Shown: positions 1 through 64,000 of the stretch, in pieces
Position numbering within the stretch: the first letter of the stretch is position 1
Layout of the letters: each line of letters opens with the position of its first letter
Source: Candidatus Omnitrophota bacterium
GTDB taxonomy: Bacteria; Omnitrophota; Omnitrophia; Omnitrophales; JACQLI01
Direction: 5' to 3'
Length of the DNA: 64,000 nucleotides
Assembly: GCA_016179745.1 (NCBI GenBank)
Contig: JACPCP010000017.1
Location: forward strand, 2,626-66,625
Position numbers and translations under genes: made by a program
The notes under the pieces: generated by a model
Told to the model about the DNA's origin: nothing
Seen by the model: only the letters and a program-made list of their open reading frames with translations
Databases searched by the model: none

Positions 1-2
1 AG

Positions 3-1010
3 CGAAAGACAAAGATTATTACGTATATCACCAGTGACAGGCCTGGAATAAATTCCATGATCGAAGATTCAATGTTGCGGGAATTATATGATCATTTAAA
101 GCCCATCAAAGGACAAAATATCGATCTATTTCTGTACAGCAGGGGCGGAGCTTCTGTCGTTGCTTGGGGACTTGTTAATTTGATTCGAGAATACGCGAAA
201 AGGTTTTGCGTCATCATTCCCTATAAGGCGCATAGTTGCGCAACGGCTATGGCGATAGGTGCCGATAAAATTGTAATGGGAAGACTCGCTGAGTTAGGTC
301 CCGTGGATCCGACAATCGCAACAGTCAAAAAAGGAGAAAGACTGGACGTCTCCGTTGAGGATATGTCGGGGTACATTAATTTTTTGAAAAATAAATTTGA
401 AATTAAAGCGGAAGATCAAAGCATTAAAGCTTTTGAAAAATTGGCGGACGAAGCTTCCCCCCTAACTTTAGGAAGATCTTATCGAGAATATATTAAAGCT
501 CGGGAGGATACTAAAAAACTGTTGTCTTTCGCTTATGAAGATAAAGCCATTGACAAGATCGTTGAGATCTTGGTGGAAAAACTTTACTCGCATTTCCATT
601 TGATTAATCGTAAGGAAGCAAAAGAGGCGATAGGTTTAAATGTAGAATATGCAGACGATGACTTAGAAAGCTTGATGTGGGATCTTTATCTTTACTACGA
701 GCAGGAACTGCATTTCAAAACACCTTATGAAGATAGTCTTCCGACTTCGGGCACGTACATTGATGTTCCATTGGCAATTATTGAAAGTGAAGCTTTAAAA
801 AGCACAAGGTGTGCCCGTCAATGGTATTCGGCAACGCAGCTACCAGATAATTCCAAAATCGTTCAGGTAAACAGTCAGCTAGGGATATTGTTGCCAAGTT
901 CTAATGTTTTGCCAATAGCTCCCAAGCCAGGCGCAAGTTTTTCTGATATTGGCAGAAAAATTTATGAAAAGCGAGAAGTCGTTTTGTGGGAACAAACGAA
1001 AGATCAATAA
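3..1010 (+). CDS. SDH-family (ClpP/SppA-fold) serine protease, 5' end cut by window edge
   Basis: The frame is open from nt 3; [18 protein letters not shown] precedes the first ATG at 57. The core [24 protein letters not shown]...[30 protein letters not shown] fits the 'serine dehydrogenase proteinase' ClpP-like family pattern. Its TAA stop overlaps the hsdR ATG (TAATG at 1008-1012). Confidence 0.6.
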
Positions 1011-4000
1011 TGCCCCACGTCATCACCGAATCAGAAGTTGAGGAGCTTGCTCTAGATATTCTTTCCGAACAGGGCTATGAAGTTGTCCACGGCCCGGACA
1101 TCGCGCCGGACGGGCCTAGTCCTGAACGGCAGAGTTATTTGGAAGTCGTCTTGATCCGCCGATTGCGCGATGCAATTGACCGGCTCAACCTGAAGATCCC
1201 CACTGAAGCCAAAGAAGAAGCCCTCAAGCAAATCCTCCGCTTAGAAAGTCCTGATTTGGTCACCAACAATCACCGCTTCCACAAAATGCTCGTCAATGGC
1301 GTGGATGTGGAGTTTCGAGAAAGGGCAGAGATTGCTTCGCCCGGAAAGCGGGCTCGCAATGACGGCGCTTTTCGCAGTCCCGTTAGGGGCACGACCTACG
1401 ACAAAGTTTGGCTGTTTGATTTTGAGAGTCCGGAAAATAATGAATTTCTAGCGGTCAATCAATTCACTGTCATTGAAAATAATCACAATCGCAGGCCGGA
1501 TATTGTTCTTTTTGTAAATGGCTTGCCGTTGGCGGTGATTGAACTAAAGAATCCGGCAGATGAAGATGCGACGGTTTTAAGCGCATTTAAGCAGTTTCAA
1601 ACCTATAAAGCTGAAATTACCTCTCTCTTCAATTTCAACGAAATCCTTGTGGCAAGCGACGGTTTTGATGCCAAGGCCGGAACGATTACCTCGGAGTGGG
1701 AACGATTTCAGCCGTGGAAAACGATCGATGGCAAAGAGAGGGCACCCAGCGCCACTCCTCAAATCGAAGTGCTTCTAAAAGGGATGTTCAATAAAAAAAC
1801 CCTGCTTGATTTGGTTCAGCATTTCATTGTTTTCGAAGAAAAAAGCAAAATACTCGCCGCCTACCATCAGTATCATGCCGTCAATAAAGCGATTGACGCA
1901 ACGCTTGAAGCCGCGAGCACGAAGGGAGACAAACGATGCGGTGTGGTGTGGCACACCCAGGGTTCCGGCAAGAGTTTGAGCATGGTGTTTTATACCGGTA
2001 AATTAGTTTTGGCAGGAGAAATGGAAAATCCAACGGTTGTGGTTCTCACCGACAGAAACGATCTGGACGACCAGCTCTACGGCACTTTTTCGCGGTGCAA
2101 TGAACTTTTGAGACAGGCACCGGTGCAGGCGGAAACCAGAGCCCAACTGCGGGAATATCTCAATGTATCCTCCGGCGGGGTTATCTTTACGACCATACAA
2201 AAATTTTTGCCTGAGGAAAAAGGGGATACTTATCCTCTTTTGAACGACCGCAGAAATATCGTCGTGATTGCCGACGAAGCCCACCGGAGCCAGTACGATT
2301 TTATCGATGGTTTGGCTAAGCATATGCGCGACGCCTTACCAAACGCTTCTTTTATTGGGTTTACCGGAACGCCTGTCGAATTGAAGGACCGGAATACGCA
2401 GGCGGTTTTTGGAAACTACATCGACATTTACGATATTCAGCAGGCCGTGGATGACGGGGCCACGGTGAGAATTTATTACGAAAGCCGTCTCGCCCGGCTG
2501 GAACTCAAGCCCGAGGAACGGCCGAAAATCGATCCAGGCTTTGAAGAAGCTACCGAAGGCGAAGAAGTCAGAAAAAAAGAGAGGTTGAAATCAAAATGGG
2601 CCCGGCTTGAAGCCATTGTCGGGGCTGAAAAAAGGATCAAACAAATTGCCAAGGATATTGTGAATCACTTTGAAGAACGCCTGAAAGTTCTCGAAGGCAA
2701 GGCCATGATCGTCTGCATGAGCCGACGGATCGCTGTGGACCTTCACGAGAAAATCGTGAAATTGAAGCCGGAATGGTACCACAAGGACGATGATAAGGGA
2801 GTGGTTAAGGTCATTATGACCGGATCTGCCGATGACGGACCCGAATGGCAGGAACATATTCGCAATAAACTTCGCCGCCGCACGATTGGCGACCGCATGA
2901 AAGATCCAAATGATCCGCTTAAGCTTGTGATTGTGCGAGACATGTGGCTCACAGGGTTTGATGCGCCGTCGCTTCACACGATGTATCTCGACAAGCCGAT
3001 GCGTGGGCATGGTCTGATGCAAGCAATTGCGCGGGTGAACCGTGTGTTCAAAGACAAACCCGGCGGATTGATCGTAGATTATTTAGGAATTGCAGACGAT
3101 TTGAAAAAAGCCCTCGCCGAATACACCGAAAGCGGAGGCAAAGGGGCACCGGCTTTTGATCAGGAAGAAGCAGTTGCCTTAATGCTTGAGAAATATGAAG
3201 TTGTTTCTGGAATGTTCCACAAATTTGATTTCAAACCATTCTTTAAAGCCAACGTTACAGAAAAGATGACCATCATCACACAGGCGCAGGAACATATTCT
3301 GGAGCAGAAAAACGGTAAGGATCGCTACCTTGCTTATGTGACCCAGCTTTCCCAGGCATTCACACTTTCCGTTCCTCATTCCAAGGCGCTGAAGATTCGG
3401 GATGATGTTGGATTCTTTCAAGCAGTGAAGGCGCGTCTTGCCAAATATGAAACCGGCACGGGTAAGACGGATGATGATCTCGACTCCGCTATCAAACAAA
3501 TCATTTCCAAGGCGATTGCTTCAGACAAGGTGATTGATATTTTCGCAGCGGCGGGATTGAAGAAGCCCGATATTTCGATTCTCTCGGATGAATTTCTGGC
3601 CGAAGTCAAAGGCATGCCGCATAAAAATCTGGCTTTTGAATTGTTGAAAAAACTTCTGAATGATGAAATCAAGGCGCGGTCCAAGCGGAATTTGGTTCAA
3701 GGACGTTCATTTGCCGAGATGCTTGAAAGTGCGATTCGAAGATACCAAAACAAGGCCATTGAAGCGGCGAGAGTGATCGAAGAGTTGATTGAGCTTGCCA
3801 AGAAAATGCGTGAGGCAGAAAAGCGGGGCGAGGGTCTTGGCTTAAGCGAAGATGAAGTTGCTTTTTATGATGCGCTTGAGGTCAATGACAGCGCCGTTAA
3901 GGTGCTCGGCGATGAGACATTAAGAACCATTGCCCGCGAACTCGTGACTACGGTACGCAATAACTTAACGATTGACTGGACTCTTAAGGAAAGCGTGCAG

Positions 4001-4630
4001 GCAAAATTGCGCGTGATGGTCAAACGGATTTTGAGAAAATACGGCTACCCTCCGGACAAAGAAAAAAAAGCTACCGAAACCGTGCTTGAGCAAGCGACTT
4101 TACTCTGCAAGGATTGGACAGAAAGTTCTGTTATTCCTGACGAGGGCAAACCCTTATTTTTCAGTGATGTGATTCCGGATGGGAGCATCAAAGAAGGGTA
4201 TCTTCCCGTTTATGACCTTCGGGTTGCGGCGACGTCTTTTAAAGAACAACCCACGCCCGAACCCATCGTCTGGAAACCTGTAAAAAATCGGAAATTAAAT
4301 GGAGATATGTTTATCGCCCAAGTCGTGGGTAAGTCGATGGAGCCTAAGATTCCTGACGCGAGTTTCTGTCTCTTCCGGTTTGAGCGCGGTGGTTCTCGAA
4401 ACGGTCTTGTGGTCCTTGCGGAATCGCGGCTTGTTACCGATCCTGAAACCCATCAGAGCTTCACTGTGAAGCGCTATAAAAGCGAAAAAGAATACTTCCC
4501 CGACGGCCGGTGGCGGCACAAGAAGATTACTCTTTCGCCTGACAACAAGGATTTCAAAGACATTGTTCTCGAAAACGTGAACGAAGATGACTTTCGTGTC
4601 GTCGCCGAGTTTCTGGAAGTGCTGGCATAA
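1010..4630 (+). CDS. hsdR: Type I restriction enzyme R subunit (HsdR) with extra C-terminal S24/LexA-like peptidase domain
   Basis: The N-terminus [25 protein letters not shown] and [19 protein letters not shown] form a nuclease core. The DEAD/helicase motifs are [43 protein letters not shown] and QAIARVNR. I prefer the ATG at 1010 to the ORF-track start at 986. Confidence 0.9.
1331..1363 (+). repeat. In-frame mini hairpin element (ATTGCTTCGCCCG-GAAA-GCGGGCTCGCAATGAC) inside hsdR
   Basis: Nested inverted repeats attgc/gcaat and gcccg/cgggc. It encodes [11 protein letters not shown] directly after the codons R-A-E (1322-1330). Related copies lie at 16930-16956 and 29353-29391 in the giant ORF. 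Confidence 0.55.
4198..4627 (+). other. S24 (LexA/UmuD-type) peptidase-like domain fused to the HsdR C-terminus
   Basis: [14 protein letters not shown] resembles the LexA 'PLxGxVAAG' linker. VVGKSMEP at 4328-4345 matches the GDSMEP catalytic Ser motif. FTVKRYK carries the catalytic Lys, and the region ends in a beta-rich tail. It lies beyond the usual end of the HsdR core (...[14 protein letters not shown]). Confidence 0.65.
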
Positions 4631-4679
4631 ATGCATAAACACAAAATCTTCATCAGTGGAGCGCAGGAGGAATTGAGCG

Positions 4680-5762
4680 ATGACATTTAATCCTAAATTT
4701 ACGATTACCCCGAAGATCAATAAAGCGCTCGTGGAAATCGAGCGCGTGCGTGGGTTTTTGGATGCGATCAAGCTCAAGGAGGATTGGATTAGCGACATGC
4801 AGAAGCAGGCGCTCATCCTTGAGTCCCACCATTCGACGCATATCGAAGGGACGGCGCTCAGTCTTGAACAAGCCAGGAATATTTTAGAAGGTAAAAAGGT
4901 TGCCGGGGTCAGCCGGGAGGATGAAAGGGAGCTTTTGAATTACAAGAGGGCGATGGATTTTATTTCAAAGTATCTCGGCAAGGACGATCCGGTGACCGAA
5001 GGCACGATCCGCGAACTCCACAAAATCACTGTCATGGGCGTCCGAGGCGGACAAGCAGATCCGGGCAATTACCGGAAGATTCAGAATTATGTCGTCAATT
5101 CCAGGACCCGGGAGGTGATTTACACTCCGCCGCCTCCTTTAGAGGTCCCGCATCTTGTGAAAGAGTTTACGGATTGGCTGAAGAATGCGGAGGAGGTATC
5201 GCCTCTTCTGGCGGCCGGGATCGCTCAATTCCAATTCGTTCACATCCATCCCTTTATTGACGGCAACGGCCGGACAGCCCGTTTGTTATCCACTCTGATT
5301 CTCTATAAGACCGGCTACGATTTTAAGCGCCTCTTCACCCTCTCCGAGTATTACGACCAGGACCGGCCGGCTTACTATCAAGCGATTCAATCCGTGCGGA
5401 ATCACAAGATGGATATGACCGTGTGGCTGGAATATTTCGTCGAGGGACTCCACTCGCAGATGAAGGAAATACAGGCTCGAGGCGAGCTCCTAATCAAGGC
5501 TGAGAAAATTTCTAAAGTCTTCGCTCAGGAAGCGCTGAATAAACGGCAAGAAAAGGTCCTTAGGCACGTCTTCGTTCATGAACGGATTACGAACGAGGAA
5601 TGCCAAAGACTTTGCGGGAGCATCAAGCGCACGGCTACTCGAGACTTGACGGGCCTTGTTGTAAAAGGCATTTTGGAGAAAAGGGGGGAGAAGAAGGGCA
5701 CTTATTACGTTTTTTCACCGGATTCCATCCGAAAAATAAGGGACATTAAGGGACAAGGATAA
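4680..5762 (+). CDS. Fic/DOC family protein (AMPylase-type) with C-terminal winged-helix-like region
   Basis: Carries the canonical Fic motif HPFIDGNGRTARLL. The N-terminal helical region has SHHSTHIEGT. Confidence 0.9.
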   Translation: MTFNPKFTITPKINKALVEIERVRGFLDAIKLKEDWISDMQKQALILESHHSTHIEGTALSLEQARNILEGKKVAGVSREDERELLNYKRAMDFISKYLGKDDPVTEGTIRELHKITVMGVRGGQADPGNYRKIQNYVVNSRTREVIYTPPPPLEVPHLVKEFTDWLKNAEEVSPLLAAGIAQFQFVHIHPFIDGNGRTARLLSTLILYKTGYDFKRLFTLSEYYDQDRPAYYQAIQSVRNHKMDMTVWLEYFVEGLHSQMKEIQARGELLIKAEKISKVFAQEALNKRQEKVLRHVFVHERITNEECQRLCGSIKRTATRDLTGLVVKGILEKRGEKKGTYYVFSPDSIRKIRDIKGQG

Positions 5763-5791
5763 GGGACATTGTGGGACATCCTTGTGGGACA
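5740..5791 (+). repeat. Five phased direct repeats GGGACA(T/A)
   Basis: GGGACA occurs at 5740, 5750, 5763, 5773 and 5786, giving spacings of 10/13/10/13 bp. The array spans the fic stop codon, at the boundary between the AT-richer island and the GC-richer core. Confidence 0.6.
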
Positions 5792-5950
5792 TTGTTACCG
5801 TGATACCGCTGTGACATTGACTGTGATAAGGCATGACGTGGATTCGGAGGCGTTACCGGGTGTGCGTGCGGCCTGTGCGTTGACAGGGGTGGGGGGGCGT
5901 GTTATATTGGCCGCCAACAATCGCCGTAAGGAGCTTCGCTTCAACCCGTT

Positions 5951-8947
5951 GTGAAAAAAATATCCCGCATTTTAGTGACCTTCGCTGCCTCCAGTATTCT
6001 TTCCCTTTCCTTCCACTCCACCCTCCTGGCCTACTGGGTCTGGTCTCCGGAGGCCGGCAAGTTCATCAATTCGGAAGAAACCGTCCAGGGGACCGCCGAA
6101 GAGCAGTACAACTATGCGATGGAATTCTACAAGAAGAAGGATTTCAAGGAGGCGGCCAAACAATTCCGGATTCTTCTGAAAGCCTACCCGGCCTCGCAAT
6201 CGGCCTCGGAGGCCCAATTCCGCCTTGGCGTGGTCCAGGAAGAACTCGGAGATTACAACCGGGCCTTCAGGGCCTACCGGGACCTTCTCCAGAAATACCC
6301 GTCGAGTGACCGGGTGGCCGAGGCCGTCAAACGGGAGTTTCGAATCGGAAATCTCTTTCTCTCCGGAAGGAAGGCCAAAGTGCTGGGCCTCGAAATCCTT
6401 CCGTCCGGCCCCAAGGCCGTGGAAGTCTTCAAGCACCTCGTTGCCACGGCCCCCTTCAGCGAATGGGGGGACAAGGCGCAGTTTCACCTGGGGCTCGCCT
6501 ACAAGAAGATCAACCAGTTTGACGAGGCCATCGATGCCTTTCAGGGCGTGATCGACCGTTATCCGGAAAGCAAGCGGGTGGCCCAAGCCCGTTTTCAGAT
6601 TGCCGACACCGCCTACCTTCAATCCGTCGCAGCGACCCGGGACCAAAAGGTGATCGATCGGGCGTCGGAAGAGATCGACCGTTTCCTCCAGCACTACCCC
6701 GACTCCGGCATTTCGGACAAGGCCGCCAAACTCCGCCAGGAAATCGACGAGAAAAACGCCGAGAAAAATTACCGGATCGCCCTTTTTTATGAGAATGAAA
6801 ACTTCCTCGACAGCGCCTTCGTTTATTACCGGGACGTCTCCTCCCGCTATCCCCACACCCAGTGGGGCGAGAAGGCCCTGCAACGGCTGGAGGCCCTGGA
6901 GAAACCGGCCGAGTATCTGAAGGCCCAGGAGGCGGAGATCGCCTCCCGGAAGGCCGGGCTTTTGAAGAAGATGGAGTCTGCCGCCGACGAGGCCCAGAGA
7001 AAAGAATGGGATTGGCAATTGAAGCGCCTTGAGAAGGAGCAAAAGGAAGTCGGCCATTCCAAGGGGGAAACCTTAAGGCGCCGCCGTTCCGCCCTCAAGC
7101 AGAAGGAGGCCGAGCTTCGGGAAGGCCGGAAGGCCCTCAAGGCGAAAAAGAAACGGTTCGCCAAAAATCCATCTGAAGATTTGCAGGCCGCCTTCAAACG
7201 CTGGGAGGAGTCGCTGGAAAAGGAAGAGGCCCGGCTCGTTCAGGAGAAGATGATGATCGAAAAATGGGAGGAGAGCCTGGGCGTCAGCACGGAACCCTTT
7301 TATTCCGATTTGATCCCCTTCGGCAAGGAGGCCACGCCCTTGGAGCAGATCCGGAAAACGGAGGCCAAACGTCTCAGTGAGCTCGCCAAGGCCAACAAGG
7401 AACTGCTCGAGAAAAAAGAGGGCCTTTACCGGGAATATGAAAAGCTGCTGGCCCTCGAAGGAGCGCTGGCCGGCGGTGGAGAAGGACTTATGGCAGGGCG
7501 TTCCAAGCTTGATTCGCTCCGGGCCGAAGCAGAATCTTTGGAGCGGCAATTGAAAGAGAAAGAGGCATTTTATGAAGCCCAATTCGGCAAGTCTCCGCTG
7601 GTCCGGGTTTTGCGGGCGCCCCAAACTTTGATCGAACGCTCCGTCGACGTCCTGAATCCCTTTGAAGGGGATCCCACCAAGGACTGGGACTCGAAGTCCC
7701 GGGACGAACTGGAATCCCTGGAGTCCCACTGGCGGGAGAAGGCGGCCGCTCAAAAAGTTTTGGTGGATACGATTGCTCAGGCCTTCGATGAAGAGTTGGC
7801 CGTGGCCGAGGAAAAGCGGCTGCTCTCCAAAGTTGAGGAAAAAGAAACAGACCCTGCCGGTCTCCGCCGCTCCATCAAACAGCTCGAGCGGGAGATCCGG
7901 GGCCGTTACAGCGAAATTCAAGACCGCAACGCCCGGAAGAATGAACTCCTGGAGAAACTCGAACAAACCCTTCAGGGGAGAAGCGGCGAAAAAGCAGGCG
8001 GCGGCAAAAAGGGAGGCGTTCTCGCTCCCGTGAGCGGCGCCTTCAAACTCGGAAAGGCCTTTTTCTTCGGGCTCCCGGAACGGGACGTGACCCTGACGAA
8101 GGAAGCCGAACGGCTTCAAACGACGGGCGCCCCAGCGGCCCAGGCGAAGGCGCTTCGGGAAGAGATTGAGCTCGAAAGCGTCCTGATCGAGACAAGGAAT
8201 CAGGAAATCGGGCGGCTGGAGCGGGAACTCGATGCGCTCCGGGCCCGGGCCTCGCTTTCGGGCGCTCCACCGATCCGGTCGCTCCTGGTGAAATTCCCCT
8301 ATGTTTTTATTCGTGAGGCCATTGTGAGCGCCCGCCGGCTTGTGCCGAAGGAAAACCGGCGGGAGAAATTGATCGAACAGCTGAACCGGGAGACGGACGA
8401 ACTGGGCCGGCTCAAAGAGGAGCTGGCGAGGCTGGAGGATTTGATTGCGAAAAAATCTCCCGGAAAGGCACCCAAACGGAGGAAGGATGCTCCAGTGGCA
8501 GCCGCCGTTCAAGAACCTGCCAGAACGGGGAAGGCCGTTGATTCAGCGATCCTTCAAGAAGAAATCCGCTCCCTCGAAAAGCAGCTTCAAGTGAAACGGG
8601 AAAGTTTTGAATCCGAGCGGGAACGGTTTGAATCGAGCCGCTGGGAAAAACTTTCCGAGAGCCGGGGAAAGGCCCGGACGGAGAAGATCCTCGAACTGGA
8701 GGAAAAATTGGCCGGATTGATCGGCGAGGAAAAGAAAATCCACGAGGAGGAGACGGACCTCCTCACGAAGAAAAAGGAACTGGTCGATCAATTTTTGAAC
8801 AAGCTCCCCAAGGATTTGTTCGGCAAAGACCTCCACCTTGAAAAAGAGGAGATCGAAAGCCGCCTGAACCAGCTTCAAAAACGTGACAGTGCGCTCGGTG
8901 AAGAAATCAAGCGCCTTCGTCCTCAGGCCTTTCCCCCCTCCTCATGA
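5951..8947 (+). CDS. BamD-like TPR protein with ~650-aa C-terminal coiled-coil extension
   Basis: GTG start and a signal-like N-terminus (MKKISRILVTFAASSILSLSF). TPR repeats follow with BamD/YfiO-like wording (AEEQYNYAMEFYKKKDFKEAAKQF, AQFHLGLAYKKINQFDEAIDAF, ESKRVAQARFQIADTAY). The rest is a very long E/K/R/L-rich heptad-like sequence. There is no lipobox Cys. Confidence 0.5.
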   Translation: MKKISRILVTFAASSILSLSFHSTLLAYWVWSPEAGKFINSEETVQGTAEEQYNYAMEFYKKKDFKEAAKQFRILLKAYPASQSASEAQFRLGVVQEELGDYNRAFRAYRDLLQKYPSSDRVAEAVKREFRIGNLFLSGRKAKVLGLEILPSGPKAVEVFKHLVATAPFSEWGDKAQFHLGLAYKKINQFDEAIDAFQGVIDRYPESKRVAQARFQIADTAYLQSVAATRDQKVIDRASEEIDRFLQHYPDSGISDKAAKLRQEIDEKNAEKNYRIALFYENENFLDSAFVYYRDVSSRYPHTQWGEKALQRLEALEKPAEYLKAQEAEIASRKAGLLKKMESAADEAQRKEWDWQLKRLEKEQKEVGHSKGETLRRRRSALKQKEAELREGRKALKAKKKRFAKNPSEDLQAAFKRWEESLEKEEARLVQEKMMIEKWEESLGVSTEPFYSDLIPFGKEATPLEQIRKTEAKRLSELAKANKELLEKKEGLYREYEKLLALEGALAGGGEGLMAGRSKLDSLRAEAESLERQLKEKEAFYEAQFGKSPLVRVLRAPQTLIERSVDVLNPFEGDPTKDWDSKSRDELESLESHWREKAAAQKVLVDTIAQAFDEELAVAEEKRLLSKVEEKETDPAGLRRSIKQLEREIRGRYSEIQDRNARKNELLEKLEQTLQGRSGEKAGGGKKGGVLAPVSGAFKLGKAFFFGLPERDVTLTKEAERLQTTGAPAAQAKALREEIELESVLIETRNQEIGRLERELDALRARASLSGAPPIRSLLVKFPYVFIREAIVSARRLVPKENRREKLIEQLNRETDELGRLKEELARLEDLIAKKSPGKAPKRRKDAPVAAAVQEPARTGKAVDSAILQEEIRSLEKQLQVKRESFESERERFESSRWEKLSESRGKARTEKILELEEKLAGLIGEEKKIHEEETDLLTKKKELVDQFLNKLPKDLFGKDLHLEKEEIESRLNQLQKRDSALGEEIKRLRPQAFPPSS

Positions 8948-9471
8948 AAACGCTTCGGAACGTATTCCTTTTTCTTTTGACGTGCGCCGTTTTTTTCCCG
9001 TTGGGGTGCGGCTACAGCCGGAAGACCGTCCTTCCAAAAGATATCAAGACGATCCACGTCGGCACTTTCAAGAATAAAATCCCCGCCGGCGACATTTATG
9101 CCTACGAGCCCGGCCTCGAAATCAAAATCACGAATGCCATCATCCGCAGGCTCCACCGGGACGGGAATCTCCAGGTCGTTCCGGAGGAGAAGGCTGATGC
9201 GCTGCTCGAGGGCGACCTCATCGAGTTCAAACAGGAGGGGCTTCGTTTCACGGGCCTCGAACGGATCGAGGAATACCGGCTTTATGTCATCACGGCCCTC
9301 CGGCTCCTCGACCGGAAAACCGGCGAGCTGATCTGGGAGGAGCCGAATTTCTCGGGCGACTCCAGCTATTTTGTCCTTGGGAGCCGAGCCACTTCCCGGG
9401 GCGAGGCGGCCGAGAAGGCCATTGACCGTCTGGCCCGCCATGCCGTCGACCGCATCGTCGAAGACTGGTAA
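8944..9471 (+). CDS. LptE-like outer-membrane lipoprotein
   Basis: Lipobox FFPLGC-GYS. The size and pattern (IHVGTFKNK..., ADALLEGDLIEF, YRLYVITALRLLDRKTGELIW) fit LptE-type lipoproteins. The position directly upstream of holA matches the conserved lptE-holA arrangement. ATGA overlap with the upstream gene. Confidence 0.5.
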   Translation: MKTLRNVFLFLLTCAVFFPLGCGYSRKTVLPKDIKTIHVGTFKNKIPAGDIYAYEPGLEIKITNAIIRRLHRDGNLQVVPEEKADALLEGDLIEFKQEGLRFTGLERIEEYRLYVITALRLLDRKTGELIWEEPNFSGDSSYFVLGSRATSRGEAAEKAIDRLARHAVDRIVEDW

Positions 9472-9480
9472 TTTCCCTCC

Positions 9481-10332
9481 GTGAAGTTCCCTCTCTTTCT
9501 CCTGATCGGAGACCCCTTTCTCTCCCGGGAAAAGGCGAAAGAGATCATTGCCTCGCTTCAAAAGGAATTGGGAGACGGTCTCGCCGTCACCTTTTCTCGG
9601 GCGGGTGACGAACCGGTCGAATCGCTCCTGGCCCAGGCCCGCACCCTTCCCTTTCTTGCGCCTGCGCAAGTTTTCTGTATGAGCGGGGCGGAACGGTTTA
9701 CGAAAAGTGATTTGACGCTCTGGCAGACTTACTTTCAATCGCCGCACCCTCAAAGCATTTTCCTCTTTGAGGCTGAGGCGCTGGAAAAGGGCCATCCCTT
9801 TCTTGAAGCGGCTGCGAAGGCCCGCCAGCTTTTCCTGCTCCGCCCCGACGCCCGAAAACTTGTGGCCCATTTCATTCAGGAAAAGCTTCGTGAGGCCCGG
9901 AAGCAAATCACCCCGGACGCCCTGGCGCTTTTGGAGTCCAGGCTGGACGACTCTTTTCTCTTTCTGGATTCAGTCCTCGACCAGTTGATTCTGGCGGCCG
10001 GTGAGAAGCCGGAAATTGACCGTGCCGCCGTGGAGGCCCTGGAGGAAAAGTGGAAGCAGTTTGGAGGGTTTGATCTCACGCAGGCCCTGGCCGAACGGGA
10101 TTTTCCGAGGTGTTTGAAGATCCTGGAAGAGCTTTTGGAGGTGTCGGGCCAGGACGTGACGGCCCTGGTGGGGCCGCTTCACTGGCAGTTGAGGCGTTTG
10201 TGGGAAACGAAAAAGTCCCCGGTGGTGGAAAAGGCGCTGGAAGGGCTCTTTTACCTTGATTGGCACCTGAAGACCGGCCGGGCCCTCGGCCGCACCGAAT
10301 TGGAAAGCTGGCTGGTCAGTGCGACGAGCTGA
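9481..10332 (+). CDS. holA: DNA polymerase III delta subunit
   Basis: GTG start. The N-terminus FLLIGDPFLSREKAKEI and overall helical layout are typical of HolA. Synteny with the lptE-like gene supports the call. Confidence 0.65.
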   Translation: MKFPLFLLIGDPFLSREKAKEIIASLQKELGDGLAVTFSRAGDEPVESLLAQARTLPFLAPAQVFCMSGAERFTKSDLTLWQTYFQSPHPQSIFLFEAEALEKGHPFLEAAAKARQLFLLRPDARKLVAHFIQEKLREARKQITPDALALLESRLDDSFLFLDSVLDQLILAAGEKPEIDRAAVEALEEKWKQFGGFDLTQALAERDFPRCLKILEELLEVSGQDVTALVGPLHWQLRRLWETKKSPVVEKALEGLFYLDWHLKTGRALGRTELESWLVSATS

Positions 10333-10585
10333 GCTTGGAGAGAAAGAGAGCGGTCCGGGATTTTTTCCGGTCGGCCCGCCGCTTCGGAACAATCTTCGCC
10401 GAGACGGCCCGGTCCCAATGGGAGGCGAGGGTGCGCACGAGAGACTCTGCTTCGGTCCGGTCTTTCGGGGTGAGGGCGGTGAGTTTCCGCTCGAGCGTTT
10501 TCAGTTCGCTTAAGACCGCCTGATTCTGCACCCGTTTCCCCGCATCTTTACGAATTTGACGGATCGCCGACTTAACGTTTGCCAT
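10316..10585 (-). CDS. rpsT: 30S ribosomal protein S20
   Basis: MANVKSAIRQIRKDAGKRVQNQAVLSELKT is a textbook S20 N-terminus. The start is moved to the internal ATG, giving 89 aa. Confidence 0.9.
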   Translation of the reverse strand: MANVKSAIRQIRKDAGKRVQNQAVLSELKTLERKLTALTPKDRTEAESLVRTLASHWDRAVSAKIVPKRRADRKKSRTALFLSKLSSSH

Positions 10586-10652
10586 AAGAGGCCGAAACTT
10601 TAACACAATGACCCACCCCGGTCAAGCGATTCCAGGGAAATCCAGAGGCGGA

Positions 10653-12254
10653 ATGAAATCCCAGCTCCTGAAAGCGGCGGGCATCATCGGCCTTCTCACG
10701 CTGGCAAGCCGCATCCTCGGGATGATCCGTGACATCGTGAGCGCCAAAAGTTTCGGCACCACATGGCAGTGGGACGCCTTCATCTACGCCTTCATGCTTC
10801 CCAATTTTATGCGCCGCCTCGTGGGGGAGGGAGCGCTTTCAAGCGCCTTCATTCCTGTTTATGCCGAGATCCTGGAGAAAAAGGGGAAGGAAGAGGCGGC
10901 CCGCTTCGGGAACCTCATCTTCACCCTGCTTTTTTGGGGACTCACCCTTTTTCTCCTGGCGGTGGAAGTCCTGATTTTTTTTCTCCTGAAATGGCCCTCT
11001 CTGCCTCCCGTGGTCCGGCTCACGCTGGAGCTCCTTCAGGTGCTTTTCCCCTACCTCCTTTTTATTTCACTCTGCGCCCTTTCGATGGGGATCCTGAATT
11101 GTCACCGGCGGTTTTTCTCACCGTCGCTCGGGCCGGTCATTTTGGACATTGTCTGGATTGCCGCCGTGGTGTGGATTTCGCCCGTCGGGGGCTCCCGGCC
11201 GGAGGAGAGGGTGCTTTGGCTGGCCGTTTGCCTTCTCGTTTCCGGGGCCCTTCAGCTCGGCGTTCAAATTCCTTCGCTCCTTCGCTCGGGATTTTCCGCC
11301 CGCTTTGTTTTTGATTTCCTTCATCCCGGCCTCCGGAAAGTAGGCCGGCTCGTTCTCCCGGCCATCCTCGGGTTTGCCATCGTGCAGATCAATATCTTCG
11401 TCGATATGACGATGGGATTCTGGGCCGGGCCCGGCGCCAATTCGAGCCTTTGGTATGGAAACCGCCTGATGCAATTCCCGCTGGGTGTCTTTGCGATTGC
11501 CATGGGAACGGCGCTCCTCCCCACCATTTCTTACCACACGGCCCGGCAGGAGATGGAGGAGGCGAAGCGGGCGCTTTCCTTTTCGCTCCGCTCGGTCTTT
11601 TTCATTATCTTCCCCGCCACTGTGGGGCTCATGGTCCTGGCAACTCCCATTGTCCGGCTCCTTTTTGAACGGGGAGAATTTGATGCGGTCTCAACGGCCC
11701 GCACGTCCTTCACGCTCCTTTGCTACACGATCGGCCTCTTTGCCTATTCCGGGCAGAAGCTCGTCGTAGCGGGCTTCTACGCTTTGCAGGACACAAAGAC
11801 CCCGATGAAGGTGGGGGCGGCTGCGCTTCTCCTCAACCTTCTTTTTAATTTTCTTCTGATTCATCCCATGAAGGAGGCCGGCCTGGCCCTCTCGACTTCC
11901 ATCTCCGGGATTTTCAATTTCCTCTTTCTCGTTTATCTTTTTGAGAAGCGGATCGCCGGCTTCAACGTGCGGGAGATTGTGATTTCATCCGTCCGCATTT
12001 TGGCGGCGAGCCTTGTCATGGGTGGAGCAGCTTGGTACCTTTTCAAGGTATTTTATGCGCTGGCCTCCGGGCCGGATTCGCTCCGGCTCCTGGTGGGAGT
12101 TTTTGGAAGCATTTCGATCTCGTGTCTGATTTACGCCGGCCTTTGCCTGGTCTTCCGGGTCCGGGAAATGCAGGAGGCGCTCCGGTGGTTTCGAGAGTCC
12201 CGGTCCGGACGGCGGGCGTCTGTGGCGGAAAGGATGGGTGAGGAGCCATTGTAA
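10653..12254 (+). CDS. murJ: Lipid II flippase MurJ/MviN
   Basis: MKSQLLKAAGIIGLLTLASRILGMIRD, FGTTWQWDAFIYAFMLPNFMRRLVGEGALSSAFIPVY and many TM segments. Divergent from rpsT, as in many bacteria. Confidence 0.9.
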   Translation: MKSQLLKAAGIIGLLTLASRILGMIRDIVSAKSFGTTWQWDAFIYAFMLPNFMRRLVGEGALSSAFIPVYAEILEKKGKEEAARFGNLIFTLLFWGLTLFLLAVEVLIFFLLKWPSLPPVVRLTLELLQVLFPYLLFISLCALSMGILNCHRRFFSPSLGPVILDIVWIAAVVWISPVGGSRPEERVLWLAVCLLVSGALQLGVQIPSLLRSGFSARFVFDFLHPGLRKVGRLVLPAILGFAIVQINIFVDMTMGFWAGPGANSSLWYGNRLMQFPLGVFAIAMGTALLPTISYHTARQEMEEAKRALSFSLRSVFFIIFPATVGLMVLATPIVRLLFERGEFDAVSTARTSFTLLCYTIGLFAYSGQKLVVAGFYALQDTKTPMKVGAAALLLNLLFNFLLIHPMKEAGLALSTSISGIFNFLFLVYLFEKRIAGFNVREIVISSVRILAASLVMGGAAWYLFKVFYALASGPDSLRLLVGVFGSISISCLIYAGLCLVFRVREMQEALRWFRESRSGRRASVAERMGEEPL

Positions 12255-12358
12255 CCAAGCAAAAAAGGGGACAGGCCTCGGAAGAGAACCCGCCGAAAGG
12301 TTTCCGAGACCTGTCCCCTCGAATCCGAAATCTTCCCTTCACGCCGGGTGTTTACCTG

Positions 12359-13738
12359 ATGAAAAATCGGGAAGGGGAGATCCTCTACATCGGAAAGGCC
12401 CGCTCGCTCAAGAAGCGGGTCGCCTCCTACCTTCGGGACCGGGGCCAAATGCCCAAGATTCAGGTCCTCCTGTCAAAAGTCGGGGACCTCGATTATGTCG
12501 AGACACCGACCGAGGTCGACGCCCTCCTCCTCGAAGCCGAGCTCATCCGAAAATTCCAGCCCCGTTACAATAAAGAGCTCAAGGACGACAAGAGTTACCC
12601 GCTTCTCAAAATCACAGGGGATGAATTTCCCCGTCTTCACGTCACCCGGAATAAAACGGACAAGAAGGCGCTCTATTACGGCCCTTACACGGACGCCAAA
12701 CTCTTGAGGGAAGCCGTTACCCTCATCAACACCGTCTTTCCGATTCGAAAGTGCCGGAAGCTCCCCAAAAAGGCCTGCCTTTATTACCACATCGGCCAAT
12801 GCCTCGCTCCCTGCATCAAGCCGGAGGTGAAGCCGGAGTATCACCGCCTCGTCAATGAAGTGAAAGGGTTCCTCGGGGGCGGGAAGAGGAGCTTTATGGA
12901 TTATTTGAGCGACCGGATGTTTGAGGCGGCGAAGGAGCTTCGTTTCGAGGATGCGCAATTTTTTAAGGAACAGATTGAGGCGCTCGGCCGGCTCAAGAAG
13001 AAACGTTTTTCCCCCCGGATGCCGGCGGGCCGAATCGGGCTTTCGGCCACGCTGGAACTAAAGCACCTTCTCAAGATGGGAAAATTGCCCGAGCGGATCG
13101 TTTGTTTCGATGTCTCCAACATTCAGGGGGAGGAGGCCGTGGCGTCGAGGGTTGCCTTTTACCGGGAATTGCCGGACAAATTGGAATACCGCCGCTACAA
13201 AATTAAAACCGTCACGGGGATCGATGACTACGCAATGATTCAGGAGGCGGTCGGGAGAATGCTCGCCGGCCTGAAAGAAGGGAGGGAAAGTTTTCTGCCC
13301 GATCTTATCGTGATTGATGGGGGAAAGGGGCACTTGAATGCCGCCCGTGCAACTCTGGAGCGGGAGGGCTTTCAGGAGACCGAACTGGCCTCAATTGCCA
13401 AGCAGTTTGAGACCGTTTACTCGGCCCGTTTGGGCGGCGAAGTCTCCATTCCCCGGGACTCGCCCGCCCTTCACCTCCTTGAAAAGGTGCGGGACGAGGC
13501 CCACCGGTTTGCGATCACGTATCACCGCTCCTTGAAGGAAAAGCAGATGTCCCGGTCCGTGCTGGATGAAATTCCGGGGATCGGCGAGAGAAGGAAACGG
13601 ATTTTGTTAGAGCAGTTTGATTCAATCGAGGTCCTCAAGCGGACCGGTGTGGGCGAGCTGGCCGGCCTCCCCGGCATGAATCGACGGGTTGCCGAAAAAG
13701 TTCTTGAGCGCCTCAAAAATAAAACTAACAATTCATAA
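12359..13738 (+). CDS. uvrC: Excinuclease ABC subunit C (compact form)
   Basis: Has a GIY-YIG domain (EILYIGKARSLKKRVASYL), a Cys cluster (CLYYHIGQCLAPC), a UVR domain (FEDAQFFKEQIEAL), an endonuclease domain (VCFDVSNIQGEE) and a C-terminal (HhH)2 (IPGIGERRKRILLEQF). Conserved N-terminal residues LPFTPGVYL lie upstream of the first ATG (see findings). Confidence 0.85.
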   Translation: MKNREGEILYIGKARSLKKRVASYLRDRGQMPKIQVLLSKVGDLDYVETPTEVDALLLEAELIRKFQPRYNKELKDDKSYPLLKITGDEFPRLHVTRNKTDKKALYYGPYTDAKLLREAVTLINTVFPIRKCRKLPKKACLYYHIGQCLAPCIKPEVKPEYHRLVNEVKGFLGGGKRSFMDYLSDRMFEAAKELRFEDAQFFKEQIEALGRLKKKRFSPRMPAGRIGLSATLELKHLLKMGKLPERIVCFDVSNIQGEEAVASRVAFYRELPDKLEYRRYKIKTVTGIDDYAMIQEAVGRMLAGLKEGRESFLPDLIVIDGGKGHLNAARATLEREGFQETELASIAKQFETVYSARLGGEVSIPRDSPALHLLEKVRDEAHRFAITYHRSLKEKQMSRSVLDEIPGIGERRKRILLEQFDSIEVLKRTGVGELAGLPGMNRRVAEKVLERLKNKTNNS

Positions 13739-13797
13739 CAATCTGAGCAATTTTAGAGTATTCCTTCACATTCCTTATCTGTCGATTCCCGAACTGG

Positions 13798-13826
13798 TTG
13801 CATTTCAGAGGGAATCAGGTTAAATT
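13798..13826 (+). promoter_or_regulatory. Candidate sigma-70 promoter upstream of the giant ORF
   Basis: TTGCAT, a 17-nt spacer, then TAAATT, about 95 nt upstream of the ATG at 13921. Pattern match only. Confidence 0.3.
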
Positions 13827-13920
13827 TACTCCAATTAGTTTTTTCGGGGGCCTCTGGCGCCAGCGGCAACACTGAAGTTCGATTTTGATCTGAAAGTGAC
13901 GCTGGGGCAGGCAAGTTCTA

Positions 13921-15879
13921 ATGGGAATCCAAAAATACCGCTCAAAAACCGTCGCTTTTTTTGTCGCCCTTTCCTTCATCCTTTTAAATTGTGGTGCGAA
14001 TCTTCACGCCCAAACTCCGTCCGGAGAGGCTCTCGTCTCTCGATTCCCATTAGTCGATGAGGCCCCAATCAGCCTTCCGGCGGAGCTGGGTGTGATTCAG
14101 GAGACCTACCAGGGCCATTCCAATCAAACCGTGATTTACCTTCAGGATGCCCACACCCATCCTGAGGCGCAGCGGTCCATTCAAAAAATCATCGATTACT
14201 TCCAGAGGCGCCACGGACTTCAGCTCGTCACGGTTGAAGGGGGAGAGGGCAGGCTCGACCCTCTTCTTTTCCGGGCCTACCCCGGGCGGAAAAATCTGGA
14301 GTCGGTCTTCCGGGATTATCTCGACAAGGGAGAACTCTCCGGCGTGGCCGCAGCCGCCGTCCTCAATGAAAGGCCGGCTGAGTATTACGGGATCGAAGAC
14401 CGGAAACTCTACGAAGAAGGGATGCTGGCCTATCTTGCCGCCGACCGGAAAATCCCGGAAACGCTCGAGAAGCTTGACCGCCTCCAAGGCGATCTTGATC
14501 GAAAGAAAGAGCGCCTTTACTCTCCGGAACTTTTGAAGCTGGACCGTGCAATCAAAGAATTTGAAGCCGAAAAAGTACGATTAGCAGAGTTTCTGGCCTT
14601 CCTTGCAGGTTACGAAGGCGGCGTGCCTTCCGTCATTGCGAGCGAACGAAGTGAGCGAAGCAATCTTAAAGGTTATCCCCACCTCTTCGCCCTGATCAAA
14701 GAAATCGAGACGGAAGGATCGGATTCAAAGGCCGTGACGGCTGAGATCCGTTCGCTGACCCACGAGCTCAAGCCCCTCCTCAAAGATAAATCCGAACTCA
14801 TGTCTTTCAATGAGAACGAGCAGGCTTACCAGACCGGCCGGCTTTCGGCCCATGCCTTCGCCCATTTCCTCCTTGAAATGGCGGGGCAGCTTTATCGCCA
14901 CCTCGGTAGCGGAGGCTTAAGCCTCCGCTACCTTAAGGCAAATTACCCTGCCCTTCTCAAAGCCACCGAACATTTCCCCCTCCTCAAAAAGATGCAGGCC
15001 CCGGTTTTCTTCGAGGAGCTCGAATCGTATCTTGCCGAACTGAAATCCCGCCTCTTTCCCAGCGAAGCGGCGGAACGTTTGGACGCACTCGATCAGCGTC
15101 TTGCCCGGATGCGGAGTCTCGTCCGAATGGAGTTGACCCGGAAGGATTGGGAAGCGCTGAAGAGAGACATCGCTGTCAATCATCGTCTTTCAGCGGAGCC
15201 GTCCCTTGACGACTTTGTCGCTTTTTATCGAATCGCCGAAGCCCGTGAGAAAGTCTTTGTTGAAAAAATCCAGAAGCTTCTCGAAAAAGGGGACCGGGAA
15301 ATCCTCTTCCTTTCCGGGGGGTTTCATACGGAAGGAGTCACAGAGGCTTTTAGGAAACAAGGTCTGTCTTACGTTTTGATTACGCCCCGGATCACCAAAA
15401 GCCCCGAAGAAGGTCTTTATCAAAAAATGATGCGGGGAGAGGTCTCGTGGAAGAATTACTTCAAGGTCCGGAACGGCTGGGTCAATCTCTACGAGGCGTT
15501 TGCCGAGGCCACGGCGGATCGATTGGCCAGGCGGCCGGCCGAAGGGGAGCGAAGAAAAATCCTCCGGCTCTGGCGCGATGACGTGATCAGGAAATTATCC
15601 GGGGAGCGGAGGATCGAGCAATCCCGGGCCTACACCCGTTTCATCGAGAGAGCGGCGCTTGAAACCGTTTCGCCTGAGGAACTCACCCGGCTTCAATCCC
15701 TCTGGCGCGCCCGCCTCGACCGTTTCCTCACCGGTCTTAAAGACCTCGTCACCCAAAACCGCCTCACCGAGCAAAACCTCCTCCGCCTCTTCGCCAAGCC
15801 CGCTTCAATGCCCGCTGCGGTTCTTCCCCTCTTTCCGACTTCTCGACTTCCAATCGCCCTCGATCGGATCACCCATCCC
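13921..15879 (+). other. Block 0: secreted N-terminal module of unknown function (~650 aa)
   Basis: A signal peptide is followed by VIYLQDAHTHPEAQRSIQKII...LVTVEGGEG and LFLSGGFHTEGVTEAFRKQGLSYVLITPRI. The block ends at variant junction RSELR. I do not recognise a named family. Confidence 0.4.
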
Positions 15880-18800
15880 CGGTCCGAGCTAAGGAGTGAC
15901 GAAATAAAGGAGGGTAGGCCGAGAGGAGTGGACTGGCAAACTTTTATAGAGGGGGAGATCAAGCGAAGCCCTCCCTGGAAGGACGATCCCGCTTATCAGG
16001 GTACGTGGAAACAGGCCGCGCTGGGAGGAACACTGGGCGTTACGGACCTTTTGATGGATCAAATTGTGAAATTACTGGAAGGAAATGGAATGCTAACGAA
16101 AGAAAGACGTTTACTCCCCGGGCGTGTTGGCCTAGTTCTAGGATTTGGTAGATCCGCGAACGAATTATCAGAGGCTAAACACTGGTTCAACTTGGAGGTT
16201 GTCCACGGTGTAGAGTGGGTCGATGGACGGGTCGAAGATGCTGCAAAGGGTTTTGCAAACCTGGGCCTTTCTCCCCGTAATTTTAGGCTGCACCACGAGA
16301 GCATGGAAGAGCTCAAAGACACAATCGCCGATGAATCCGTCGATTTCGTATATGCAAGGGCTATTAGCTATGATTTTAAAGGAGCGTCCCGAAAGTTGGG
16401 ATTGGAGATCCTCCGGATTCTAAAGCCAGGCGGAATATTCTACACAGATGACAGTTCCCCTGAACTGAGAGAAGCCCTTCGAGAGCATGGTGAACTCTTG
16501 GGAGGACCAGACATCTCTGGAATGCCGGGATTCACAATATTTAAGAAGCCGGATCACGAACAATCCTCCCGCGCCGAGGTGCGTTCCGGCGTAGTTCACC
16601 TCGCCGCCGTCCGAAGGGGTAGCCGTCAGGGTGGGAGAGGAATCCTCCCAAATCGTCATGAAAATGAGAGCGAGAGATCTCTGCGTCAAAGGCGTCGGGA
16701 GCTGGAAGAAAGGATTTCAGTCCTGAAAGATAGAATCGTCCAGTGGGAGGAAGATCGCGGCCTGTTACTCAAAAGAATTTACGACTCGACTTCTCCCGAA
16801 CAAAGAGCCACGGTCTTAAACAATCACCAAGAGTGGGGCGATATCAATCAAATCCTGATCTGGAAGAGAAGGGATCTGAAAGCGCTTCAGAGAGAATTGG
16901 AGAACCCGTCAACATCCTCCCGCGCCGAGCCTGCTTCGCCCAGAGGGCTTCGCAGAGCTGAGGTGCGGGGCGAGGCCTCTACGAAGCTCGAGCGAAGTAG
17001 GGCCGAGGTGCGGAAAAGGAATATCAGTGGGTTTGGGGACGCTGCCGGTGGGAATCCAAGTAAAGAAGTGTTAGAACGAAGGCGATCAGAATCAAAGTGG
17101 CGACAACCGGAATCATCAGTTTACCCCTCCTTTCCGGGCGGCGTGAATAAGGATTCCAATCCCGATACACAAAATGCCCAGCGAGGAAAAGGTGAGACGA
17201 AGATAGGTCGGCAGCTTCTCAAAAAAAGAACTCGCGAACCCGACCGTAAGAATCGCCTTTCCCATATCAGCAAAGTTCTTGCCGACAAATTTCTTCGTGG
17301 ACTCATCAAAGGTAATCATACTTGGTTTCCTCTCAGATTCCCAGCCTCATCCTTCAGAAGTGGGAGTATAGGGAAAAATTCAAAAGAAGTCAATATAGAT
17401 TTTCATAAAAAACATAACCCATTTCCCACTCCTTTCCGCGCCGAGGTGCGGGGAGAGAAGACCGCAGAGGAAAGGATACGTAGGCTTTATTCGTGGTTTG
17501 ACCAAACTGAGAGTTACAAAGAGATGAAACGTGTGCTGAAACAACATCCCAAGGTAAAGATATTCGGGGGGGCAAACCAGGTTTCAGTCTACTCGTCAGA
17601 GAGCGCTCTTCCCATCATGACGTCGCCGAGTGAGACTCTTCGTCAATATCTGATGCAGGATCAAGGATTGGAGGGAGGGCTTTCCATTAAGGAAATGGAG
17701 CGCCTCAGCGGCGAAGTTTTGGGAGAAGAGATCGAGACCCTCCTTACGGTCTTTACGACCGTCTCTTTTAAGGAGGCCATGGAGTTCATCGAAAACTTTT
17801 CCGTCCGCCCACCGACTGAAGCAGAGATGAAATTCTTCGAGCACTTGAAGCGATATGTCGATGATTCGACCCAAGTGAGCCAGGAAATGGCCTATCAGGC
17901 AGCCATTTACCATCTTGCGGGACGCGACGGTTCCTACGCCCCGCTTCTTGATTATGTGAATCACCTCCTCGAAAACCGGGGGAAAAATCCGAGGATTCAC
18001 TCCTCTTCTCCTTCTCAAGCCGTTCAGTCTTTTGACGAAGTCAGGGAAATAAAAATCTGGGGGGTTAAGGAAGGTCTTGCCACCCACGTTTCCAGAATCC
18101 AGGTAAGGCTCCAAAACCGGCCGCCGGTCTATTTTGCGATGAATGTCGCCCAGGATTTACATGGGTCGGCCGACACTCTTCGGGATGCCCATCGTGTCTT
18201 GGAAGAGGACTACGAGTGGGATCCCCGTTACATCATGGAGCCCCTGGGGCTCGGCGCCGGCAAGGCGAAACGGTGGGGAGAAAGGGTGGTTTCGATTCCA
18301 ATCTCGGTGGGGGAATGGCTTGAGGAATTTGAGGAGCTTCATCTGGAGCCGGAGAGCGATACACGGTTTGAAATTTGGCGGGAACAAGGAAAACGGAAGG
18401 AAATCGTTGACCGGGAAGGGTCGAATCAGATCTGGAGCCAGATTGCCTATCTTCGAACGCTCTATTCCCGCAAGACCGCCGACGGGGTCATTTTGGCGAG
18501 GGGAGTCGTCTTGGCCGGAGATTATGTCGGGCGGAGAGGAAAGGACGGCCGGTGGGAAGTCATGCAGGTCTGGCCCCGAAGGAAGAAAAATGAGCGATAC
18601 CCCGATCCTGCAGCTATCATTCTAAACGGCCTTCTTTTGCAAGAACTCGATTTCCTCAAGCCCAACCCGGACGTGCCCGCTTTGATCTTTTGGTCCCGTT
18701 TTGATCTTGCACTAGGGTCTGTCTTGGCCGCATTAGAGGATCAAGCGGCCGGACCCAAAAGGAATTCTTTGGAACCCATTGCCCGAGAAACTTTGAATCT

Positions 18801-21800
18801 TCTAAAAGGAGCTCAACAGGCGTTACACGACATGGGGGCCGATCCCCAAAACAAGATTCCCGGGTTCATAAATTATCCAGAAGAGCGAAAAGGGGCCCTT
18901 CAACTTTGGCTTGAGCTGGCAGAAGAAACTTTGAAGAGGTTTACAGAGACTATCGAAAAAGGAAACCGGGGAGAAGCTCTCGAGAGCAGGCAAACGCCAA
19001 CCCTCGAGTGGTTTGAGGCGGTCGGGCATCCTTTTTCAGTGGATCTCAGATTTGGAGCCGGGAGATTGACTCTGAGTCAGCGGGAATCGGTTGAACGTGA
19101 ACTCGGTATGCAAATGGTCGATTCGGTTCCGAGCATGGCTCAAAAACATGGGTTGGACGTCCCCTCTTTGAAATTAGATTGGGCGATTCGTCTGGGTCTC
19201 GAGAGCTTATTTCATCCGAGAAGTCCGCAACAGGGAAAATGGACCTATGAAAATTTAACGGCCTCCCTTTCAAAAAGGCTGGGGAGACCTGTTTCTGTTG
19301 ATGAGATTCAGGAGATCGATTTTTGGGCCCCGAAAGCGGGGGGCGTTATGTTGGTGAACCGTGCCGTAGTGAAACTCAAGGGTGAAGATACGCCGGAGTT
19401 TCTGGTTGTGGATGTCCCGAAGGACCTAGGGCCTTCGAGCGAGCGGGTCAAACGGGAGTATGAAATTCTGAAGCGATGGCATGAGCGTCTTCCCGATCGG
19501 GTCATGGAACCTTACAAGTTGATAACCCTGAGGCTTCGAAATAGCCGCTTTCCTCAAAAGACTTTTCCGCTGCACATCATGATCGGCCGGTGGTTTGAAG
19601 GGTATCTCGAGACCCACATTGTTCCAGACGGGGGTAGTTTTCGGGTGCAAGTGATTCGAGAATGGGGTGACCGGGAAGGCCGTGGCCTTAACGCAGTCGT
19701 GCTCGATTCTGAGCCATCGGACGAATTTTGGGCTGAGATCGCACGTATGAGGACGGTTTTAAGTGATTTCGAAAACGGGACCGTCACCTCGGGTCTCTTT
19801 GCGATTAACGATGGGGCATTCATTGCGGGCTTGGATGGTTCCAATCAGTTGATTCGTGACAATCGAGGACGCCCCGACATAAAGATTATTTCTGTGTCTG
19901 AGCTCCTCCCCTATCCGGAAGAGGTCTTTCCGCTCCTTTTGACCACCGATCAAGCGATGTATCACCGTGACGCCACCCGTCCGGAGGCGGGACGTTTGGT
20001 TCTTTGGAACCGTCCCGAAAAATCCTTTGAGGCCTTTATCCAAGGATACATTGACCAAGTCGGTGAGGGCCTCTCGGGGAAGGATCGGGATGAAGCTGTC
20101 AGGAAACGGCGGGAAGAGGCGCTCCGAATTCTCGAGAAAACCCGTCAACTAAAGCCATTGCAAGAAGGAGGGATACAGATGCGCAATGGAACCCGAGTTT
20201 TCTTTGCCCATCCGCAGATAGCAGGCGGCGAGGTCTTTCAGCCTCTTTTAGAACGGGCCCTGGCGATCCTGCCAAGTTTTATCGAGGCTCAGAGACGGAT
20301 CCTTAAGTCTGGGATGAGGTCCGGCGAAATTGACATTCGAGCGGGAGACATTTTTCGACATTCCAAGAGTCAGAAGATTTTCATTGTCACCGAAGTCGTT
20401 CAAGGCCCTTTGACCGCTAAAATTCAGGACGGAGAGACTGAAGAGACCCGCACTTTAGACCGCAATTCGATCGTCCAGTTTCTTGCCGAGCACACGATTA
20501 CAAGCAAAGCCCGCCGCGCCGAGGTGCGGAACGTGGAGGCAGCGAATAGTCTGACGACTACAAGAAGGGAAAAGAGGGCCCGGCCGGAACGAAATCGCAC
20601 GGGGTTCGGTTCCATTGTCGGCAAACTGAGCTTTAAAGAAGAGGAGTATCGGGACCAACTCATCTCCCGGCTTCATGCCCAAGGACTGAGCGGCCAAGAG
20701 GTCCGTGATTTGGCGAATGCGCTTGTTCGATTCAAAGAAGACTCGCTGGGACAGCGGGCTTCTTTGTTTGCGGAAGGAGAGGGAATAAAAAACATCCTCC
20801 CCTCCGGAGAGTTTGATTTATCGACCTTTGTCGAGCGTCTCAGGAAAGAAAGACAGGCTCATTCGGAAGAATTGAATCCGAATGGGAAGCCCTTGTTCAC
20901 TGACAGAGAAATTCATGAGCTTCTTTTCAAAAGCTTGATTCCCGTTTCCTGGGTTCACGCATTGCGGCGAGAAGGATTGTCAAAGCATAACCTTCTTCGG
21001 GCGTTTGCAAGCTGGGCCGACCCCCTTGGGACTTGGCAGAAGAAAAAGACGCTCCGGGATGATTTGAAGAAGTCTGGTTTTTCCGACAGCGAGGCTACGA
21101 TTGCCGTGATGAACTGGGAACATCCTCAGACGACTTGGAAAAGACTCAGGATAATCCGGGATCAACTGGCGAGCCATCCTCAAAATAAACTGACGCCCAA
21201 AGAGGCCACCATGATCGTAATCACCTGGGGCGACAGAGCGCTTGAGATTTGGAACAAGCGAAGGCGGATCCGGGATCAGTTTATGAGACTTGGACTTGGG
21301 AAGAGCAACTCAAATATCTTAGCCCTCAGGTCGCATCCGGCGGAAATGCTGCGGGCCGTGAACAAGACAGCAGGAAATCTTACACGGGCAGGAATCCGAA
21401 AATTTAAAGAGAACTTTCGTTTTCTCCTCCAGCGCAGCCATGGGGTGGTTCGCCGCTGGCTGAAAGACAGCTCGGACTGGCCCAATCGAAAAATCAACAA
21501 GCTCTTGCGGCCGCTCGGCGACTATCAAAACCGGTATGGCCGTTCTCAACGAAGCAGGGCCGAGGTGCGGACCGCAGAAGGGGGGATGGAGGGGAAGATG
21601 GGGCCTCAACGTTTCCCTCGCCACCTTCGCCCTCCCTTATGGGTTCCGCCAGTGATCTCAGATTTTGTCACCGGGACGGACGGTATGAGGGGAAGCCGGC
21701 CCGTGTCTCCCGCAAGATGGCTGATGGAGATGAAATTGATGTCCGAATTTTCCACTTTGAGACAGAAACTTTTCAACGGGATCGTTGAGCGGCTCGGGCT

Positions 21801-24800
21801 GGATGAGAGCGAATGGACGGAACTGATTCGGGTCATTAACCTGGAATTCGACGAACTTCTTCAAGGGATGGCTGAAGATCATCGATCGCTCCGTAATGCG
21901 GGCTGGGAAGCGGGGATGTCGAGGCGGGACATTTCGGTTTCGGTCCGCAACCTGGATGAGATTAAAGGACTTGTTTTTCTCGGGCTCCACCGGCAAGCGC
22001 AATCGCTGATTGAAAAATATGGCAGCGAGTCTCTGGATGGGGCGGTGGATACTTTGCGTGATGAAATAGCCGGGAAGGCCCCGATCGTCAACTTCATTCT
22101 TAGTTTTTGGGAGCCGGCGTCATTGATCAGGCTAAAAATAAAAAGCCCTGAGCAGTTTAAGCTCCATTTACGACAGATTTCGGAGGTTCTCGATTGGGAA
22201 TTTCAACAGATCAAGGCAAGGGAAGAAAAGTGGATCCAATCAAATTACCTGGTGCGGCTTGAGGGAGGAACGGCCCTCTTCAAGTTTCTGAATCAATTTA
22301 TGAACAGACTGAACCGTCTGGGTCATTCCGACGAGGGCATCGATCGTGCCCTGGAAGGGTTTGAAGACAATCTCTTCCCCCGTTCCGAGGCGAGAAGCAC
22401 ATCTGAAGAAACGGATTCCGATTCTGCCTATTTTGAAAAGCTCACGGGACGTTGGGATCCTTTCTGGAGAAAGTCGTCAGGACGGGAGAACGAAGGGGCC
22501 TTCGCCGGCTCGTATCCCCCGCAGGTCCAAGAGTGGGTGCTTGGGCGGATCGCTCCGTGGGCGGCGCATCACGGAGCGGGGTCGTTTGTGGATTTGGGGT
22601 CGGGAATCGACCTTCATTTGCTTCGTATCATTCAGAAGCAGTTTCCGGCGTATTCTCTCCATGCCCTGGATGTCGTTGAGCCTTCTCTCATTCCGCCCGG
22701 TTTTCAAAACGGGATCCCTTATTGGCGGTCTTTGATGGAGAGGACCCCCTTTGAAACCGGCATGTTTGACGGGGTCCTGTCCACGTTTGCCGCTGAATAC
22801 GGCCGGCTTGAGGAAATTTCCCGGGAGATTCTTCGCATTCTGAAGCCTGCCGGCCTGGGACTTTTGGTGATCCACCATCCCGGTTCCGGAATTGTTGTTG
22901 AAAGGGAAAGAGACGACCAGCGCATCCGTCAAGCGATCCCCCTTCTTCAAGGGGCTTTGTCCCTTCTTCAAAGAGTTGACTTTAATCTTCTGGAGGGCCT
23001 GGAGACGGAAGCAAAAAGAAATGCCGTCCTCTTCCACCGATTGCAGGGGCTCTTTGAAAGCCTGCGTGAAATACAAAGATCGCCTCAGCCGGAGGCAATC
23101 GAGGGACTCAAAAAATCGCTGCAGGAAAGTCTTGAAGCGGGCCCCTTGACACTCTGGGGTCACGAACAGCTTCTGGAGAATATCAGTCGTTTCAAAGTGC
23201 CCCGTGATGTCGAAGAGTTCTTTTCAAGATTTGGATTTTTAGCGCAGGCGACGCTTCTCCGCTGGCCCCGGACTCCTTTCCCCGGCCTTGCTTATGGAGT
23301 TGTTTTAATTCCGGCGGCGGCCGCTCATGCCTTCCGTGCCGAGGCCTCCCGCTCCGAGGCGAGAACGGTTGTTGACGATCTAGATTCGGGAAAGATCGTG
23401 CAAATTGGCAATCGCCTCCCTTCTTATGTTTTCAAAGCCGGACCCAAACGCCTGGTCATGCTTTCTATGGAAAGATTGAATCATATTCGAAAGGAGCACC
23501 AGCCGGCCCCACCAGGAAAGGACGGATTCGAGAAAAATGCCGACATTCCTGACCTCATCAAGAAAGCTTTTCAAAAAGCAGCTGAATCAGCCGTTTCCGC
23601 CAATCGTTTCACCGTCGACTTGGAAGAGCCAATTGGAACCCAGACAGATCGTGAAGGGGCCTCCTATCCGTCCACCAAGATGACCGTTGCGCAGGTTGTT
23701 CTGAAGCGGTCCGGATCGTCAGGGCGGGGTGACCGTAGGAACCCGCGGGATTGGAAGGCTGCCCAAGAGGTCTTTGAGGCATTCGGGTCTGAAATGCCCA
23801 GAGATCAAAAAATACATTTTGTCTTGACTGCTTTTCCGGGCGAGGAGAGAAAACGCCGCGGGTCCCATTCTATGCAAGAAAGGTCAGCCCGTTTGTTACG
23901 ACGGCAGATCTTATCCAGCAAATCTTCTTCCCCCCGCTCCGAAGTGCGGAGTCAAAGCACATCTAAAGAAGAGTCTTTGATCGCTGAGGATTCTGCGGTC
24001 GCAAGGCTGTTTGCAGGAATCGGGTTCGATCTGAGGGTGCCACGTTCTGCGATGCCACGGGGACGAGAGGGAAAAGATGTTTTTCGGGTCCATTGGGTGA
24101 TGTTGCCGGATGAAGCGAGAGCGAGACTTCATCAAATAAGTCGTCTGACTAGTCGTCCCAAGGGAGGCAAAGCCGAGCTTTACCTATTTCAACCCCTACC
24201 GGGTTATAGTCCCATTCTGAGTCGGCTAAAGGGCAGCAAAGATACACCGCTTTTCATTCTCTTCAAAGGGGAGCAGCCCCTCTTTCTGGTTGTGAGTCAT
24301 TTATCATGGGATCAGCTCGACTACACCCATCAGAAGGATTACCTCCGGACGGCGAACGTAGGTGCAAATGTTGCAAGAAAAGAGGTGTTTGCATTGGCTT
24401 ATCTGGTGGAAGCAGCTGAGAAGACAGAAATGACTGAAAGTAAACTTCGCGTCATCCAAGAGGCCGGTAAGTTTTTAAGCCACTGGTTGGGGACAAGGGC
24501 AAATCACTCGTTGAGTGTCATGACGAGAGGCGATCTTTTTAACCGGTTCTCTACAGAATTTGGACCGCAAAATCGTGTTTACATTTTCCCGGGCGCCTTC
24601 GATTACACCTCGATCTCAAGCCAAATCTTCCTCTCGGGCATCCGACCCGAACCGGGTGATTCGGTTCTGGATCTAGGAACCGGGACCCTTATCGGCGCCG
24701 TCAAAGCGGCTGAAGTCCAACTTCAGGCAGGACAGGAAAATCCCGATTCGGTCGGTGAGATTTGGGCGGTCGATCAGGACCCCTTGGCAGTTCAAAACGC

Positions 24801-27800
24801 CCTGTTCAACAGGGGTCGGTTGCCCCAAGAGGTGGCAAGCAAGATCGAGGTTCGGCAGAGCGATCTCTTTCAGAATATCCCGCCGGATAAACGTTTCAAC
24901 CGAATTTATTTCAACCTTCCGGTCGAAACAGAAGGTGCAAAGAATCCAGCTGATTCGAGACTTGCGGTTGACCCCAAAGTGTCTGATCCCGGATCAAAGT
25001 TGCTGGAGAGGTTGCTTAAAGAATCGAAACCATTCCTAAAACCGGGAGGAACCCTCGAAGTGAGCCAGGGTGACTTGCCACATTTCTGGCGACGGGTGTA
25101 TGAAAACGGATGGTTGCCTACGGTGGTTGAAGGATACCAGGTTTCTCGGGGCATGCATCAGCGAGCGCAGATGGAAAAGGGGTTGCCGGATTCCATCCGG
25201 GTCACTCTCGTTCCATCATCAGCAACCGAACCAACCCCTATCACAGACCAGTGGAGAGCAATAGAGAAGCTTCACGATAAGCTCTTGTCTCAGCCCGGGC
25301 TGTCAGATGAAGAAATGGCAGCTCTCCAGGAGATGGAACAGCATTTGCGGGGAGAGGTAGCGGATGTTAATAGTTTCCTCCTGCACAAAGCAGTGAGGTC
25401 GTTTCAGGAGTGGGGCCGTGGCAACTTCGAGTTTGAATACCCAATCGGTTTCACGAAGTTGGAGCGGCGCGCCGAGGTGCGGGAGGAAGGCGGTGTAGAG
25501 TTAAAAGTTAAAAGTGAAAAGGAAAAAGAAGAAAGAAAAAAGGTGCAAGGGGAAAGAGGAGAGGTGGCGGAGGCTGATATAGAAGGATTAAGAGGAGCCG
25601 ATCCCTTCAAGTTTGACGGTCTTAAGAGTCGACTGGTCGGCAAAGCGCCTACGGGCGTCGAGAATTTCGATTCCGGCGATCCGTCCGGCAGAATCAAAGT
25701 CTACGGCGACTCCTTCAGCAACGTGTTTCGTGATAACAGTCGTTTCTTGGAACCGGATGTAGAGCGCATCCACCTTTGGATCGTAAGTAATCCTCACCGC
25801 TTGATCTCCTTCGCTTCAGAAATAATACACGTAAACCGTGACTACGACAATCTCGGACTCTTCCTCGGCAAATATGGGCCGGACTTGTTTGGTCTTGTAA
25901 TGCTTCCCGTTCCACTCTTTTTCGTAGGGATAATCCTTCTTACACTCCAGCCTCCCGAGCTCGGCCGGCTTCCAATCAGCACTTCGGATCGCCTCAAATA
26001 CCTCGGATTCGCCCGTGCCCCGAAAGGCAAGCTGCCGTCGGGCGTGGTCGCTGATAAAAATGGGTTTCCTAGGATGGGCGGGCATGGAGGGGAAGTTAAT
26101 CCAACATTGCTTCAAAGTCAATCTGAATTTAACTTATATAGAACTCCCCGCCGCGCCGAGGTGAGGGGAGAGGGGAAAGACTCACTTGCCGACCTGAGGA
26201 ACTTTGCAAGGATCGTATATATCGCGGAGGAGAAAAAGGAGCCAGACAAGCGGGGTTTGACCCTGTTTATGCGAAGCCGGAAAAATTACCCCTTTCCCGA
26301 TAGTCGGGATTTGGCCGTGGCGGCGGGCCTTTCGCGCACAAGCAGTTCTCGGATCCGGAATGTGGCCAAGGTGCATTATGGAGGGATGGCCAATCTTCAG
26401 GAGAAACTCGGTTATCCAATCAAGGTCAAGGAAGGGGCGCGCTCACTCAAGAGAAGGAAAAACGTGGTGAGGAAGATCTTTGAAGCGGTTCGGAAAAGGG
26501 AGCCTCAAGATGAGGAGGAACTTCGTCGATTTGAGCAGGCCGCCAAAGGGAAAAAAAGACCCCCCGCCGTTTTTCAGATGGGAGAAGACGTCTACCGAGC
26601 TATTCGGATCCATCACGGAGGCGCAGACAAATTTTTCCAAAGCCTCGGTTATGGGCCGAAGAAATCACTTGGCAGTTGGCAAAACTTTCTTGAAGCCCTT
26701 TTTAAAGATTTGCATGGGAGGAATCCGTCTCCGAAAGAACTCAGGGAGTTTCGGAAGAAAAAAAGTCGAAATCGTGTTCTGAAGAAAGCAGATCTTTCAT
26801 CCAGGGTTTTTAATGCCGCCCAGAAATACTACGGTGGAATTACCGGGGTGGCGGGCCGTCTTGGTTTCAAGCTATCGAAATCGTACGAGGGCCGCTCTCT
26901 TGAGGATTGGGGAAATTACGCAAGGGCACTGTATCGGTTCCTTTATGGAAGGAACCCGAGTGAGCGCGCATGGAAGCGGTTCATAGACCCCGCGGTGAAG
27001 AAAAAAGGGAGGCTCCCTCGCTACGAGGATATCCCCTCGGCTCTCAGGAAGGCATTGAGGCATCATGGAGGAATTGGAAAGGCGGCGGCAAGCCTTGGGT
27101 TTAACGATCAGGGCCCAAACCGAACCCGCATGCGTTATTGGCCCAATCTCTTTGAACGGCTTGAACGCCTCTGGCGGGAAGAAGGATATGCCGGGCTCTG
27201 GGAAATGGTGGAAAAAAGTCGGACTACCCGCCGTCTTCGCAAGGCCATTGAGAGTGATTACCCCGGTGGGTTGGCGGGGGTGAAGAGACGGTTCCTTTAC
27301 GAGATGGGGGATCGGGCGGTTCTAATTGCTGAGGAGCTCCTTGGCGAACGGGCGTTTGAAGAGCTTGAATTTTTGAAAGGAGCCTACGATGAACTTGTGA
27401 AAAAAGAGAGGCCCCTTCCTCTTTCCGAGGCGGCGAGAACCCAAGTCGACCAAATGATCTTACGGGCATTCGAAGAAAAAATGGAAATTGACGACCTCCT
27501 TGAACGTTACCGCCTTTCATTTAATGGGAGAAGAAACTACCCCACGCCTGGGGAGGTGGACCAGATGGTCCAAGATGCAGTCCTCAACGGAAATTTCTCA
27601 AATCACCTCAACGCGGCGGCGGACCAGAAAGGAGGCTTGCAGCGGCTGACAGCTCACCAAAGATTGGCTCGTGTATTGGAGTTGGCGAGGGAATCGGAAG
27701 CGACAAGGGCCGCCCTCAAGCATGCCTTCGAGGGCTTGGAACCCGCCGGACGAGAGGGTCTTTTGCGCCGGTTCGTTAAAAGAACTTCGATCGGCGATTT

Positions 27801-30800
27801 GATTCTCGGGATCGCCGGAATCAGTTTGCCTCCCGACGATTTGGAGAGCAGAGTCTCGCAACTTCCCGCTCGTCGCATTATTTTTGTTGATCCACGGCAA
27901 GCATTGAGGCTTGCCGATAAGGCCCAAATTCGTTCGGAGGCCCGGCAGAAACGCACAGAGCGTTACCTCGAAGCGTTTCAAGGAGGCCGGACCTCTTGGA
28001 GTCAGTTTCCATCCCCAGAGAGGGTCCGACTAATTCGAGTTGCCGCGGATGAACTGGGCAAGCCGCCAGGAGAAATGAATACCAGGGATTTTGCCCGAAG
28101 GATTCAGTCCCTCGCTTCACCAAAGTATCCTTACGGCAAGATGTTGGCAGGGCTCTTAGGGCATTATCGCAAGCCCGGCGAGCCCGTGAGTGTGGCGCTG
28201 AAGAGACTTAAGAAGAGATTGCTGGGCATCAACGACTCCCTCCCGCAAAAGAGGGTCTCTTTTAGAATAGGTCTCGGAGCGCTGATGAGGAATGAAAGCT
28301 TATCGCTTCAAAGAATTCCCAAAAAAGCTCAACGTCGCGCCGTTGAATTAATCGCTGGAAAAATGGGTAAAACCCCCGGTCAATTGCGGACCCGTGACGT
28401 TAGGAAGAGCAGCACATTGAGGCGTCTTGTGAATCATTATTGGAAGAAGGAAGAGGGGGAGCTGGCAGCGCTTAAAAGAATGAAAAAGACTTTGGGAATC
28501 TCTCACGAGCCTACCGGAAACGACATTTTCTATGTTTGGAAGGAAAAGTATTCGGACTGGGACCAGGTGAAGGAAATTTTAGGCCTGAATGGGCCACTTC
28601 CACTCAATGAGGAGCAACTCATTAAAATTTCCGAGGAAGAAAGGAAATCCCGAGGAACGGGGGAGAAATGGGGATTTAAAGCATTCCAAGAGGCACTGTT
28701 CACCGAGGTCCGGCGAGGGAATGCGGCGGCGCGAAGCGCTTCCCTCATCTTGCATCAGGGTCTAATCTGGATGGTGGCGAAAAAGGTCTGGCGAATCTCA
28801 AAGAATTTTGGCCTTCCAAAGGGGATCGCATTTGAGGATTTGATCTCGGTTGGAAAGATTGTCCTGGCGAGGGCCGTGGAAAAGTTCAGCGAGAAAAAAA
28901 GGCCCTACCTCTTCTCCTCCTATGCCTATGGCTACCTTAATGCCGCGATGGTCCGGCTCGTAAAAAGGGAGAGAAAGAGGGAGGAAAAATTTCGGGAGAT
29001 CCTGCATGAGCCTTTGAACGGTACAGATGGAGCGACAAGAGCGAGCTTCATTGATGAGGAGAGGAGGATGATTTGGAGAGGAAGGAAAAACGCCAGCCTC
29101 GAACCGTCTGATCTCGTCGACCTCAGACCGGCTGTCGTGACAGCCCTTAAAGACGCAGGCTTCTCAGAGCGAGATATTCGTATCTTCTTCGCTAGGATTG
29201 CTGGCCAGAGGAGGGACGAGATCGGGCTCGAGCACCATATCAGCGGGGTGCGGGTTGGGCAGATTCATCAGAAGGCATTAGGTGTGGTGCAAAGAGCCTT
29301 GGCTGATGGCGTCAATGATGGCGCAAGTTACCGTAACCGCGCCGAGGTGCGGTCTGCTTCGCCCGCCGTGCTGGATGGCGGGCTTCGCAGAACCTGGAAC
29401 ATGGTGTGGGAGGGGCCAGGGGAAGCAAAAGGGCAGGAGAACAGGCAGGTTACTGGTGATGCTTCAGGAAGTAGCGTTCGAGAAGAATCCACACGATCAT
29501 CGCCAGAATCAGGAAAGTTGCCCATACCATGGCAAACATCTTACGCCTCCTCTTTGATTCGGACGTCAGCAAGAGCAATTCCGGCAATGAGAAGCATCGG
29601 TGTTACCATACTGAGCGTTATTCTAAGCCCAATTCCCGTGATTTTGTCAAAAATTCCACCGATTGCCATAGCGATGACGAAAGTTTGGAACAGTGTCAGG
29701 CAGGTCTTAGAGAGAGCCTCGAACCTCTTTTCGGTCCAAAAGGAACGTTTCATGATTGCCGGAAATATATCAATAATTTCCATAATTGTCAATGATGAAC
29801 TTATCCCCTTCAGAGAGCTGGTTCCGCTCTTCCACCGCGCCGAGGTGCGGGAGCCTTCCCAAGCCGGTGTGCCGGTGCAGCAGAGAAAGGATCTGGACCG
29901 CCTTTTTGAGATCCTTGATCGGAATTACTTTCAAGAGGGCGCCTTTCAGGAGAGAATCTCGAAAACCTTGAGAGACCTACCTCGAATTGAAAGCCAGTTT
30001 CCCGATGAATCGGGTCATCCCGATAGCCCCAATTGGAGTGAGAGCATCGCCTTTCACGAAAAGGAAACTGCCCCCGAAATTCTTGAAGCTTTAAAAAGCC
30101 GCCGATTAAACGGCGAGGATCTCACCGGCTTATGGTCCCAGATGGTCGTGGGTTTTCAGATCGATTACTTCAGGCAGGTTCATTCGTGGTTCAAAGTACC
30201 CTTGGAATCTCAAGGTGAGAGAAAAGCCGAGTTGATCGCCGAAATGGGATATTTCCGAACTTTGACCGCATTACTCCTTGCCCTTCAGACGGATCTGGCC
30301 AATGGTCGAGGTGTAGATTTGGCCAAAGAGATTTTGTTGAAACTCCATCAGAAGATCGTCGAAGCCGACCAACGAGGCACCAACCTCTTTACTCGAGCGG
30401 CTCAGACTCTTCCTGAGATGGAGTTGATTGTCACCAGCCTTTATGCCCATTCCCCGACATCGGCCGAACAGCTTCTTTTAATCGGCCTGGCTGAAGAGAA
30501 ATGGCCGGAGCCCCTGCGGAGTGAAATGTTGGCGCTTAAGTTGATACACAAGGTGAATCACCTTGAAATGATTTCGACGATTTCGGACAAACCTCCTATC
30601 AAACTGTATGAAGAGCTTGAGGACCTCCTTATGCTTTCGGACAATGGGATTGATTTCAGAGAATTAAAGGCCAAATTCGAGCCTGTCCTCACGAACTCGG
30701 GAAAGGGAGACCGTCTCGCCCAACAAGCGGTAGGGATGGTCTTACTCTTTTCCCCCGTTCTTTTCCTTGTCCCAAAAAAAAATAGGCCCACGTTTTTCAA

Positions 30801-31593
30801 TGGCCTCTTCGGGAACTTATATCTGGACCCCGAATATTACCTGGCTCATTACCGGCAGGGTCTGAAGAAAGGTTTCGAAGCCCTCCAAAGGTTAGGGCCC
30901 ATTGAGGATCTTGGGGTTCACGAAGTGATGAACTATTTCCTCGCGATCAATCTGCTTCATTATTACCACACCGTCTGGCAGGCCGGAATGCCTAAGCCTA
31001 CGATGCGAGATGTTTTTCTGAGAACTCAAACATGGAAGGATTGGCAGGCGACTGAGTTTGCGGAAAATAGAAGAATTTTTTTTGATGCGTCCGACACTTA
31101 CCGAGGAAATAAGGAAAAAATCCGTTTGCGCCGGCAAAACCAGTTTAAACGACTAGTTTCAATGGTCCCCAAAGATTTTAAACGATCCGAAGCCCGGAGG
31201 GAGGTACGGGAGGAAGGGGAAAAAGGAAAAGGTGCCAGGCACTTTTCTCTTGAAGGGATTGTGAGAGACGTGATGGAGGAACGAAGGCCGGGGCGGGCGG
31301 AGGTGAGGAGGTTTCTTGGAGATTTGCAGGGAAAGGGAAAGACGTGGTCTGAGATTGAAAAGATGATTAGGGAGGCGGCGGGCCGGCTTTTTACTAACCC
31401 GCCGCCTTCGCTGGCAATCGCATTACTTGAGGAGAGACTCCCTCTAAGAACTCAAATTTCTCCGCGCGGAGAAATTTACGAAAACGGGCTCAAAAGGGGA
31501 GTGCGGGGCCTGCAGCCGGCCGAAGCAAGCCCGGTCGGGAGCTTTGCCCGGAATCTTGTGGAATCCACTCAGAACTACCGCACCTCCGCCTAG
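13921..31593 (+). CDS. Giant mosaic ORF (5,890 codons, no stop) built from unrelated blocks joined by R-A-E-V-R junction motifs
   Basis: The reading frame is continuous from ATG 13921 to TAG 31593. The N-terminus is signal-peptide-like (MGIQKYRSKTVAFFVALSFILLNCGANLHAQ). Whether it is made or used as one polypeptide is uncertain (see findings). Confidence 0.6.
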   Translation: MGIQKYRSKTVAFFVALSFILLNCGANLHAQTPSGEALVSRFPLVDEAPISLPAELGVIQETYQGHSNQTVIYLQDAHTHPEAQRSIQKIIDYFQRRHGLQLVTVEGGEGRLDPLLFRAYPGRKNLESVFRDYLDKGELSGVAAAAVLNERPAEYYGIEDRKLYEEGMLAYLAADRKIPETLEKLDRLQGDLDRKKERLYSPELLKLDRAIKEFEAEKVRLAEFLAFLAGYEGGVPSVIASERSERSNLKGYPHLFALIKEIETEGSDSKAVTAEIRSLTHELKPLLKDKSELMSFNENEQAYQTGRLSAHAFAHFLLEMAGQLYRHLGSGGLSLRYLKANYPALLKATEHFPLLKKMQAPVFFEELESYLAELKSRLFPSEAAERLDALDQRLARMRSLVRMELTRKDWEALKRDIAVNHRLSAEPSLDDFVAFYRIAEAREKVFVEKIQKLLEKGDREILFLSGGFHTEGVTEAFRKQGLSYVLITPRITKSPEEGLYQKMMRGEVSWKNYFKVRNGWVNLYEAFAEATADRLARRPAEGERRKILRLWRDDVIRKLSGERRIEQSRAYTRFIERAALETVSPEELTRLQSLWRARLDRFLTGLKDLVTQNRLTEQNLLRLFAKPASMPAAVLPLFPTSRLPIALDRITHPRSELRSDEIKEGRPRGVDWQTFIEGEIKRSPPWKDDPAYQGTWKQAALGGTLGVTDLLMDQIVKLLEGNGMLTKERRLLPGRVGLVLGFGRSANELSEAKHWFNLEVVHGVEWVDGRVEDAAKGFANLGLSPRNFRLHHESMEELKDTIADESVDFVYARAISYDFKGASRKLGLEILRILKPGGIFYTDDSSPELREALREHGELLGGPDISGMPGFTIFKKPDHEQSSRAEVRSGVVHLAAVRRGSRQGGRGILPNRHENESERSLRQRRRELEERISVLKDRIVQWEEDRGLLLKRIYDSTSPEQRATVLNNHQEWGDINQILIWKRRDLKALQRELENPSTSSRAEPASPRGLRRAEVRGEASTKLERSRAEVRKRNISGFGDAAGGNPSKEVLERRRSESKWRQPESSVYPSFPGGVNKDSNPDTQNAQRGKGETKIGRQLLKKRTREPDRKNRLSHISKVLADKFLRGLIKGNHTWFPLRFPASSFRSGSIGKNSKEVNIDFHKKHNPFPTPFRAEVRGEKTAEERIRRLYSWFDQTESYKEMKRVLKQHPKVKIFGGANQVSVYSSESALPIMTSPSETLRQYLMQDQGLEGGLSIKEMERLSGEVLGEEIETLLTVFTTVSFKEAMEFIENFSVRPPTEAEMKFFEHLKRYVDDSTQVSQEMAYQAAIYHLAGRDGSYAPLLDYVNHLLENRGKNPRIHSSSPSQAVQSFDEVREIKIWGVKEGLATHVSRIQVRLQNRPPVYFAMNVAQDLHGSADTLRDAHRVLEEDYEWDPRYIMEPLGLGAGKAKRWGERVVSIPISVGEWLEEFEELHLEPESDTRFEIWREQGKRKEIVDREGSNQIWSQIAYLRTLYSRKTADGVILARGVVLAGDYVGRRGKDGRWEVMQVWPRRKKNERYPDPAAIILNGLLLQELDFLKPNPDVPALIFWSRFDLALGSVLAALEDQAAGPKRNSLEPIARETLNLLKGAQQALHDMGADPQNKIPGFINYPEERKGALQLWLELAEETLKRFTETIEKGNRGEALESRQTPTLEWFEAVGHPFSVDLRFGAGRLTLSQRESVERELGMQMVDSVPSMAQKHGLDVPSLKLDWAIRLGLESLFHPRSPQQGKWTYENLTASLSKRLGRPVSVDEIQEIDFWAPKAGGVMLVNRAVVKLKGEDTPEFLVVDVPKDLGPSSERVKREYEILKRWHERLPDRVMEPYKLITLRLRNSRFPQKTFPLHIMIGRWFEGYLETHIVPDGGSFRVQVIREWGDREGRGLNAVVLDSEPSDEFWAEIARMRTVLSDFENGTVTSGLFAINDGAFIAGLDGSNQLIRDNRGRPDIKIISVSELLPYPEEVFPLLLTTDQAMYHRDATRPEAGRLVLWNRPEKSFEAFIQGYIDQVGEGLSGKDRDEAVRKRREEALRILEKTRQLKPLQEGGIQMRNGTRVFFAHPQIAGGEVFQPLLERALAILPSFIEAQRRILKSGMRSGEIDIRAGDIFRHSKSQKIFIVTEVVQGPLTAKIQDGETEETRTLDRNSIVQFLAEHTITSKARRAEVRNVEAANSLTTTRREKRARPERNRTGFGSIVGKLSFKEEEYRDQLISRLHAQGLSGQEVRDLANALVRFKEDSLGQRASLFAEGEGIKNILPSGEFDLSTFVERLRKERQAHSEELNPNGKPLFTDREIHELLFKSLIPVSWVHALRREGLSKHNLLRAFASWADPLGTWQKKKTLRDDLKKSGFSDSEATIAVMNWEHPQTTWKRLRIIRDQLASHPQNKLTPKEATMIVITWGDRALEIWNKRRRIRDQFMRLGLGKSNSNILALRSHPAEMLRAVNKTAGNLTRAGIRKFKENFRFLLQRSHGVVRRWLKDSSDWPNRKINKLLRPLGDYQNRYGRSQRSRAEVRTAEGGMEGKMGPQRFPRHLRPPLWVPPVISDFVTGTDGMRGSRPVSPARWLMEMKLMSEFSTLRQKLFNGIVERLGLDESEWTELIRVINLEFDELLQGMAEDHRSLRNAGWEAGMSRRDISVSVRNLDEIKGLVFLGLHRQAQSLIEKYGSESLDGAVDTLRDEIAGKAPIVNFILSFWEPASLIRLKIKSPEQFKLHLRQISEVLDWEFQQIKAREEKWIQSNYLVRLEGGTALFKFLNQFMNRLNRLGHSDEGIDRALEGFEDNLFPRSEARSTSEETDSDSAYFEKLTGRWDPFWRKSSGRENEGAFAGSYPPQVQEWVLGRIAPWAAHHGAGSFVDLGSGIDLHLLRIIQKQFPAYSLHALDVVEPSLIPPGFQNGIPYWRSLMERTPFETGMFDGVLSTFAAEYGRLEEISREILRILKPAGLGLLVIHHPGSGIVVERERDDQRIRQAIPLLQGALSLLQRVDFNLLEGLETEAKRNAVLFHRLQGLFESLREIQRSPQPEAIEGLKKSLQESLEAGPLTLWGHEQLLENISRFKVPRDVEEFFSRFGFLAQATLLRWPRTPFPGLAYGVVLIPAAAAHAFRAEASRSEARTVVDDLDSGKIVQIGNRLPSYVFKAGPKRLVMLSMERLNHIRKEHQPAPPGKDGFEKNADIPDLIKKAFQKAAESAVSANRFTVDLEEPIGTQTDREGASYPSTKMTVAQVVLKRSGSSGRGDRRNPRDWKAAQEVFEAFGSEMPRDQKIHFVLTAFPGEERKRRGSHSMQERSARLLRRQILSSKSSSPRSEVRSQSTSKEESLIAEDSAVARLFAGIGFDLRVPRSAMPRGREGKDVFRVHWVMLPDEARARLHQISRLTSRPKGGKAELYLFQPLPGYSPILSRLKGSKDTPLFILFKGEQPLFLVVSHLSWDQLDYTHQKDYLRTANVGANVARKEVFALAYLVEAAEKTEMTESKLRVIQEAGKFLSHWLGTRANHSLSVMTRGDLFNRFSTEFGPQNRVYIFPGAFDYTSISSQIFLSGIRPEPGDSVLDLGTGTLIGAVKAAEVQLQAGQENPDSVGEIWAVDQDPLAVQNALFNRGRLPQEVASKIEVRQSDLFQNIPPDKRFNRIYFNLPVETEGAKNPADSRLAVDPKVSDPGSKLLERLLKESKPFLKPGGTLEVSQGDLPHFWRRVYENGWLPTVVEGYQVSRGMHQRAQMEKGLPDSIRVTLVPSSATEPTPITDQWRAIEKLHDKLLSQPGLSDEEMAALQEMEQHLRGEVADVNSFLLHKAVRSFQEWGRGNFEFEYPIGFTKLERRAEVREEGGVELKVKSEKEKEERKKVQGERGEVAEADIEGLRGADPFKFDGLKSRLVGKAPTGVENFDSGDPSGRIKVYGDSFSNVFRDNSRFLEPDVERIHLWIVSNPHRLISFASEIIHVNRDYDNLGLFLGKYGPDLFGLVMLPVPLFFVGIILLTLQPPELGRLPISTSDRLKYLGFARAPKGKLPSGVVADKNGFPRMGGHGGEVNPTLLQSQSEFNLYRTPRRAEVRGEGKDSLADLRNFARIVYIAEEKKEPDKRGLTLFMRSRKNYPFPDSRDLAVAAGLSRTSSSRIRNVAKVHYGGMANLQEKLGYPIKVKEGARSLKRRKNVVRKIFEAVRKREPQDEEELRRFEQAAKGKKRPPAVFQMGEDVYRAIRIHHGGADKFFQSLGYGPKKSLGSWQNFLEALFKDLHGRNPSPKELREFRKKKSRNRVLKKADLSSRVFNAAQKYYGGITGVAGRLGFKLSKSYEGRSLEDWGNYARALYRFLYGRNPSERAWKRFIDPAVKKKGRLPRYEDIPSALRKALRHHGGIGKAAASLGFNDQGPNRTRMRYWPNLFERLERLWREEGYAGLWEMVEKSRTTRRLRKAIESDYPGGLAGVKRRFLYEMGDRAVLIAEELLGERAFEELEFLKGAYDELVKKERPLPLSEAARTQVDQMILRAFEEKMEIDDLLERYRLSFNGRRNYPTPGEVDQMVQDAVLNGNFSNHLNAAADQKGGLQRLTAHQRLARVLELARESEATRAALKHAFEGLEPAGREGLLRRFVKRTSIGDLILGIAGISLPPDDLESRVSQLPARRIIFVDPRQALRLADKAQIRSEARQKRTERYLEAFQGGRTSWSQFPSPERVRLIRVAADELGKPPGEMNTRDFARRIQSLASPKYPYGKMLAGLLGHYRKPGEPVSVALKRLKKRLLGINDSLPQKRVSFRIGLGALMRNESLSLQRIPKKAQRRAVELIAGKMGKTPGQLRTRDVRKSSTLRRLVNHYWKKEEGELAALKRMKKTLGISHEPTGNDIFYVWKEKYSDWDQVKEILGLNGPLPLNEEQLIKISEEERKSRGTGEKWGFKAFQEALFTEVRRGNAAARSASLILHQGLIWMVAKKVWRISKNFGLPKGIAFEDLISVGKIVLARAVEKFSEKKRPYLFSSYAYGYLNAAMVRLVKRERKREEKFREILHEPLNGTDGATRASFIDEERRMIWRGRKNASLEPSDLVDLRPAVVTALKDAGFSERDIRIFFARIAGQRRDEIGLEHHISGVRVGQIHQKALGVVQRALADGVNDGASYRNRAEVRSASPAVLDGGLRRTWNMVWEGPGEAKGQENRQVTGDASGSSVREESTRSSPESGKLPIPWQTSYASSLIRTSARAIPAMRSIGVTILSVILSPIPVILSKIPPIAIAMTKVWNSVRQVLERASNLFSVQKERFMIAGNISIISIIVNDELIPFRELVPLFHRAEVREPSQAGVPVQQRKDLDRLFEILDRNYFQEGAFQERISKTLRDLPRIESQFPDESGHPDSPNWSESIAFHEKETAPEILEALKSRRLNGEDLTGLWSQMVVGFQIDYFRQVHSWFKVPLESQGERKAELIAEMGYFRTLTALLLALQTDLANGRGVDLAKEILLKLHQKIVEADQRGTNLFTRAAQTLPEMELIVTSLYAHSPTSAEQLLLIGLAEEKWPEPLRSEMLALKLIHKVNHLEMISTISDKPPIKLYEELEDLLMLSDNGIDFRELKAKFEPVLTNSGKGDRLAQQAVGMVLLFSPVLFLVPKKNRPTFFNGLFGNLYLDPEYYLAHYRQGLKKGFEALQRLGPIEDLGVHEVMNYFLAINLLHYYHTVWQAGMPKPTMRDVFLRTQTWKDWQATEFAENRRIFFDASDTYRGNKEKIRLRRQNQFKRLVSMVPKDFKRSEARREVREEGEKGKGARHFSLEGIVRDVMEERRPGRAEVRRFLGDLQGKGKTWSEIEKMIREAAGRLFTNPPPSLAIALLEERLPLRTQISPRGEIYENGLKRGVRGLQPAEASPVGSFARNLVESTQNYRTSA
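14634..14664 (+). repeat. In-frame 'VIASERSERSNL' palindromic mini-element
   Basis: cATTGCgagcgaacgaagtgagcgaaGCAATc has outer inverted repeats ATTGC/GCAAT and an internal direct repeat GAGCGAA x2. It resembles a short repeat that I recall seeing translated as VIASEAKQS-type peptides in many genomes. Confidence 0.45.
15880..15894 (+). repeat. Junction motif J1 (variant R-S-E-L-R)
   Basis: cgg tcc gag cta agg. It is followed by two strong SD-like strings (TAAGGAG, AAGGAGG) within the giant frame. Confidence 0.5.
15895..16569 (+). other. Block 1: class I SAM-dependent methyltransferase-like module
   Basis: Motif I-like VGLVLGFGRSANE, an acidic loop VEWVDGRVEDA, VDFVYARAI, and ILRILKPGGIFY, which is the typical MTase 'LKPGG'. 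Bounded by J1 and J2. Confidence 0.6.
16570..16584 (+). repeat. Junction motif J2 (R-A-E-V-R)
   Basis: tcctcc CGC GCC GAG GTG CGT. Confidence 0.8.
16921..16968 (+). repeat. Junction motif J3, split by a 33-nt in-frame hairpin insertion
   Basis: tcctcc CGC GCC GAG | cctgcttcgcccagagggcttcgcagagctgag | GTG CGG. The insert ends in GCTGAG, echoing the GCCGAG just before it (5/6 duplication). Confidence 0.75.
16999..17013 (+). repeat. Junction motif J4 (R-A-E-V-R)
   Basis: AGG GCC GAG GTG CGG, only 30 nt after J3. Confidence 0.8.
17024..17116 (-). CDS. 30-aa hydrophobic peptide (antisense cassette A, gene 2)
   Basis: MIPVVATLILIAFVLTLLYLDSHRQRPQTH. Its ATG overlaps the TGA of gene 1 (TGATG). 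It ends 10 nt from J4. The architecture is paralogous to 29450-29539. Confidence 0.5.
   Translation of the reverse strand: MIPVVATLILIAFVLTLLYLDSHRQRPQTH
17116..17319 (-). CDS. 67-aa two-TM membrane protein (antisense cassette A, gene 1)
   Basis: ATG preceded by GAGAGGAAA. MITFDESTKKFVGKNFADMGKAILTVGFASSFFEKLPTYLRLTFSSLGILCIGIGILIHAARKGGVN aligns with the protein at 29541-29753 (xxKKF/EKRF, FFEKL/IFDKI, LRLTFSSLG/LRITLSMVT). Confidence 0.65.
   Translation of the reverse strand: MITFDESTKKFVGKNFADMGKAILTVGFASSFFEKLPTYLRLTFSSLGILCIGIGILIHAARKGGVN
17365..17393 (-). promoter_or_regulatory. Near-consensus sigma-70 promoter for antisense cassette A
   Basis: On the minus strand: TTGACT (17393-17388), a 17-nt spacer, then TATACT (17370-17365). 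The ATG at 17319 lies 45 nt downstream. Confidence 0.6.
17437..17451 (+). repeat. Junction motif J5 (R-A-E-V-R)
   Basis: cctttc CGC GCC GAG GTG CGG ggagagaag. Confidence 0.8.
17452..20514 (+). other. Block 5: ~1,020-aa module containing two diverged tandem copies of a ~200-aa unit
   Basis: Unit 1 (~18040-18645) begins EIKIWGVKEG...VRLQNRPPVYFAMNVAQDL...RYIMEPLGL...VGEWLEEFEELHLEP...IWSQIAYLRTLYS. Unit 2 (~19305-19950) begins EIDFWAPKAG...VKLKGEDTPEFLVVDVPKDL...DRVMEPYKL...IGRWFEGYLETHIVP...FWAEIARMRTVLS. I recognise no family; the layout is possibly kinase-like. Confidence 0.4.
20515..20529 (+). repeat. Junction motif J6 (R-A-E-V-R)
   Basis: gcccgc CGC GCC GAG GTG CGG. Confidence 0.8.
21556..21570 (+). 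repeat. Junction motif J7 (R-A-E-V-R)
   Basis: AGG GCC GAG GTG CGG. Confidence 0.8.
22381..22395 (+). repeat. Junction motif J8 (variant R-S-E-A-R)
   Basis: cttcccc CGT TCC GAG GCG AGA. Confidence 0.55.
22396..23334 (+). other. Block 8: second SAM-dependent methyltransferase-like module
   Basis: SFVDLGSGIDLHLLRII (motif I), LHALDVVEP, FDGVLSTFAAEY and ILRILKPAGLGLLVIHH. Unrelated in sequence to block 1. Confidence 0.55.
23335..23364 (+). repeat. Junction motif J9 (tandem partial RAEAS + RSEAR)
   Basis: CGT GCC GAG gcc tcc CGC TCC GAG GCG AGA. Confidence 0.55.
23935..23949 (+). repeat. Junction motif J10 (variant R-S-E-V-R)
   Basis: ttcttccccc CGC TCC GAA GTG CGG. Confidence 0.65.
23950..25467 (+). 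other. Block 10: third methyltransferase-like module (HemK/PrmC-like small-domain type)
   Basis: DSVLDLGTGTLIGAVKAA (motif I), IWAVDQDPLAVQNA, and FNRIYFNLPV where N6-MTases have NPPY. LKPGGTLEV follows. It is preceded by ~250 aa of unknown function. Confidence 0.55.
25468..25482 (+). repeat. Junction motif J11 (R-A-E-V-R)
   Basis: CGC GCC GAG GTG CGG gaggaagg. It has a full purine-rich right flank. Confidence 0.8.
25588..25797 (-). CDS. DUF2283-family protein (putative antitoxin), antisense cassette B
   Basis: MRITYDPKVDALYIRFQETTVITKHVAEGVAVDFDSAGRIAGIEILDARRRF is a close match to the DUF2283 pattern (M.I.YD...DALYI.......GIEILDAS). Confidence 0.8.
   Translation of the reverse strand: MRITYDPKVDALYIRFQETTVITKHVAEGVAVDFDSAGRIAGIEILDARRRFADQSTLKTVKLEGIGSS
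25816..26085 (-). CDS. DUF4258-family protein (putative toxin), antisense cassette B
   Basis: MPAHPRKPIFISDHARRQLAFRGTGESEVFEAIRS...VVVTVYVYYF fits the DUF4258 pattern (HA..R...RGI....V........ViTvy). Start placed at the ATG at 26085 rather than the TTG at 26121. Confidence 0.75.
   Translation of the reverse strand: MPAHPRKPIFISDHARRQLAFRGTGESEVFEAIRSADWKPAELGRLECKKDYPYEKEWNGKHYKTKQVRPIFAEEESEIVVVTVYVYYF
26093..26121 (-). promoter_or_regulatory. Candidate promoter of antisense cassette B (would give a leaderless mRNA)
   Basis: On the minus strand: TTGACT (26121-26116), a 17-nt spacer, then TAACTT (26098-26093). The ATG follows only 7 nt later. Confidence 0.35.
26152..26166 (+). repeat. Junction motif J12 (R-A-E-V-R, last Arg = AGG)
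   Basis: ctccccgc CGC GCC GAG GTG AGG ggagagggg. Confidence 0.75.
26200..27300 (+). other. Five repeats resembling homing-endonuclease-associated (HNH-repeat type) helical units
   Basis: Recurrent endings: AKVHYGGMANLQEKLGY, IRIHHGGADKFFQSLGY, AQKYYGGITGVAGRLGF, LRHHGGIGKAAASLGF and IESDYPGGLAGVKRRF. Each is preceded by a '...GRNPS..E...F' stretch. Confidence 0.4.
27931..27945 (+). repeat. Junction motif J13 (variant R-S-E-A-R), internal to block 12
   Basis: CGT TCG GAG GCC CGG. Confidence 0.4.
28690..29310 (+). other. Sigma-70-family-like module (regions 2 and 4) embedded in the giant ORF
   Basis: Region 2-like: GIAFEDLISVGKIVLARAVEKFSEKKRPYLFSSYAYGYLNAAMVRLV (compare DLIQEGNIGLMKAVEKFDP..G..FSTYA.WWI). 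Region 4-like HTH: FSERDIRIFFARIAGQRRDEIGLEHHISGVRVGQIHQKALGVVQRAL. Confidence 0.6.
29338..29352 (+). repeat. Junction motif J14 (R-A-E-V-R)
   Basis: CGC GCC GAG GTG CGG, immediately followed by hairpin element 29353-29391. Confidence 0.8.
29353..29391 (+). repeat. GCTTCGCCC...GGGCTTCGC hairpin mini-element
   Basis: tctGCTTCGCCCGCC-gtgctggat-GGCGGGCTTCGCaga, with a 7-bp GC stem gcccgcc/ggcgggc. Same family as 16930-16956 and 1331-1363. On the minus strand it lies just downstream of cassette C, where a terminator would sit. Confidence 0.6.
29450..29539 (-). CDS. 29-aa hydrophobic peptide (antisense cassette C, gene 2)
   Basis: MFAMVWATFLILAMIVWILLERYFLKHHQ. It starts 2 nt after the gene 1 stop. 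It has the same TM plus basic/His tail layout as 17024-17116. Confidence 0.5.
   Translation of the reverse strand: MFAMVWATFLILAMIVWILLERYFLKHHQ
29541..29753 (-). CDS. 70-aa two-TM membrane protein (antisense cassette C, gene 1), paralogue of 17116-17319
   Basis: MKRSFWTEKRFEALSKTCLTLFQTFVIAMAIGGIFDKITGIGLRITLSMVTPMLLIAGIALADVRIKEEA. Start chosen at ATG 29753 by alignment to the cassette A protein. The ORF-track TTG at 29792 is the -35 hexamer. Confidence 0.6.
   Translation of the reverse strand: MKRSFWTEKRFEALSKTCLTLFQTFVIAMAIGGIFDKITGIGLRITLSMVTPMLLIAGIALADVRIKEEA
29764..29792 (-). promoter_or_regulatory. Near-consensus sigma-70 promoter for antisense cassette C
   Basis: On the minus strand: TTGACA (29792-29787), a 17-nt spacer, then TATATT (29769-29764). 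The ATG lies 10 nt downstream, giving a very short leader. Confidence 0.55.
29836..29850 (+). repeat. Junction motif J15 (R-A-E-V-R)
   Basis: tcttccac CGC GCC GAG GTG CGG. Confidence 0.8.
31183..31209 (+). repeat. Junction motif J16 (R-S-E-A-R + R-E-V-R)
   Basis: CGA TCC GAA GCC CGG AGG GAG GTA CGG gaggaagggg. Confidence 0.55.
31294..31308 (+). repeat. Junction motif J17 (R-A-E-V-R, codons CGG GCG GAG GTG AGG)
   Basis: The peptide is the same as in the canonical copies, with different Ala and Arg codons. Confidence 0.65.
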
Positions 31594-31599
31594 CTGTCC

Positions 31600-31624
31600 A
31601 AATTGTCAATCCGATTGACAATTT
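31600..31624 (+). promoter_or_regulatory. Perfect 11-bp-arm palindrome (AAATTGTCAAT-CCG-ATTGACAATTT), probable operator overlapping a TTGACA -35 box
   Basis: It lies 7 nt after the giant ORF stop and ~110 nt upstream of the Phd/YefM gene. The right arm contains TTGACA, followed 15-17 nt later by GATAAT/TAATAG. Confidence 0.5.
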
Positions 31625-31731
31625 GTCTTTCGTTAGATAATAGATGCCAAGGCACATTGAGGATGACACGAAAACACATTGGCATTAGGGAGGGTTTTTT
31701 GAGAGCAAAGAAGGCGAAGCGAAGGAAAGAT

Positions 31732-31974
31732 ATGATCGGGACGATCTCTGAAGTGCGGGGCAATTTCTCGAAGGTGATTGACCTTGTGAACCGAAGCGGC
31801 CGAAGGTGTGTCATCGAGCATCGAGATAAAATTGTCGGCGCAATTATTTCAGCCGATGAACTAGAGACACAGGAAATTTTGGAAGATCCTGTGACAATGA
31901 AGCGCCTCAGACGGGCAGAGAAAGCCATCAAGACCGGACGCCTCCTTACGAGCGAAGAAGTATTTGGCCATTAG
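31732..31974 (+). CDS. Phd/YefM-family type II antitoxin (no cognate toxin gene adjacent)
   Basis: MIGTISEVRGNFSKVIDLVNRSGRRCVIEHRDKIVGAIISADELE matches the Phd/YefM N-terminal fold pattern. Start moved to the internal ATG at 31732. Confidence 0.75.
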   Translation: MIGTISEVRGNFSKVIDLVNRSGRRCVIEHRDKIVGAIISADELETQEILEDPVTMKRLRRAEKAIKTGRLLTSEEVFGH

Positions 31975-32020
31975 CGTCCATCTAGCTTAGGCCCCAGCCT
32001 TTTGGTAAACTACACAGCCG

Positions 32021-33143
32021 ATGGAAATTACCCCCCGGGAAATCAAGGAAAAGTTTGGATCTCTCCAGAAGAAACTGAGAGAGATCAGGGGGTATCTTTG
32101 ACCTCGATGCCAAGTCCAAAGAAATAGCCCGCCTCACGGACGAAATGGCCCGGCCCGGTTTCTGGGACCAGCAAAAATCGGCCCAGGGAACGGTAGAAAA
32201 ACTTAAAGCGCTGAGACGGACCGTCGAACCCTTTGAGAAATGCGAGAAGGAAGCCGGGGAAATTGCCGAGCTCCTCGAAATCTTCGACGAATCCGACGCA
32301 GCCTCCTTTAAGGAAATCCAAGAACACCTCAATCGGCTTGAACATGAAGTCGGCGCCCTCGAATTCCAGCGTCTTCTTTCCGACCCCCTTGACAGCCACA
32401 ATGCCATCGTGAGCATCAATTCGGGCGCCGGCGGCACGGAATCCTGTGACTGGGCCGAGATGCTGCTCAGGATGTATCTTCGGTGGTCGGAACAGCACGG
32501 TTACAAGTCGAGGACCGTTGATTTTCAAGAGGGGGGTGAGGCCGGCATTGACAATGCCACGTTTCTGGTCGAAGGCGCCTACGCCTACGGTTACCTCAAG
32601 GCCGAGTGCGGTGTCCACCGTCTCGTCCGGACTTCCCCCTTTGATGCCAACAAACGCCGTCACACTTCGTTTGCCTCCGTCGATGTGATCGCCGAAGTGG
32701 AGGATGTGCCGGAAGTCGAAATCAAAGAAGCCGATATCCGGATTGACACCTACCGGGCGGGCGGGGCCGGAGGCCAGCACGTCAATAAAACCTCGAGCGC
32801 TGTCCGGATTATCCACCTTGCGACGGGCCTCATTGCGCAATGTCAGAACGAGCGCTCCCAGCACCAGAATAAGGAAGTGGCGATGAAAGTCCTCCGGGCC
32901 CGCCTTTACGAGCGCTACTTGAAAGAGCGGGAAGCCGAACTCAAATCCAAATACGGCGAGAAAAAGGAAATTGCCTGGGGCTCGCAGATCCGCTCCTACG
33001 TTTTTCATCCTTATACAATGGTCAAGGACCACCGCACGAGTGTGGAGACCTCGAACGGCCAGGCCGTGATGGACGGCGACCTGGACGAATTCATCCAGGC
33101 CTACCTCAAAAAATTTGTCGGCGACCGGGAGAAAAAAAAGTAA
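32021..33143 (+). CDS. prfB: Peptide chain release factor 2 with programmed +1 frameshift
   Basis: ORF0 is [26 protein letters not shown], followed by an in-frame TGA at 32099. Shifting +1 gives [24 protein letters not shown]... and continues to [16 protein letters not shown] and the GGQHVNKT (GGQ) motif. Confidence 0.92.
32087..32102 (+). promoter_or_regulatory. RF2 autoregulatory frameshift site
   Basis: AGG GGG TAT CTT TGA C: an internal SD-like AGGGGG, the slippery CUU U, and a UGA C stop context. Confidence 0.9.
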
Positions 33144-33148
33144 ATTCG

Positions 33149-35776
33149 ATGATTAACATTATCCTGAAAAAAATATTCGGCACGCAGAACACCCGGACAC
33201 TAAAGCAGCTCTGGCCGACCGTTCATCAAGTAAGTGCGCTGGAGCCTGAGATGCAAAAGCTCTCCGATGAAGCGCTCCGGGCGAAGACGGAGGAATTCCG
33301 CCAAAGGCTCGCCCAAGGGGCAGCGATCGAGGACCTTCTCGTGGAGGCCTTCGCCGTCGTTCGGGAAGCGGCCCGGCGCACCGTCAACATGCGCCACTTT
33401 GATGTCCAGATTCTGGGCGGCCTCGTGCTTCATCAGGGAAAAATCGCCGAGATGGCCACCGGAGAAGGAAAAACCCTTGTGGCCACACTGCCGCTTTATT
33501 TGAATGCCCTCCTCGGAAAAGGCTGCCACCTCGTGACGGTCAACGATTACCTCGCCAGACGGGACCGCAATTGGATGGGCCCCATTTATGAATCTCTGGG
33601 GCTCACCGTGGGCGTCATTCAACACGATATCCCCCAGGAGGAGCGGCAGGCCGCCTACCGTTCGGACATCACCTACGGCACCAATAATGAATACGGTTTT
33701 GATTACCTTCGGGACAACATGGTGGTGAATCTGGACGACCGGGTCCAGCGGCCGCTTCACTATGCGATCGTGGACGAGGTCGACTCGATCCTGGTTGACG
33801 AGGCCCGGACGCCTTTGATTATTTCCGGGCCGGCCGAGGAATCGACCGATAAATATTACAAAATCGACCGCATCATTCCCCGCCTTGATAAGGAGAAAGA
33901 TTTCAAGCTCGACGAAAAGGCCCACACGGTCACCCTGACCGAAGACGGGATCCGCCACTGCGAGCAATTGCTCGGCCTTGAGAATATTTACGAGAACACC
34001 CAGATCGACATCATCCACCACATCAACCAGGCCCTCCGGGCGCACGTCCTTTTCAAGCGGGACGTGGATTACATGGTGAAGGACGGCAAGGTCGTGATTG
34101 TGGATGAGTTCACGGGGCGGCTCATGCCGGGCCGGCGTTGGTCCGACGGGCTCCACCAGGCGGTGGAGGCGAAAGAGGGTGTGGTGATTGAGCGGGAGAA
34201 TCAAACACTCGCTACGATCACCTTCCAGAATTATTTCAGGATGTATAAAAAATTGGCCGGGATGACGGGGACAGCCGCCACCGAGGCGGATGAGTTTCAC
34301 AAGATTTACAAACTGGATGTGGTGGTGGTTCCGACGAATAAGACGTGCGTCCGGCGAGACCATTCGGACTGTATTTACCGCACGGAGAAGGAAAAGTTTG
34401 ATGCGGTGGCAAAAGAAATTTCCCAGCTTCACGAGGCCGGCCAGCCGGTCCTGGTTGGGACGATCTCGATTGAGAAATCGGAGCGGCTGAGCCAAATGCT
34501 CACCCGGAAGAATCTCCCGCATACGGTTTTGAATGCCAAGTATCACGAAAAGGAAGCGGAGATCATTGCGAAGGCGGGCGGTGAGGCGGCGATCACGATT
34601 GCGACCAATATGGCCGGCCGGGGAACGGACATTGTCCTAGGACCCAGTGTCCCCGAAAAAGGCGGGCTCTTTGTCCTTGGCACCGAACGACACGAGGCCC
34701 GCCGGGTGGACAACCAATTGCGGGGCCGGTGCGGGCGCCAGGGAGACCCCGGCAGTTCGAAATTTTATATTTCGCTGGAAGACGATTTGATGCGGATCTT
34801 CGGCTCCGACCGGATTTCAGGCCTCATGCAGAAACTCGGGATGGAGGAGGGTGAGGAAATCCAGCACCCCCTGGTTTCGAAGGCCCTCGAGACGGCGCAG
34901 AAGCGGGTCGAGGCCCGGAACTTTGAAATCCGAAAACACCTCCTCGAATACGACGACGTCATGAACCGACAGCGGGAGATCATCTACGGCGAGCGGGACC
35001 GGGTCCTGAAGGGGGAAAATCTCCGGGAGCATATTTTTGAAATGATCGAAGATATTCTGGAAGGAATGATCCTGAATGACCTGAACCCCGACCTTCGGGA
35101 GGAGGAGAAAAATCCAGAGGCGCTTCTTGAGGCCCTGAAGCAGAAGTTTGGCGCCGCCTTTGACGGCCTCTCGATCGACACAACGGAGAAACTCGAAGAC
35201 CTTCAGGAAAAAGTCTTTGAACGGGTCAAGGCGCAATACGAAGCCCGGGAGCAGGGGTTTGGCCGGGAACGGATGGCCTTTCTCGAGCGGTTCATTTTGC
35301 TTCAGGTGATCGATTCCAAATGGAAGGAGCACCTTTATTCGCTCGACAATCTGCGGGAGGGGATCCACCTGAGGGCCTACGGCCAGCGGGACCCTCTCGT
35401 GGAATACAAGCGGGAGGCCTTCCAGCTTTTTGATGAGGTGATTGAGAACATCAAAAACGACACGATCGAATTTCTCTTCAAGGTGGCGGCGGTCCGGGAA
35501 GAGAAAATGACCGGCGCCTTCCAGCGTACCCCGCAGCAATTTTTGCATCCCGAGGCTGTTTCGATGCCACAGCCGGAAGAAACGGGAACCACGTTTATCT
35601 CACAGGCGGGGGAAGGACCCGGAGGTCTCGCTTTGGATCGAAAGGTTAGTGTGCCGCCTCGCCCAGCCGGTAATATGGCTCCCCAGCCCGTCCGACGGGG
35701 TCAACCCAAAGTCGGCCGCAATGAACCTTGTCCCTGCGGCAGCGGAAAAAAATACAAGAAATGTCACGGGGCGTAA
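33149..35776 (+). CDS. secA: Preprotein translocase ATPase SecA
   Basis: [70 protein letters not shown], and a C-terminal zinc finger [14 protein letters not shown]. Confidence 0.97.
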
Positions 35777-37284
35777 GGGGACACCCAACGGGTGCGCACG
35801 AAGCCCGCTCCTACATTCTGGCTATCTTTTCCGGATTCCTCCTCACGCTGGCTTTTCCCCGCTGGAACCTTTGGCCGCTGGCTTGGGCGGCCCTGATTCC
35901 GCTTTTCCACGCCCTCGAGAAGGCCCGCAGCCGAAAACAGGCTTTTATTTTTGGCTTCACCGCCGGCTTTGTTTTCTTCCTTCTTTCCCTCTCGTGGCTT
36001 CGTCACGTGACGGTGTTCGGATTATTTTTCGTGGCGGCAATGCAGACGGCGTATTGGGGGGTGTTTGGGTTGGTGTCTTTTGAAACCCAACGGGCGGGCA
36101 AGAGGCTTGCCCCCGCGATTTTGCTGCCCGCCGTGTGGGTTGCCCTCGAATTCATCCGCTCGGAAATCCCCGTGTGGGGGTTCGGCTGGAATCTTTTGGG
36201 TTACTCCCAGGCGCCCAATCTCTGGATCGCACAGCTGGCGAGTCTGATCGGGGCCTACGGCGTGGGCTTCCTCGTCTTTTTGGGAAATGCCGTCCTCTAT
36301 TCGGTGATCCGCCGGGGCAAATCGGAATTGCGGACCGCCTTTCTTTTTTTGCTTTTGATCGGGGCGGGCTTGCTTTTCGGCTGGAGCCGGATGGTGAGCG
36401 CCGCCGGCGAACCCCGCTTTCGGGTGACCGTGCTTCAGGGAAATATTCCCCAGCTCCTCAAATGGGATCCGGCCTACCGGGAGCAAATCCTGAAAATTTA
36501 TCTCAATTTGACGGAACTGGCGGGCTACGACCGGCCCCAATTGATTGTCTGGCCCGAGGCGGCCTACCCGGGATTTTTCAACCGGGAACTCGAAGCCGGC
36601 CGGGTGAGGGCGCTCGTCCGGAAGATCGAGACGCCGCTTCTGGTCGGAAGCCCGCATCAGGAAGACGACGGCTTTTTCAATAGCGCTTATCTTCTGGATC
36701 GTTCGGGCGATACCCTTCAACGCTACGACAAGATCCGCCTTGTCCCGTTTGGCGAATACGTTCCCTGGAAACCCGTCTTTGGATTTCTGGAGCGCTACGC
36801 CTACTCGCTCGGCGTGGGCGACTTCAACGCCGGCAGGGAATGGACGGTTTTTGGGCTCGGCGAAAGCGGTCCGAAATTTTCAGTGTTAGTTTGCTTTGAG
36901 GACATTTTTCCGGGAGTGGCCCGGAAGTTTGTCGGTCAAGGCGCCGATTTTTTGACCGTGATCACCAACGACGCCTGGTTCGGGCGTTCGAGCGCCCCTT
37001 ACCAGCATTTGCAGGCCTCGATTTTCCGGGCGATTGAAAACGGCGTTTCCGTGGTCCGTGCGGCCAACAGCGGCGTCTCGGGATTTATTACGCCGGAGGG
37101 CAGGGTGGCGGAACGAGTGAAGAATCAGGAAGGGAAAGACACCTTCGTGATGGGCGGGATGACTTATCCGGTGGTCTGGGCGAAGGAGAAAACTTTCTAC
37201 CGGAGGGGCGGCTGGATTTTTCCGGTGGTCTGTCTGGCGGGGGTCCTGGTGGCGGGGATTTTCCAAAGAAAGGAGAGCCGATGA
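35761..37284 (+). CDS. lnt: Apolipoprotein N-acyltransferase
   Basis: N-terminal TM bundle ([19 protein letters not shown]) and a C-N hydrolase domain ([35 protein letters not shown]). The start is uncertain; I chose ATG 35761, which overlaps the secA end. Confidence 0.85.
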
Positions 37285-37475
37285 AAAATTTCTTTCTGTC
37301 AATTTCCGGTCTCGTGTTCGGGGCGGTGGCGGTTTTGCACCTGGTGAGGTTTCTTGTGAAGTGGCCCGTAACGATCGGCCCGTGGGCGATTTCCAACAAA
37401 GTCAGTCTGTGGGCTGCGCTCGTGGCGCTCGTGCTTTCGCTGGGCTGCTTTTTGGCGAGAGGCGGGAAGGCTTAA
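37281..37475 (+). CDS. Small two-TM membrane protein, unknown function
   Basis: ATGA overlap with the lnt stop. [59 protein letters not shown]. Confidence 0.4.
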
Positions 37476-38061
37476 ATCAAAGAAAGGCCGCCGTCGGCCG
37501 TGACGGTCTGGCCGTAAATCCAGCCGGCCTCTTCGCTGGCGAGAAAGGCGACGACCTTTGCCAGGTCTTCCGGTTTTCCGATTCGTCCGGCCGGGGTGCG
37601 GCTTGTGAGTTGGGAATGTAACGTTTGGAGCCGAGGCTTGAAAGCGCAATGACGGAGCCGCCGTCCTTTTCAAGGAAAGGGAGGGCGGTTTGCGTGAGGA
37701 CCAACAGCGCCTTGGCGTTGACGTCAAGCGAGAGGTCCCATTGGTTGACCCGAAGTTTTTCGACCGGCTTGAAGGCGCCGAGCGCCGCATTGTGGACCAA
37801 GATGTGGATTTTTCCGAATTCCCGGCCGGCGGCCTCGATCAAAGATTCGGCCTCTTTGGGATTGCCGACATTGGCCTGGACCGTGAGGACCCGGGCGCCG
37901 TGGCCCTTCAGGATTTTTTCCGTCTCCCGGGCCGCCTCTTCATTCCGGAGATAATTGAGGACAATCGCCGCCCCCTCCCGGGCGAATTGTTCCGCAATCG
38001 CACGCCCGATTCCCCGGGAGCCCCCCGTGATCACGGCGACTTTCGTCTGGAATCTTTTCAT
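37472..38061 (-). pseudogene. Short-chain dehydrogenase/reductase (FabG/FabL-like) with internal deletion and frameshift
   Basis: The N-terminus is intact ([30 protein letters not shown]). The frame then turns to junk. The authentic C-terminus [38 protein letters not shown] is in another frame, ending at 37472. About 70 aa including the catalytic YxxxK are missing. Confidence 0.65.
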
Positions 38062-38109
38062 CGTCAGGCGAGAATTGTAACATAATACGTTCCTCGGAAA
38101 GGAGGTTCA

Positions 38110-38358
38110 ATGGCGAATACGCTGGAAGAAGATTACGCCGATTTTATTCAAATTCAGGGCCTGAAGGGCCAGATTGATATCCCGAAGGTTTGTGCGGAGT
38201 TTGAAATCACCGAAGACGAGCTTTTCGGTTTCATCAATGACCGGGTCGGCCGCCTTGAAGAACAGGGGATGACGGCGCAAAACGTGGGGGAAACCCTCGG
38301 CACGGCCTTCCTTTTCGGGTTTTGGCTCCGGGGCGTCCGGCCGGCCCCGGGGGCCTGA
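38110..38358 (+). CDS. Hypothetical small protein
   Basis: ORF with an upstream GGAAAGGAGG SD. No family recognised. Confidence 0.3.
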   Translation: MANTLEEDYADFIQIQGLKGQIDIPKVCAEFEITEDELFGFINDRVGRLEEQGMTAQNVGETLGTAFLFGFWLRGVRPAPGA

Positions 38359-38411
38359 ACCCCAAAACTATCTGTTTGTGAAACAAGGAGTCTCATTTAG
38401 AATAAACTGCT

Positions 38412-40025
38412 TTGAAACTCTATCTGGTCAACCCCCGGTTCGAGCCCACGATCTGGTCCTTCGAGGGGCTTCGCCCTTTCACCGGCACCCGGTTTCTCAC
38501 CACCCCCTTGGGCCTCGCCACGGTGGCCGCCTTGACGCCTCCTCACTGGGAAGTTGTGGTCCACGACGAGAATGTGGAGGAGCTTGATTTTGAAACGGAC
38601 GCCGATCTCGTCGGCATCACGGCCTTCAACGTCCAATACCAGCGCTCCCTCGAAATTGCGGCGGAATTTAAAAAAAGAGGGAAGCCGGTGGTTTTCGGCG
38701 GCCCTTACTGCAGCCTCTTTCCGGAGGCCTTTGAAGGAAAAGGAGATCACCGGATTTCGGGCGAGTGCGAAGAGATTTGGCCCGAATTTTTGAAGGATTT
38801 CGAGCAGGGGAAGGCCCGGGAGCTTTACCGGGCCGCCGAAAAAAAGGTCAATCTTGAAACGTCTCCGACGCCCCGCTACGACCTCCTCCGGGGCGAGCGC
38901 TACAACGTGTTTGTCCTCCAGTCGAGCCGGGGCTGCCCCTTTCAATGCGAATTCTGCGATATCATCGTGATGGACGGCCGGGTGCCCCGCACGAAAACGA
39001 TTGAGCAGATGATTGCCGAGGTCGACCATTGCGTGAAGCAGGGGGCCCACTACATTCTCTTCGGCGACGCCAATTTTATCGGCAATATTCCGTATGCCCG
39101 GAAACTCCTCGGCGCCCTCGTCGAATATCAGGAGAAGAGGGGCTACCCCGTGGAGTTTTGCTGCGAGCTTACGATCAACGTGGCCCACCAGCCCGACCTT
39201 CTCGGCCTCCTTCAGGCCGCCAATTTCTATTCGGTCTTCATCGGGATCGAGTCCCCGAGGCGGGAAAGTCTCATCGAGACCAAAAAGCTCCAAAACACCC
39301 GCAAGGACATCCTGCACGACATCGAAGCCATTCACGCTCATCACATTTCCGTGATGGCAGGGATGATCGTGGGGTTTGATTCCGACGACACCCTGATTTT
39401 CAAGGAGCAGTATGACTTTCTGAAGGAGCTCGGCGTCCCTTTCACAACCTGCGGCACTCTGATGGCCCTTCCCAATACGCCGCTTCTAAAACGCCTCGAG
39501 GCCGAAGGGCGGATGCTGGATCTCGAGTGGTCTTCGATGAACGGGCACGGGGCGGCGGACTGCAATTTTGTCCCCCGGCAAATGACTCTCGATGAGCTTC
39601 GGGCCGGACACAACTGGCTGATCCGGTGTCTTTACCGCTACGACGCCTTCAGCGACCGGCTTGTCACCCTTCTCAACCGGTTCCGGAATCAAAACCCGGA
39701 ACACCTTCGGGCCAGCCTCGACCGGAAATTCGCCCTGCTCCTTGTTAAAATTTTGAACTACTACCTCCTGACCTTTGATGGGGAACGCAGGACTTTCTTT
39801 GCCCGGACCTTTTGGCGGGTCTTAACGGATGGCCCGTTTTCGACGTCCAAGTGGCTCGAATTTTTCCGATGGATTGCCGCCTACCGGGCCTTTCGGAAAT
39901 ATGTGATCGAAACCCACGGGGACCCCGAGGGCATGGACCCTGACAATCCGCTATTTTCCCGGCCGGCCCCCGTCGAGGAACCCGAAAATAAACGGCTCCT
40001 GGTTTGTCCGAGCCCTGTGGTATAA
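38412..40025 (+). CDS. B12-binding-domain radical SAM enzyme (class B, DUF4070-type C-terminus)
   Basis: N-terminal cobalamin-binding-like domain (LGLATVAALTP..., DLVGITAF, KPVVFGGPY) and the radical SAM cluster motif SSRGCPFQCEFCD. TTG is the only available start, because an in-frame TAA lies at 38403. Confidence 0.85.
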   Translation: MKLYLVNPRFEPTIWSFEGLRPFTGTRFLTTPLGLATVAALTPPHWEVVVHDENVEELDFETDADLVGITAFNVQYQRSLEIAAEFKKRGKPVVFGGPYCSLFPEAFEGKGDHRISGECEEIWPEFLKDFEQGKARELYRAAEKKVNLETSPTPRYDLLRGERYNVFVLQSSRGCPFQCEFCDIIVMDGRVPRTKTIEQMIAEVDHCVKQGAHYILFGDANFIGNIPYARKLLGALVEYQEKRGYPVEFCCELTINVAHQPDLLGLLQAANFYSVFIGIESPRRESLIETKKLQNTRKDILHDIEAIHAHHISVMAGMIVGFDSDDTLIFKEQYDFLKELGVPFTTCGTLMALPNTPLLKRLEAEGRMLDLEWSSMNGHGAADCNFVPRQMTLDELRAGHNWLIRCLYRYDAFSDRLVTLLNRFRNQNPEHLRASLDRKFALLLVKILNYYLLTFDGERRTFFARTFWRVLTDGPFSTSKWLEFFRWIAAYRAFRKYVIETHGDPEGMDPDNPLFSRPAPVEEPENKRLLVCPSPVV

Positions 40026-40037
40026 TTCCGGCTTTAA

Positions 40038-40664
40038 ATGGGCCTCGAGACCCAGATCCGGGAGATTCAAAGGCGGGGACTGGACTGGGTGGTCGGTCAT
40101 TTTCCCGGCATTGGATTGGACGAGCGGGCCGAAGGTTTCGTAGCGCTCTTTAAAGATTTCATCCCGCAGTCGGCCAAAGTCCTGGACATCGGCGGCGGGT
40201 GGGGGTTTTATGCGGGGCCGCTCGAGCGGGTCCGTGGGTGCGAGGTCACGGTGCTGGATGTGGTCGAACCCGGGTTTCAAAAGGCGCCGGTCGTCACCTA
40301 CGAAGGGGAGCGGATCCCGTTTCCGGACCGCTCGTTCGAGGTGAGCCTCTTGGTGACGGTGCTTCATCATATGCCCGATCCCGAGAAGGTGCTGGCCGAG
40401 GCCCGGCGGGTGACCCGGCGTCACGTGATCGTGGTGGAAGATCTTTACAACACTTCACTCGGAAGGTTTTGGACGGCGCTCCGGGATACGTTGTTTAACC
40501 TCGAATTCGTGGGGCATCCGAGGAATTTCCGAAGCCGGGAAGGCTGGCGCCGGACATTTCAGGCGCTCGGGTTTAAGATCGATCACGAGCATGAAGTTGA
40601 CACGTGGGTTTTGGGGGTCCGGATTTTAAACGGAATTTTTGTTCTGAGTCACGCCCATGGATGA
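40038..40664 (+). CDS. Class I SAM-dependent methyltransferase
   Basis: KVLDIGGGWGFYA (motif I), VTVLDVVEP, FEVSLLVTVLHHMPDPEKVL. Confidence 0.8.
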   Translation: MGLETQIREIQRRGLDWVVGHFPGIGLDERAEGFVALFKDFIPQSAKVLDIGGGWGFYAGPLERVRGCEVTVLDVVEPGFQKAPVVTYEGERIPFPDRSFEVSLLVTVLHHMPDPEKVLAEARRVTRRHVIVVEDLYNTSLGRFWTALRDTLFNLEFVGHPRNFRSREGWRRTFQALGFKIDHEHEVDTWVLGVRILNGIFVLSHAHG

Positions 40665-41058
40665 GAACCAAATTTTTAGAAAAGTTCAGGAGTGTCTGGC
40701 CGGGGCGCTGGGCCTTTCGGCGGAGGAGATCCGTCCCGAATCCTCCCTCGTCCGGGACCTCGGCGCCGAATCGATTGATTTTATCGACATCCTCTTCCGC
40801 CTCGAAAAGACCTTTGATCTCAAGATCCCCTCGGGCGAGCTCTTTCCCGGCAACGTGCTGAATCAGGAGGGGCTCGTCTCCGGCGGCCGGGTCACTCCGG
40901 AGGGCCTGAAGGTCCTTCGTGAAAAGATTCCATTCCTTGATTTTACCCAGTTTGAGAAAGAACCCCTTGCCGCCAATCTCCCTGCGCTTTTCACGGTGGG
41001 GATGATTGCCGATTACCTTCGGGAACGAGTCTCCAGGAATATCTCCTCTTCCTCTTGA
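40657..41058 (+). CDS. Acyl carrier protein-like (extended C-terminus)
   Basis: LVRDLGAESIDFIDILFRLEKTF is the ACP 'DLGxDSLD' phosphopantetheine site with Ser. Confidence 0.7.
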   Translation: MDENQIFRKVQECLAGALGLSAEEIRPESSLVRDLGAESIDFIDILFRLEKTFDLKIPSGELFPGNVLNQEGLVSGGRVTPEGLKVLREKIPFLDFTQFEKEPLAANLPALFTVGMIADYLRERVSRNISSSS

Positions 41059-41438
41059 TGCCATTGGGCCTGAAACCCCTCGGGGTTGGAATTGATGTCC
41101 TCTCGTGGAAACGGACTCAGCGGTTTTTAGCTTCCCATTCCTTCCTCTTGATCGACCGGCTTTTGGCGCCTTCCGAACAAACTCTTCTTAAAAATGCCGC
41201 CGACCCCGTCCCCGTTTTTGCCCGCCTCTTTACGGCCAAGGAAGCGGTGATGAAGGCCTTGGGCGGCTCCTGGGCGGACGTGGGCCGGTTTCAGCAGATT
41301 ACAATCTCACTTGAGGGTAAAAACCGGTTCACGATGGAAGCGCCCTCCTGCAAAGACATTAAAGCAGAAGGAAGTTTCTTCGAGACCCCCAGCGGCATCG
41401 GCGCCAGGCTTGTGCTTTATGGGACCGGTGAGACATGA
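41055..41438 (+). CDS. 4'-phosphopantetheinyl transferase (AcpS type)
   Basis: LGVGIDVLSWKR (the GxD Mg site) and FTAKEAVMKALGG (the AcpS (W/F)xxKEAxxKA motif). Confidence 0.7.
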   Translation: MMPLGLKPLGVGIDVLSWKRTQRFLASHSFLLIDRLLAPSEQTLLKNAADPVPVFARLFTAKEAVMKALGGSWADVGRFQQITISLEGKNRFTMEAPSCKDIKAEGSFFETPSGIGARLVLYGTGET

Positions 41439-41860
41439 GCTGGGTTTGGCTGGACGGGGTCGAAGCCTTTGAAAAGGCGAAGCGGGTCACGGCCTGGAAA
41501 AAATGGGAGGCCGGATTTCCCCAGACTTATCTGATTGAGATGATGGCCCAGGCGGGCGCCGTTCTCCTCGGGGCGGAGAGCGATTTCGAGGACGACGTCG
41601 TCTTCATTAAAATTGAGGAAGTGGAATTTTTAATTCCGCCCCGGCCGGAAAAACGGCTGGACGTGGCCGTGGAAGCGGAAGGCCTTCGAAAGGAAGCCGG
41701 CTGGTTCCGGGGAGAAATTTTTCAGGAGGGGGAAAAAATTGCAGGGGGCCGGGTGCTTTTGATGAATGTGGGAAAACTCAAGCCGGGGGCCCGAAGCCCT
41801 ATCACGTTTCCGGCCAGGCTGATTGAAGGATTGAAGGCCGAATGTCCGGGCGAAGAGTAG
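41435..41860 (+). CDS. Hotdog-fold FabZ/FabA-like protein
   Basis: YLIEMMAQAGAVLLG resembles the FabZ central helix (xxEAxAQxxG). The usual His of the 'HFP' motif is not evident (EAGFPQT). Confidence 0.55.
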   Translation: MSWVWLDGVEAFEKAKRVTAWKKWEAGFPQTYLIEMMAQAGAVLLGAESDFEDDVVFIKIEEVEFLIPPRPEKRLDVAVEAEGLRKEAGWFRGEIFQEGEKIAGGRVLLMNVGKLKPGARSPITFPARLIEGLKAECPGEE

Positions 41861-43095
41861 TCATCACGGGGATCGGGACGGTGAGCGCCTGCGGCCTGGG
41901 TTATGAGCCGCTCTGGCAAGCCGCCGTGAAAGGGGAATCAGCCATCCGCCCCCTTTCCGAATTTTCCACGAACGGCTCGCCGGTCCGGGTGGGGGGAGAG
42001 ATCCCGGATTTCGAGGCCGCCGACTTCGTGAAGGAAAGAAAAAGTTTGAAGGTCATGAGCCGGGACATCCGTCTGGCCGTGGCCGCCAGCACGCTGGCCG
42101 TCCGGGACGCCGGTCTGGTGGTTGAATCGATGGATGCCACACGGGCCGGCGTGACGCTGGGCGCTCCCTTGATCAATAATGAATTGGACGAACTCGGGCT
42201 CGGGATCCGTGGGGCGCTCGATTCCGAAAAGCGGTTTCAAATCAAACGTTTCGGCCGGGAGGGAATCCGGGCGCTTTACCCCCTCTGGCTTTTGAAATAC
42301 CTTCCCAACATGCCGGCCTGCCACATTTCGATGACCCACCGCTTGAAAGGCCCGAACAACACGCTGATGACCTCCTCCACGGGCGGCCTGCAGGCGATCG
42401 GCGAGGCCTTTCGAACGATTCAGCGGGACGATGCCGATGTGATGCTGGCCGGCGCCACGGATTCAAAATTGAATCCCGTGGGCCTCGCCCGTCTTCATCT
42501 CCTGGGAATCCTTTCCACGAACGGTCACGAACCCCGCCGGGCTTACCGGCCGTTTGACCGGAGGCGGGACGGGATGGTGGTCGGCGAGGGGGCCGGGATT
42601 TTTGTCCTGGAGGAGCAGGGACACGCCTCGAGGCGGGGGGCCCGGATTTACGGAGAGATTCTGGGCTACGGCACCAATTTTAATCGGGAAGGGCAGTCCG
42701 TAAAAAAGGCGCTCGAAGAAGCCGGCCGGGGCGCCGATGAAATCGATTTCGTGCACGCCCACGGGAGCGGGGTCCGGGAGGAGGACATTTCAGAGGCAAA
42801 GTTGATCGCCGGAATTTTTCAAAACAGTTCCCGTCGGGTTCCCGTCACGGCCACCAAATCGGTGACCGGTCACCTGATCGACGCCTCCGGGATGACCGAG
42901 GCGAGCCTGGCCCTTTTGGCCCTCGATCGGAATCTCATTCCGCCGGTGGTCAATTTGGAGGAGCCGGACCCGGAATGCGACCTCAATTTTGTCACCGGGG
43001 CGCCCCGGCCGGTCGCTGCCCGGACATTTCTGGTGCACGGAATGGGACTCGGCGAACAGAGCGCCGCCGTCGTGGTGGGCCGCCATGAAAAATAA
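41842..43095 (+). CDS. Beta-ketoacyl-ACP synthase homologue with active-site Cys replaced by Ser (KS-beta/CLF-like)
   Basis: RVVITGIGTVSACG; LKGPNNTLMTSSTGGLQAIGEAF where FabF has ATACTSG; both His are retained (VHAHGSG, KSVTGHLIDASG). Confidence 0.8.
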   Translation: MSGRRVVITGIGTVSACGLGYEPLWQAAVKGESAIRPLSEFSTNGSPVRVGGEIPDFEAADFVKERKSLKVMSRDIRLAVAASTLAVRDAGLVVESMDATRAGVTLGAPLINNELDELGLGIRGALDSEKRFQIKRFGREGIRALYPLWLLKYLPNMPACHISMTHRLKGPNNTLMTSSTGGLQAIGEAFRTIQRDDADVMLAGATDSKLNPVGLARLHLLGILSTNGHEPRRAYRPFDRRRDGMVVGEGAGIFVLEEQGHASRRGARIYGEILGYGTNFNREGQSVKKALEEAGRGADEIDFVHAHGSGVREEDISEAKLIAGIFQNSSRRVPVTATKSVTGHLIDASGMTEASLALLALDRNLIPPVVNLEEPDPECDLNFVTGAPRPVAARTFLVHGMGLGEQSAAVVVGRHEK

Positions 43096-44386
43096 TTTTC
43101 CCCGGAGGGTGGTCGTCACGGGCCTCGGGGCCGTCACACCGCTCGGGAATTCCGTCGCCGAAAATTGGAAGAACTGGACCGCCGGAAAATCCGGGATTGG
43201 GCCCATTTCCCTTTTTGACGCCAGCGAGTTTCCCGTGAGGATCGCCGGCGAAGTGAAAAATTTTGATTTCAATTCATGGAAGCATCGCCAGCCGGGAATG
43301 GCCTCGGCCGGCCGCTCGACCTTTTTTACCCTGCAGGCGGCCGAAGAGGCCTTTCGGGAGGCCGGCCTCAAAATGGAGGCGGAGGACCCGGAGCGGGTCG
43401 GGATTTATTTTGCGGCCGGCGATTGGGGGATCAATCTGGAGGGATTCATTGCCACGGTTTGTTCCTCGTGGGGGGAGAACGGCAGAGTGGTGGACCCGGA
43501 ATCTTATCTGGTGCGGAGCCGGGATTACCTGGAAGGTTTCCGGGAACTGGAGATCCAGCCTTTCATGACGGTCAAACATTTGGCGGGACAATTCAAAATT
43601 AAAGGCCCGGTCTCAAGCTGCCTGACGGCTTGTGCGGCCTCGTCGCAGGCGATCGGCGAGGCCTTTGAATGGATTCGCCGGGGCGAAACCGATATCGTTT
43701 TGTCCGGCGGGGCCCACTCGATGATTTACCCTTTCGGCGTGGCGGGCTTCAGCCAGCTCACGGTCCTCTCGAAGCGAAATGACGAGCCCGAGCGGGCCTC
43801 CCGGCCCTTTGACAAAGAGCGGGACGGTTTCGTGCTTTCGGAAGGCGCCGCCGTCCTCGTCCTGGAAGAACTCGGCCACGCCCTCAAAAGGGGCGCCCCG
43901 GTTTACGGGGAGATCACCGGTTACGGGTCCACGGCCGACGCCTACCGATTGACGGACATGGACCCCGAGGGGGACGGGGCGTGCCGGGCCATTTCGGGGG
44001 CGCTTCGAAAATCAGGGCTGGGGCCGGGTGACATCGATTACATCAATGCCCACGGCACGGCCACTTTCGTGAACGATACGATCGAAACCCTGGCCATCAA
44101 AAAGGTTTTCGGTGAGCGGGCCTACGAAATTCCGGTGAGCTCGATCAAATCCATGCTCGGCCACACGATTGCGGCGGCCGGGGCAACGGAGGTGATCGCT
44201 TGTCTCCTTGCAATCCGGGATGGAATCCTTCCGCCGACCATCAATTACGAGGAGCCGGACCCGGCCTGCGACCTTGATTATGTCCCGAACGAGGCCCGGT
44301 CAGGGAAAGTCGACGCTGCCTTGAGCAATTCCTTCGGCTTCGGCGGGCAGAATATCTGCCTCCTTGTGGAGCGCTATGAAGGCTAG
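43085..44386 (+). CDS. Beta-ketoacyl-ACP synthase (FabF/KAS II-like, catalytic triad intact)
   Basis: RVVVTGLGAVTPLG, GPVSSCLTACAASSQAIGEAF (Cys), INAHGTAT, KSMLGHTIAAAG. ATG at 43085 overlaps the upstream KS gene. Confidence 0.85.
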   Translation: MKNNFPRRVVVTGLGAVTPLGNSVAENWKNWTAGKSGIGPISLFDASEFPVRIAGEVKNFDFNSWKHRQPGMASAGRSTFFTLQAAEEAFREAGLKMEAEDPERVGIYFAAGDWGINLEGFIATVCSSWGENGRVVDPESYLVRSRDYLEGFRELEIQPFMTVKHLAGQFKIKGPVSSCLTACAASSQAIGEAFEWIRRGETDIVLSGGAHSMIYPFGVAGFSQLTVLSKRNDEPERASRPFDKERDGFVLSEGAAVLVLEELGHALKRGAPVYGEITGYGSTADAYRLTDMDPEGDGACRAISGALRKSGLGPGDIDYINAHGTATFVNDTIETLAIKKVFGERAYEIPVSSIKSMLGHTIAAAGATEVIACLLAIRDGILPPTINYEEPDPACDLDYVPNEARSGKVDAALSNSFGFGGQNICLLVERYEG

Positions 44387-45485
44387 ACCCCCCCGGAATT
44401 TATTCGTGACGGGCGCCACGGGCGGCATCGGGAGGGAGCTCGTCCGGATGTTTCTTGAGGAGACGCCGGACCGGCTTTTTCTTTTGGTGCGGGCGAAGAA
44501 CTCTGATTCCGAAGAAGTCAGGATCGAAAAACTTCTCAAGAAAATCGGCACGAACGGCGCCTCCAAAGACCGGATCCGGGTCGTCTCGGGCGACCTGACC
44601 CAGCCCAGGCTCGGGCTCAGCCCCGGGGATTGGGAAACCGTGACCCGCCAGACGGACGAGTTTTATCACATTGCGGCGTTGACAAACCTGGGGGCGGAGT
44701 GGGACCTCTCGGAAAAAATCAATCTACACGGAACAAATTGTGTTCTCGAGACGGCGAAGGAGGCCCTGCGGTCGGGCCGTCTGAAACGGTTTTTCTATTT
44801 CAGCACGGCCTACGTGGCCGGAAGCTTCACCCGCATCTGCTCGCTTGAAGATGAACTTCCCGAGAACCCCTCGTTTGCCAATAATTACGAAGCGACAAAA
44901 TACCTGGCGGAGAAGCGGGTCCGTGAGGAAATGGCGCAGGGCCTTCCTGCCGTGATCTTCCGGCCGAGCATTGTGGTGGGGGATTCAAAGCGGGGGGCCG
45001 TCTCCGAATTCAAGGTGATTTATCCCTTTTGGCGGCTCTTTGCCCACGGCCTTCTAAAAAAGCTGCCGTCCCGCCTCGAGAATTCCTTCAATATCGTCCC
45101 CATCGATTTTGTGGTGGAGGCCGCCTTTCACCTTTCCCGGCGGGACGATTCGGTCGGGAAAACGTTTCACCTTGTGACGGAAAATCCGCCCACGCTCGGA
45201 CTCCTGCTCCGAGTCAAGGAGGAGTTCGGGATTTCCTCGCCGGTCGAGGTCATTCCCCCGGAGGAATTTTCGGTGGAGACGCTCGACCCCTTTGAGCGGG
45301 AGATTTTCTCGAAGATCGACCCTTACCTCGGCTACCTCACGAGCTCGCTCAGTTTTGACACCCAAAATGCCCGGAAGTTCCTTCGAGGCACGGGGACCGA
45401 TTTTCCAAAGACCGACCGGAATTTTTTGAAGAAGGTCCTCGGTTACGCCCTCGAAAAGGGATACTTCCTCAAGCTTACGGCCTGA
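44376..45485 (+). CDS. Thioester/fatty-acyl reductase-type SDR (NAD-binding 'male sterility' family-like)
   Basis: LFVTGATGGIGRELV, FLLVRAKNSDSEEVRIEKLL, VSGDLTQPRLGLS, FYFSTAYVAG, NNYEATKYLAEK (YxxxK). Confidence 0.7.
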   Translation: MKARPPRNLFVTGATGGIGRELVRMFLEETPDRLFLLVRAKNSDSEEVRIEKLLKKIGTNGASKDRIRVVSGDLTQPRLGLSPGDWETVTRQTDEFYHIAALTNLGAEWDLSEKINLHGTNCVLETAKEALRSGRLKRFFYFSTAYVAGSFTRICSLEDELPENPSFANNYEATKYLAEKRVREEMAQGLPAVIFRPSIVVGDSKRGAVSEFKVIYPFWRLFAHGLLKKLPSRLENSFNIVPIDFVVEAAFHLSRRDDSVGKTFHLVTENPPTLGLLLRVKEEFGISSPVEVIPPEEFSVETLDPFEREIFSKIDPYLGYLTSSLSFDTQNARKFLRGTGTDFPKTDRNFLKKVLGYALEKGYFLKLTA

Positions 45486-45664
45486 CGCCAAGCCTTCCCA
45501 AAGACATCCCTGCACAATTTGACTTTCGGTTTCAGAATTTTTCGGTAGAATAAAAGCCGTTTTATTCAGCAGAATCAGGGTTGCGGGCGATTTTATCGTC
45601 CTGCGGAAAGATCGGATAAGCCTGCGAGAGCAGGGATATTGCTGGAAATTCCTTCCGGTAGACA

Positions 45665-45705
45665 CGATTTACCCTTAGAACCAAAAAACTAAGGAGGGTA
45701 AATCG
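45665..45705 (+). promoter_or_regulatory. 11-bp inverted repeat pairing with the SD and abutting the ORF6N start codon
   Basis: CGATTTACCCT (45665-45675), a 19-nt loop, then AGGGTAAATCG (45695-45705), followed directly by ATG at 45706. The right arm overlaps AAGGAGGG. Confidence 0.5.
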
Positions 45706-46302
45706 ATGAAAAAGAAAACTTCCCGCCAGATCGTTCCCCTTGAGATGATTGAGGAACGTATCTTCGTGATCCACGGAGTAAAGGTCATTCTGGATTCAGA
45801 TTTGGCTGAACTCTATGGAGTTTCAACCAAACGCCTGAATGAACAGGTCAGGCGCAATCGCACCAAGTTTCCGGAGGATTTTATGTTTCAGTTGACTCAA
45901 CGGGAGACCCAAGAGCTTTCCCGTTCGAGGTCACGAGAGGCGGCTTCGGAAGAGGGGATCGACTTGAGGTCGCAAAATGCGACCTCAAGTGGGTATGGCG
46001 GACGTCGTTACCTCCCTTACGCTTTTACCGAATATGGGGCGCTTCAGGCTGCCAATGTTGTGAACAGTCCCAAAGCCACAGCCATGAGCCTCTACATCAT
46101 TCGTGCTTTTGTGCGGATGCGGGAGATTTTTGTGGTCAACCAAATCTTGGAAACTAGACTGACCGAAATCGAAAAATTCCTACTGAGTCACGACGGAGAA
46201 TTAAAAGACCTCCACGAGAAGATTAAAAGATTGCTCGTGCCGCCAAAAACAGACGCCATTGGCTTTAAGTTGACGTCTCTCCGGCCGGGAAAGATTGGGT
46301 AA
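45706..46302 (+). CDS. ORF6N (KilA-N-related) domain protein
   Basis: IFVIHGVKVILDSDLAELYGVSTKRLNEQVRRNRTKFPEDFMFQLT...LPYAFTEYGALQAANVVNSPKA is the characteristic ORF6N pattern. Confidence 0.8.
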   Translation: MKKKTSRQIVPLEMIEERIFVIHGVKVILDSDLAELYGVSTKRLNEQVRRNRTKFPEDFMFQLTQRETQELSRSRSREAASEEGIDLRSQNATSSGYGGRRYLPYAFTEYGALQAANVVNSPKATAMSLYIIRAFVRMREIFVVNQILETRLTEIEKFLLSHDGELKDLHEKIKRLLVPPKTDAIGFKLTSLRPGKIG

Positions 46303-46306
46303 ACGG

Positions 46307-46327
46307 GTGGTCACAATCTGTGACCAC
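46307..46327 (+). terminator. Perfect 9-bp palindrome GTGGTCACA-ATC-TGTGACCAC after the ORF6N gene
   Basis: It lies 5 nt after the stop and is followed by TTATCC. It could be a hairpin terminator or a protein-binding palindrome. Confidence 0.4.
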
Positions 46328-46471
46328 TTATCCTGATGTTCCATTGAAGGGGAACGAGTGGTGATGTTGAAGGGCCGGCGGCAACCCCATCGAGGAGCTG
46401 AGTTTGTTGAGCTTTCCCGTAAAGAGAGGAGCCGGTCGCTCCCGGGTAGGGGAGTCACCCGCCTCCCAGCC

Positions 46472-47563
46472 TTAACGCCACTTGACTTCTTTTTTTTGAA
46501 GGGCGTGCCAGGCGGCGTCGGCTAAAATTCCGGCCAGGATGAAACCCGCCAGCGGGTGTAAAAGCGAGTAACCTCTCGGAGCCCCCACAATTTCCGAGGC
46601 CTTCCAGGCCACCAGAACAATTAGAAAGAGAACCGAGAGACCGGCTGGAAAAAAGAAAAAGGGGAGGGTTGAGAAGGCGAAAACTGAGAGCGCCTTTGCG
46701 AGAAGGCGAGCTGGATTTTTCTCGAAGGCGTGAAGGTAAATCCGCCGCCAGCCGAGCCAGATTCCACGAAGCGAGCGATACATTCGAGTCCCAAAAATTT
46801 TTGTCCCGAAGGCGCATTCGATCCGGAACCGGGCCGCCTTCGCCAGCCTCACAAGCGCAAAATCCTCCAGAAACTCACCTTTTACTTTTTCGTGCCCGCC
46901 GAGCGATTCGTAAACCTTTTTTCGAATCATCAGAAATTGCCCGTTGCCGAAAACGACCGGGGAATCAGGGTCGTTCACTTTGGCGAAAGGGAACCAGAGT
47001 CCGAGGAAAGCCATCGCCGCCGGCTGCAGAGTTTTTTCCCAGAACCCTTCGGCCAGACACCGGGGGGTGAGGGTCAGAAGATCAAGATTTTTTCCTTGGG
47101 CGTGGGCGAGGACGCTCGCTATCATTTGAGGTTCGTGGCGGGTGTCGGCGTCTGTAAAAAGGAGCCATTCGCCTTGGGCGTGGGGCGCTCCGTGCGCTAA
47201 GGCCCAGTTCTTGCCAGTCCACCCGGGGGGCACGGGAGGGGCATTCAGGATTTTGACCCGCTCGGGATGGGAACGGCTGTATTCCGAAAGAATTTCCGGG
47301 GTCCGGTCAGTGGAATGGTCATTCGTGACGATAATTTCTAGTGCGGGAAAATCCTGGCGGAGGAGGCCCTCCAGGCAATTTCCGATATTGTCTTCCTCAT
47401 TTTTGACGGGGATGAGCACGGAAACGGAAGGCAGGGGTTGGGCTGAACCCGAGGAACGCATTTCGACCGTGGGGGTTTCCTTCAAGGCCCGGAGCGCCCG
47501 CCAGGCCCGGGCGAGCCAGACGAGCGCCGTGAGGAGATAAAATGAAAAGAGAAGGTTTCCCAT
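46472..47563 (-). CDS. Family 2 glycosyltransferase with membrane-spanning termini
   Basis: VSVLIPVKNEEDNIGNCLEGLLRQDFP..EIIVTNDHSTDRT, LLFTDADT (DxD), and C-terminal TM segments. Confidence 0.8.
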   Translation of the reverse strand: MGNLLFSFYLLTALVWLARAWRALRALKETPTVEMRSSGSAQPLPSVSVLIPVKNEEDNIGNCLEGLLRQDFPALEIIVTNDHSTDRTPEILSEYSRSHPERVKILNAPPVPPGWTGKNWALAHGAPHAQGEWLLFTDADTRHEPQMIASVLAHAQGKNLDLLTLTPRCLAEGFWEKTLQPAAMAFLGLWFPFAKVNDPDSPVVFGNGQFLMIRKKVYESLGGHEKVKGEFLEDFALVRLAKAARFRIECAFGTKIFGTRMYRSLRGIWLGWRRIYLHAFEKNPARLLAKALSVFAFSTLPFFFFPAGLSVLFLIVLVAWKASEIVGAPRGYSLLHPLAGFILAGILADAAWHALQKKEVKWR

Positions 47564-47589
47564 TGAAGGCGAATTAAGGTAGCACAAAA

Positions 47590-49941
47590 ATGAGCCGCCT
47601 ATTTAGAAAATTAGCCGGGGCCGTCCTGGACCTCCAGTGGGTCATTCTGCTCCTTTATCTTTTAATCACGCTTCTTTTTGTCTTTGCCTTCAAGTCGCTT
47701 AAAATCGACCCCTCGACCGAGGCGCTCTTTGCGAAAAACACGCCGGAATACCGTTTCTACCAGGACTTCAAAAACCATTTCGGGAGCGACCACCTGGTCG
47801 CCATTGCGATTGAGACCTCCGACTATCTCCGGCCCACCCCTCTGAAGCTGACTCATATTTTGACTCAGGTCCTTTCCTCCGACAACCGGGTGGACCGGGT
47901 CGTGAGCCTGACGAACGTCCTCGACATCAAACACAAGGCCCTCGGCGTAAAAATTGAGCCGATGATCACAGGACTTTTTGAGGGGGAGAAGTCCCTTGAG
48001 GAATTCAGGGCCGAGGCGCTTGGCCATCCCTTTGTGCAGGGCAACCTCCTTTCCCGGGACGGGAAGGTGGGGGCCATTCTGGTGCGGCTCAAGACGAAAC
48101 CCGGGGACCCTGATTTTCTCAAGGGTTACATCGGAGAACTCCGGGAGATTTTGAGGAAATTTCCGTGGCGGGGCGCCCGTTTTTATGTGGCAGGCTCCCC
48201 GGTCGAGCAGTATGACCTCGTGGATTACATTCGAAGGGACCAGGCTTTCTTCGTTCCCGCCGTGGGACTTTTTCTGGTCCTCGCCACCTTCCTGATTTAT
48301 CGAAACCCGGCGAATGTCGTGGTGGCGATGTCGGTGGTCTTCACGACGCTCCTCTGGACCTTCGGCACGGTGGCCCTCCTCGGCCGGCCGCTCGACCTCG
48401 TGAATTCACTCCTGGCGCCTGTGGTGATGATAATTTCCGTGACGAGCGTCATCTATGTGATCAACCTTTTCTCCGAACTCCGACCGCACCACCCGAGCCT
48501 CCGGGAGTCGATTTGTCTCACGGTGGAGCACCTCGGCGTGCCCTGCCTTCTCACCTCGGCCACGATCATGTCGGGCTTTCTGTCGCTCGGGCTCAATCCC
48601 GTTCCGGCCGTGCAAAGCTTTGGGCTCTTCGCCTCTCTTGGCACCTTCTATGCCTATGTCGTGACGATGGGCCTCACACCCATCCTTCTCCCGCTCCTTC
48701 CTTTTAAGAAAGGCTGGCGGCAGGACCCCGGGCGGCACTTCTTCACCCGCACCGTTATTTTCTATCTGGAAAATATCGAATTTCACCTGAAGTGGGTTCT
48801 CCTGGGCGGCATCCTCCTCCTTTTGATTCTCGCCGGCTTTGGAATCGGGAAAATCCGGGTGGACACCAACCTCATCCGGGACTTGCCGGCCACGTCCCCC
48901 CTGGCAGTGGCGACTCACTTTATCGATGAGCGGCTCACAGGCGTCTACTCCCTCGGACTTTCCGTGTCCCGGACGGACGGAAAATCAATTGTCTCCCTGA
49001 AAACATTTCGCAAACTTGAGAGGCTCCTCCAATTTCTGGAGCGCCAGCCTGAGATCGCCAAGGTCAATTCGCTGGCGACCCTTGTCAAAAAAGTCCACGA
49101 GGCCCGGGTGGGGGGGCCGGCCGGTTTCAGGATCCCCGAGGAGGCGTCGACGCTTGAGACTTATCTGGAAAAGATGGCCGAATCCGACAATCCGGATTTC
49201 TGGAGTTTTATTTCCCGGGATTTTCGCCATCTCAGGCTGGAGGCCCGGATGAAGGCCGTGGGGACGGAGAGGGGGCGGGCGATGGAAGACCGGATCTGGG
49301 ATTATCTTCGGAGGCATTGGGGGCCGGAATATGAGATCAAGATCACGGGGAGCGTTTTCCTTTTGGGGCAGATGGCCGAGCGGCTCGTGGCCAACCAGAT
49401 TGAGAGTCTGGGCCTGGCCTTTCTCGTGATCCTTGGCCTCATCATGATTTTTTTCCGCTCGTGGAAAATGGCCGTGCTGGCCGCCATTCCCAATTTGGTC
49501 CCGATGGCCGGTCTTTTCGCCCTGATGGGATTTCTCGGGGTAGAGCTTTCGACGCCGACGGCGATGATCTCCAGTGTCGTGCTGGGCCTGGTGGTGGACG
49601 CCTCCATCCAGTTTCTCTACCGGTTCCGTTATGAGTTCCGGCACCGGGGCCATTATTTGCAGGCGCTTCACCACACCTACCGGAATGTGGGGCAGGCCAT
49701 GGTGGTGACGACGATGATTTTGGTTTTTGGATTTGCCTCGAGCGTCTTCGCCAGCTTCCGGCCCACGGTTTATTTCGGGGTCCTGACGAGCATCACCATC
49801 CTTTTCTCCCTCGTCTGCACTCTGGTTCTCCTTCCGGTCGTGCTGGTGATGATGAAACCCTTTGGCCCGCAGCGCCTTGTGAGCCGCTCCCCGAAACAAA
49901 CTTTGACACTCCAAAAGCACTCATCTATAATCGACGCCTAA
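47590..49941 (+). CDS. MMPL/RND-superfamily exporter (HpnN-like, 12 TM)
   Basis: N-terminal TM, then YRFYQDFKNHFGSDHLVAIAIE. The two halves are duplicated, each with a TM bundle. Size and topology are typical of MMPL lipid exporters. Confidence 0.75.
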   Translation: MSRLFRKLAGAVLDLQWVILLLYLLITLLFVFAFKSLKIDPSTEALFAKNTPEYRFYQDFKNHFGSDHLVAIAIETSDYLRPTPLKLTHILTQVLSSDNRVDRVVSLTNVLDIKHKALGVKIEPMITGLFEGEKSLEEFRAEALGHPFVQGNLLSRDGKVGAILVRLKTKPGDPDFLKGYIGELREILRKFPWRGARFYVAGSPVEQYDLVDYIRRDQAFFVPAVGLFLVLATFLIYRNPANVVVAMSVVFTTLLWTFGTVALLGRPLDLVNSLLAPVVMIISVTSVIYVINLFSELRPHHPSLRESICLTVEHLGVPCLLTSATIMSGFLSLGLNPVPAVQSFGLFASLGTFYAYVVTMGLTPILLPLLPFKKGWRQDPGRHFFTRTVIFYLENIEFHLKWVLLGGILLLLILAGFGIGKIRVDTNLIRDLPATSPLAVATHFIDERLTGVYSLGLSVSRTDGKSIVSLKTFRKLERLLQFLERQPEIAKVNSLATLVKKVHEARVGGPAGFRIPEEASTLETYLEKMAESDNPDFWSFISRDFRHLRLEARMKAVGTERGRAMEDRIWDYLRRHWGPEYEIKITGSVFLLGQMAERLVANQIESLGLAFLVILGLIMIFFRSWKMAVLAAIPNLVPMAGLFALMGFLGVELSTPTAMISSVVLGLVVDASIQFLYRFRYEFRHRGHYLQALHHTYRNVGQAMVVTTMILVFGFASSVFASFRPTVYFGVLTSITILFSLVCTLVLLPVVLVMMKPFGPQRLVSRSPKQTLTLQKHSSIIDA

Positions 49942-49968
49942 ACTTAGAAACATTTAGTTCCAATCCAA

Positions 49969-51462
49969 ATGCCTCAAGACTCTGAACACGTCCGGGAAAG
50001 AAAAGCGAAGCGGGAAGCCTGCCTCAAGCAGGGGATGGCCCCTTACGGGGAAAGATTTTTGCCCATCGAGTCTTTGCAGGCGGTCCTGGACCGTTTTGAA
50101 GAGGGCCGCAAGGTGCGGATCGCCGGCAGACTGATGGCCCGCCGAAGCCACGGCAAAAGCACGTTTTGCGATTTAAAAGACGAGACGGCGAAGGTCCAAA
50201 TCTACGTCAAGCAAGAAACCCTGGGGCCCGAGGGTTACGAGCAATTTTCCAACCTGGACCTGGGCGACATCGTGGGCCTCGAAGGCTCTCTTTTTCTTTC
50301 CAAGATGGGCGAGCGCACGGTGAAGATCGAAAAATTCACCCTGCTCTCCAAAATCCTCCAGGTCCTCCCGGAAAAATGGCACGGCCTGAAAGATGTCGAG
50401 ACCCGTTACCGCCAGCGCTCCGTGGATTTGATGGTCAATGACGAGGTCCGGCAGGCCTTCCGCCGGCGGAGTCAAATCGTCCGTCAAATCCGTCAATTCC
50501 TGGACGAGCGGGGATTTTTGGAGGTGGAGACGCCGATGATGCAGCCCATCCCGGGCGGCGCCCGGGCCCGTCCTTTCGTGACGCATCACGAGGCCCTGGG
50601 GATGGATCTCTATCTCAGGGTGGCGCCGGAGCTTTATCTGAAGAGGCTCCTCGTGGGAGGGATGGAAAAAATTTATGAGATCAACCGCAATTTCAGGAAT
50701 GAGGGCCTTTCTGTCCGCCACAATCCCGAATTTACGATGCTCGAACTTTACCAGGCCTATGCCGATTATACCGACATGATGAACCTCACAGAGGAGCTCA
50801 TCTCGGGCCTGGCCCAAAGCCTGCACGGCGCCGAAGAGCTTGTCTTTGGCGACCGGGCCGTTCATTTCAAGCGGCCGTGGAAACGGATTTCCTTTTACGA
50901 GGCGCTCCGGGAGAAAACCAAAGTTGACTGGCGCAGGGCGGATATCAAGAAGGAGGCCAAAAAACTCGGGATTGAGTTTGCCCCGGCGGACGAGGCCATC
51001 GATGTTTTAAACTCCGTTTTCGGCGAGGTGGTGGAGCCGGACCTTTGGGAGCCCACGTTTGTGATCGACTACCCGGCGCTTCTGACACCGCTGGCGAAAC
51101 CGAAGGAAGACGACCCGGAGCTTGTCTACCGGTTTGAGCTTTACATCGGAAAAATGGAAATCGCCAATGCCTTTTCGGAATTGAATGACCCTGTGATCCA
51201 GCGGGAGCGCCTCGAAAAGCAGGTGGAGATCATCGGCGGGACCAAAAAAATCGACGAAGATTTCCTGACGGCCCTCGAATTTGCCATGCCTCCCGCAGGC
51301 GGGCTCGGGATCGGGATCGACCGCCTGGTCATGATCCTGACCAATCGTTCGTCGATCCGGGAAGTGATTCTTTTTCCGCAGCTTCGGTTGTCCCCCCACC
51401 TTAATCCTCCCCCCGCTTCAGCGGGGGGAGGAGAGGAGGAGGGCGGAGTCCTTCTGTCATGA
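49969..51462 (+). CDS. lysS: Lysine--tRNA ligase (class II) with ~25-aa C-terminal tail
   Basis: RIAGRLMARRSHGKSTFCDLKD, RYRQRSVDLM, FLEVETPMMQ, YEINRNFRNEG, FELYIGKMEIANAFSELND, GGLGIGIDRLVM. Confidence 0.95.
   Translation: MPQDSEHVRERKAKREACLKQGMAPYGERFLPIESLQAVLDRFEEGRKVRIAGRLMARRSHGKSTFCDLKDETAKVQIYVKQETLGPEGYEQFSNLDLGDIVGLEGSLFLSKMGERTVKIEKFTLLSKILQVLPEKWHGLKDVETRYRQRSVDLMVNDEVRQAFRRRSQIVRQIRQFLDERGFLEVETPMMQPIPGGARARPFVTHHEALGMDLYLRVAPELYLKRLLVGGMEKIYEINRNFRNEGLSVRHNPEFTMLELYQAYADYTDMMNLTEELISGLAQSLHGAEELVFGDRAVHFKRPWKRISFYEALREKTKVDWRRADIKKEAKKLGIEFAPADEAIDVLNSVFGEVVEPDLWEPTFVIDYPALLTPLAKPKEDDPELVYRFELYIGKMEIANAFSELNDPVIQRERLEKQVEIIGGTKKIDEDFLTALEFAMPPAGGLGIGIDRLVMILTNRSSIREVILFPQLRLSPHLNPPPASAGGGEEEGGVLLS
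51406..51431 (+). other. Perfect GC hairpin CCTCCCCCCGC-TTCA-GCGGGGGGAGG inside the lysS 3' tail
   Basis: 11-bp stem and 4-nt loop, translated as part of ...NPPPASAGGGEE... Confidence 0.7.
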
Positions 51463-52763
51463 GCTACGAATCCTGGATCGCCTTCAAACACCTGACGAGG
51501 CGGCGAAGAACGGGTTTTATTTCGCTCATCTCTCTCATTTCCGTTCTGGGGGTGGCCGTGGGGGTCATGGCCCTGATTGTGGTGCTCGCCGTGATGACGG
51601 GGTTTGACCGGGAGCTCAAGGCCAAGATCGTCAGCGTGAATCCGCACCTTCGCATTGAAAAAGCGGGCGGGATTGACGAACCGGGGGCCGTGATTTCCAG
51701 GATTCGCTCCTGGGACCGTTCCGAAATTGAGAGCATTGCCTCGTTTGTGGAGGGGCAGGCGATTGCCCGTTCGGAGCAGAACGCCATCGGGGTGCTTGTC
51801 AAAGGAGTGGACCGCTTCCGGGAAGACCTTTCCATCTTTGGCGGGCATTTGAAATGGGGGACGCTTGATTTTGAGCCGGTGGAAGAAGTCCAAATCGAAA
51901 AGCGTTTCTTCGGGCTCTTTAAAAGGGAAATCCGCCGGTCCGTTCCTTCCGTGGTCTTGGGAGAGAGCCTCGCCCAAATCCTGGGCGTGGGCCCCGGCAG
52001 CCGGGTTTCTCTCATCACGCCCTTTGTGGAGGAGGGAAAGTCCTTTTCGCTGGCAAAGGCCGAGACCCAAACCTTTATCGTGGGCGGGATTTTCCGGATG
52101 GGCATGAATGATTTTGACACGGGGCTCGCCCTGGTGGATTTGAAGGAGGCCCAGGGGCTTTACCACCTCGGGGACCACGTGACGGGTTTGAGCGTGCGCT
52201 TCCGGGACGTGGACCAGGCGGAAAAATTAAAAAGTCACTTTCAATTCGAACTCGGGGCCGATTACTGGGTGCGCTCCTGGATGGATATGAACCGGAGTTT
52301 TTTCCAGGCCCTGCAGGTGGAAAAAAACGTGATGACGATTCTGCTGGCCTTGATCACGCTTGTGGCCGCTTTCAATATTGCCTCCACCTTGATCATGGTC
52401 GTGATGGAGAAAACAAAAGACATCGGGATCCTGAGGGCCCTCGGGGCGACCCGGCAGGGCATCCGGAAGATCTTTGTGCTCGAGGGGTTCAGCGTGGGGT
52501 TGGTCGGCGTGGTCTTCGGCGCCCTTTTGGGGGTTGTGGCGGCCCTCAACCTGAATCCGATCTCTGATTTTCTGGAGGAGACGACGGGCCTCGCCGTTTT
52601 CCCGAGCGACATCTATTATCTGGACCGGATCCCGACCGAGATTAACGTGGCCGATGTGACGACCATTGTGGCGCTGGCGCTTTTAACCTCGATTCTGGCG
52701 GGGATTTACCCGGCCCACCGGGCGGCGAATTTGAATCCTGTCGAGGCCCTTCGCTATGAGTAA
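51459..52763 (+). CDS. lolC: Lipoprotein-release ABC transporter permease (LolC/E family)
   Basis: SWIAFKHLTRRRRTGFISLISLISVLGVAVGVMALIVVLAVMTGFDRELKAKI and a C-terminal FtsX-type TM bundle. Confidence 0.85.
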   Translation: MSYESWIAFKHLTRRRRTGFISLISLISVLGVAVGVMALIVVLAVMTGFDRELKAKIVSVNPHLRIEKAGGIDEPGAVISRIRSWDRSEIESIASFVEGQAIARSEQNAIGVLVKGVDRFREDLSIFGGHLKWGTLDFEPVEEVQIEKRFFGLFKREIRRSVPSVVLGESLAQILGVGPGSRVSLITPFVEEGKSFSLAKAETQTFIVGGIFRMGMNDFDTGLALVDLKEAQGLYHLGDHVTGLSVRFRDVDQAEKLKSHFQFELGADYWVRSWMDMNRSFFQALQVEKNVMTILLALITLVAAFNIASTLIMVVMEKTKDIGILRALGATRQGIRKIFVLEGFSVGLVGVVFGALLGVVAALNLNPISDFLEETTGLAVFPSDIYYLDRIPTEINVADVTTIVALALLTSILAGIYPAHRAANLNPVEALRYE

Positions 52764-53457
52764 AGTCAATCTTTTGATCGCCGAAAAGGTCCACAAAGAT
52801 TTTCCCACCCCGGAAGGGCCGCTTTCCGTGCTGCGGGGCGTGGATTTTTCTTTGTCCGTGGGCGAGATGGCCTTTATCGTGGGAAGATCGGGGTCGGGGA
52901 AGTCGACCCTGCTTCATCTCCTGGGCGGGCTGGACCGGGCCACGGAAGGGAGAATTTTTTTCAAGGGGAACGACCTGAGCCAGATGAACGAGAAGGAACT
53001 GACGGTCTACCGGAACCTGAAGATCGGATTTATTTTTCAGTTCTTCCATCTTTTGCCCGAGTTGACCCTTTTTGAAAATGTTCTTCTGCCCTCCCTCATG
53101 GCCCGGCGGTCGAACCGGGAGCGGGCCCGGGACCTGGTTCGCCGGGTGGGGCTCGAGGGCCGGGAGAGGCATTTCCCGCACGAGCTTTCAGGCGGGGAGC
53201 AGCAGCGGGCGGCGATTGCCCGCTCGCTTGTGAACGAACCGGAAATTCTTTTTTGCGACGAGCCGACCGGAAATTTGGACGACGAAACGGCGGAAACGGT
53301 CTTCCATCTTTTAACCTCGCTCCACCGTGAAACGGGCCTGGCTTTGGTCATCGTGACTCACGACGAAGAGAGGGCCGGACAGTTCGGGAATATTTCCCGG
53401 TTTCACGAGGGCGTTCTCGTGAGGAGCGGGACGAATCCAGTAAAGGAGAGCACTTAA
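52756..53457 (+). CDS. lolD: Lipoprotein-release ABC transporter ATPase
   Basis: Walker A GRSGSGKST, signature LSGGEQQRAAIARSL, Walker B ILFCDEPTGNLD. Confidence 0.85.
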   Translation: MSKVNLLIAEKVHKDFPTPEGPLSVLRGVDFSLSVGEMAFIVGRSGSGKSTLLHLLGGLDRATEGRIFFKGNDLSQMNEKELTVYRNLKIGFIFQFFHLLPELTLFENVLLPSLMARRSNRERARDLVRRVGLEGRERHFPHELSGGEQQRAAIARSLVNEPEILFCDEPTGNLDDETAETVFHLLTSLHRETGLALVIVTHDEERAGQFGNISRFHEGVLVRSGTNPVKEST

Positions 53458-54330
53458 ATGGAACTTGAAGTTTACATCGACGGGAAATGGTATCCAAAAA
53501 GCGAGGCCCGGATTTCGGTGTTTGACCACGGACTTCTTTACGGGGACGGGGCCTTTGAGGGGATCCGTTCCTACAACGGGCTGGTCTTCAAACTCAAAGA
53601 GCATTTGGACCGCCTCTTTGAAACGGCCCACACCATTTTGCTGAAGATCCCGCTCGACCGGAAAGAGTTGACAGAAGCAATTCTGGAAACGCTCCGGCGA
53701 AACCGCCTGAGGGACGCCTACATCCGGGTTGTGGTGACCCGGGGCGTGGGGGACCTCGGGCTCGACCCCACGAAATGCAAGCGGGCGACGGTCATTATCA
53801 TCACCGACAAGATCGTTCTCTATTCGGAGGAGCTTTACAAGAACGGCCTGGAGATCATCACGGTGCCCACGGTCCGGAATTTTCCGGAGGCCGTGAACCC
53901 GGCCTTAAAATCGCTCAATTACCTCAATAACATCCTGGCGAAGATCGAGGCCAACAATGCGGGCGTGGTCGAGGCGCTCCTTTTGAATCACCAGGGGTAT
54001 GTGGCAGAATGCACCGGTGACAACGTGTTCATGGTTAAAAATGGCACTCTCTTGACACCGCCCGTCTACGTGGGCGTTCTCAAGGGGATCACCCGTGAGG
54101 CCATTTTCGGGATTGCCGCCAAAAAGAAATTGCCGCACGAGGAAAAAATCCTGACCCGCCACGACCTCTTCAATGCGGAGGAGGTTTTCCTCACAGGCAC
54201 GGCGGCAGAGGTCATTCCGGTGGTGAAGATCGACGGACGGACCATTGGGACGGGCAAGCCGGGCCCCACAACCCGGGAGCTTATGAAGGCCTTTCACGCC
54301 CTCACCCGGACCGACGGCGTCCGGTATTAA
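53458..54330 (+). CDS. ilvE: Branched-chain amino acid aminotransferase (fold type IV)
   Basis: ISVFDHGLLYGDGAFEGIRSYNG, YIRVVVTRG, LKSLNYLNNILAK, GITREAI. Confidence 0.9.
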   Translation: MELEVYIDGKWYPKSEARISVFDHGLLYGDGAFEGIRSYNGLVFKLKEHLDRLFETAHTILLKIPLDRKELTEAILETLRRNRLRDAYIRVVVTRGVGDLGLDPTKCKRATVIIITDKIVLYSEELYKNGLEIITVPTVRNFPEAVNPALKSLNYLNNILAKIEANNAGVVEALLLNHQGYVAECTGDNVFMVKNGTLLTPPVYVGVLKGITREAIFGIAAKKKLPHEEKILTRHDLFNAEEVFLTGTAAEVIPVVKIDGRTIGTGKPGPTTRELMKAFHALTRTDGVRY

Positions 54331-54338
54331 CGTGTCCC

Positions 54339-54372
54339 CACCGGACGGCGTCCGGTTGGACGCCGTCCGGTG
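54339..54372 (+). terminator. 15-bp-arm GC hairpin after ilvE
   Basis: CACCGGACGGCGTCC-GGTT-GGACGCCGTCCGGTG, followed by ...CGTTTGTTGG. The arm sequence GACGGCGTCCGG also occurs in the last ilvE codons. Confidence 0.55.
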
Positions 54373-54387
54373 CTCGGTGCTCGTTTG

Positions 54388-54417
54388 TTGGTATAGGTTT
54401 TGCTGTAATGCTATAAT
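54388..54417 (+). promoter_or_regulatory. Candidate promoter of the mcsA-mcsB-clpC operon
   Basis: TTGGTA, an 18-nt spacer, then TATAAT (54412-54417), ~50 nt upstream of the mcsA ATG. Confidence 0.35.
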
Positions 54418-54466
54418 TAGGGCGAAATCAGCAGGACACGAAGCCGTCTAAGGAGCGATTGACACC

Positions 54467-55009
54467 ATGGTTTGTAACCTTTGCGGGACGAACGAGGCGA
54501 GCATTCACCTCACCGAGATCGTCAATGACCAGATGGTCGAGATCCATCTTTGCGAAACCTGCGCCCAGGAAAAAGGCACGCAGTTCAAGACCCACTTCAA
54601 CCCGGGCGAGCTTTTAAGCGACCTCACCCATTTGGCCAAGGAGATGTCCGGGATGGGCGCCGGCCCCGCCGAGAAGACGGCTTTGAAATGCCCCAATTGC
54701 GGTCTCTATTATGAAGAATTCGGCCGGACCGGCCGCCTCGGCTGCGCCGAATGTTACGAGTCCTTCTCGAAACTTTTGCTTCCTTTAATTAAACGGGTCC
54801 AGCATTCGGTCCAGCACGTGGGAAAACGTCCGGCCCAGGCGCCGCCCTCCACGTCGCCCGTCCGTTTGACCCACGATTTGAAGGAGCTCCAGAACCGGCT
54901 CCGCAAATCGGTCCAGGAGGAGGCCTTTGAAGAGGCGGCCAGAATCCGGGACCAGATCAAGCACCTGGAAGAAAAACTGAAAAAGGGAAAAAGGAAACCC
55001 AGCAGATGA
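54467..55009 (+). CDS. mcsA: McsA (UvrB/C-motif protein, activator of protein-arginine kinase)
   Basis: MVCNLCGTNEASIHLTEIVNDQMVEIHLCETCAQEKG, a second zinc ribbon CPNCG...CAECY, and the C-terminal UVR motif FEEAARIRDQIKHLE. Confidence 0.85.
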   Translation: MVCNLCGTNEASIHLTEIVNDQMVEIHLCETCAQEKGTQFKTHFNPGELLSDLTHLAKEMSGMGAGPAEKTALKCPNCGLYYEEFGRTGRLGCAECYESFSKLLLPLIKRVQHSVQHVGKRPAQAPPSTSPVRLTHDLKELQNRLRKSVQEEAFEEAARIRDQIKHLEEKLKKGKRKPSR

Positions 55010-56070
55010 GCGGACTCGTTGACAAGTTTCTAAAAAGTCCGACGGAGTGGCTCCGGGCGAGCGGTCCGGAATCGGATGTCGTGATCAGTTCCCGGATCCG
55101 TCTCGCACGCAACCTGGCCGGCTTTCCCTTTCTGGCCAAACTGGCGAAGGGCCAGGAGGAGGAAGTGATTGATCTCCTGGAGGAGGCCGTCTCCCAGACG
55201 CCGGCCTTGAAAGACGTTTTTTTCATTCGTTACCACGACGTGACGGAGCTCGACAAGCAGTTCCTTCTCGAGCGCCACCTCATCAGCCGGGAACACGCCA
55301 TGGACCAGGGGCAGAAGGCCGTGGCCGTGAGCCCCAATGAAGTGGTGAGTCTCATGATGCTGGAAGAAGACCACGTCCGGCTCCAGGTGCTGCAGTCGGG
55401 GCTGAACATTACGGAGGCCTGGAGGATCACGAATGAGGTCATCAATGAACTCGAGCGAAACCTTCCCTTTTCCTTTCATGCCGGCCTCGGTTATATGACG
55501 GCCTGCCCCACCAATGTGGGGACGGGGCTTCGGGCCTCCTGCATGCTCCACCTGCCGAGCCTCGTAATGACGAAGCAGTTGAACAAGGTTCTGCAGGCCC
55601 TGGCGAAAATGAACCTGGCCACCCGGGGGCTTTACGGGGAGGGGACGCAGGCGACGGGCAATTTCTTCCAGATTTCAAATCAGATCACGCTGGGACAGAA
55701 CGAGGAGGAAATTATTGCGAGCCTTGAGGGCGTGATCCACCAGATGATCACGCACGAGAAGGAGGCCCGGCAGCACCTCCTGGAAAAGCGAAAGGCAAAA
55801 TTTGAAGACCAAATCTGGCGGGCACTCGGCGTCCTCAAGACGGCCCGGGTGATTGCCTCCGAGGAGTCGGTCCAGCTTTTGTCCATGGTCCGTCTCGGTG
55901 TGGACCTCGGTTTTATTCCGAGCCTGACGTATCAGGAATTGAACCGCCTGTTTTTATTGATCCAGCCGGCCCACCTGCAGAAGATCGACGGGCGGGCGCT
56001 CGGGGCCACGGAGCGGGACGTGCGGCGGGCCGAATTGATCCGTGAGAAATTAAAAAGTATTTCTGTCTAA
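55006..56070 (+). CDS. mcsB: Protein-arginine kinase McsB (ATP:guanido phosphotransferase)
   Basis: SSRIRLARNLAGFPF, EDHVRLQVL, YMTACPTNVGTGLRASCMLHLP, RGLYGEG. Confidence 0.9.
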   Translation: MSGLVDKFLKSPTEWLRASGPESDVVISSRIRLARNLAGFPFLAKLAKGQEEEVIDLLEEAVSQTPALKDVFFIRYHDVTELDKQFLLERHLISREHAMDQGQKAVAVSPNEVVSLMMLEEDHVRLQVLQSGLNITEAWRITNEVINELERNLPFSFHAGLGYMTACPTNVGTGLRASCMLHLPSLVMTKQLNKVLQALAKMNLATRGLYGEGTQATGNFFQISNQITLGQNEEEIIASLEGVIHQMITHEKEARQHLLEKRKAKFEDQIWRALGVLKTARVIASEESVQLLSMVRLGVDLGFIPSLTYQELNRLFLLIQPAHLQKIDGRALGATERDVRRAELIREKLKSISV

Positions 56071-56102
56071 ACGGTCTTTTTAACAAGAAGGAGTCATCGT
56101 TT

Positions 56103-58553
56103 ATGTTTGATCGATTCACGGAAAGGGCGAGAAAGGTCATCATCCTGGCCAAGGAAGAGGCCAAGCGGTTCAACCACGATTACATCGGGACCGAGCACAT
56201 CCTCCTGGGTCTCATCAAAGAGGGCGAGAGCGTGGCGGCGGCCGTCCTGCAAAATTTGGGCCTCTCGCTGGACACGATCCGCCTCGAGGTCGAGAAACTG
56301 GTCCAGTTCGGCCCGAGCACCATCGTCTCGGGCGACATCCCGTTCACGCCGAAGGCCAAAAAAGTGATTGAACTTGCGATGGACGAGGCCCGCCGCCTCG
56401 GCCATAACTACATCGGGACCGAGCACCTCCTGCTGGGCCTCATTAAAGAAGGGGAGGGTGTGGCAAGCCACGTCTTGATGAATGTGGGCCTGGACCTGAA
56501 TAAGGTGAGGGCGGAAGTGATCAAGCTTTTGGGTTCCTCGGCGCCGGGAGGTTCGGCGGGCGGCGGGGGCGGCTCGGCCACCGGCACCGGCAAATCCAAG
56601 ACCAAGACGCCGGCCCTGGACGCCTTCGGGCGTGATTTGTCGACCCTGGCCCGGGATGGAAAACTCGACCCGGTCGTGGACCGGGAAAATGAAATTGAAC
56701 GGGTCGTCCAAATCCTTGCCCGGCGCACCAAAAATAATCCGGTCCTTTTGGGAGAGGCCGGGGTGGGGAAGACGGCCATCGTGGAGGGCCTCGCCCAGCG
56801 CATCGTATCGGGGGACGTTCCCGAGATCCTGAGCGACAAACGGATTGTCGTCCTGGACCTGGCCTTGATGGTGGCCGGGACGAAATACCGGGGTCAATTT
56901 GAAGAACGGATCAAGGCGGTGATGGATGAAATCCGCCGTTCGGAGAATGTGGTCATTTTTATTGATGAGCTTCACACGCTGGTCGGGGCCGGCGGGGCGG
57001 AAGGGGCGATCGACGCCTCCAACATTTTGAAGCCGGCGCTTTCCCGGGGAGAAATCCAGTGCATCGGCGCCACCACGCTTGACGAATACCGCAAATACAT
57101 CGAAAAGGACGCCGCCCTCGCCCGGCGGTTTCAGACCATCATGGTCGACCCGCCGACCGTGGAGGAGACCATTGCCATCCTGAAGGGGCTCCGGGACAAA
57201 TACGAGGCCCACCACCGGGTGAAGATCCTGGACGAGGCCCTGGAAGCGGCCGCCAAGCTTTCCGACCGCTATATCACGGGCCGTTTTCTTCCCGACAAGG
57301 CCATTGATTTGGTGGACGAAGCCGGCTCCCGGGCCCGCCTCTCCGTGACGACGCTCCCCAAGGATTTGAAGAAACTCGAGGCCGGGATTGAGGAGCTCAA
57401 GATGGAAAAGGAGGCGGCGATCAAGGGGCAGGATTTCGAGAAGGCCGCCAAACTCCGGGACGAAGAGCGGAAATCCAAGGAAGAACTGGCCCGTCTCCGG
57501 AAAAGCTGGAAGGAATCCAAATCCGAGGTGGAGATCCAGGTGACCGGAGAAGATATTGCGACGATTGTCTCCAAATGGACCGGTGTTCCGTTGCTGCGGC
57601 TGGAGGAAAAAGAAACGGCCCGGCTCCTTCGGATGGAGGATGAAATCCACAAGCGGGTGATCGGTCAGGGAGAGGCGATACGGGCCATTTCGAACGCCGT
57701 CCGTCGCTCCCGTTCCGGGCTTCGCAACCCCAAGCGTCCCATCGGGGCCTTCATATTCCTGGGACCCACAGGAGTCGGGAAGACCCTGCTGGCCCGGGCG
57801 TTGGCCGAGTTCATGTTCGGCGAAGAGGATGCGATCCTTTCGATCGACTGCTCCGAATACATGGAAAAGTTCAATGTCTCCCGTCTCGTGGGAGCGCCCC
57901 CCGGCTATGTCGGCTACGAAGAGGGGGGGCAGCTTACGGAAAAAGTGAGACGCCGCCCCTATTCGGTGGTGCTTTTCGATGAGATCGAAAAGGCCCACCC
58001 GGATGTTTTTAATATTCTCCTGCAGCTGATGGAGGAGGGGCGGCTGACGGATTCGTTCGGCCGGAAGGTCGATTTCAGGAACACGATCGTCATCATGACC
58101 TCCAACGTGGGCGTGGACCTGATCCGCAAACAGGGGGAGCTTGGTTTCCGGCCCAAGGGCGAGGAGGAGACCTACGAGTCGATGAAGCGGAAATTGATGG
58201 ACGAGGTGAAAAAAGTTTTCCGTCCGGAATTTCTCAACCGGGTGGATGACATCATTGTCTTCCACAACCTCACCCGGGAAGACCTCGAGAAAATCATTGA
58301 AATTGAATTCAAGGAACTGAAAGAACGGCTCAAGGATAAGAAGATCGAGATCACGATTTCGCCGGAGGCCTTGAAGTTCCTGATCGATAAAGGTTATGAC
58401 CAGACCTTTGGCGCCCGTCCCCTGAAGCGAACCATCCAGCGCTTCGTCGAAAATGTCCTGGCGGAAGAAATCCTTTCTGGGAAATTTCAGGACGGAGACA
58501 AAATCAAGGCCGAACTTCGGGGGGAGATTCTTACTTTTGAGAAGGTGACGTGA
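56103..58553 (+). CDS. clpC: AAA+ chaperone ClpC
   Basis: Clp N-repeats ([41 protein letters not shown]), Walker A motifs GEAGVGKTA and GPTGVGKT, and the UVR-like middle domain [11 protein letters not shown]. Confidence 0.95.
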
Positions 58554-60442
58554 AGCGTTTCCGGCCCGGGACGGCAATCCTTCTCCTTGTCTTCGGTCTG
58601 GGCCTTTTAGTCTCGGCCGCCGGCTACGGTTTCATCCAGACTCAAATCGGCGGAGCGGACTTTAAAAGTTTCGCCGAGTCCCGGGCCGGTGAAATTTTGA
58701 AGACGAAGGTGAAAATCAGGGGGCTCCGCTACCTCCCTCCGGCTCAAATTGCCCTCTGGGGCCTTGAGACCACGGCCCCGGAACCGGAGCTGCCGTTCTC
58801 GATTCTCGAAGTGGGGAAACTTTCCTTTGGCTACGGCCTCTTCAACCTGCTCCGGGGCAATTTCAAGGTGCCCTCCCGGATTCTTTTGGACTCGCCCCGG
58901 GTCCGTCTGGAACGGGGCCAATCGCCTTTTTCCTTCGTTCATTCCACTTTTTCCGGGGCCCAAACAACCCCGGTCAAGCTCGAGATCCGAAACGGAGAAT
59001 TCCGGATCCCCTGGCCGAACGGGGAGAAGGAGCTTCTCCTGACGGAGGTGGATTTCAAGGCGAAATTGGATGTCCGGGGCCAGATCCGTCTCCGGCTGAA
59101 TTCCCGGCTGGCGGGAGTGATGGAAGGAGAGGTGAAGATCCGGGGCTCCTCCGACCTTCGATTTCAACATTATCAATTGGAAGTCCTTTTGAAGAATGTC
59201 AATTTCCTTGCCGACAGCGGAATTCCCATCAAGGCGATGAACGGCCGCTTTTCCCTGAGCGACACCTCGATCGAATCTCTGGGGCTCACCGGTCTCTTCC
59301 ATGATTGGGAAGTGAGCTGGATCGGGAAGGTCGACCAGTGGCAGACCAAACCCCGGATCTCCCTGGAGGTAGGTCAGGAAAAGACAAGAACTCCCGTCCG
59401 GCTTTCCGTAAACGCTGATTTTGAAAAGAACCGGCTCGCCGGATCCCTGGCCTGGCGGGGACAGGTTTATCCTTTTGAAGGCATTGCCCTCCGGGAGGGG
59501 AAGGTGGTCCGCTTTCCGGCGGTGGCGCTGCCTCATCAGTATGCTGCCAACGGGGAGATGGATTTGGCGACCGGAAATTACTCGCTCCAACTGGACCGGG
59601 AACGCCGGCGGATTGAAATCCGTTCCAATGTGAGCCGGCTTAAATTTGAAACCCATTTTGAATTGGACCACGTATCCGTTGCCAATTTGGACTGGGTGAT
59701 TTCAGCAAAACTGACTCTGGAGGCGCTCACCCGATCGTCACGCCGTCAGGCGCTCGGCTACAAGGCCTCTCTTCGCACCGATTATCTGGTCATCGAGACG
59801 GAGCCCCTTGAGGACTTTGGGGGGAATTTTGAATTGAGCTCCGAAGGGCTTGAGAATATCGATCTCCATTGGGGAGGCGTCTTTCATCTGGGGGGACGGG
59901 TTTTATTCAAGGGGACCGAACCCCGGACCGACTTGGTCCTCCGGGTGAAGGGGTTTCCCCTGGCCTCGATTCAAGATTTTGCCGGCCGTCCGATCCCCCG
60001 GAATTTGTCCGGAAATTTGGAGGGGAAACTCAAACTTCGGGGCGAATTGAACCGGCCCGACGTCGAGGGCTACTTTACGATCGAAGAGGGCACCCTGGAC
60101 AAACTCGATTTTGATCAAGCCATTTTGCAGTTTCAGGGATTTCCTCCCTACCTGAAACTTTACGATTCGAAGATCCTGAGGGGACGGAACACCTTCAAGC
60201 TGACGGGCGCCATTAATCTGGCCCTTGGAAACGTGTTCCACGGGATCCGGATCAAGGGGCCCGATCACCTGGTGATCTGGAAGGGGATGAGCGTGGGATG
60301 GAAGGCCGGGGAATCGGCGGTCGAAGGCGAGAAGCCCCTCAGCTCCCAGGTGGCGGTCGGTTTTGAAATGGGGGCCGGGGAGGGGAAGGAAAAAGAGCAG
60401 GGAGAGTCTCATGCGTTGGTGGGGCCCAAGTTCAAATTCTAG
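58550..60442 (+). CDS. Membrane-anchored beta-rich protein, possibly AsmA/TamB-like
   Basis: The GTG start overlaps the clpC stop. It has one N-terminal TM (AILLLVFGLGLLVSAAGY) followed by a long repetitive beta-strand-like sequence. It sits directly upstream of mlaEFD. The family call is tentative. Confidence 0.3.
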   Translation: MKRFRPGTAILLLVFGLGLLVSAAGYGFIQTQIGGADFKSFAESRAGEILKTKVKIRGLRYLPPAQIALWGLETTAPEPELPFSILEVGKLSFGYGLFNLLRGNFKVPSRILLDSPRVRLERGQSPFSFVHSTFSGAQTTPVKLEIRNGEFRIPWPNGEKELLLTEVDFKAKLDVRGQIRLRLNSRLAGVMEGEVKIRGSSDLRFQHYQLEVLLKNVNFLADSGIPIKAMNGRFSLSDTSIESLGLTGLFHDWEVSWIGKVDQWQTKPRISLEVGQEKTRTPVRLSVNADFEKNRLAGSLAWRGQVYPFEGIALREGKVVRFPAVALPHQYAANGEMDLATGNYSLQLDRERRRIEIRSNVSRLKFETHFELDHVSVANLDWVISAKLTLEALTRSSRRQALGYKASLRTDYLVIETEPLEDFGGNFELSSEGLENIDLHWGGVFHLGGRVLFKGTEPRTDLVLRVKGFPLASIQDFAGRPIPRNLSGNLEGKLKLRGELNRPDVEGYFTIEEGTLDKLDFDQAILQFQGFPPYLKLYDSKILRGRNTFKLTGAINLALGNVFHGIRIKGPDHLVIWKGMSVGWKAGESAVEGEKPLSSQVAVGFEMGAGEGKEKEQGESHALVGPKFKF

Positions 60443-60454
60443 GGAGATGAGACG

Positions 60455-61270
60455 ATGAGCCATCGGCTCGAAACACTTCGGAAAACGGTGTCTCTCCGCC
60501 ATTGGCTGGGAGGATTCGGCCGCCAATCTTTAAACTTTGCCTACCACGCCGGGGGAATCTCGCTCCTTTTCCGGGATGCCGTGGCGACGCTTTTTTCCAC
60601 GCCGCTTCGGTGGCAAACCACCCTCGATCAGATGAACCGGATCGGCGTCACCTCCCTGCCTCTCGTGTTTCTGACGGCCCTTTTTACCGGCATGGTGCTC
60701 TCCCTGCAATCCGCCTACCAGCTTCGCCTTTTCGCCGCAGAACAATTCACCTCGGACCTGGTGGCCCTTTCCATTACCCGGGAGCTCGGACCGGTCCTTA
60801 CGGCCATGGTCGTGGCCGGACGGGTGGGGGCCTCGATCGCCGCAGAAATCGGAACCATGAAGGTGACGGAACAAGTGGACGCCCTTCGGTCCCTGGCCAC
60901 CGATCCGGTCCGGTATCTGGTGGTCCCACGCCTCGTGGCCGGTTTCTTCATGCTCTTCTTTTTAACCATTTACGCTGATTGCATCGGGATGCTGGGAGGT
61001 TACCTGGTCTGTGTCTTCAAGCTCGGGATCAGTTCGCATCAATACGTCAAGCGGACCATCGAGATTCTAATGATTAAGGACATTATGACGGGCCTGGTCA
61101 AGGCCTTCATCTTTGGCGCCGTGATTACCACGGTGGGCTGTTACTTTGGGTTCCGGACCGAGGGCGGCGCCGAAGGCGTGGGCCGTTCTACCACGACAGC
61201 GGTGGTGGTGGCCCTGATTTTGATCATTGCGCTGGACTGTTTTTTCACCGCCTTCTTTTATTTCTTTTAG
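60455..61270 (+). CDS. mlaE: MlaE-family ABC transporter permease
   Basis: IGVTSLPLVFLTALFTGMVLSLQ, ITRELGPVLTAMVVAGRVGASIAAEIGTMKVTEQVDAL. Confidence 0.85.
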   Translation: MSHRLETLRKTVSLRHWLGGFGRQSLNFAYHAGGISLLFRDAVATLFSTPLRWQTTLDQMNRIGVTSLPLVFLTALFTGMVLSLQSAYQLRLFAAEQFTSDLVALSITRELGPVLTAMVVAGRVGASIAAEIGTMKVTEQVDALRSLATDPVRYLVVPRLVAGFFMLFFLTIYADCIGMLGGYLVCVFKLGISSHQYVKRTIEILMIKDIMTGLVKAFIFGAVITTVGCYFGFRTEGGAEGVGRSTTTAVVVALILIIALDCFFTAFFYFF

Positions 61271-61275
61271 AGCCC

Positions 61276-62019
61276 ATGATTCAGATCCGGGGCCTGCATA
61301 AATCCTTCGGCAGCAATCACGTGCTCCAGGGGCTTGATCTTGAGATTCAGACGGGAGAGACCCTGGTCATTATCGGCCGCTCGGGCTGCGGGAAGAGCGT
61401 TCTTTTGAAGCACATCATGGGCATTATGGAGCCCGACGAGGGGACGGTCGAGATTGACGGCGTCGATCTTTTTTCCCTTTCCCAGCGGGAGCTGGACCAA
61501 TTCCGGCTGAAACTGGGCATGCTCTTTCAGGGGGCCGCTCTTTTTGATTCACTGACCGTGCGTGAAAACGTCGGGTTTTCACTCTATGAGCACACGCACC
61601 TCCCGGAAGGAGTCGTTGGGGAGAAGGTCGAAGAAAAACTGGGGCTGGTGGGGCTGGCCGGGATCGGGGACTTGATGCCGGCCGAGCTTTCAGGCGGGAT
61701 GAAAAAACGGGTCGGCTTGGCACGGGCAATCTGCTATGATCCTAAGATTATTCTTTATGATGAGCCGACCACGGGGCTTGATCCGATCATGGCGGACGGC
61801 ATCAACGAGTTGATCGTGGAAATGCACCGGAAGCTCCGGGTCACGAGCGTGGCGGTCACCCATGACATGAAGAGCGCTTACAAGGTGGCAACCCGGATTG
61901 CCATGCTTTATCGGGGAAAAATTATCGGGATCGGGACGCCGGACGAGATCCGGGAGTCCGAGAATCCGGTGATCCGGCAATTCATCTCGGGATCGGCGAC
62001 GGGGCCGATCACCGATTAA
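61276..62019 (+). CDS. mlaF: MlaF-family ABC transporter ATPase
   Basis: GRSGCGKSVLLK, LSGGMKKRVGLARAI, ILYDEPTTGLDP. Confidence 0.85.
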   Translation: MIQIRGLHKSFGSNHVLQGLDLEIQTGETLVIIGRSGCGKSVLLKHIMGIMEPDEGTVEIDGVDLFSLSQRELDQFRLKLGMLFQGAALFDSLTVRENVGFSLYEHTHLPEGVVGEKVEEKLGLVGLAGIGDLMPAELSGGMKKRVGLARAICYDPKIILYDEPTTGLDPIMADGINELIVEMHRKLRVTSVAVTHDMKSAYKVATRIAMLYRGKIIGIGTPDEIRESENPVIRQFISGSATGPITD

Positions 62020-62037
62020 AACGGAGGGTCTTTCGGG

Positions 62038-62853
62038 ATGAAGAAGACACAAAACGAGGTCCTGGTGGGGACGTTTGTGATTTTCGGCTTTATCCTTCTT
62101 TCCGTTGTCGTATTTTTCGTCAGCGGAGTTTACCTTCTGAGGCCGGGCTACCGGGTTAACGTGAATTTTAACTACGTGAGCATCCTGGACCGGGGGGCGC
62201 CGGTGCGGATGGCAGGGGTCCGGGTGGGGGAAGTGAGCCGGGTGACGCTCCTGGCAGACAAGGAAACGGGCCAAACGGGAGTCCAGATCCAAGTTTTCAT
62301 TGCAAAGGGGGTGGAAATTAGGGAAAATTACTCCTTCAACATCCGGGGGACACATATCTTAAGCGAGCCGCACATTGAAATTACCCCTCAGCCCGGAAAG
62401 GGTCCCCTCCTGAGGGAGGGCGATACCCTTCGGGGGATTGACCCGGTGCCGATGGAGGCCTTGATTGACCGGGCAGACCTGATTGCAGGCCACCTGGAAG
62501 AGATTTTGGGCCGCTTGAAGGGGGCCCTGGATGACAAGGAAACCGGGGCCGATATCCGGGAAACCGTGAAAAACCTGGCTTCCCTGACCGGCTCTCTCAA
62601 CAAGATTTTTGAGGGTTCCGAGAAGGACATGACCGAAAGCTTGAAGCACCTCAACGCCTCCACGCAGTCGCTGGAGACCCTCCTCGGAAAGATTGAAAAG
62701 GGGGAGGGCACGCTGGGGAGTTTGGTGAGCGAAGATGAACTTTATCAGGAATTGCGTGATTTTGTTCAGGAGATCAAGACCCACCCATGGCGGCTCCTGA
62801 AACGGGATGATGAGAAAAAGAAAAAAGGGGTTCCGGGAGTTCCCTTTGTTTAA
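62038..62853 (+). CDS. mlaD: MlaD/MCE-domain protein
   Basis: N-terminal TM (VGTFVIFGFILLSVVVFFV), an MCE domain (GAPVRMAGVRVGEVSRV) and a helical C-terminus. Confidence 0.8.
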   Translation: MKKTQNEVLVGTFVIFGFILLSVVVFFVSGVYLLRPGYRVNVNFNYVSILDRGAPVRMAGVRVGEVSRVTLLADKETGQTGVQIQVFIAKGVEIRENYSFNIRGTHILSEPHIEITPQPGKGPLLREGDTLRGIDPVPMEALIDRADLIAGHLEEILGRLKGALDDKETGADIRETVKNLASLTGSLNKIFEGSEKDMTESLKHLNASTQSLETLLGKIEKGEGTLGSLVSEDELYQELRDFVQEIKTHPWRLLKRDDEKKKKGVPGVPFV

Positions 62854-62900
62854 CTCGGTTTATTCAACTCTCTTAAACGTTCTTCAATTCATTAAAAGGA

Positions 62901-63926
<1,026 letters not shown>

Positions 63927-63947
63927 GAGTGCCGCCCGAAGGATTGG

Positions 63948-64000
63948 AATGAGTGTCAGTCTGATCATTGCCGCAGCCGGTTCGGGCCGAAGATTCCAAG
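63948..64000 (+). CDS. ispD: Probable 2-C-methyl-D-erythritol 4-phosphate cytidylyltransferase, 3'-truncated by window edge
   Basis: MSVSLIIAAAGSGRRFQ matches the IspD N-terminal IIPAAGxGxRF motif. A GAAGGA SD lies 5 nt upstream. The yacL-ispD order is as in Bacillus. Only 17 codons are visible. Confidence 0.5.

Follow-up and report, generated by a model that had tools for sequence, protein, structure and literature searches.

A REP-like palindromic element as a probable in-frame passenger of an Omnitrophota hsdR gene

The Rickettsia palindromic elements (RPEs), described by Ogata et al. in 2000, reportedly insert in frame into protein-coding genes; RPE-1 measures 100-150 bp and is limited to a single genus. 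The GTAG-tagged REPs and REPINs display a GT[AG]G tag and are mobilized by RAYT (TnpA-REP) tyrosine transposases, with the cognate Y1 (HUH) gene being flanked by the repeats. Canonical REPs are described as species-specific and REP/RAYT pairs as lineage-specific (PMC6006769). The CGTC-tagged REP superfamily comprises the families CGTC-1 to CGTC-4 (Di Nocera, De Gregorio and Rocco 2013, BMC Genomics 14:522, PMC3733652) and also takes in Neisseria dRS3 and Rickettsia RPE-4 and RPE-6. Its members feature an unpaired CGTC tag, often TGTC or CCTC, and A-T at stem positions one and two; in CGTC-1 to CGTC-4, these are combined with a stem of 8-9 bp, a loop of 4-5 nt and an unpaired tail that is mostly CCA (PMC3733652). 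These REPs are chiefly extragenic, lying between unidirectional or convergent ORFs, frequently form inverted dimers and reach a high genome copy number. In-frame copies inside genes are already documented, and, per published work, no dedicated transposase is known for them (PMC3733652).

Here, we describe a palindromic element with a comparable tag and stem that lies in frame in an hsdR gene within a 64-kb stretch of DNA from a Candidatus Omnitrophota bacterium (the window; Table 1). The hsdR product is 100% identical to the NCBI protein 'HsdR family type I site-specific deoxyribonuclease [Candidatus Omnitrophica bacterium]' and displays the Pfam domains HSDR_N, ResIII, SWI2_SNF2, T1R_D3-like, T1RH-like_C and Peptidase_S24. 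Positions 1322-1363 read AGG GCA GAG ATT GCT TCG CCC GGA AAG CGG GCT CGC AAT GAC in the hsdR frame (R105-D118). On its purine-rich (minus) strand, the element reads CGTC-ATTGC-GAG-CCCG-CTTTC-CGGG-CGAA-GCAAT-CTC, and its coding-strand peptide spans E107 to residue 118. It folds as ATTGC / TTC / GCCCG-GAAAG-CGGGC / TC / GCAAT, with -11.9 kcal/mol as DNA, and is recovered by the covariance model R1 over 1325-1367 (47.3 bits, E = 1e-11). Its folding energy is like that of shuffled sequences (z = -1.6; 13 of 200 shuffles are equally stable); hence, we leave hairpin stability out as evidence.

Table 1. Positions of the palindromic elements, related hairpins and host genes in the window
Feature	Position	Strand	Remarks
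hsdR, type I restriction enzyme R subunit, 1206 aa	1010..4630	+	host gene of insert (ORF list)
Replaced loop patch, 27 codons, E104-Y130	1319..1399	+	codon comparison, three filled vs. three empty alleles
Canonical palindromic element, hsdR copy	1328..1364	-	both conserved termini matched exactly
Extra 27 nt GGCGCTTTTCGCAGTCCCGTTAGGGGC, encodes GAFRSPVRG	1364..1390	+	window allele only; absent from L001 and L003
Giant ORF, 5890 aa	13921..31593	+	one canonical copy, two class-2 hairpins, 12 R[AS]EVR motifs
Second canonical copy, orientation opposite to hsdR copy	14631..14667	+	R1 44.9 bits, E = 6e-11
Class-2 hairpin CTGC-TTCG-CCC-AGA-GGG-CTTC-GCAG	16931..16955	+	in frame (ASPRGLR), between RAE triplet and RAEVR
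Class-2 hairpin CTGC-TTCG-CCCGCCG-TGCTGGA-TGGCGGG-CTTC-GCAG	29354..29390	+	in frame (SASPAVLDGGLRR), directly after RAEVR

A preliminary description of this DNA, made from the sequence and its ORFs, had pointed to an in-frame nested hairpin in hsdR, and its sequence, frame and fold are all borne out. It had further stated that HsdR homologs have no such segment and had proposed an alignment of orthologs as a check, and this alignment agrees with it. We aligned 120 HsdR homologs, three of which are without the N-terminus, leaving 117 that are comparable; approximately 112 of these lack the segment and feature a turn of 6-7 aa where the window allele has 26 aa. Conservation of the segment in all orthologs was not found, and this HsdR loop is thus polymorphic for its insertion. 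The same insert is present in two further metagenomic hsdR alleles (L001 and L003), and the three filled alleles are 10-20% apart in protein sequence and polyphyletic on the gene tree, with the two others not being each other's closest relatives. In place of the patch, the empty alleles show seven codons, either CGT GGC GAT CGA GTC GTT GCC or AAA GAC GGC CGA ATC GCA GGA. Between the empty and filled states, the loop was replaced, with neither a clean insertion nor a target duplication, and the mechanism of insertion is therefore not readable from the hsdR junctions. The extra 27 nt of the window allele, not noted in the preliminary description, contain a small CCC-GTTA-GGG hairpin, and an 11-mer search of all collected loci recovered no repeat family for them.

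The AlphaFold2 model shows the patch between strands 98-103 and 128-133 and gives residues 106-126 a pLDDT below 50, whereby the insert is predicted to form the disordered tip of a β-hairpin in the N-terminal nuclease domain of HsdR. The rare insertions of other HsdR homologs map to other low-confidence loops of this model, and in two homologs (P0041 and P0047), the same loop is filled by an unrelated palindrome, CCCTCACCCC-ATCCCTCTCCC-ATT-GGGAGAGGGA-GTCA-GGGTGAGGG. The insert site is, thus, one among several insertion-tolerant loops of HsdR.

The hsdR segment is a member of a palindrome family whose structure is conserved, with the consensus on the purine-rich strand being YGTC-ATTGC-GAG-[variable GC-rich stem-loop]-CGAA-GCAAT-CTC. 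This architecture combines a tag of four unpaired nt, an outer stem of 5 bp with A-T at its start, an internal loop that is asymmetric and conserved (TTC opposite TC), an inner stem and a short tail; the inner stem-loop is variable in length, giving elements of 25-52 nt in total. In an alignment of 70 copies, 84% of the cells are paired, and covariation is 0.212 versus 0.085 in shuffles, none of 500 of which reach the former value; in all slid registers of the alignment, it is far lower. The inner stem is maintained by compensatory changes. The pairs 7-46, 8-45 and 9-44 of the outer stem (ATTGC/GCAAT) are A-U, U-A and U-A in 64-67 of the 70 copies, and in six copies, a U-A pair of this stem is changed to C-G.

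A scan with the pattern AGATTGCTTCG-N(2-30)-CTCGCAATGAC recovered at least 120 loci in species-representative genomes from more than 10 phyla, those among the matches listed including Chloroflexota, Patescibacteria, Bacteroidota, Planctomycetota, Omnitrophota, Desulfobacterota, Proteobacteria, Bacillota and Atribacterota. It also recovered at least 120 viral contigs, and approximately 24 among the matches listed share a portal and major head protein. When up to two substitutions per end are allowed, the genome loci among the matches listed hold 234 copies, with shuffled sequence holding none, and the window holds exactly two, both single and intragenic; certain other contigs display 5-7 copies in 6-12 kb. 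Among the matches listed, 207 of the 234 genome copies and 267 of the 284 viral copies carry a TGTC or CGTC tag. Both window copies are tagged with CGTC, read at 14631-14634 and, as the reverse complement, at 1361-1364. The 3-nt tail is CTC in 136 of the 234 copies from the genome loci listed and CCA in four.

Across the loci among the matches listed, the family is mostly intergenic and frequently takes the form of inverted doublets or arrays: 66 of 94 close neighbor pairs are inverted, and the gene contexts are unidirectional in 87 cases, convergent in 30 and divergent in five. In one phage-like contig, a spacer of ~80 nt that is partly conserved lies between two copies, and the resulting unit of ~130 nt is repeated in successive intergenic gaps. 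In other genomes, in-frame copies are found in a GMP synthase, an ATP-dependent DNA ligase, a PfkB kinase, a PD-(D/E)XK nuclease, a transglycosylase and a TrwB/NUDIX protein; these copies uphold the earlier proposal of a short palindromic element that is able to sit in frame in unrelated genes. All-against-all clustering of the ORFs within a few kb of each listed copy, in 120 genome and 120 viral loci, recovered no recurrent mobilizing gene family beside the element; the only recurrent neighbors are ABC ATPases, response regulators, housekeeping genes and phage structural proteins. Likewise, the window holds no candidate for a mobilizing enzyme. No Rfam family covers the element, either in the window at the gathering threshold or in eight loci rich in copies that were searched with E-values of up to 1, the latter yielding only chance-level miRNA matches away from the element. 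Its sequence was not found in the searchable literature, where full-text searches with 8-11-mers gave only chance primer matches, and it is not shown in the RepRanger and HUH-superfamily papers.

Together, we take the hsdR segment, with a probability of roughly 85%, to be a copy of a REP-like element that entered the tip of a loop and is tolerated as a passenger. One such copy would have entered the β-hairpin tip of HsdR, with the 7-codon turn being replaced. Since the frame used has no stop and the length keeps the frame, hsdR has remained intact, with the insert forming a disordered surface loop. The likeliest history of the filled alleles would be a single insertion followed by allelic recombination. 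The window allele has a longer inner stem on both arms and has gained the 27 further nt. We posit that the element moves as a single-stranded DNA hairpin with the help of a trans-acting enzyme whose gene lies elsewhere, and that the in-frame copies are the survivors of purifying selection.

The persistence of the insert in three such divergent alleles could alternatively indicate that the hairpin is functional in place, either as a pause, processing or stability signal in the hsdR mRNA or as a positively charged protein loop under selection. REPs are indeed frequently transcribed and capable of influencing the fate of mRNA (PMC3733652), and the window allele keeps and even lengthens its inner stem by complementary changes on both arms, whereby the structure is kept and the peptide altered. 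We nevertheless consider a local function unlikely. The insert is missing from the great majority of homologs (the ~112 of 117 noted above), the loop is filled by an unrelated palindrome in other alleles, and the stem has decayed in L003 (outer arm GAAAT, inner part TCTGCGG). Moreover, the encoded peptide is not constant between alleles, reading PSARND, SAARND or a 17-residue sequence. Nor does the family favor either orientation with respect to transcription: relative to the flanking genes, the split among the matches listed is approximately even (36 copies in the same and 51 in the opposite direction in genomes, and 56 and 61, respectively, in viral contigs).

A different question is raised by the giant ORF of the window. 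Its residues 1-660 are homologous to Omnitrophota proteins, with the homology ending at about residue 660, and these homologs feature in-frame palindrome copies of their own and R[AS]E[VL]R motifs. The second canonical copy, which the preliminary description had overlooked, lies in this region; it has the sequence CGTC-ATTGC-GAG-CGAACGAAGTGAG-CGAA-GCAAT-CTT, is read in the frame of the giant ORF as VIASERSERSNL (aa 238-249) and constitutes an insertion of ~14 aa relative to most homologs of the N-terminal domain. The preliminary description had instead linked the hsdR hairpin to the two class-2 hairpins of Table 1 as three copies of one architecture, with the R-A-E codons being part of the shared unit. 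On this account, all three would be a single mobile or recombinational element carrying R-A-E(-V-R), and the RAEVR punctuation of the giant ORF would have arisen at the DNA level.

The resemblance itself stands: the pattern TGCTTCGCCC-N(3-20)-GGGCT(N0-1)CGCA has exactly three matches in the window, all in the places then named, with none expected by chance (100 shuffles), R-A-E codons precede or adjoin all three hairpins, and both class-2 hairpins adjoin an RAEVR site (P ~0.0015 under random placement). However, the three are not the same element. Against the 47.3 bits of the hsdR copy, R1 scores the upstream class-2 hairpin at 7.2 bits (E = 8) and the downstream one, which aligns locally and over model positions 8-35 only, at 10.8 bits (E = 0.66); these scores are at the level of noise, and both are without the conserved AGAT and ATGAC ends of the palindrome family. 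They belong to a different and widespread class of GC-rich hairpins: the core of the upstream hairpin is abundant in metagenomes with unrelated flanks, and the CTGCTTCGCCC...GGGCTTCGCAG core, which is common in metagenomes, is found there within several unrelated repeat contexts, with none of 123 copies having R[AS]E[VL]R within 75 nt. Nor do the R-A-E codons form part of a shared unit, as the GAG of the window allele belongs to the conserved end of the element, and the two relatives with the same hsdR insert display K-S-E in this place.

The RAEVR motif, for its part, varies in its codons across 11 copies, with CGC (seven), AGG (two), AGA (one) and CGG (one) for the first Arg, GCC, GCT and GCG for Ala, and CGG, AGG and CGT for the last Arg. 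This synonymous variation indicates that the constraint acts on the peptide. In distant Omnitrophota homologs (23-38% identity), R[AS]E[VL]R is found dozens of times, with the 12-14 flanking residues per side holding no hairpin-type peptide, and 11 of the 12 R[AS]EVR of the giant ORF are without an adjoining hairpin. The association of the class-2 hairpins with RAEVR is, thus, real but local, and we favor the explanation that both may have come to lie in insertion-tolerant inter-domain linkers. The punctuation of the giant ORF is a peptide-level motif common to the Omnitrophota homologs, and we regard its origin from a mobile element shared with hsdR as very improbable. The hsdR hairpin is not tied to RAEVR, and the tolerance of a repeat in frame is a known kind of event.

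Least probable of all is a local origin of the palindrome, in which, e.g., template switching would have made a complementary copy of an ATTGC already present in the loop. The sequence AGG ATT GCN is one possible reading of the ancestral loop (...R-I-A-G...), many empty alleles encode D-G-R-I-A-G with a possible microhomology to the left end of the element (GGATTGC), and the junctions show a replacement with no clean insertion. However, completing a hairpin locally would not give the unpaired TTCG, CTC and GAC-G tag that also match the pan-bacterial consensus, and the one empty allele with this loop that was read as DNA displays CGA ATC GCA with no ATTGC.

The oddity of hsdR is, thus, best understood as a tolerated passenger repeat, with no sign of a special mechanism shaping the giant gene, and the wider interest lies in the palindrome family, whose distribution is unusually wide and uniform, spanning many phyla plus phages. 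Given that REPs are described as lineage-specific and the CGTC class as being without a known transposase, so conserved a family offers a good handle on whatever recognizes or spreads such hairpins. Tentatively, and with considerable doubt, one might suppose that this is an undescribed hairpin family common to bacteria and phages, with the phages serving as carriers, whose ~22 conserved nt are kept unchanged in over 10 phyla by a broadly distributed non-RAYT recognition or mobilization machinery and which routinely seeds new surface loops in proteins, including the unusually large ones of Omnitrophota. For annotation, such repeats yield spurious small ORFs and extra loops (e.g., EIAS..ARND, VIAS..RSNL and SLRG..RSNL).

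Compared with known systems, the family resembles MITEs, which derive from an insertion sequence, have terminal inverted repeats and duplicate their target site, in being non-autonomous, multi-copy and at times in frame in genes. It differs from them in that the hsdR junctions show no target-site duplication and no parent insertion sequence was seen, and in its far smaller size. With the RPEs, it shares a palindromic repeat that lies in frame in unrelated genes and gives a tolerated surface peptide; unlike RPE-1, the element has only 25-52 nt and extends across phyla. The short hairpins, the unpaired tetranucleotide at their foot, the inverted doublets and arrays, and a presumed action as single-stranded DNA hairpins are common to the family and the GTAG-tagged REPs and REPINs. 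However, the tag is YGTC and not GT[AG]G, no RAYT gene is found near any copy examined and the family is not lineage-specific; the ~22 nt that are near-invariant across phyla are unaccounted for by the REP model. With the CGTC superfamily, the family has in common the CGTC/TGTC tag, A-T at the start of the stem, frequent inverted dimers, a mostly unidirectional or convergent location, in-frame copies and the lack of any known dedicated transposase; a short tail is present in both, but here it is mostly CTC and rarely CCA. From CGTC-1 to CGTC-4, the palindrome family departs in its ATTGC-GAG...CGAA-GCAAT sequence, its 5-bp outer stem with an internal loop and a variable inner stem-loop and its CTC rather than CCA tail, and from the CGTC families in its span of many more phyla and phage contigs with nearly invariant ends. 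Because its stem and loop architecture differs, it falls outside all four described CGTC families; its overall architecture fits that of the CGTC/TGTC-tagged REP superfamily.

We identify a segment inside the type I restriction gene hsdR as a CGTC/TGTC-tagged REP-like palindrome lodged in a tolerant loop, the kind being known and this one new. The preliminary description of an in-frame palindromic mini-element stands: the sequence at 1322-1363 lies in the hsdR frame, coding for R105 to D118, and can form a nested hairpin, ATTGC / TTC / GCCCG-GAAAG-CGGGC / TC / GCAAT. As its folding energy is normal for its composition (z = -1.6; window G+C 54.8%), we set stability aside as evidence. The ends of the element, GAGATTGCTTCG and CTCGCAATGAC, occur once more in the window, within the giant ORF, where the copy again forms an insertion when compared with most homologues of the N-terminal domain.

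Features of the hsdR element and the giant ORF in the window
Feature	Position	Strand	Remarks
hsdR	1010-4630	+	ORF for type I restriction subunit HsdR, 1206 aa; 100% identity to an NCBI protein of a Candidatus Omnitrophica MAG
Element in hsdR	1328-1364	-	Purine-rich strand
Extra segment GGCGCTTTTCGCAGTCCCGTTAGGGGC	1364-1390 (27 nt)		Directly after the element; window allele only, among hsdR alleles compared
Giant ORF	13921-31593	+	5890 aa
Second canonical copy	14631-14667	+	Opposite strand to hsdR copy; in frame in giant ORF as VIASERSERSNL
Class-2 hairpins	16931-16955, 29354-29390	+	In giant ORF
R[AS]EVR motifs (n=12)	16570, 16954, 16999, 17437, 20515, 21556, 23935, 25468, 26152, 29338, 29836, 31294		In giant ORF

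Scanning one genome per species with the pattern AGATTGCTTCG-N(2-30)-CTCGCAATGAC recovered at least 120 loci, and viral contigs at least 120 more; the genome matches listed span Chloroflexota, Patescibacteria, Bacteroidota, Planctomycetota, Omnitrophota, Desulfobacterota, Bacillota, Atribacterota, Zixibacteria, Ignavibacteriota and others, together with Alpha- and Gammaproteobacteria, and about 24 of the listed viral contigs form one group with a common portal protein and major head protein. When two substitutions per end were allowed, the listed genome loci held 234 copies and shuffled sequence none. The centre is variable, yet mostly self-complementary: across 70 copies, 84% of cells are paired for a 5-bp outer stem, internal loop and inner stem, with a covariation of 0.212 versus 0.085 in shuffles (0/500 as high) and much lower values in all shifted registers. 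A covariance model built from these 70 copies, none of them from the window, retrieves from the window the hsdR copy (47.3 bits, E = 1e-11) and the second canonical copy (44.9 bits, E = 6e-11), with no significant match beyond these.

On its purine-rich strand the family reads YGTC-ATTGC-GAG-[hairpin]-CGAA-GCAAT-CTC, with the tag TGTC or CGTC in ~90% of copies and the tail CTC in most. Neighbouring copies at close range are predominantly inverted doublets, tandem arrays also being present. Copies lie much less often between divergent genes (5) than between unidirectional (87) or convergent (30) ones and display no transcribed-strand preference relative to the flanking genes; ~84% of exact copies are outside long ORFs. 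As had been proposed, the element can sit in frame in unrelated genes. Well-supported cases are those for GMP synthase (EIASEGAPRND), ATP-dependent DNA ligase (VIARNSKNDEAIL), PfkB kinase (SLRGAKRRSNL), a PD-(D/E)XK nuclease (EIASPPAVARND), a transglycosylase and a TrwB/NUDIX protein, and the giant-ORF homologues P0136 and P0138 carry in-frame copies of their own. Among viral contigs, one phage-like example (L132:3300-12760) has the element in most short gaps of co-directional genes, in gene orientation; another (L168:8200-10650) has inverted pairs around a partly conserved ~80-nt spacer in three successive gaps (unit ~130 nt), and a third (L148:2695-2819) a tandem array of four copies with a 33-nt period. 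Tandem arrays in Chloroflexus sp. (L008:1372-1507, period ~50 nt) and Candidatus Caldatribacterium (L066:555-2200) give rise to long ORFs on the other strand that are spurious.

HsdR N-termini were aligned for 120 homologues, three of which have no N-terminus; about 112 join two conserved strands by a short turn, versus 26 residues in the window HsdR, in agreement with the initial impression that homologues have no such segment. The segment is an insertion polymorphism, with both filled and empty alleles found: the same kind of insert occupies the same site in two further metagenomic alleles, P0004 (80% identity; KSEIASPSARNDTKY) and P0039 (88%; KSEIASSAARNDTKH), and the closest relatives P0002 (90%) and P0003 (83%) keep the short turn. 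At the codon level, the filled alleles have in common the whole patch GAA AAA TCA GAG ATT GCT TCG ... GCT CGC AAT GAC ACT AAA YAY, which stands in place of 21 nt of the empty alleles, with no target duplication at the junctions. When the protein outside this region is used for a tree, the filled alleles do not form one clade: P0001 clusters, as does P0039, with empty P0002 and P0003, and P0004 is placed among empty P0008, P0010 and P0021. The simplest account of these alleles would be a single insertion into hsdR, afterwards passed between alleles by recombination. Relative to the other two filled alleles, the inner stem of the window allele is longer on both arms (CC...GG to CCCG...CGGG), retaining the structure while altering the peptide. 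Within the 27-nt extra segment are a small hairpin, CCC-GTTA-GGG, and a stretch, GCTTTTCGCAG, that looks like the right arm in class-2 hairpins. On the P0004 contig (L001:14417-15838 and 3287-9994), the type I restriction-modification locus with the filled hsdR is interleaved with DUF1016/YhcG nuclease genes and adjoins a large serine recombinase, as would fit a defence island that is mobile and recombines.

An AlphaFold2 model of HsdR residues 1-303 (mean pLDDT 71.6) gives pLDDT <50 for residues 106-126, between strands at 98-103 and 128-133, and so predicts that the insert forms a disordered beta-hairpin tip within the N-terminal nuclease domain. The same tip in P0041 (L368:501-4232) and P0047 (L367:501-4202) holds a different, perfectly nested palindrome, CCCTCACCCC-ATCCCTCTCCC-ATT-GGGAGAGGGA-GTCA-GGGTGAGGG, encoding SPHPSPIGRGSQGEG. 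Rare insertions in other homologues follow residues ~30-37, 240-243, 304, 402 and 737-740, the first two sites matching the remaining segments that the model predicts with low confidence (30-41 and 237-247). Such a distribution agrees with purifying selection that would remove insertions wherever the fold cannot accommodate them. The homologue P0062 (1355 aa) has, following the site equivalent to window residue 304, a ~140-aa insertion with DUF559-type endonuclease domains (PF04480, PF18741), flanked by the palindrome-like peptides PQPSSPALLPGREG... and ...PSPCGRGKGEG, suggesting in-frame insertion of a small endonuclease gene along with repeats. A Peptidase_S24 (LexA/UmuD-like) domain is fused C-terminally to HsdR (4100-4630) and to most close homologues, and is absent from shorter ones (~1020 aa).

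The preliminary description had also joined the hsdR hairpin to the two class-2 hairpins as one element tied to the RAEVR junction motif. The three do have TGCTTCGCCC...GGGCT(T)CGCA in common beyond chance, as a generic core (TGC/GCA stem, TTCG opposite C(T)TC, CCC/GGG inner stem), but the class-2 pair is not the same element, being without the family ends and scoring with the covariance model only 7.2 bits (E = 8; 16931-16955) and 10.8 bits (E = 0.66; 29354-29390). Among the metagenomic matches listed, the exact class-2 form CTGCTTCGCCC-N-GGGCTTCGCAG has many copies in several differing repeat contexts, with R[AS]E[VL]R within 75 nt of 0/123. In sequence comparison, RAEVR has the character of a peptide motif: synonymous codons are used among giant-ORF copies, and R[AS]E[VL]R is repeated many times in Omnitrophota homologues (23-38% identity), with no hairpin-type peptide in the 12-14 residues on each side. 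In the hsdR "RAE", the E is encoded by a GAG that belongs to the conserved end of the element itself, and K-S-E replaces R-A-E in relatives with the same insert. Hairpin scores, codon variation, K-S-E and the 0/123 count leave unsupported both the tie to RAEVR and a DNA-level, mobile origin of the giant ORF's punctuation. Both class-2 hairpins abut RAEVR sites (P ~0.0015 under random placement), and the likeliest explanation would be that these sites mark flexible linkers where insertions survive.

Homology of the giant ORF to other proteins stops near residue 660. Many R[AS]E[VL]R motifs occur also in homologues of these N-terminal residues from other Omnitrophota, and the motif looks like a conserved peptide signal between modules of polyprotein-like giants, perhaps a cleavage site. 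Downstream of the shared domain, the enzyme domains of these homologues vary (PEP-utilising, acyltransferase, methyltransferase, radical SAM, metallophosphatase, malate synthase, UDP-glucose dehydrogenase). No identical protein was returned for residues 1-1300 (13921-17820), versus 100% identity for HsdR of the same contig; hence public records may lack an annotation of the giant ORF or carry it in pieces.

The element sequence was not found in Rfam or the searchable literature. The CGTC-tagged REP superfamily features a CGTC or TGTC tag, an A-T stem start, a short tail and dimers; its members sit downstream of genes, are on record as in-frame copies inside genes (Rickettsia RPE-4 and RPE-6 among them) and apparently have no dedicated transposase (Di Nocera et al. 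2013, PMC3733652). As no gene family recurs beside our copies in the listed genome and viral loci, apart from common housekeeping or phage structural proteins, we infer that the element would spread as a single-stranded DNA hairpin on which an enzyme acts in trans. It resembles this superfamily in tag, stem start, doublets, placement and in-frame copies; it departs from the four described CGTC families in having a two-part stem and a short tail that is CTC in 136 of 234 copies and CCA in 4. By these sequence features, we assign the family to the CGTC/TGTC-tagged REP-like palindromes, outside those four. REPs are stated to be species-specific (PMC6006769), whereas the ends of this element are near-invariant across phyla, its sole surprising aspect.

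Follow-up and report, generated by a model that had tools for sequence, protein, structure and literature searches.

A junction between modules of a giant Omnitrophota open reading frame (ORF) has probably been invaded by a miniature palindrome resembling REP/REPIN elements or MITEs, most likely in the form of a whole 72-nt double unit (we put the probability of this reading at about 0.6). The junction, J3, lies in the window, that is, the whole 64-kb stretch of DNA that was analysed. An original prediction had already placed a mobile palindrome in this junction. Membership of a dispersed family supports that idea in part, whereas the unit, its boundaries, its flanking duplication and its targeting do not appear to be as proposed. 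The ORF and the two parts of J3 are as follows.

13921 to 31593, plus strand: host ORF of 5,890 codons, Omnitrophota-type and multi-module, with a lipoprotein-like signal peptide.
16921 to 16929, plus strand: left half of J3, CGCGCCGAG (R-A-E), which together with the upstream ATCCTCC gives a 16-nt match to junction J2.
16954 to 16968, plus strand: right copy of J3, AGA GCT GAG GTG CGG (RAEVR), part of a REPIN-like spacer.

Between its modules the ORF has junction peptides of the form R[AS]E[VAL]R, about 17 to 19 in number. Pfam recognises three of the modules as SAM-methyltransferase-like and one as sigma-70 r2. Its plus-strand frame has the top codon score in most segments. The frequency of the junction motif is far above chance: with up to two mismatches, the junction 14-mer occurs 11 times in the window, where 0.78 would be expected, and 10 of these matches are on the plus strand within one ORF. 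All R[AS]E[VA]R peptides in plus-strand frame 0 (16 of 16) fall inside ORF 13921-31593, and junctions can overlap, as in the double junction RSEARREVRE at 31183. The possibility that the junction is a DNA repeat only was rejected, because contig L004 spells RSELR with other codons at each occurrence, and synonymous junction variants occur both in the window and in contig L210. A literature search for the junction peptide motif returned nothing relevant.

The split in J3 is real. TCC TCC CGC GCC GAG is read at 16916-16929 and GTGCGG at 16963-16968, and exactly 33 nt, or 11 codons, separate CGCGCCGAG from GTGCGG (CCTGCTTCGCCCAGAGGGCTTCGCAGAGCTGAG, 16930-16962), as originally described. The 16 nt ATCCTCCCGCGCCGAG at J3 are identical to J2 at 16564-16579 (repeat family D1), and deletion of the 33 nt does restore the canonical junction, CGCGCCGAGGTGCGG. 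In the hairpin proposed within the insert, GCTTCGCCC-loop-GGGCTTCGC, the two arms are not inverted relative to each other; GCTTCGC is a direct repeat. The true pairing joins CTGC to GCAG and GCCC to GGGC, with a 3x3 TTC/TTC internal loop between the two stems. Neither the RNA fold of the 33 nt (-11.7 kcal/mol, z = -0.33) nor the DNA fold of a 44-nt stretch (z = -0.02) is better than those of shuffled sequences. The GCTGAG at 16957-16962, taken to be a target-site duplication of GCCGAG, does echo that hexamer, but the two agree at only 5 of 6 positions. Together with the preceding AGA and the following GTGCGG, it forms a complete in-frame RAEVR codon set (16954-16968), and the predicted stem joins its T to the A of the GAG upstream. 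Treating the 33 nt as the natural unit also leaves unexplained an inverted second unit, which lies 21 nt downstream and pairs with the first.

The statistically supported palindromic unit is 72 nt long and spans 16930-17001. Its components and flanks are listed below.

16930 to 17001, plus strand: REPIN-like or MITE-like palindrome of 72 nt, made up of unit 1, a spacer and an inverted unit 2, pairing from first to last base.
16930 to 16956, plus strand: hairpin unit 1, 27 nt, CCTGCTTCGCCC-AGA-GGGCTTCGCAGA, with CTGC/GCAG and GCCC/GGGC stems and a TTC/TTC internal loop.
16957 to 16977, plus strand: spacer between the inverted units, GCTGAGGTGCGGGGCGAGGCC.
16978 to 17001, plus strand: hairpin unit 2, inverted, 24 nt, TCTACGAAGC-TCGA-GCGAAGTAGG, with the stem-TTC-stem design of unit 1.
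16924 to 16929, plus strand: GCCGAG, left copy of a perfect 6-nt direct repeat.
16999 to 17013, plus strand: J4, AGG GCC GAG GTG CGG (RAEVR), in which the final codon of unit 2 supplies the AGG.

Both units have 4+4 bp stems around the TTC/TTC internal loop, and unit 2 is unit 1 inverted (CCTACTTCGC..GCTTCGTAGA against CCTGCTTCGC..GCTTCGCAGA, 9 of 10 positions per arm). The outer end of unit 2 carries GTAG (16997-17000), in place of which GCAG is found in unit 1 and in the second window copy, at 29353. Folding of the 72 nt gives -36.3 kcal/mol with z = -2.42, a score reached by 5 of 200 shuffled sequences. When 116 nt of context are folded (z = -2.22), pairing extends to the outer CCGCGCC and GGUGCGG. 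These z-scores are moderate, at about -2.4. The right copy of GCCGAG lies at 17002-17007, inside J4, and perfect copies of the hexamer flank the 72 nt. Removal of 78 nt (the 72 nt plus one GCCGAG copy; 26 codons) yields a perfect junction too. Whether counted as 33 or 78 nt, the extra DNA is stop-free and inside ORF 13921-31593. The GCCGAG flank is part of the recurring motif, and two neighbouring junctions could mimic a target duplication. An in-frame RAEVR in the spacer is likewise unexpected in foreign DNA, unless the element picked it up at a junction. J4 has a 22-nt twin at 21550-21571 (repeat family D13) that contains CGAAGCAGG, which is CCTGCTTCG in exact reverse complement; this sequence precedes the junction at 21556.

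The 27-nt hairpin unit, with the pattern CTGCTTCGCCC-N-GGGCTTCGCAGA, is a dispersed repeat, as had been suspected. Besides the second copy in the window (29353-29391), at least 120 contigs in more than 40 metagenome datasets carry its exact arms; the loops measure 3-21 nt, and host GC content ranges from 36 to 74%. The architecture of the unit is conserved in 125 copies. In complete metagenome elements the arms are nested (A-B-B'-A') and use the words found in J3-J4, TCTACGAAGC and GCGAAGTAG being the B' and A' arms, and many family members carry GTAG in A' or in the loop. A tRNA-adjacent element in contig L195 has a homologous spacer, GCGCCGAGGTGCGGGGCGAAGCAGG, with a junction 16-mer inside it. 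The hairpin family is very widespread in environmental bacteria and absent from Rfam, in which the window and 17 family loci matched only tRNAs and one unrelated sRNA. A 44-nt subfamily was considered as a riboswitch or leader and rejected as such, the downstream genes being mutually unrelated.

Other properties first attributed to the insert do not extend to its family. A flanking duplication is missing at 29353, and long flanking repeats accompany just 2 of 16 complete metagenome elements, both of them tandem element-plus-flank duplications. Specific targeting of the junction is contradicted by the family copies, which are mostly intergenic, most lying after tRNA CCA ends or adjoining ribosome-binding sites. 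Nor is frame preservation intrinsic to the element: only 6 of 125 unit lengths are divisible by 3, and keeping the frame therefore looks like the work of selection, not design.

The second copy in the window follows a junction directly.

29338 to 29391, plus strand: canonical junction (29338-29352), a T (29353) and the second hairpin unit (29354-29391), without flanking duplication.

The arms of this unit are identical to those at J3 in 23 of 23 positions. It has a 15-nt loop and a 9-bp inner stem in the RNA fold (z = -2.72), and its local score is 73, against 39.9 +/- 6.2 for shuffles. These two loci are the only ones in the 64 kb with the hairpin unit, and both are inside the giant ORF, the second lying 58 nt downstream of a paralogous antisense operon. 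In an unrelated contig, L206, an RGEVR junction is followed by a decayed unit and then by GCTGAGG, and L206 and 29338 have in common GAGGTGCGG-T-CTGCTT.

In related contigs, orthologous junctions differ in whether they carry a palindrome, and the palindromes there are other ones than the J3 unit. The junction at 26152 is simple in the window, and 66 extra nt occupy the orthologous site in L204, L206 and L208. A simple junction in L208 corresponds to one with 24 extra nt in L205, in a background that is 94% identical, and between L205 and L208 a GAG to TCG change perfects the palindrome. Filled junctions in related loci always hold their palindromes in frame. Because simple and palindrome-filled forms exist at orthologous sites, the junctions are places where palindromes have been inserted repeatedly with the frame preserved. 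L204, L206 and L208 have RGEVR as a variant of the junction, and L208 also has a double junction, RPEARAEVR. Independent assemblies from other samples share this junction and cassette architecture.

The palindrome at J3 adjoins a cassette of genes on the opposite strand.

17024 to 17319, minus strand: antisense two-gene mini-operon, encoding a 67-aa membrane protein (17116-17319) and a 30-aa peptide (17024-17116).
17365 to 17393, minus strand: sigma-70-type promoter of the antisense operon, TTGACT-17-TATACT, 10 of 12 matches.
17437 to 17451, plus strand: J5, canonical junction, at the right-hand end of the antisense cassette.

The stop codon of the operon is 22 nt from the 72-nt palindrome. 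Homologues P0122-P0124 show 49-66% identity, and one of them is in an ordinary locus, L211. The cassettes at 17014-17436 and 29353-29835 have a common gene layout, with the hairpin unit in the equivalent place, and their proteins are too diverged for BLAST. A single open frame through an antisense cassette is unremarkable, as a codon-aligned antisense frame is open in 25-36% of cassette-sized windows. Pure chance was nevertheless rejected as the explanation of the open frame, which recurs in four independent contigs, while an ordinary-locus control, L207, has 44-56 stops. A canonical intrinsic terminator was rejected as well, since no U-run follows the hairpin; a terminator scan of 16930-17001 on both strands found nothing, and a single weak site on the minus strand (16920-16899) is no more than chance would give.

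Contig and homologue searches of genome and metagenome collections found no empty J3 allele. A homologue search with residues 659-1031 returned only P0001, which covers 404-720 and stops before J2, and peptide-pattern scans of the J3 flanks in genome and metagenome contig collections found nothing. Among the contigs with homologues of the 67-aa protein (L209-L211), none extends to the end equivalent to J3/J4. Exact look-ups of the antisense proteins gave no match on record, and no population contigs across J3. Separately, the Logan contigs that include the upstream uvrC (L001-L003) all stop at 14660, inside another palindromic repeat.

If the 72-nt element did invade J3, the junction would originally have been canonical, CGC GCC GAG GTG CGG (RAEVR), in a multi-module giant ORF. 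The double unit (two inverted 24-27-nt hairpins and a spacer) and a copy of GCCGAG would then have brought in the 78 nt. Alternatively, two independent 27-nt units may have entered a tandem RAEVRGEVR in opposite orientations, each with a 5/6 duplication, in which case the 33 nt first described would be the first insertion. Arrival might have been by transposition or by copying of single-stranded hairpin DNA, for which a RAYT-type Y1 transposase is a candidate; none of the ORFs scanned in the 64-kb window was recognised as a transposase, RAYT or integrase. Retention would have been favoured by an insertion that is in frame, stop-free and within a linker, and the terminal AGA or AGG plus the duplicated GCNGAG would rebuild an intact RAEVR. 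The strong stem-loop 22 nt downstream of the antisense operon could end or stabilise its transcript.

The extra DNA could instead be a single 27-nt hairpin with a 6-nt duplication (33 nt) between GAG and GTG, unit 2 being separate or both units being insertions into RAEVRGEVR. We consider this unlikely. It has in its favour that removal of the 33 nt gives an exact J2-type junction, and that the region can be written symmetrically as GCCGAG[27 nt]GCTGAG-GTGCGG-GGCGAG[27 nt]GCCGAG-GTGCGG, from which the removal of both blocks leaves SSRAEVRGEVRKR. The required RGEVR also exists as a variant, and overlapping double junctions are known from L208 and from 31183. However, each duplication would then contain one mismatch, against a perfect repeat when the 72 nt are taken as the element, and independent insertions would have made the two units complementary only incidentally. 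By themselves, the 33 nt form no significant hairpin, and the T of GCTGAG, since it pairs within the stem, looks like element sequence, not a mutated duplication.

A different proposal dispenses with insertion into the junction: the hairpin would be a resident 3'-end structure that arrived with the antisense cassette, in the order junction, hairpin, two small membrane-protein genes, promoter, junction. J3 would have arisen from 'junction + T + unit' by a 6-nt in-frame deletion of GTGCGG, with local duplication or template switching. The equal gene layout and unit position of the two cassettes agree with this, as do the sequence common to L206 and 29338 and the local growth of junction palindromes seen between L205 and L208. 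Yet the cassette proteins have diverged beyond BLAST while the arms are identical, which points to recent acquisition or strong independent constraint. The arms also occur in very different genomes without such a cassette, and the perfect GCCGAG flanks and inverted unit 2 are left unexplained, making this origin distinctly improbable. That the whole pattern is chance in GC-rich, low-complexity coding sequence, or mis-assembly at a repeated motif, is very hard to credit. The fold z-score is only about -2.4, and the region is linker-like and rich in R, A, E and S; but the 16-nt identity with J2, the exact GTGCGG, the return of exact 23-nt arms at 29354-29391 and in those 120 or more contigs, and the repeated architecture in independent assemblies already contradict it.

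As an invading palindrome, the J3 element can be compared with several known systems. REP elements and REPINs, which are hairpin-forming REP doublets, are mobilised by RAYT Y1 transposases (PMC3116915, PMC3337134), and GTAG-tagged REPs carry a GTAG or CGTC tetranucleotide at one end (PMC3733652). The J3 unit is similarly an imperfect palindrome of 24-27 nt, within the 20-40 nt of REPs; the J3-J4 units are inverted across a short spacer and form one long hairpin, as in REPINs. Of their outer ends, that of unit 2 has GTAG (16997-17000) and that of unit 1 does not. Singlet (29353) and doublet are both present, and the family usually lies just after genes or tRNAs. Unlike REPs and REPINs, the J3 element is within an ORF and in frame, and its 6-bp direct-repeat flank is not a product of RAYT or IS200-type transposition. 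REPINs are also usually lineage-specific, whereas exact arms of this unit span hosts of 36 to 74% GC. REPs reach tens to hundreds of copies in a genome, mostly outside genes; the 64 kb contain two loci of the unit, both in the giant ORF.

Bacterial MITEs include Correia, RUP and ERIC. The J3-J4 element resembles them in its terminal inverted repeats, CCTGCTTCGC and GCGAAGTAGG (9/10 pairing), its perfect short flanking duplication, its length below 100 nt and its lack of coding capacity. In contrast to MITEs, we know of no parent insertion sequence for it, the duplication is missing at 29353 and in most family members, and the duplicated hexamer at J3 belongs to a motif that repeats anyway. Terminal inverted repeats with a target-site duplication, which define MITEs, are thus not present at every copy. 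Rickettsia palindromic elements (RPEs), reportedly described by Ogata et al. in 2000 as 'selfish DNA in protein-coding genes', offer a further parallel: a palindromic repeat, in frame inside a protein-coding gene, adds a short peptide in a tolerant place, and selection on surviving insertions keeps the frame. The sequences are unrelated, however, and the lengths differ, RPEs measuring about 100-150 nt and the present elements 27-72 nt. RPEs (RPE-1 to RPE-n) are confined to the Rickettsia lineage, while the host here belongs to another phylum and is Omnitrophota-like, its best prfB match (69%) being to a Ca. Omnitrophota MAG. The present insertions are also concentrated at a single, recurring linker motif within a giant multi-module ORF.

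The locus also recalls integron arrays, with promoter-bearing toxin-antitoxin and small-gene cassettes and imperfect palindromes between them. As in attC sites, the outer boxes of the junction (CCGCGCC/GGTGCGG) are inverted, and the length of the centre varies, from 15 to about 93 nt. Unlike an integron, the whole array is in one ORF on the opposite strand, and the site encodes a conserved peptide. An integron attC was rejected, as no attC cores (RYYYAAC/GTTRRRY) occur in 16915-17013 and no IntI in the window. A broader idea, which we hold only tentatively, is that the junction may be at once a linker peptide and a DNA/RNA hairpin (CCGCGC-CGAG-GTGCGG), serving as a recurrent landing or recombination site that adds antisense cassettes and palindromes. 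The promoter-bearing cassettes would be DUF4258/DUF2283, HicAB and small membrane-protein operons, only in-frame and stop-free arrivals would survive, and the giant ORF would double as a cassette array, J3 recording one event.

The giant genes of Omnitrophota have been characterised as concatenations of multiple enzymes. One preprint (10.1101/2023.11.21.568195) says that they have no known cleavage points, and another (10.64898/2026.06.07.730766) sets out architectural classes of giant genes and leaves junction motifs unmentioned. To this picture, the locus adds a conserved R-[AS]-E-x-R junction that separates modules, real opposite-strand genes between junctions through which the giant frame stays open, and the repeated gain of in-frame palindromes at those junctions. 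If general, this would provide a concrete, testable route for the growth of giant genes and for their tolerance of mobile DNA, and the 'selfish DNA inside genes' of Rickettsia would have a counterpart in another phylum, in the form of a much smaller element.

J3, one of the R-A-E-V-R-type junctions between modules of the giant ORF, is split at 16921-16968, where its coordinates and letters agree with those of the original prediction. Removal of 33 nt restores the canonical junction CGCGCCGAGGTGCGG, and a 16-nt stretch of J3, ATCCTCCCGCGCCGAG, exactly matches J2. These 33 nt are probably just part of the natural unit at J3. All four arms of the repeat family described below are present between J3 and J4.

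Features of the J3-J4 region (window coordinates)
16921-16929, + strand: left half of J3, CGCGCCGAG
16930-16962, + strand: interrupting block, CCTGCTTCGCCCAGAGGGCTTCGCAGAGCTGAG, 33 nt (11 codons)
16963-16968, + strand: right half of J3, GTGCGG
16930-16956, + strand: unit 1
16957-16977, + strand: spacer
16978-17001, + strand: unit 2, unit 1 inverted, 9/10 match per arm

The hairpin originally proposed for the 33 nt was overstated. Pairing does exist (CTGC/GCAG and GCCC/GGGC around a TTC/TTC internal loop), but the RNA fold of the 33 nt alone is no better than that of shuffles (z = -0.33). DNA folding of a 44-nt stretch at J3 gives z = -0.02, and GCTTCGC forms a direct repeat within the insert. 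The suggested target-site duplication, GCCGAG/GCTGAG, can be recognised in imperfect form, with five of six positions in agreement.

The hairpin arms belong to a dispersed family. CTGCTTCGCCC recurs at 29354, one base past the junction at 29338, with a 15-nt loop and then GGGCTTCGCAGA downstream; local alignment of this copy to J3 scores 73, compared with 39.9 +/- 6.2 for shuffles. A scan of JGI metagenome contigs with the pattern CTGCTTCGCCC-N(3-21)-GGGCTTCGCAGA matched at least 120 contigs, which come from more than 40 datasets and range from 36 to 74% GC. Among the matches listed, loops measure 3 to 21 nt and units are mostly intergenic, with 19 of 125 copies directly 3' of a tRNA CCA end; other copies adjoin ribosome-binding sites of unrelated genes. 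In complete members the arms are nested, with A CTGCTTCGCC, B GGCTTCGCAGA, B' TCTACGAAGCC and A' GGCGAAGTAGA. An Rfam search matched no family. Unit length is a multiple of three in just 6 of the 125 copies listed, so the element, contrary to the original prediction, does not itself keep frame, and flanking duplication is not general among family members. Copies in L093, L097, L099, L118, L122, L133, L150, L195 and other contigs begin 1-2 nt past the tRNA CCA end. Two of these contigs, L150 and L195, carry a second copy of the final 15-20 nt of the tRNA, placed after or before the element, so that tRNA end and element form tandem units.

At J3-J4, the 72 nt of 16930-17001 pair from first to last base (-36.3 kcal/mol, z = -2.42), and folding within 116 nt of context adds a further pairing, between the outer CCGCGCC of J3 and GGUGCGG of J4; z-scores of the folds are moderate. 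Perfect GCCGAG repeats (16924-29 and 17002-07) flank the 72 nt, and removal of 78 nt leaves a perfect junction, TCC TCC CGC GCC GAG GTG CGG AAA. An equally tidy account invokes two insertions of opposite orientation into RAEVRGEVR, both with duplications that match at 5 of 6 positions, and would explain the symmetric pattern GCCGAG[27]GCTGAG-GTGCGG-GGCGAG[27]GCCGAG-GTGCGG. A single 72-nt event is preferred because the flanks are perfect and because L195, a tRNA-Leu-adjacent element from another metagenome, carries GCGCCGAGGTGCGGGGCGAAGCAGG at the same spacer position. In either orientation, the AGA or AGG that ends a unit and the repeated GCNGAG-GTG-CGG after it encode R-A-E-V-R, and the junction peptide therefore survives insertion.

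Junctions also bound antisense cassettes. In three segments of the giant ORF, the + frame was scored as non-coding and genes lie on the minus strand.

Antisense cassettes within the giant ORF (window coordinates)
17014-17436, - strand: 67-aa and 30-aa membrane peptides, own promoter TTGACT-17-TATACT
25483-26151, - strand: DUF4258/DUF2283 toxin-antitoxin-like pair, genes 25816-26121 and 25588-25797
29353-29835, - strand: operon with the layout of 17014-17436

The right boundary of every cassette is CGCGCCGAGGTG[CA]GG; the left boundary is the same canonical DNA in two cassettes and the J4 variant AGGGCCGAGGTGCGG in 17014-17436. Right ends of two cassettes (17415-17457 and 26130-26172) share ~77% identity over 43 nt, continuing past the junction (TAAC..ACTCC..CCGCGCCGAGGTG.GGGGAGAG), and the conserved boundary may therefore be longer than the 15-nt junction. 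Homologues were found for the 17014-17436 proteins, one of them at an ordinary locus. Its operon and that of 29353-29835 were judged paralogous by eye; BLAST between their proteins gave no match. The DUF4258 toxin has 511 homologues, the closest on four short contigs of other samples (L204, L205, L206 and L208). Opposite their toxin-antitoxin genes, one frame with junction peptides is stop-free contig-wide, against 4-23 stops in the other five frames and 44-56 per antisense frame at an ordinary DUF4258 locus (control, L207). These contigs share the window's layout, in which the pair lies antisense, flanked on either side by a canonical junction, and the + frame is open; L205 has a HicAB-like pair as an additional adjoining cassette.

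Simple and filled sites, the kind of evidence asked for at J3, do occur in these relatives, at other junctions and with other palindromes. The cassette right boundary is simple in the window (CGCGCCG-AGGTGAGG) and filled in L204, L206 and L208 (CGCTCCG-[66 nt palindromic DNA, 22 codons]-AGGTGCGG). The left boundary reads RPEARAEVRK in L208, while L205, at 94% identity to it across 585 nt, is longer by 24 nt, which produce a 51-nt near-perfect palindrome (RSEAR-IEERIPL-RASVRK). In L206, a decayed unit 1 and then GCTGAGG come directly after junction RGEVR. In-frame palindromes are recurrently found at junctions.

Two further repeats lie in the window. At 21535-21571, CGAAGCAGG precedes the junction at 21556 and is the exact reverse complement of hairpin arm CCTGCTTCG; the stretch is identical to J4 with its flank at 21 of 22 positions and resembles a solo or decayed unit in inverted orientation. 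Another palindrome, GTCATTGCGAGCGAACGAAGTGAGCGAAGCAATCTT (14633-14668), lies in frame in the first module and encodes VIASERSERSNL. At least one Logan contig with the upstream genes, L001, stops inside it at 14660, and L002 and L003 both carry the same 738-nt stretch of the giant ORF at a contig end, a pattern suggestive of a repeat with high copy number in those metagenomes.

The J3 element is a dispersed repeat, a doublet hairpin of two units inserted in frame and stop-free between perfect flanking repeats. It was probably copied in single-stranded form, as a hairpin element of the REPIN or MITE type; no transposase, RAYT or integrase was found in the 64-kb window. It would have been retained because the linker tolerates only in-frame, stop-free arrivals. 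The antisense operon might benefit from the element as a 3' stem-loop; its stop codon lies 22 nt from the J3 palindrome, and 58 nt separate the 29353 copy from the stop codon of the operon there. A terminator scan ruled out the J3 hairpin as a canonical terminator.

The giant ORF is surrounded by ordinary bacterial genes: LptE, S20, MurJ and UvrC upstream, and RF2, SecA and Lnt downstream. The listed start of the prfB (RF2) ORF (31982-33143) falls at profile position 12 of the PCRF domain, which fits the programmed +1 frameshift usual near the 5' end of prfB. The left end of the window (1-5762) has lower GC (0.44-0.49) and looks like a defence island, encoding a type I restriction R subunit fused to a Peptidase_S24-like C-terminus, a Fic/DOC protein and an SDH-type protease.

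The junction motif occurs 11 times (0.78 expected), 10 of them on the + strand, and this frequency is not due to chance. All R[AS]E[VA]R peptides of the + frame fall inside one 5,890-codon ORF (13921-31593), whose modules include three methyltransferase-like domains and one sigma-70 region 2. The 'multi-enzyme' giant protein class has been described (10.64898/2026.06.07.730766), in a text from which the words motif, junction, linker and antisense are absent; the module-dividing motif R-[AS]-E-[VLA]-R is likewise unmentioned in the two preprints on Omnitrophota giant genes that were searched. This motif divides modules in the window (13921-31593), in L004 (1-9813) and on the reverse strand of L210, a further relative with five RAEVR junctions, mostly in the same codons, and a homologous antisense cassette. 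In L004, the Ca. Omnitrophota MAG with the best prfB relative (69% identity), a frame upstream of prfB stays open for at least 3,271 codons and encodes RSELR four times, in different codons each time. Across the lineage, the junction thus characterises 'multi-enzyme' giant proteins at the level of the peptide.
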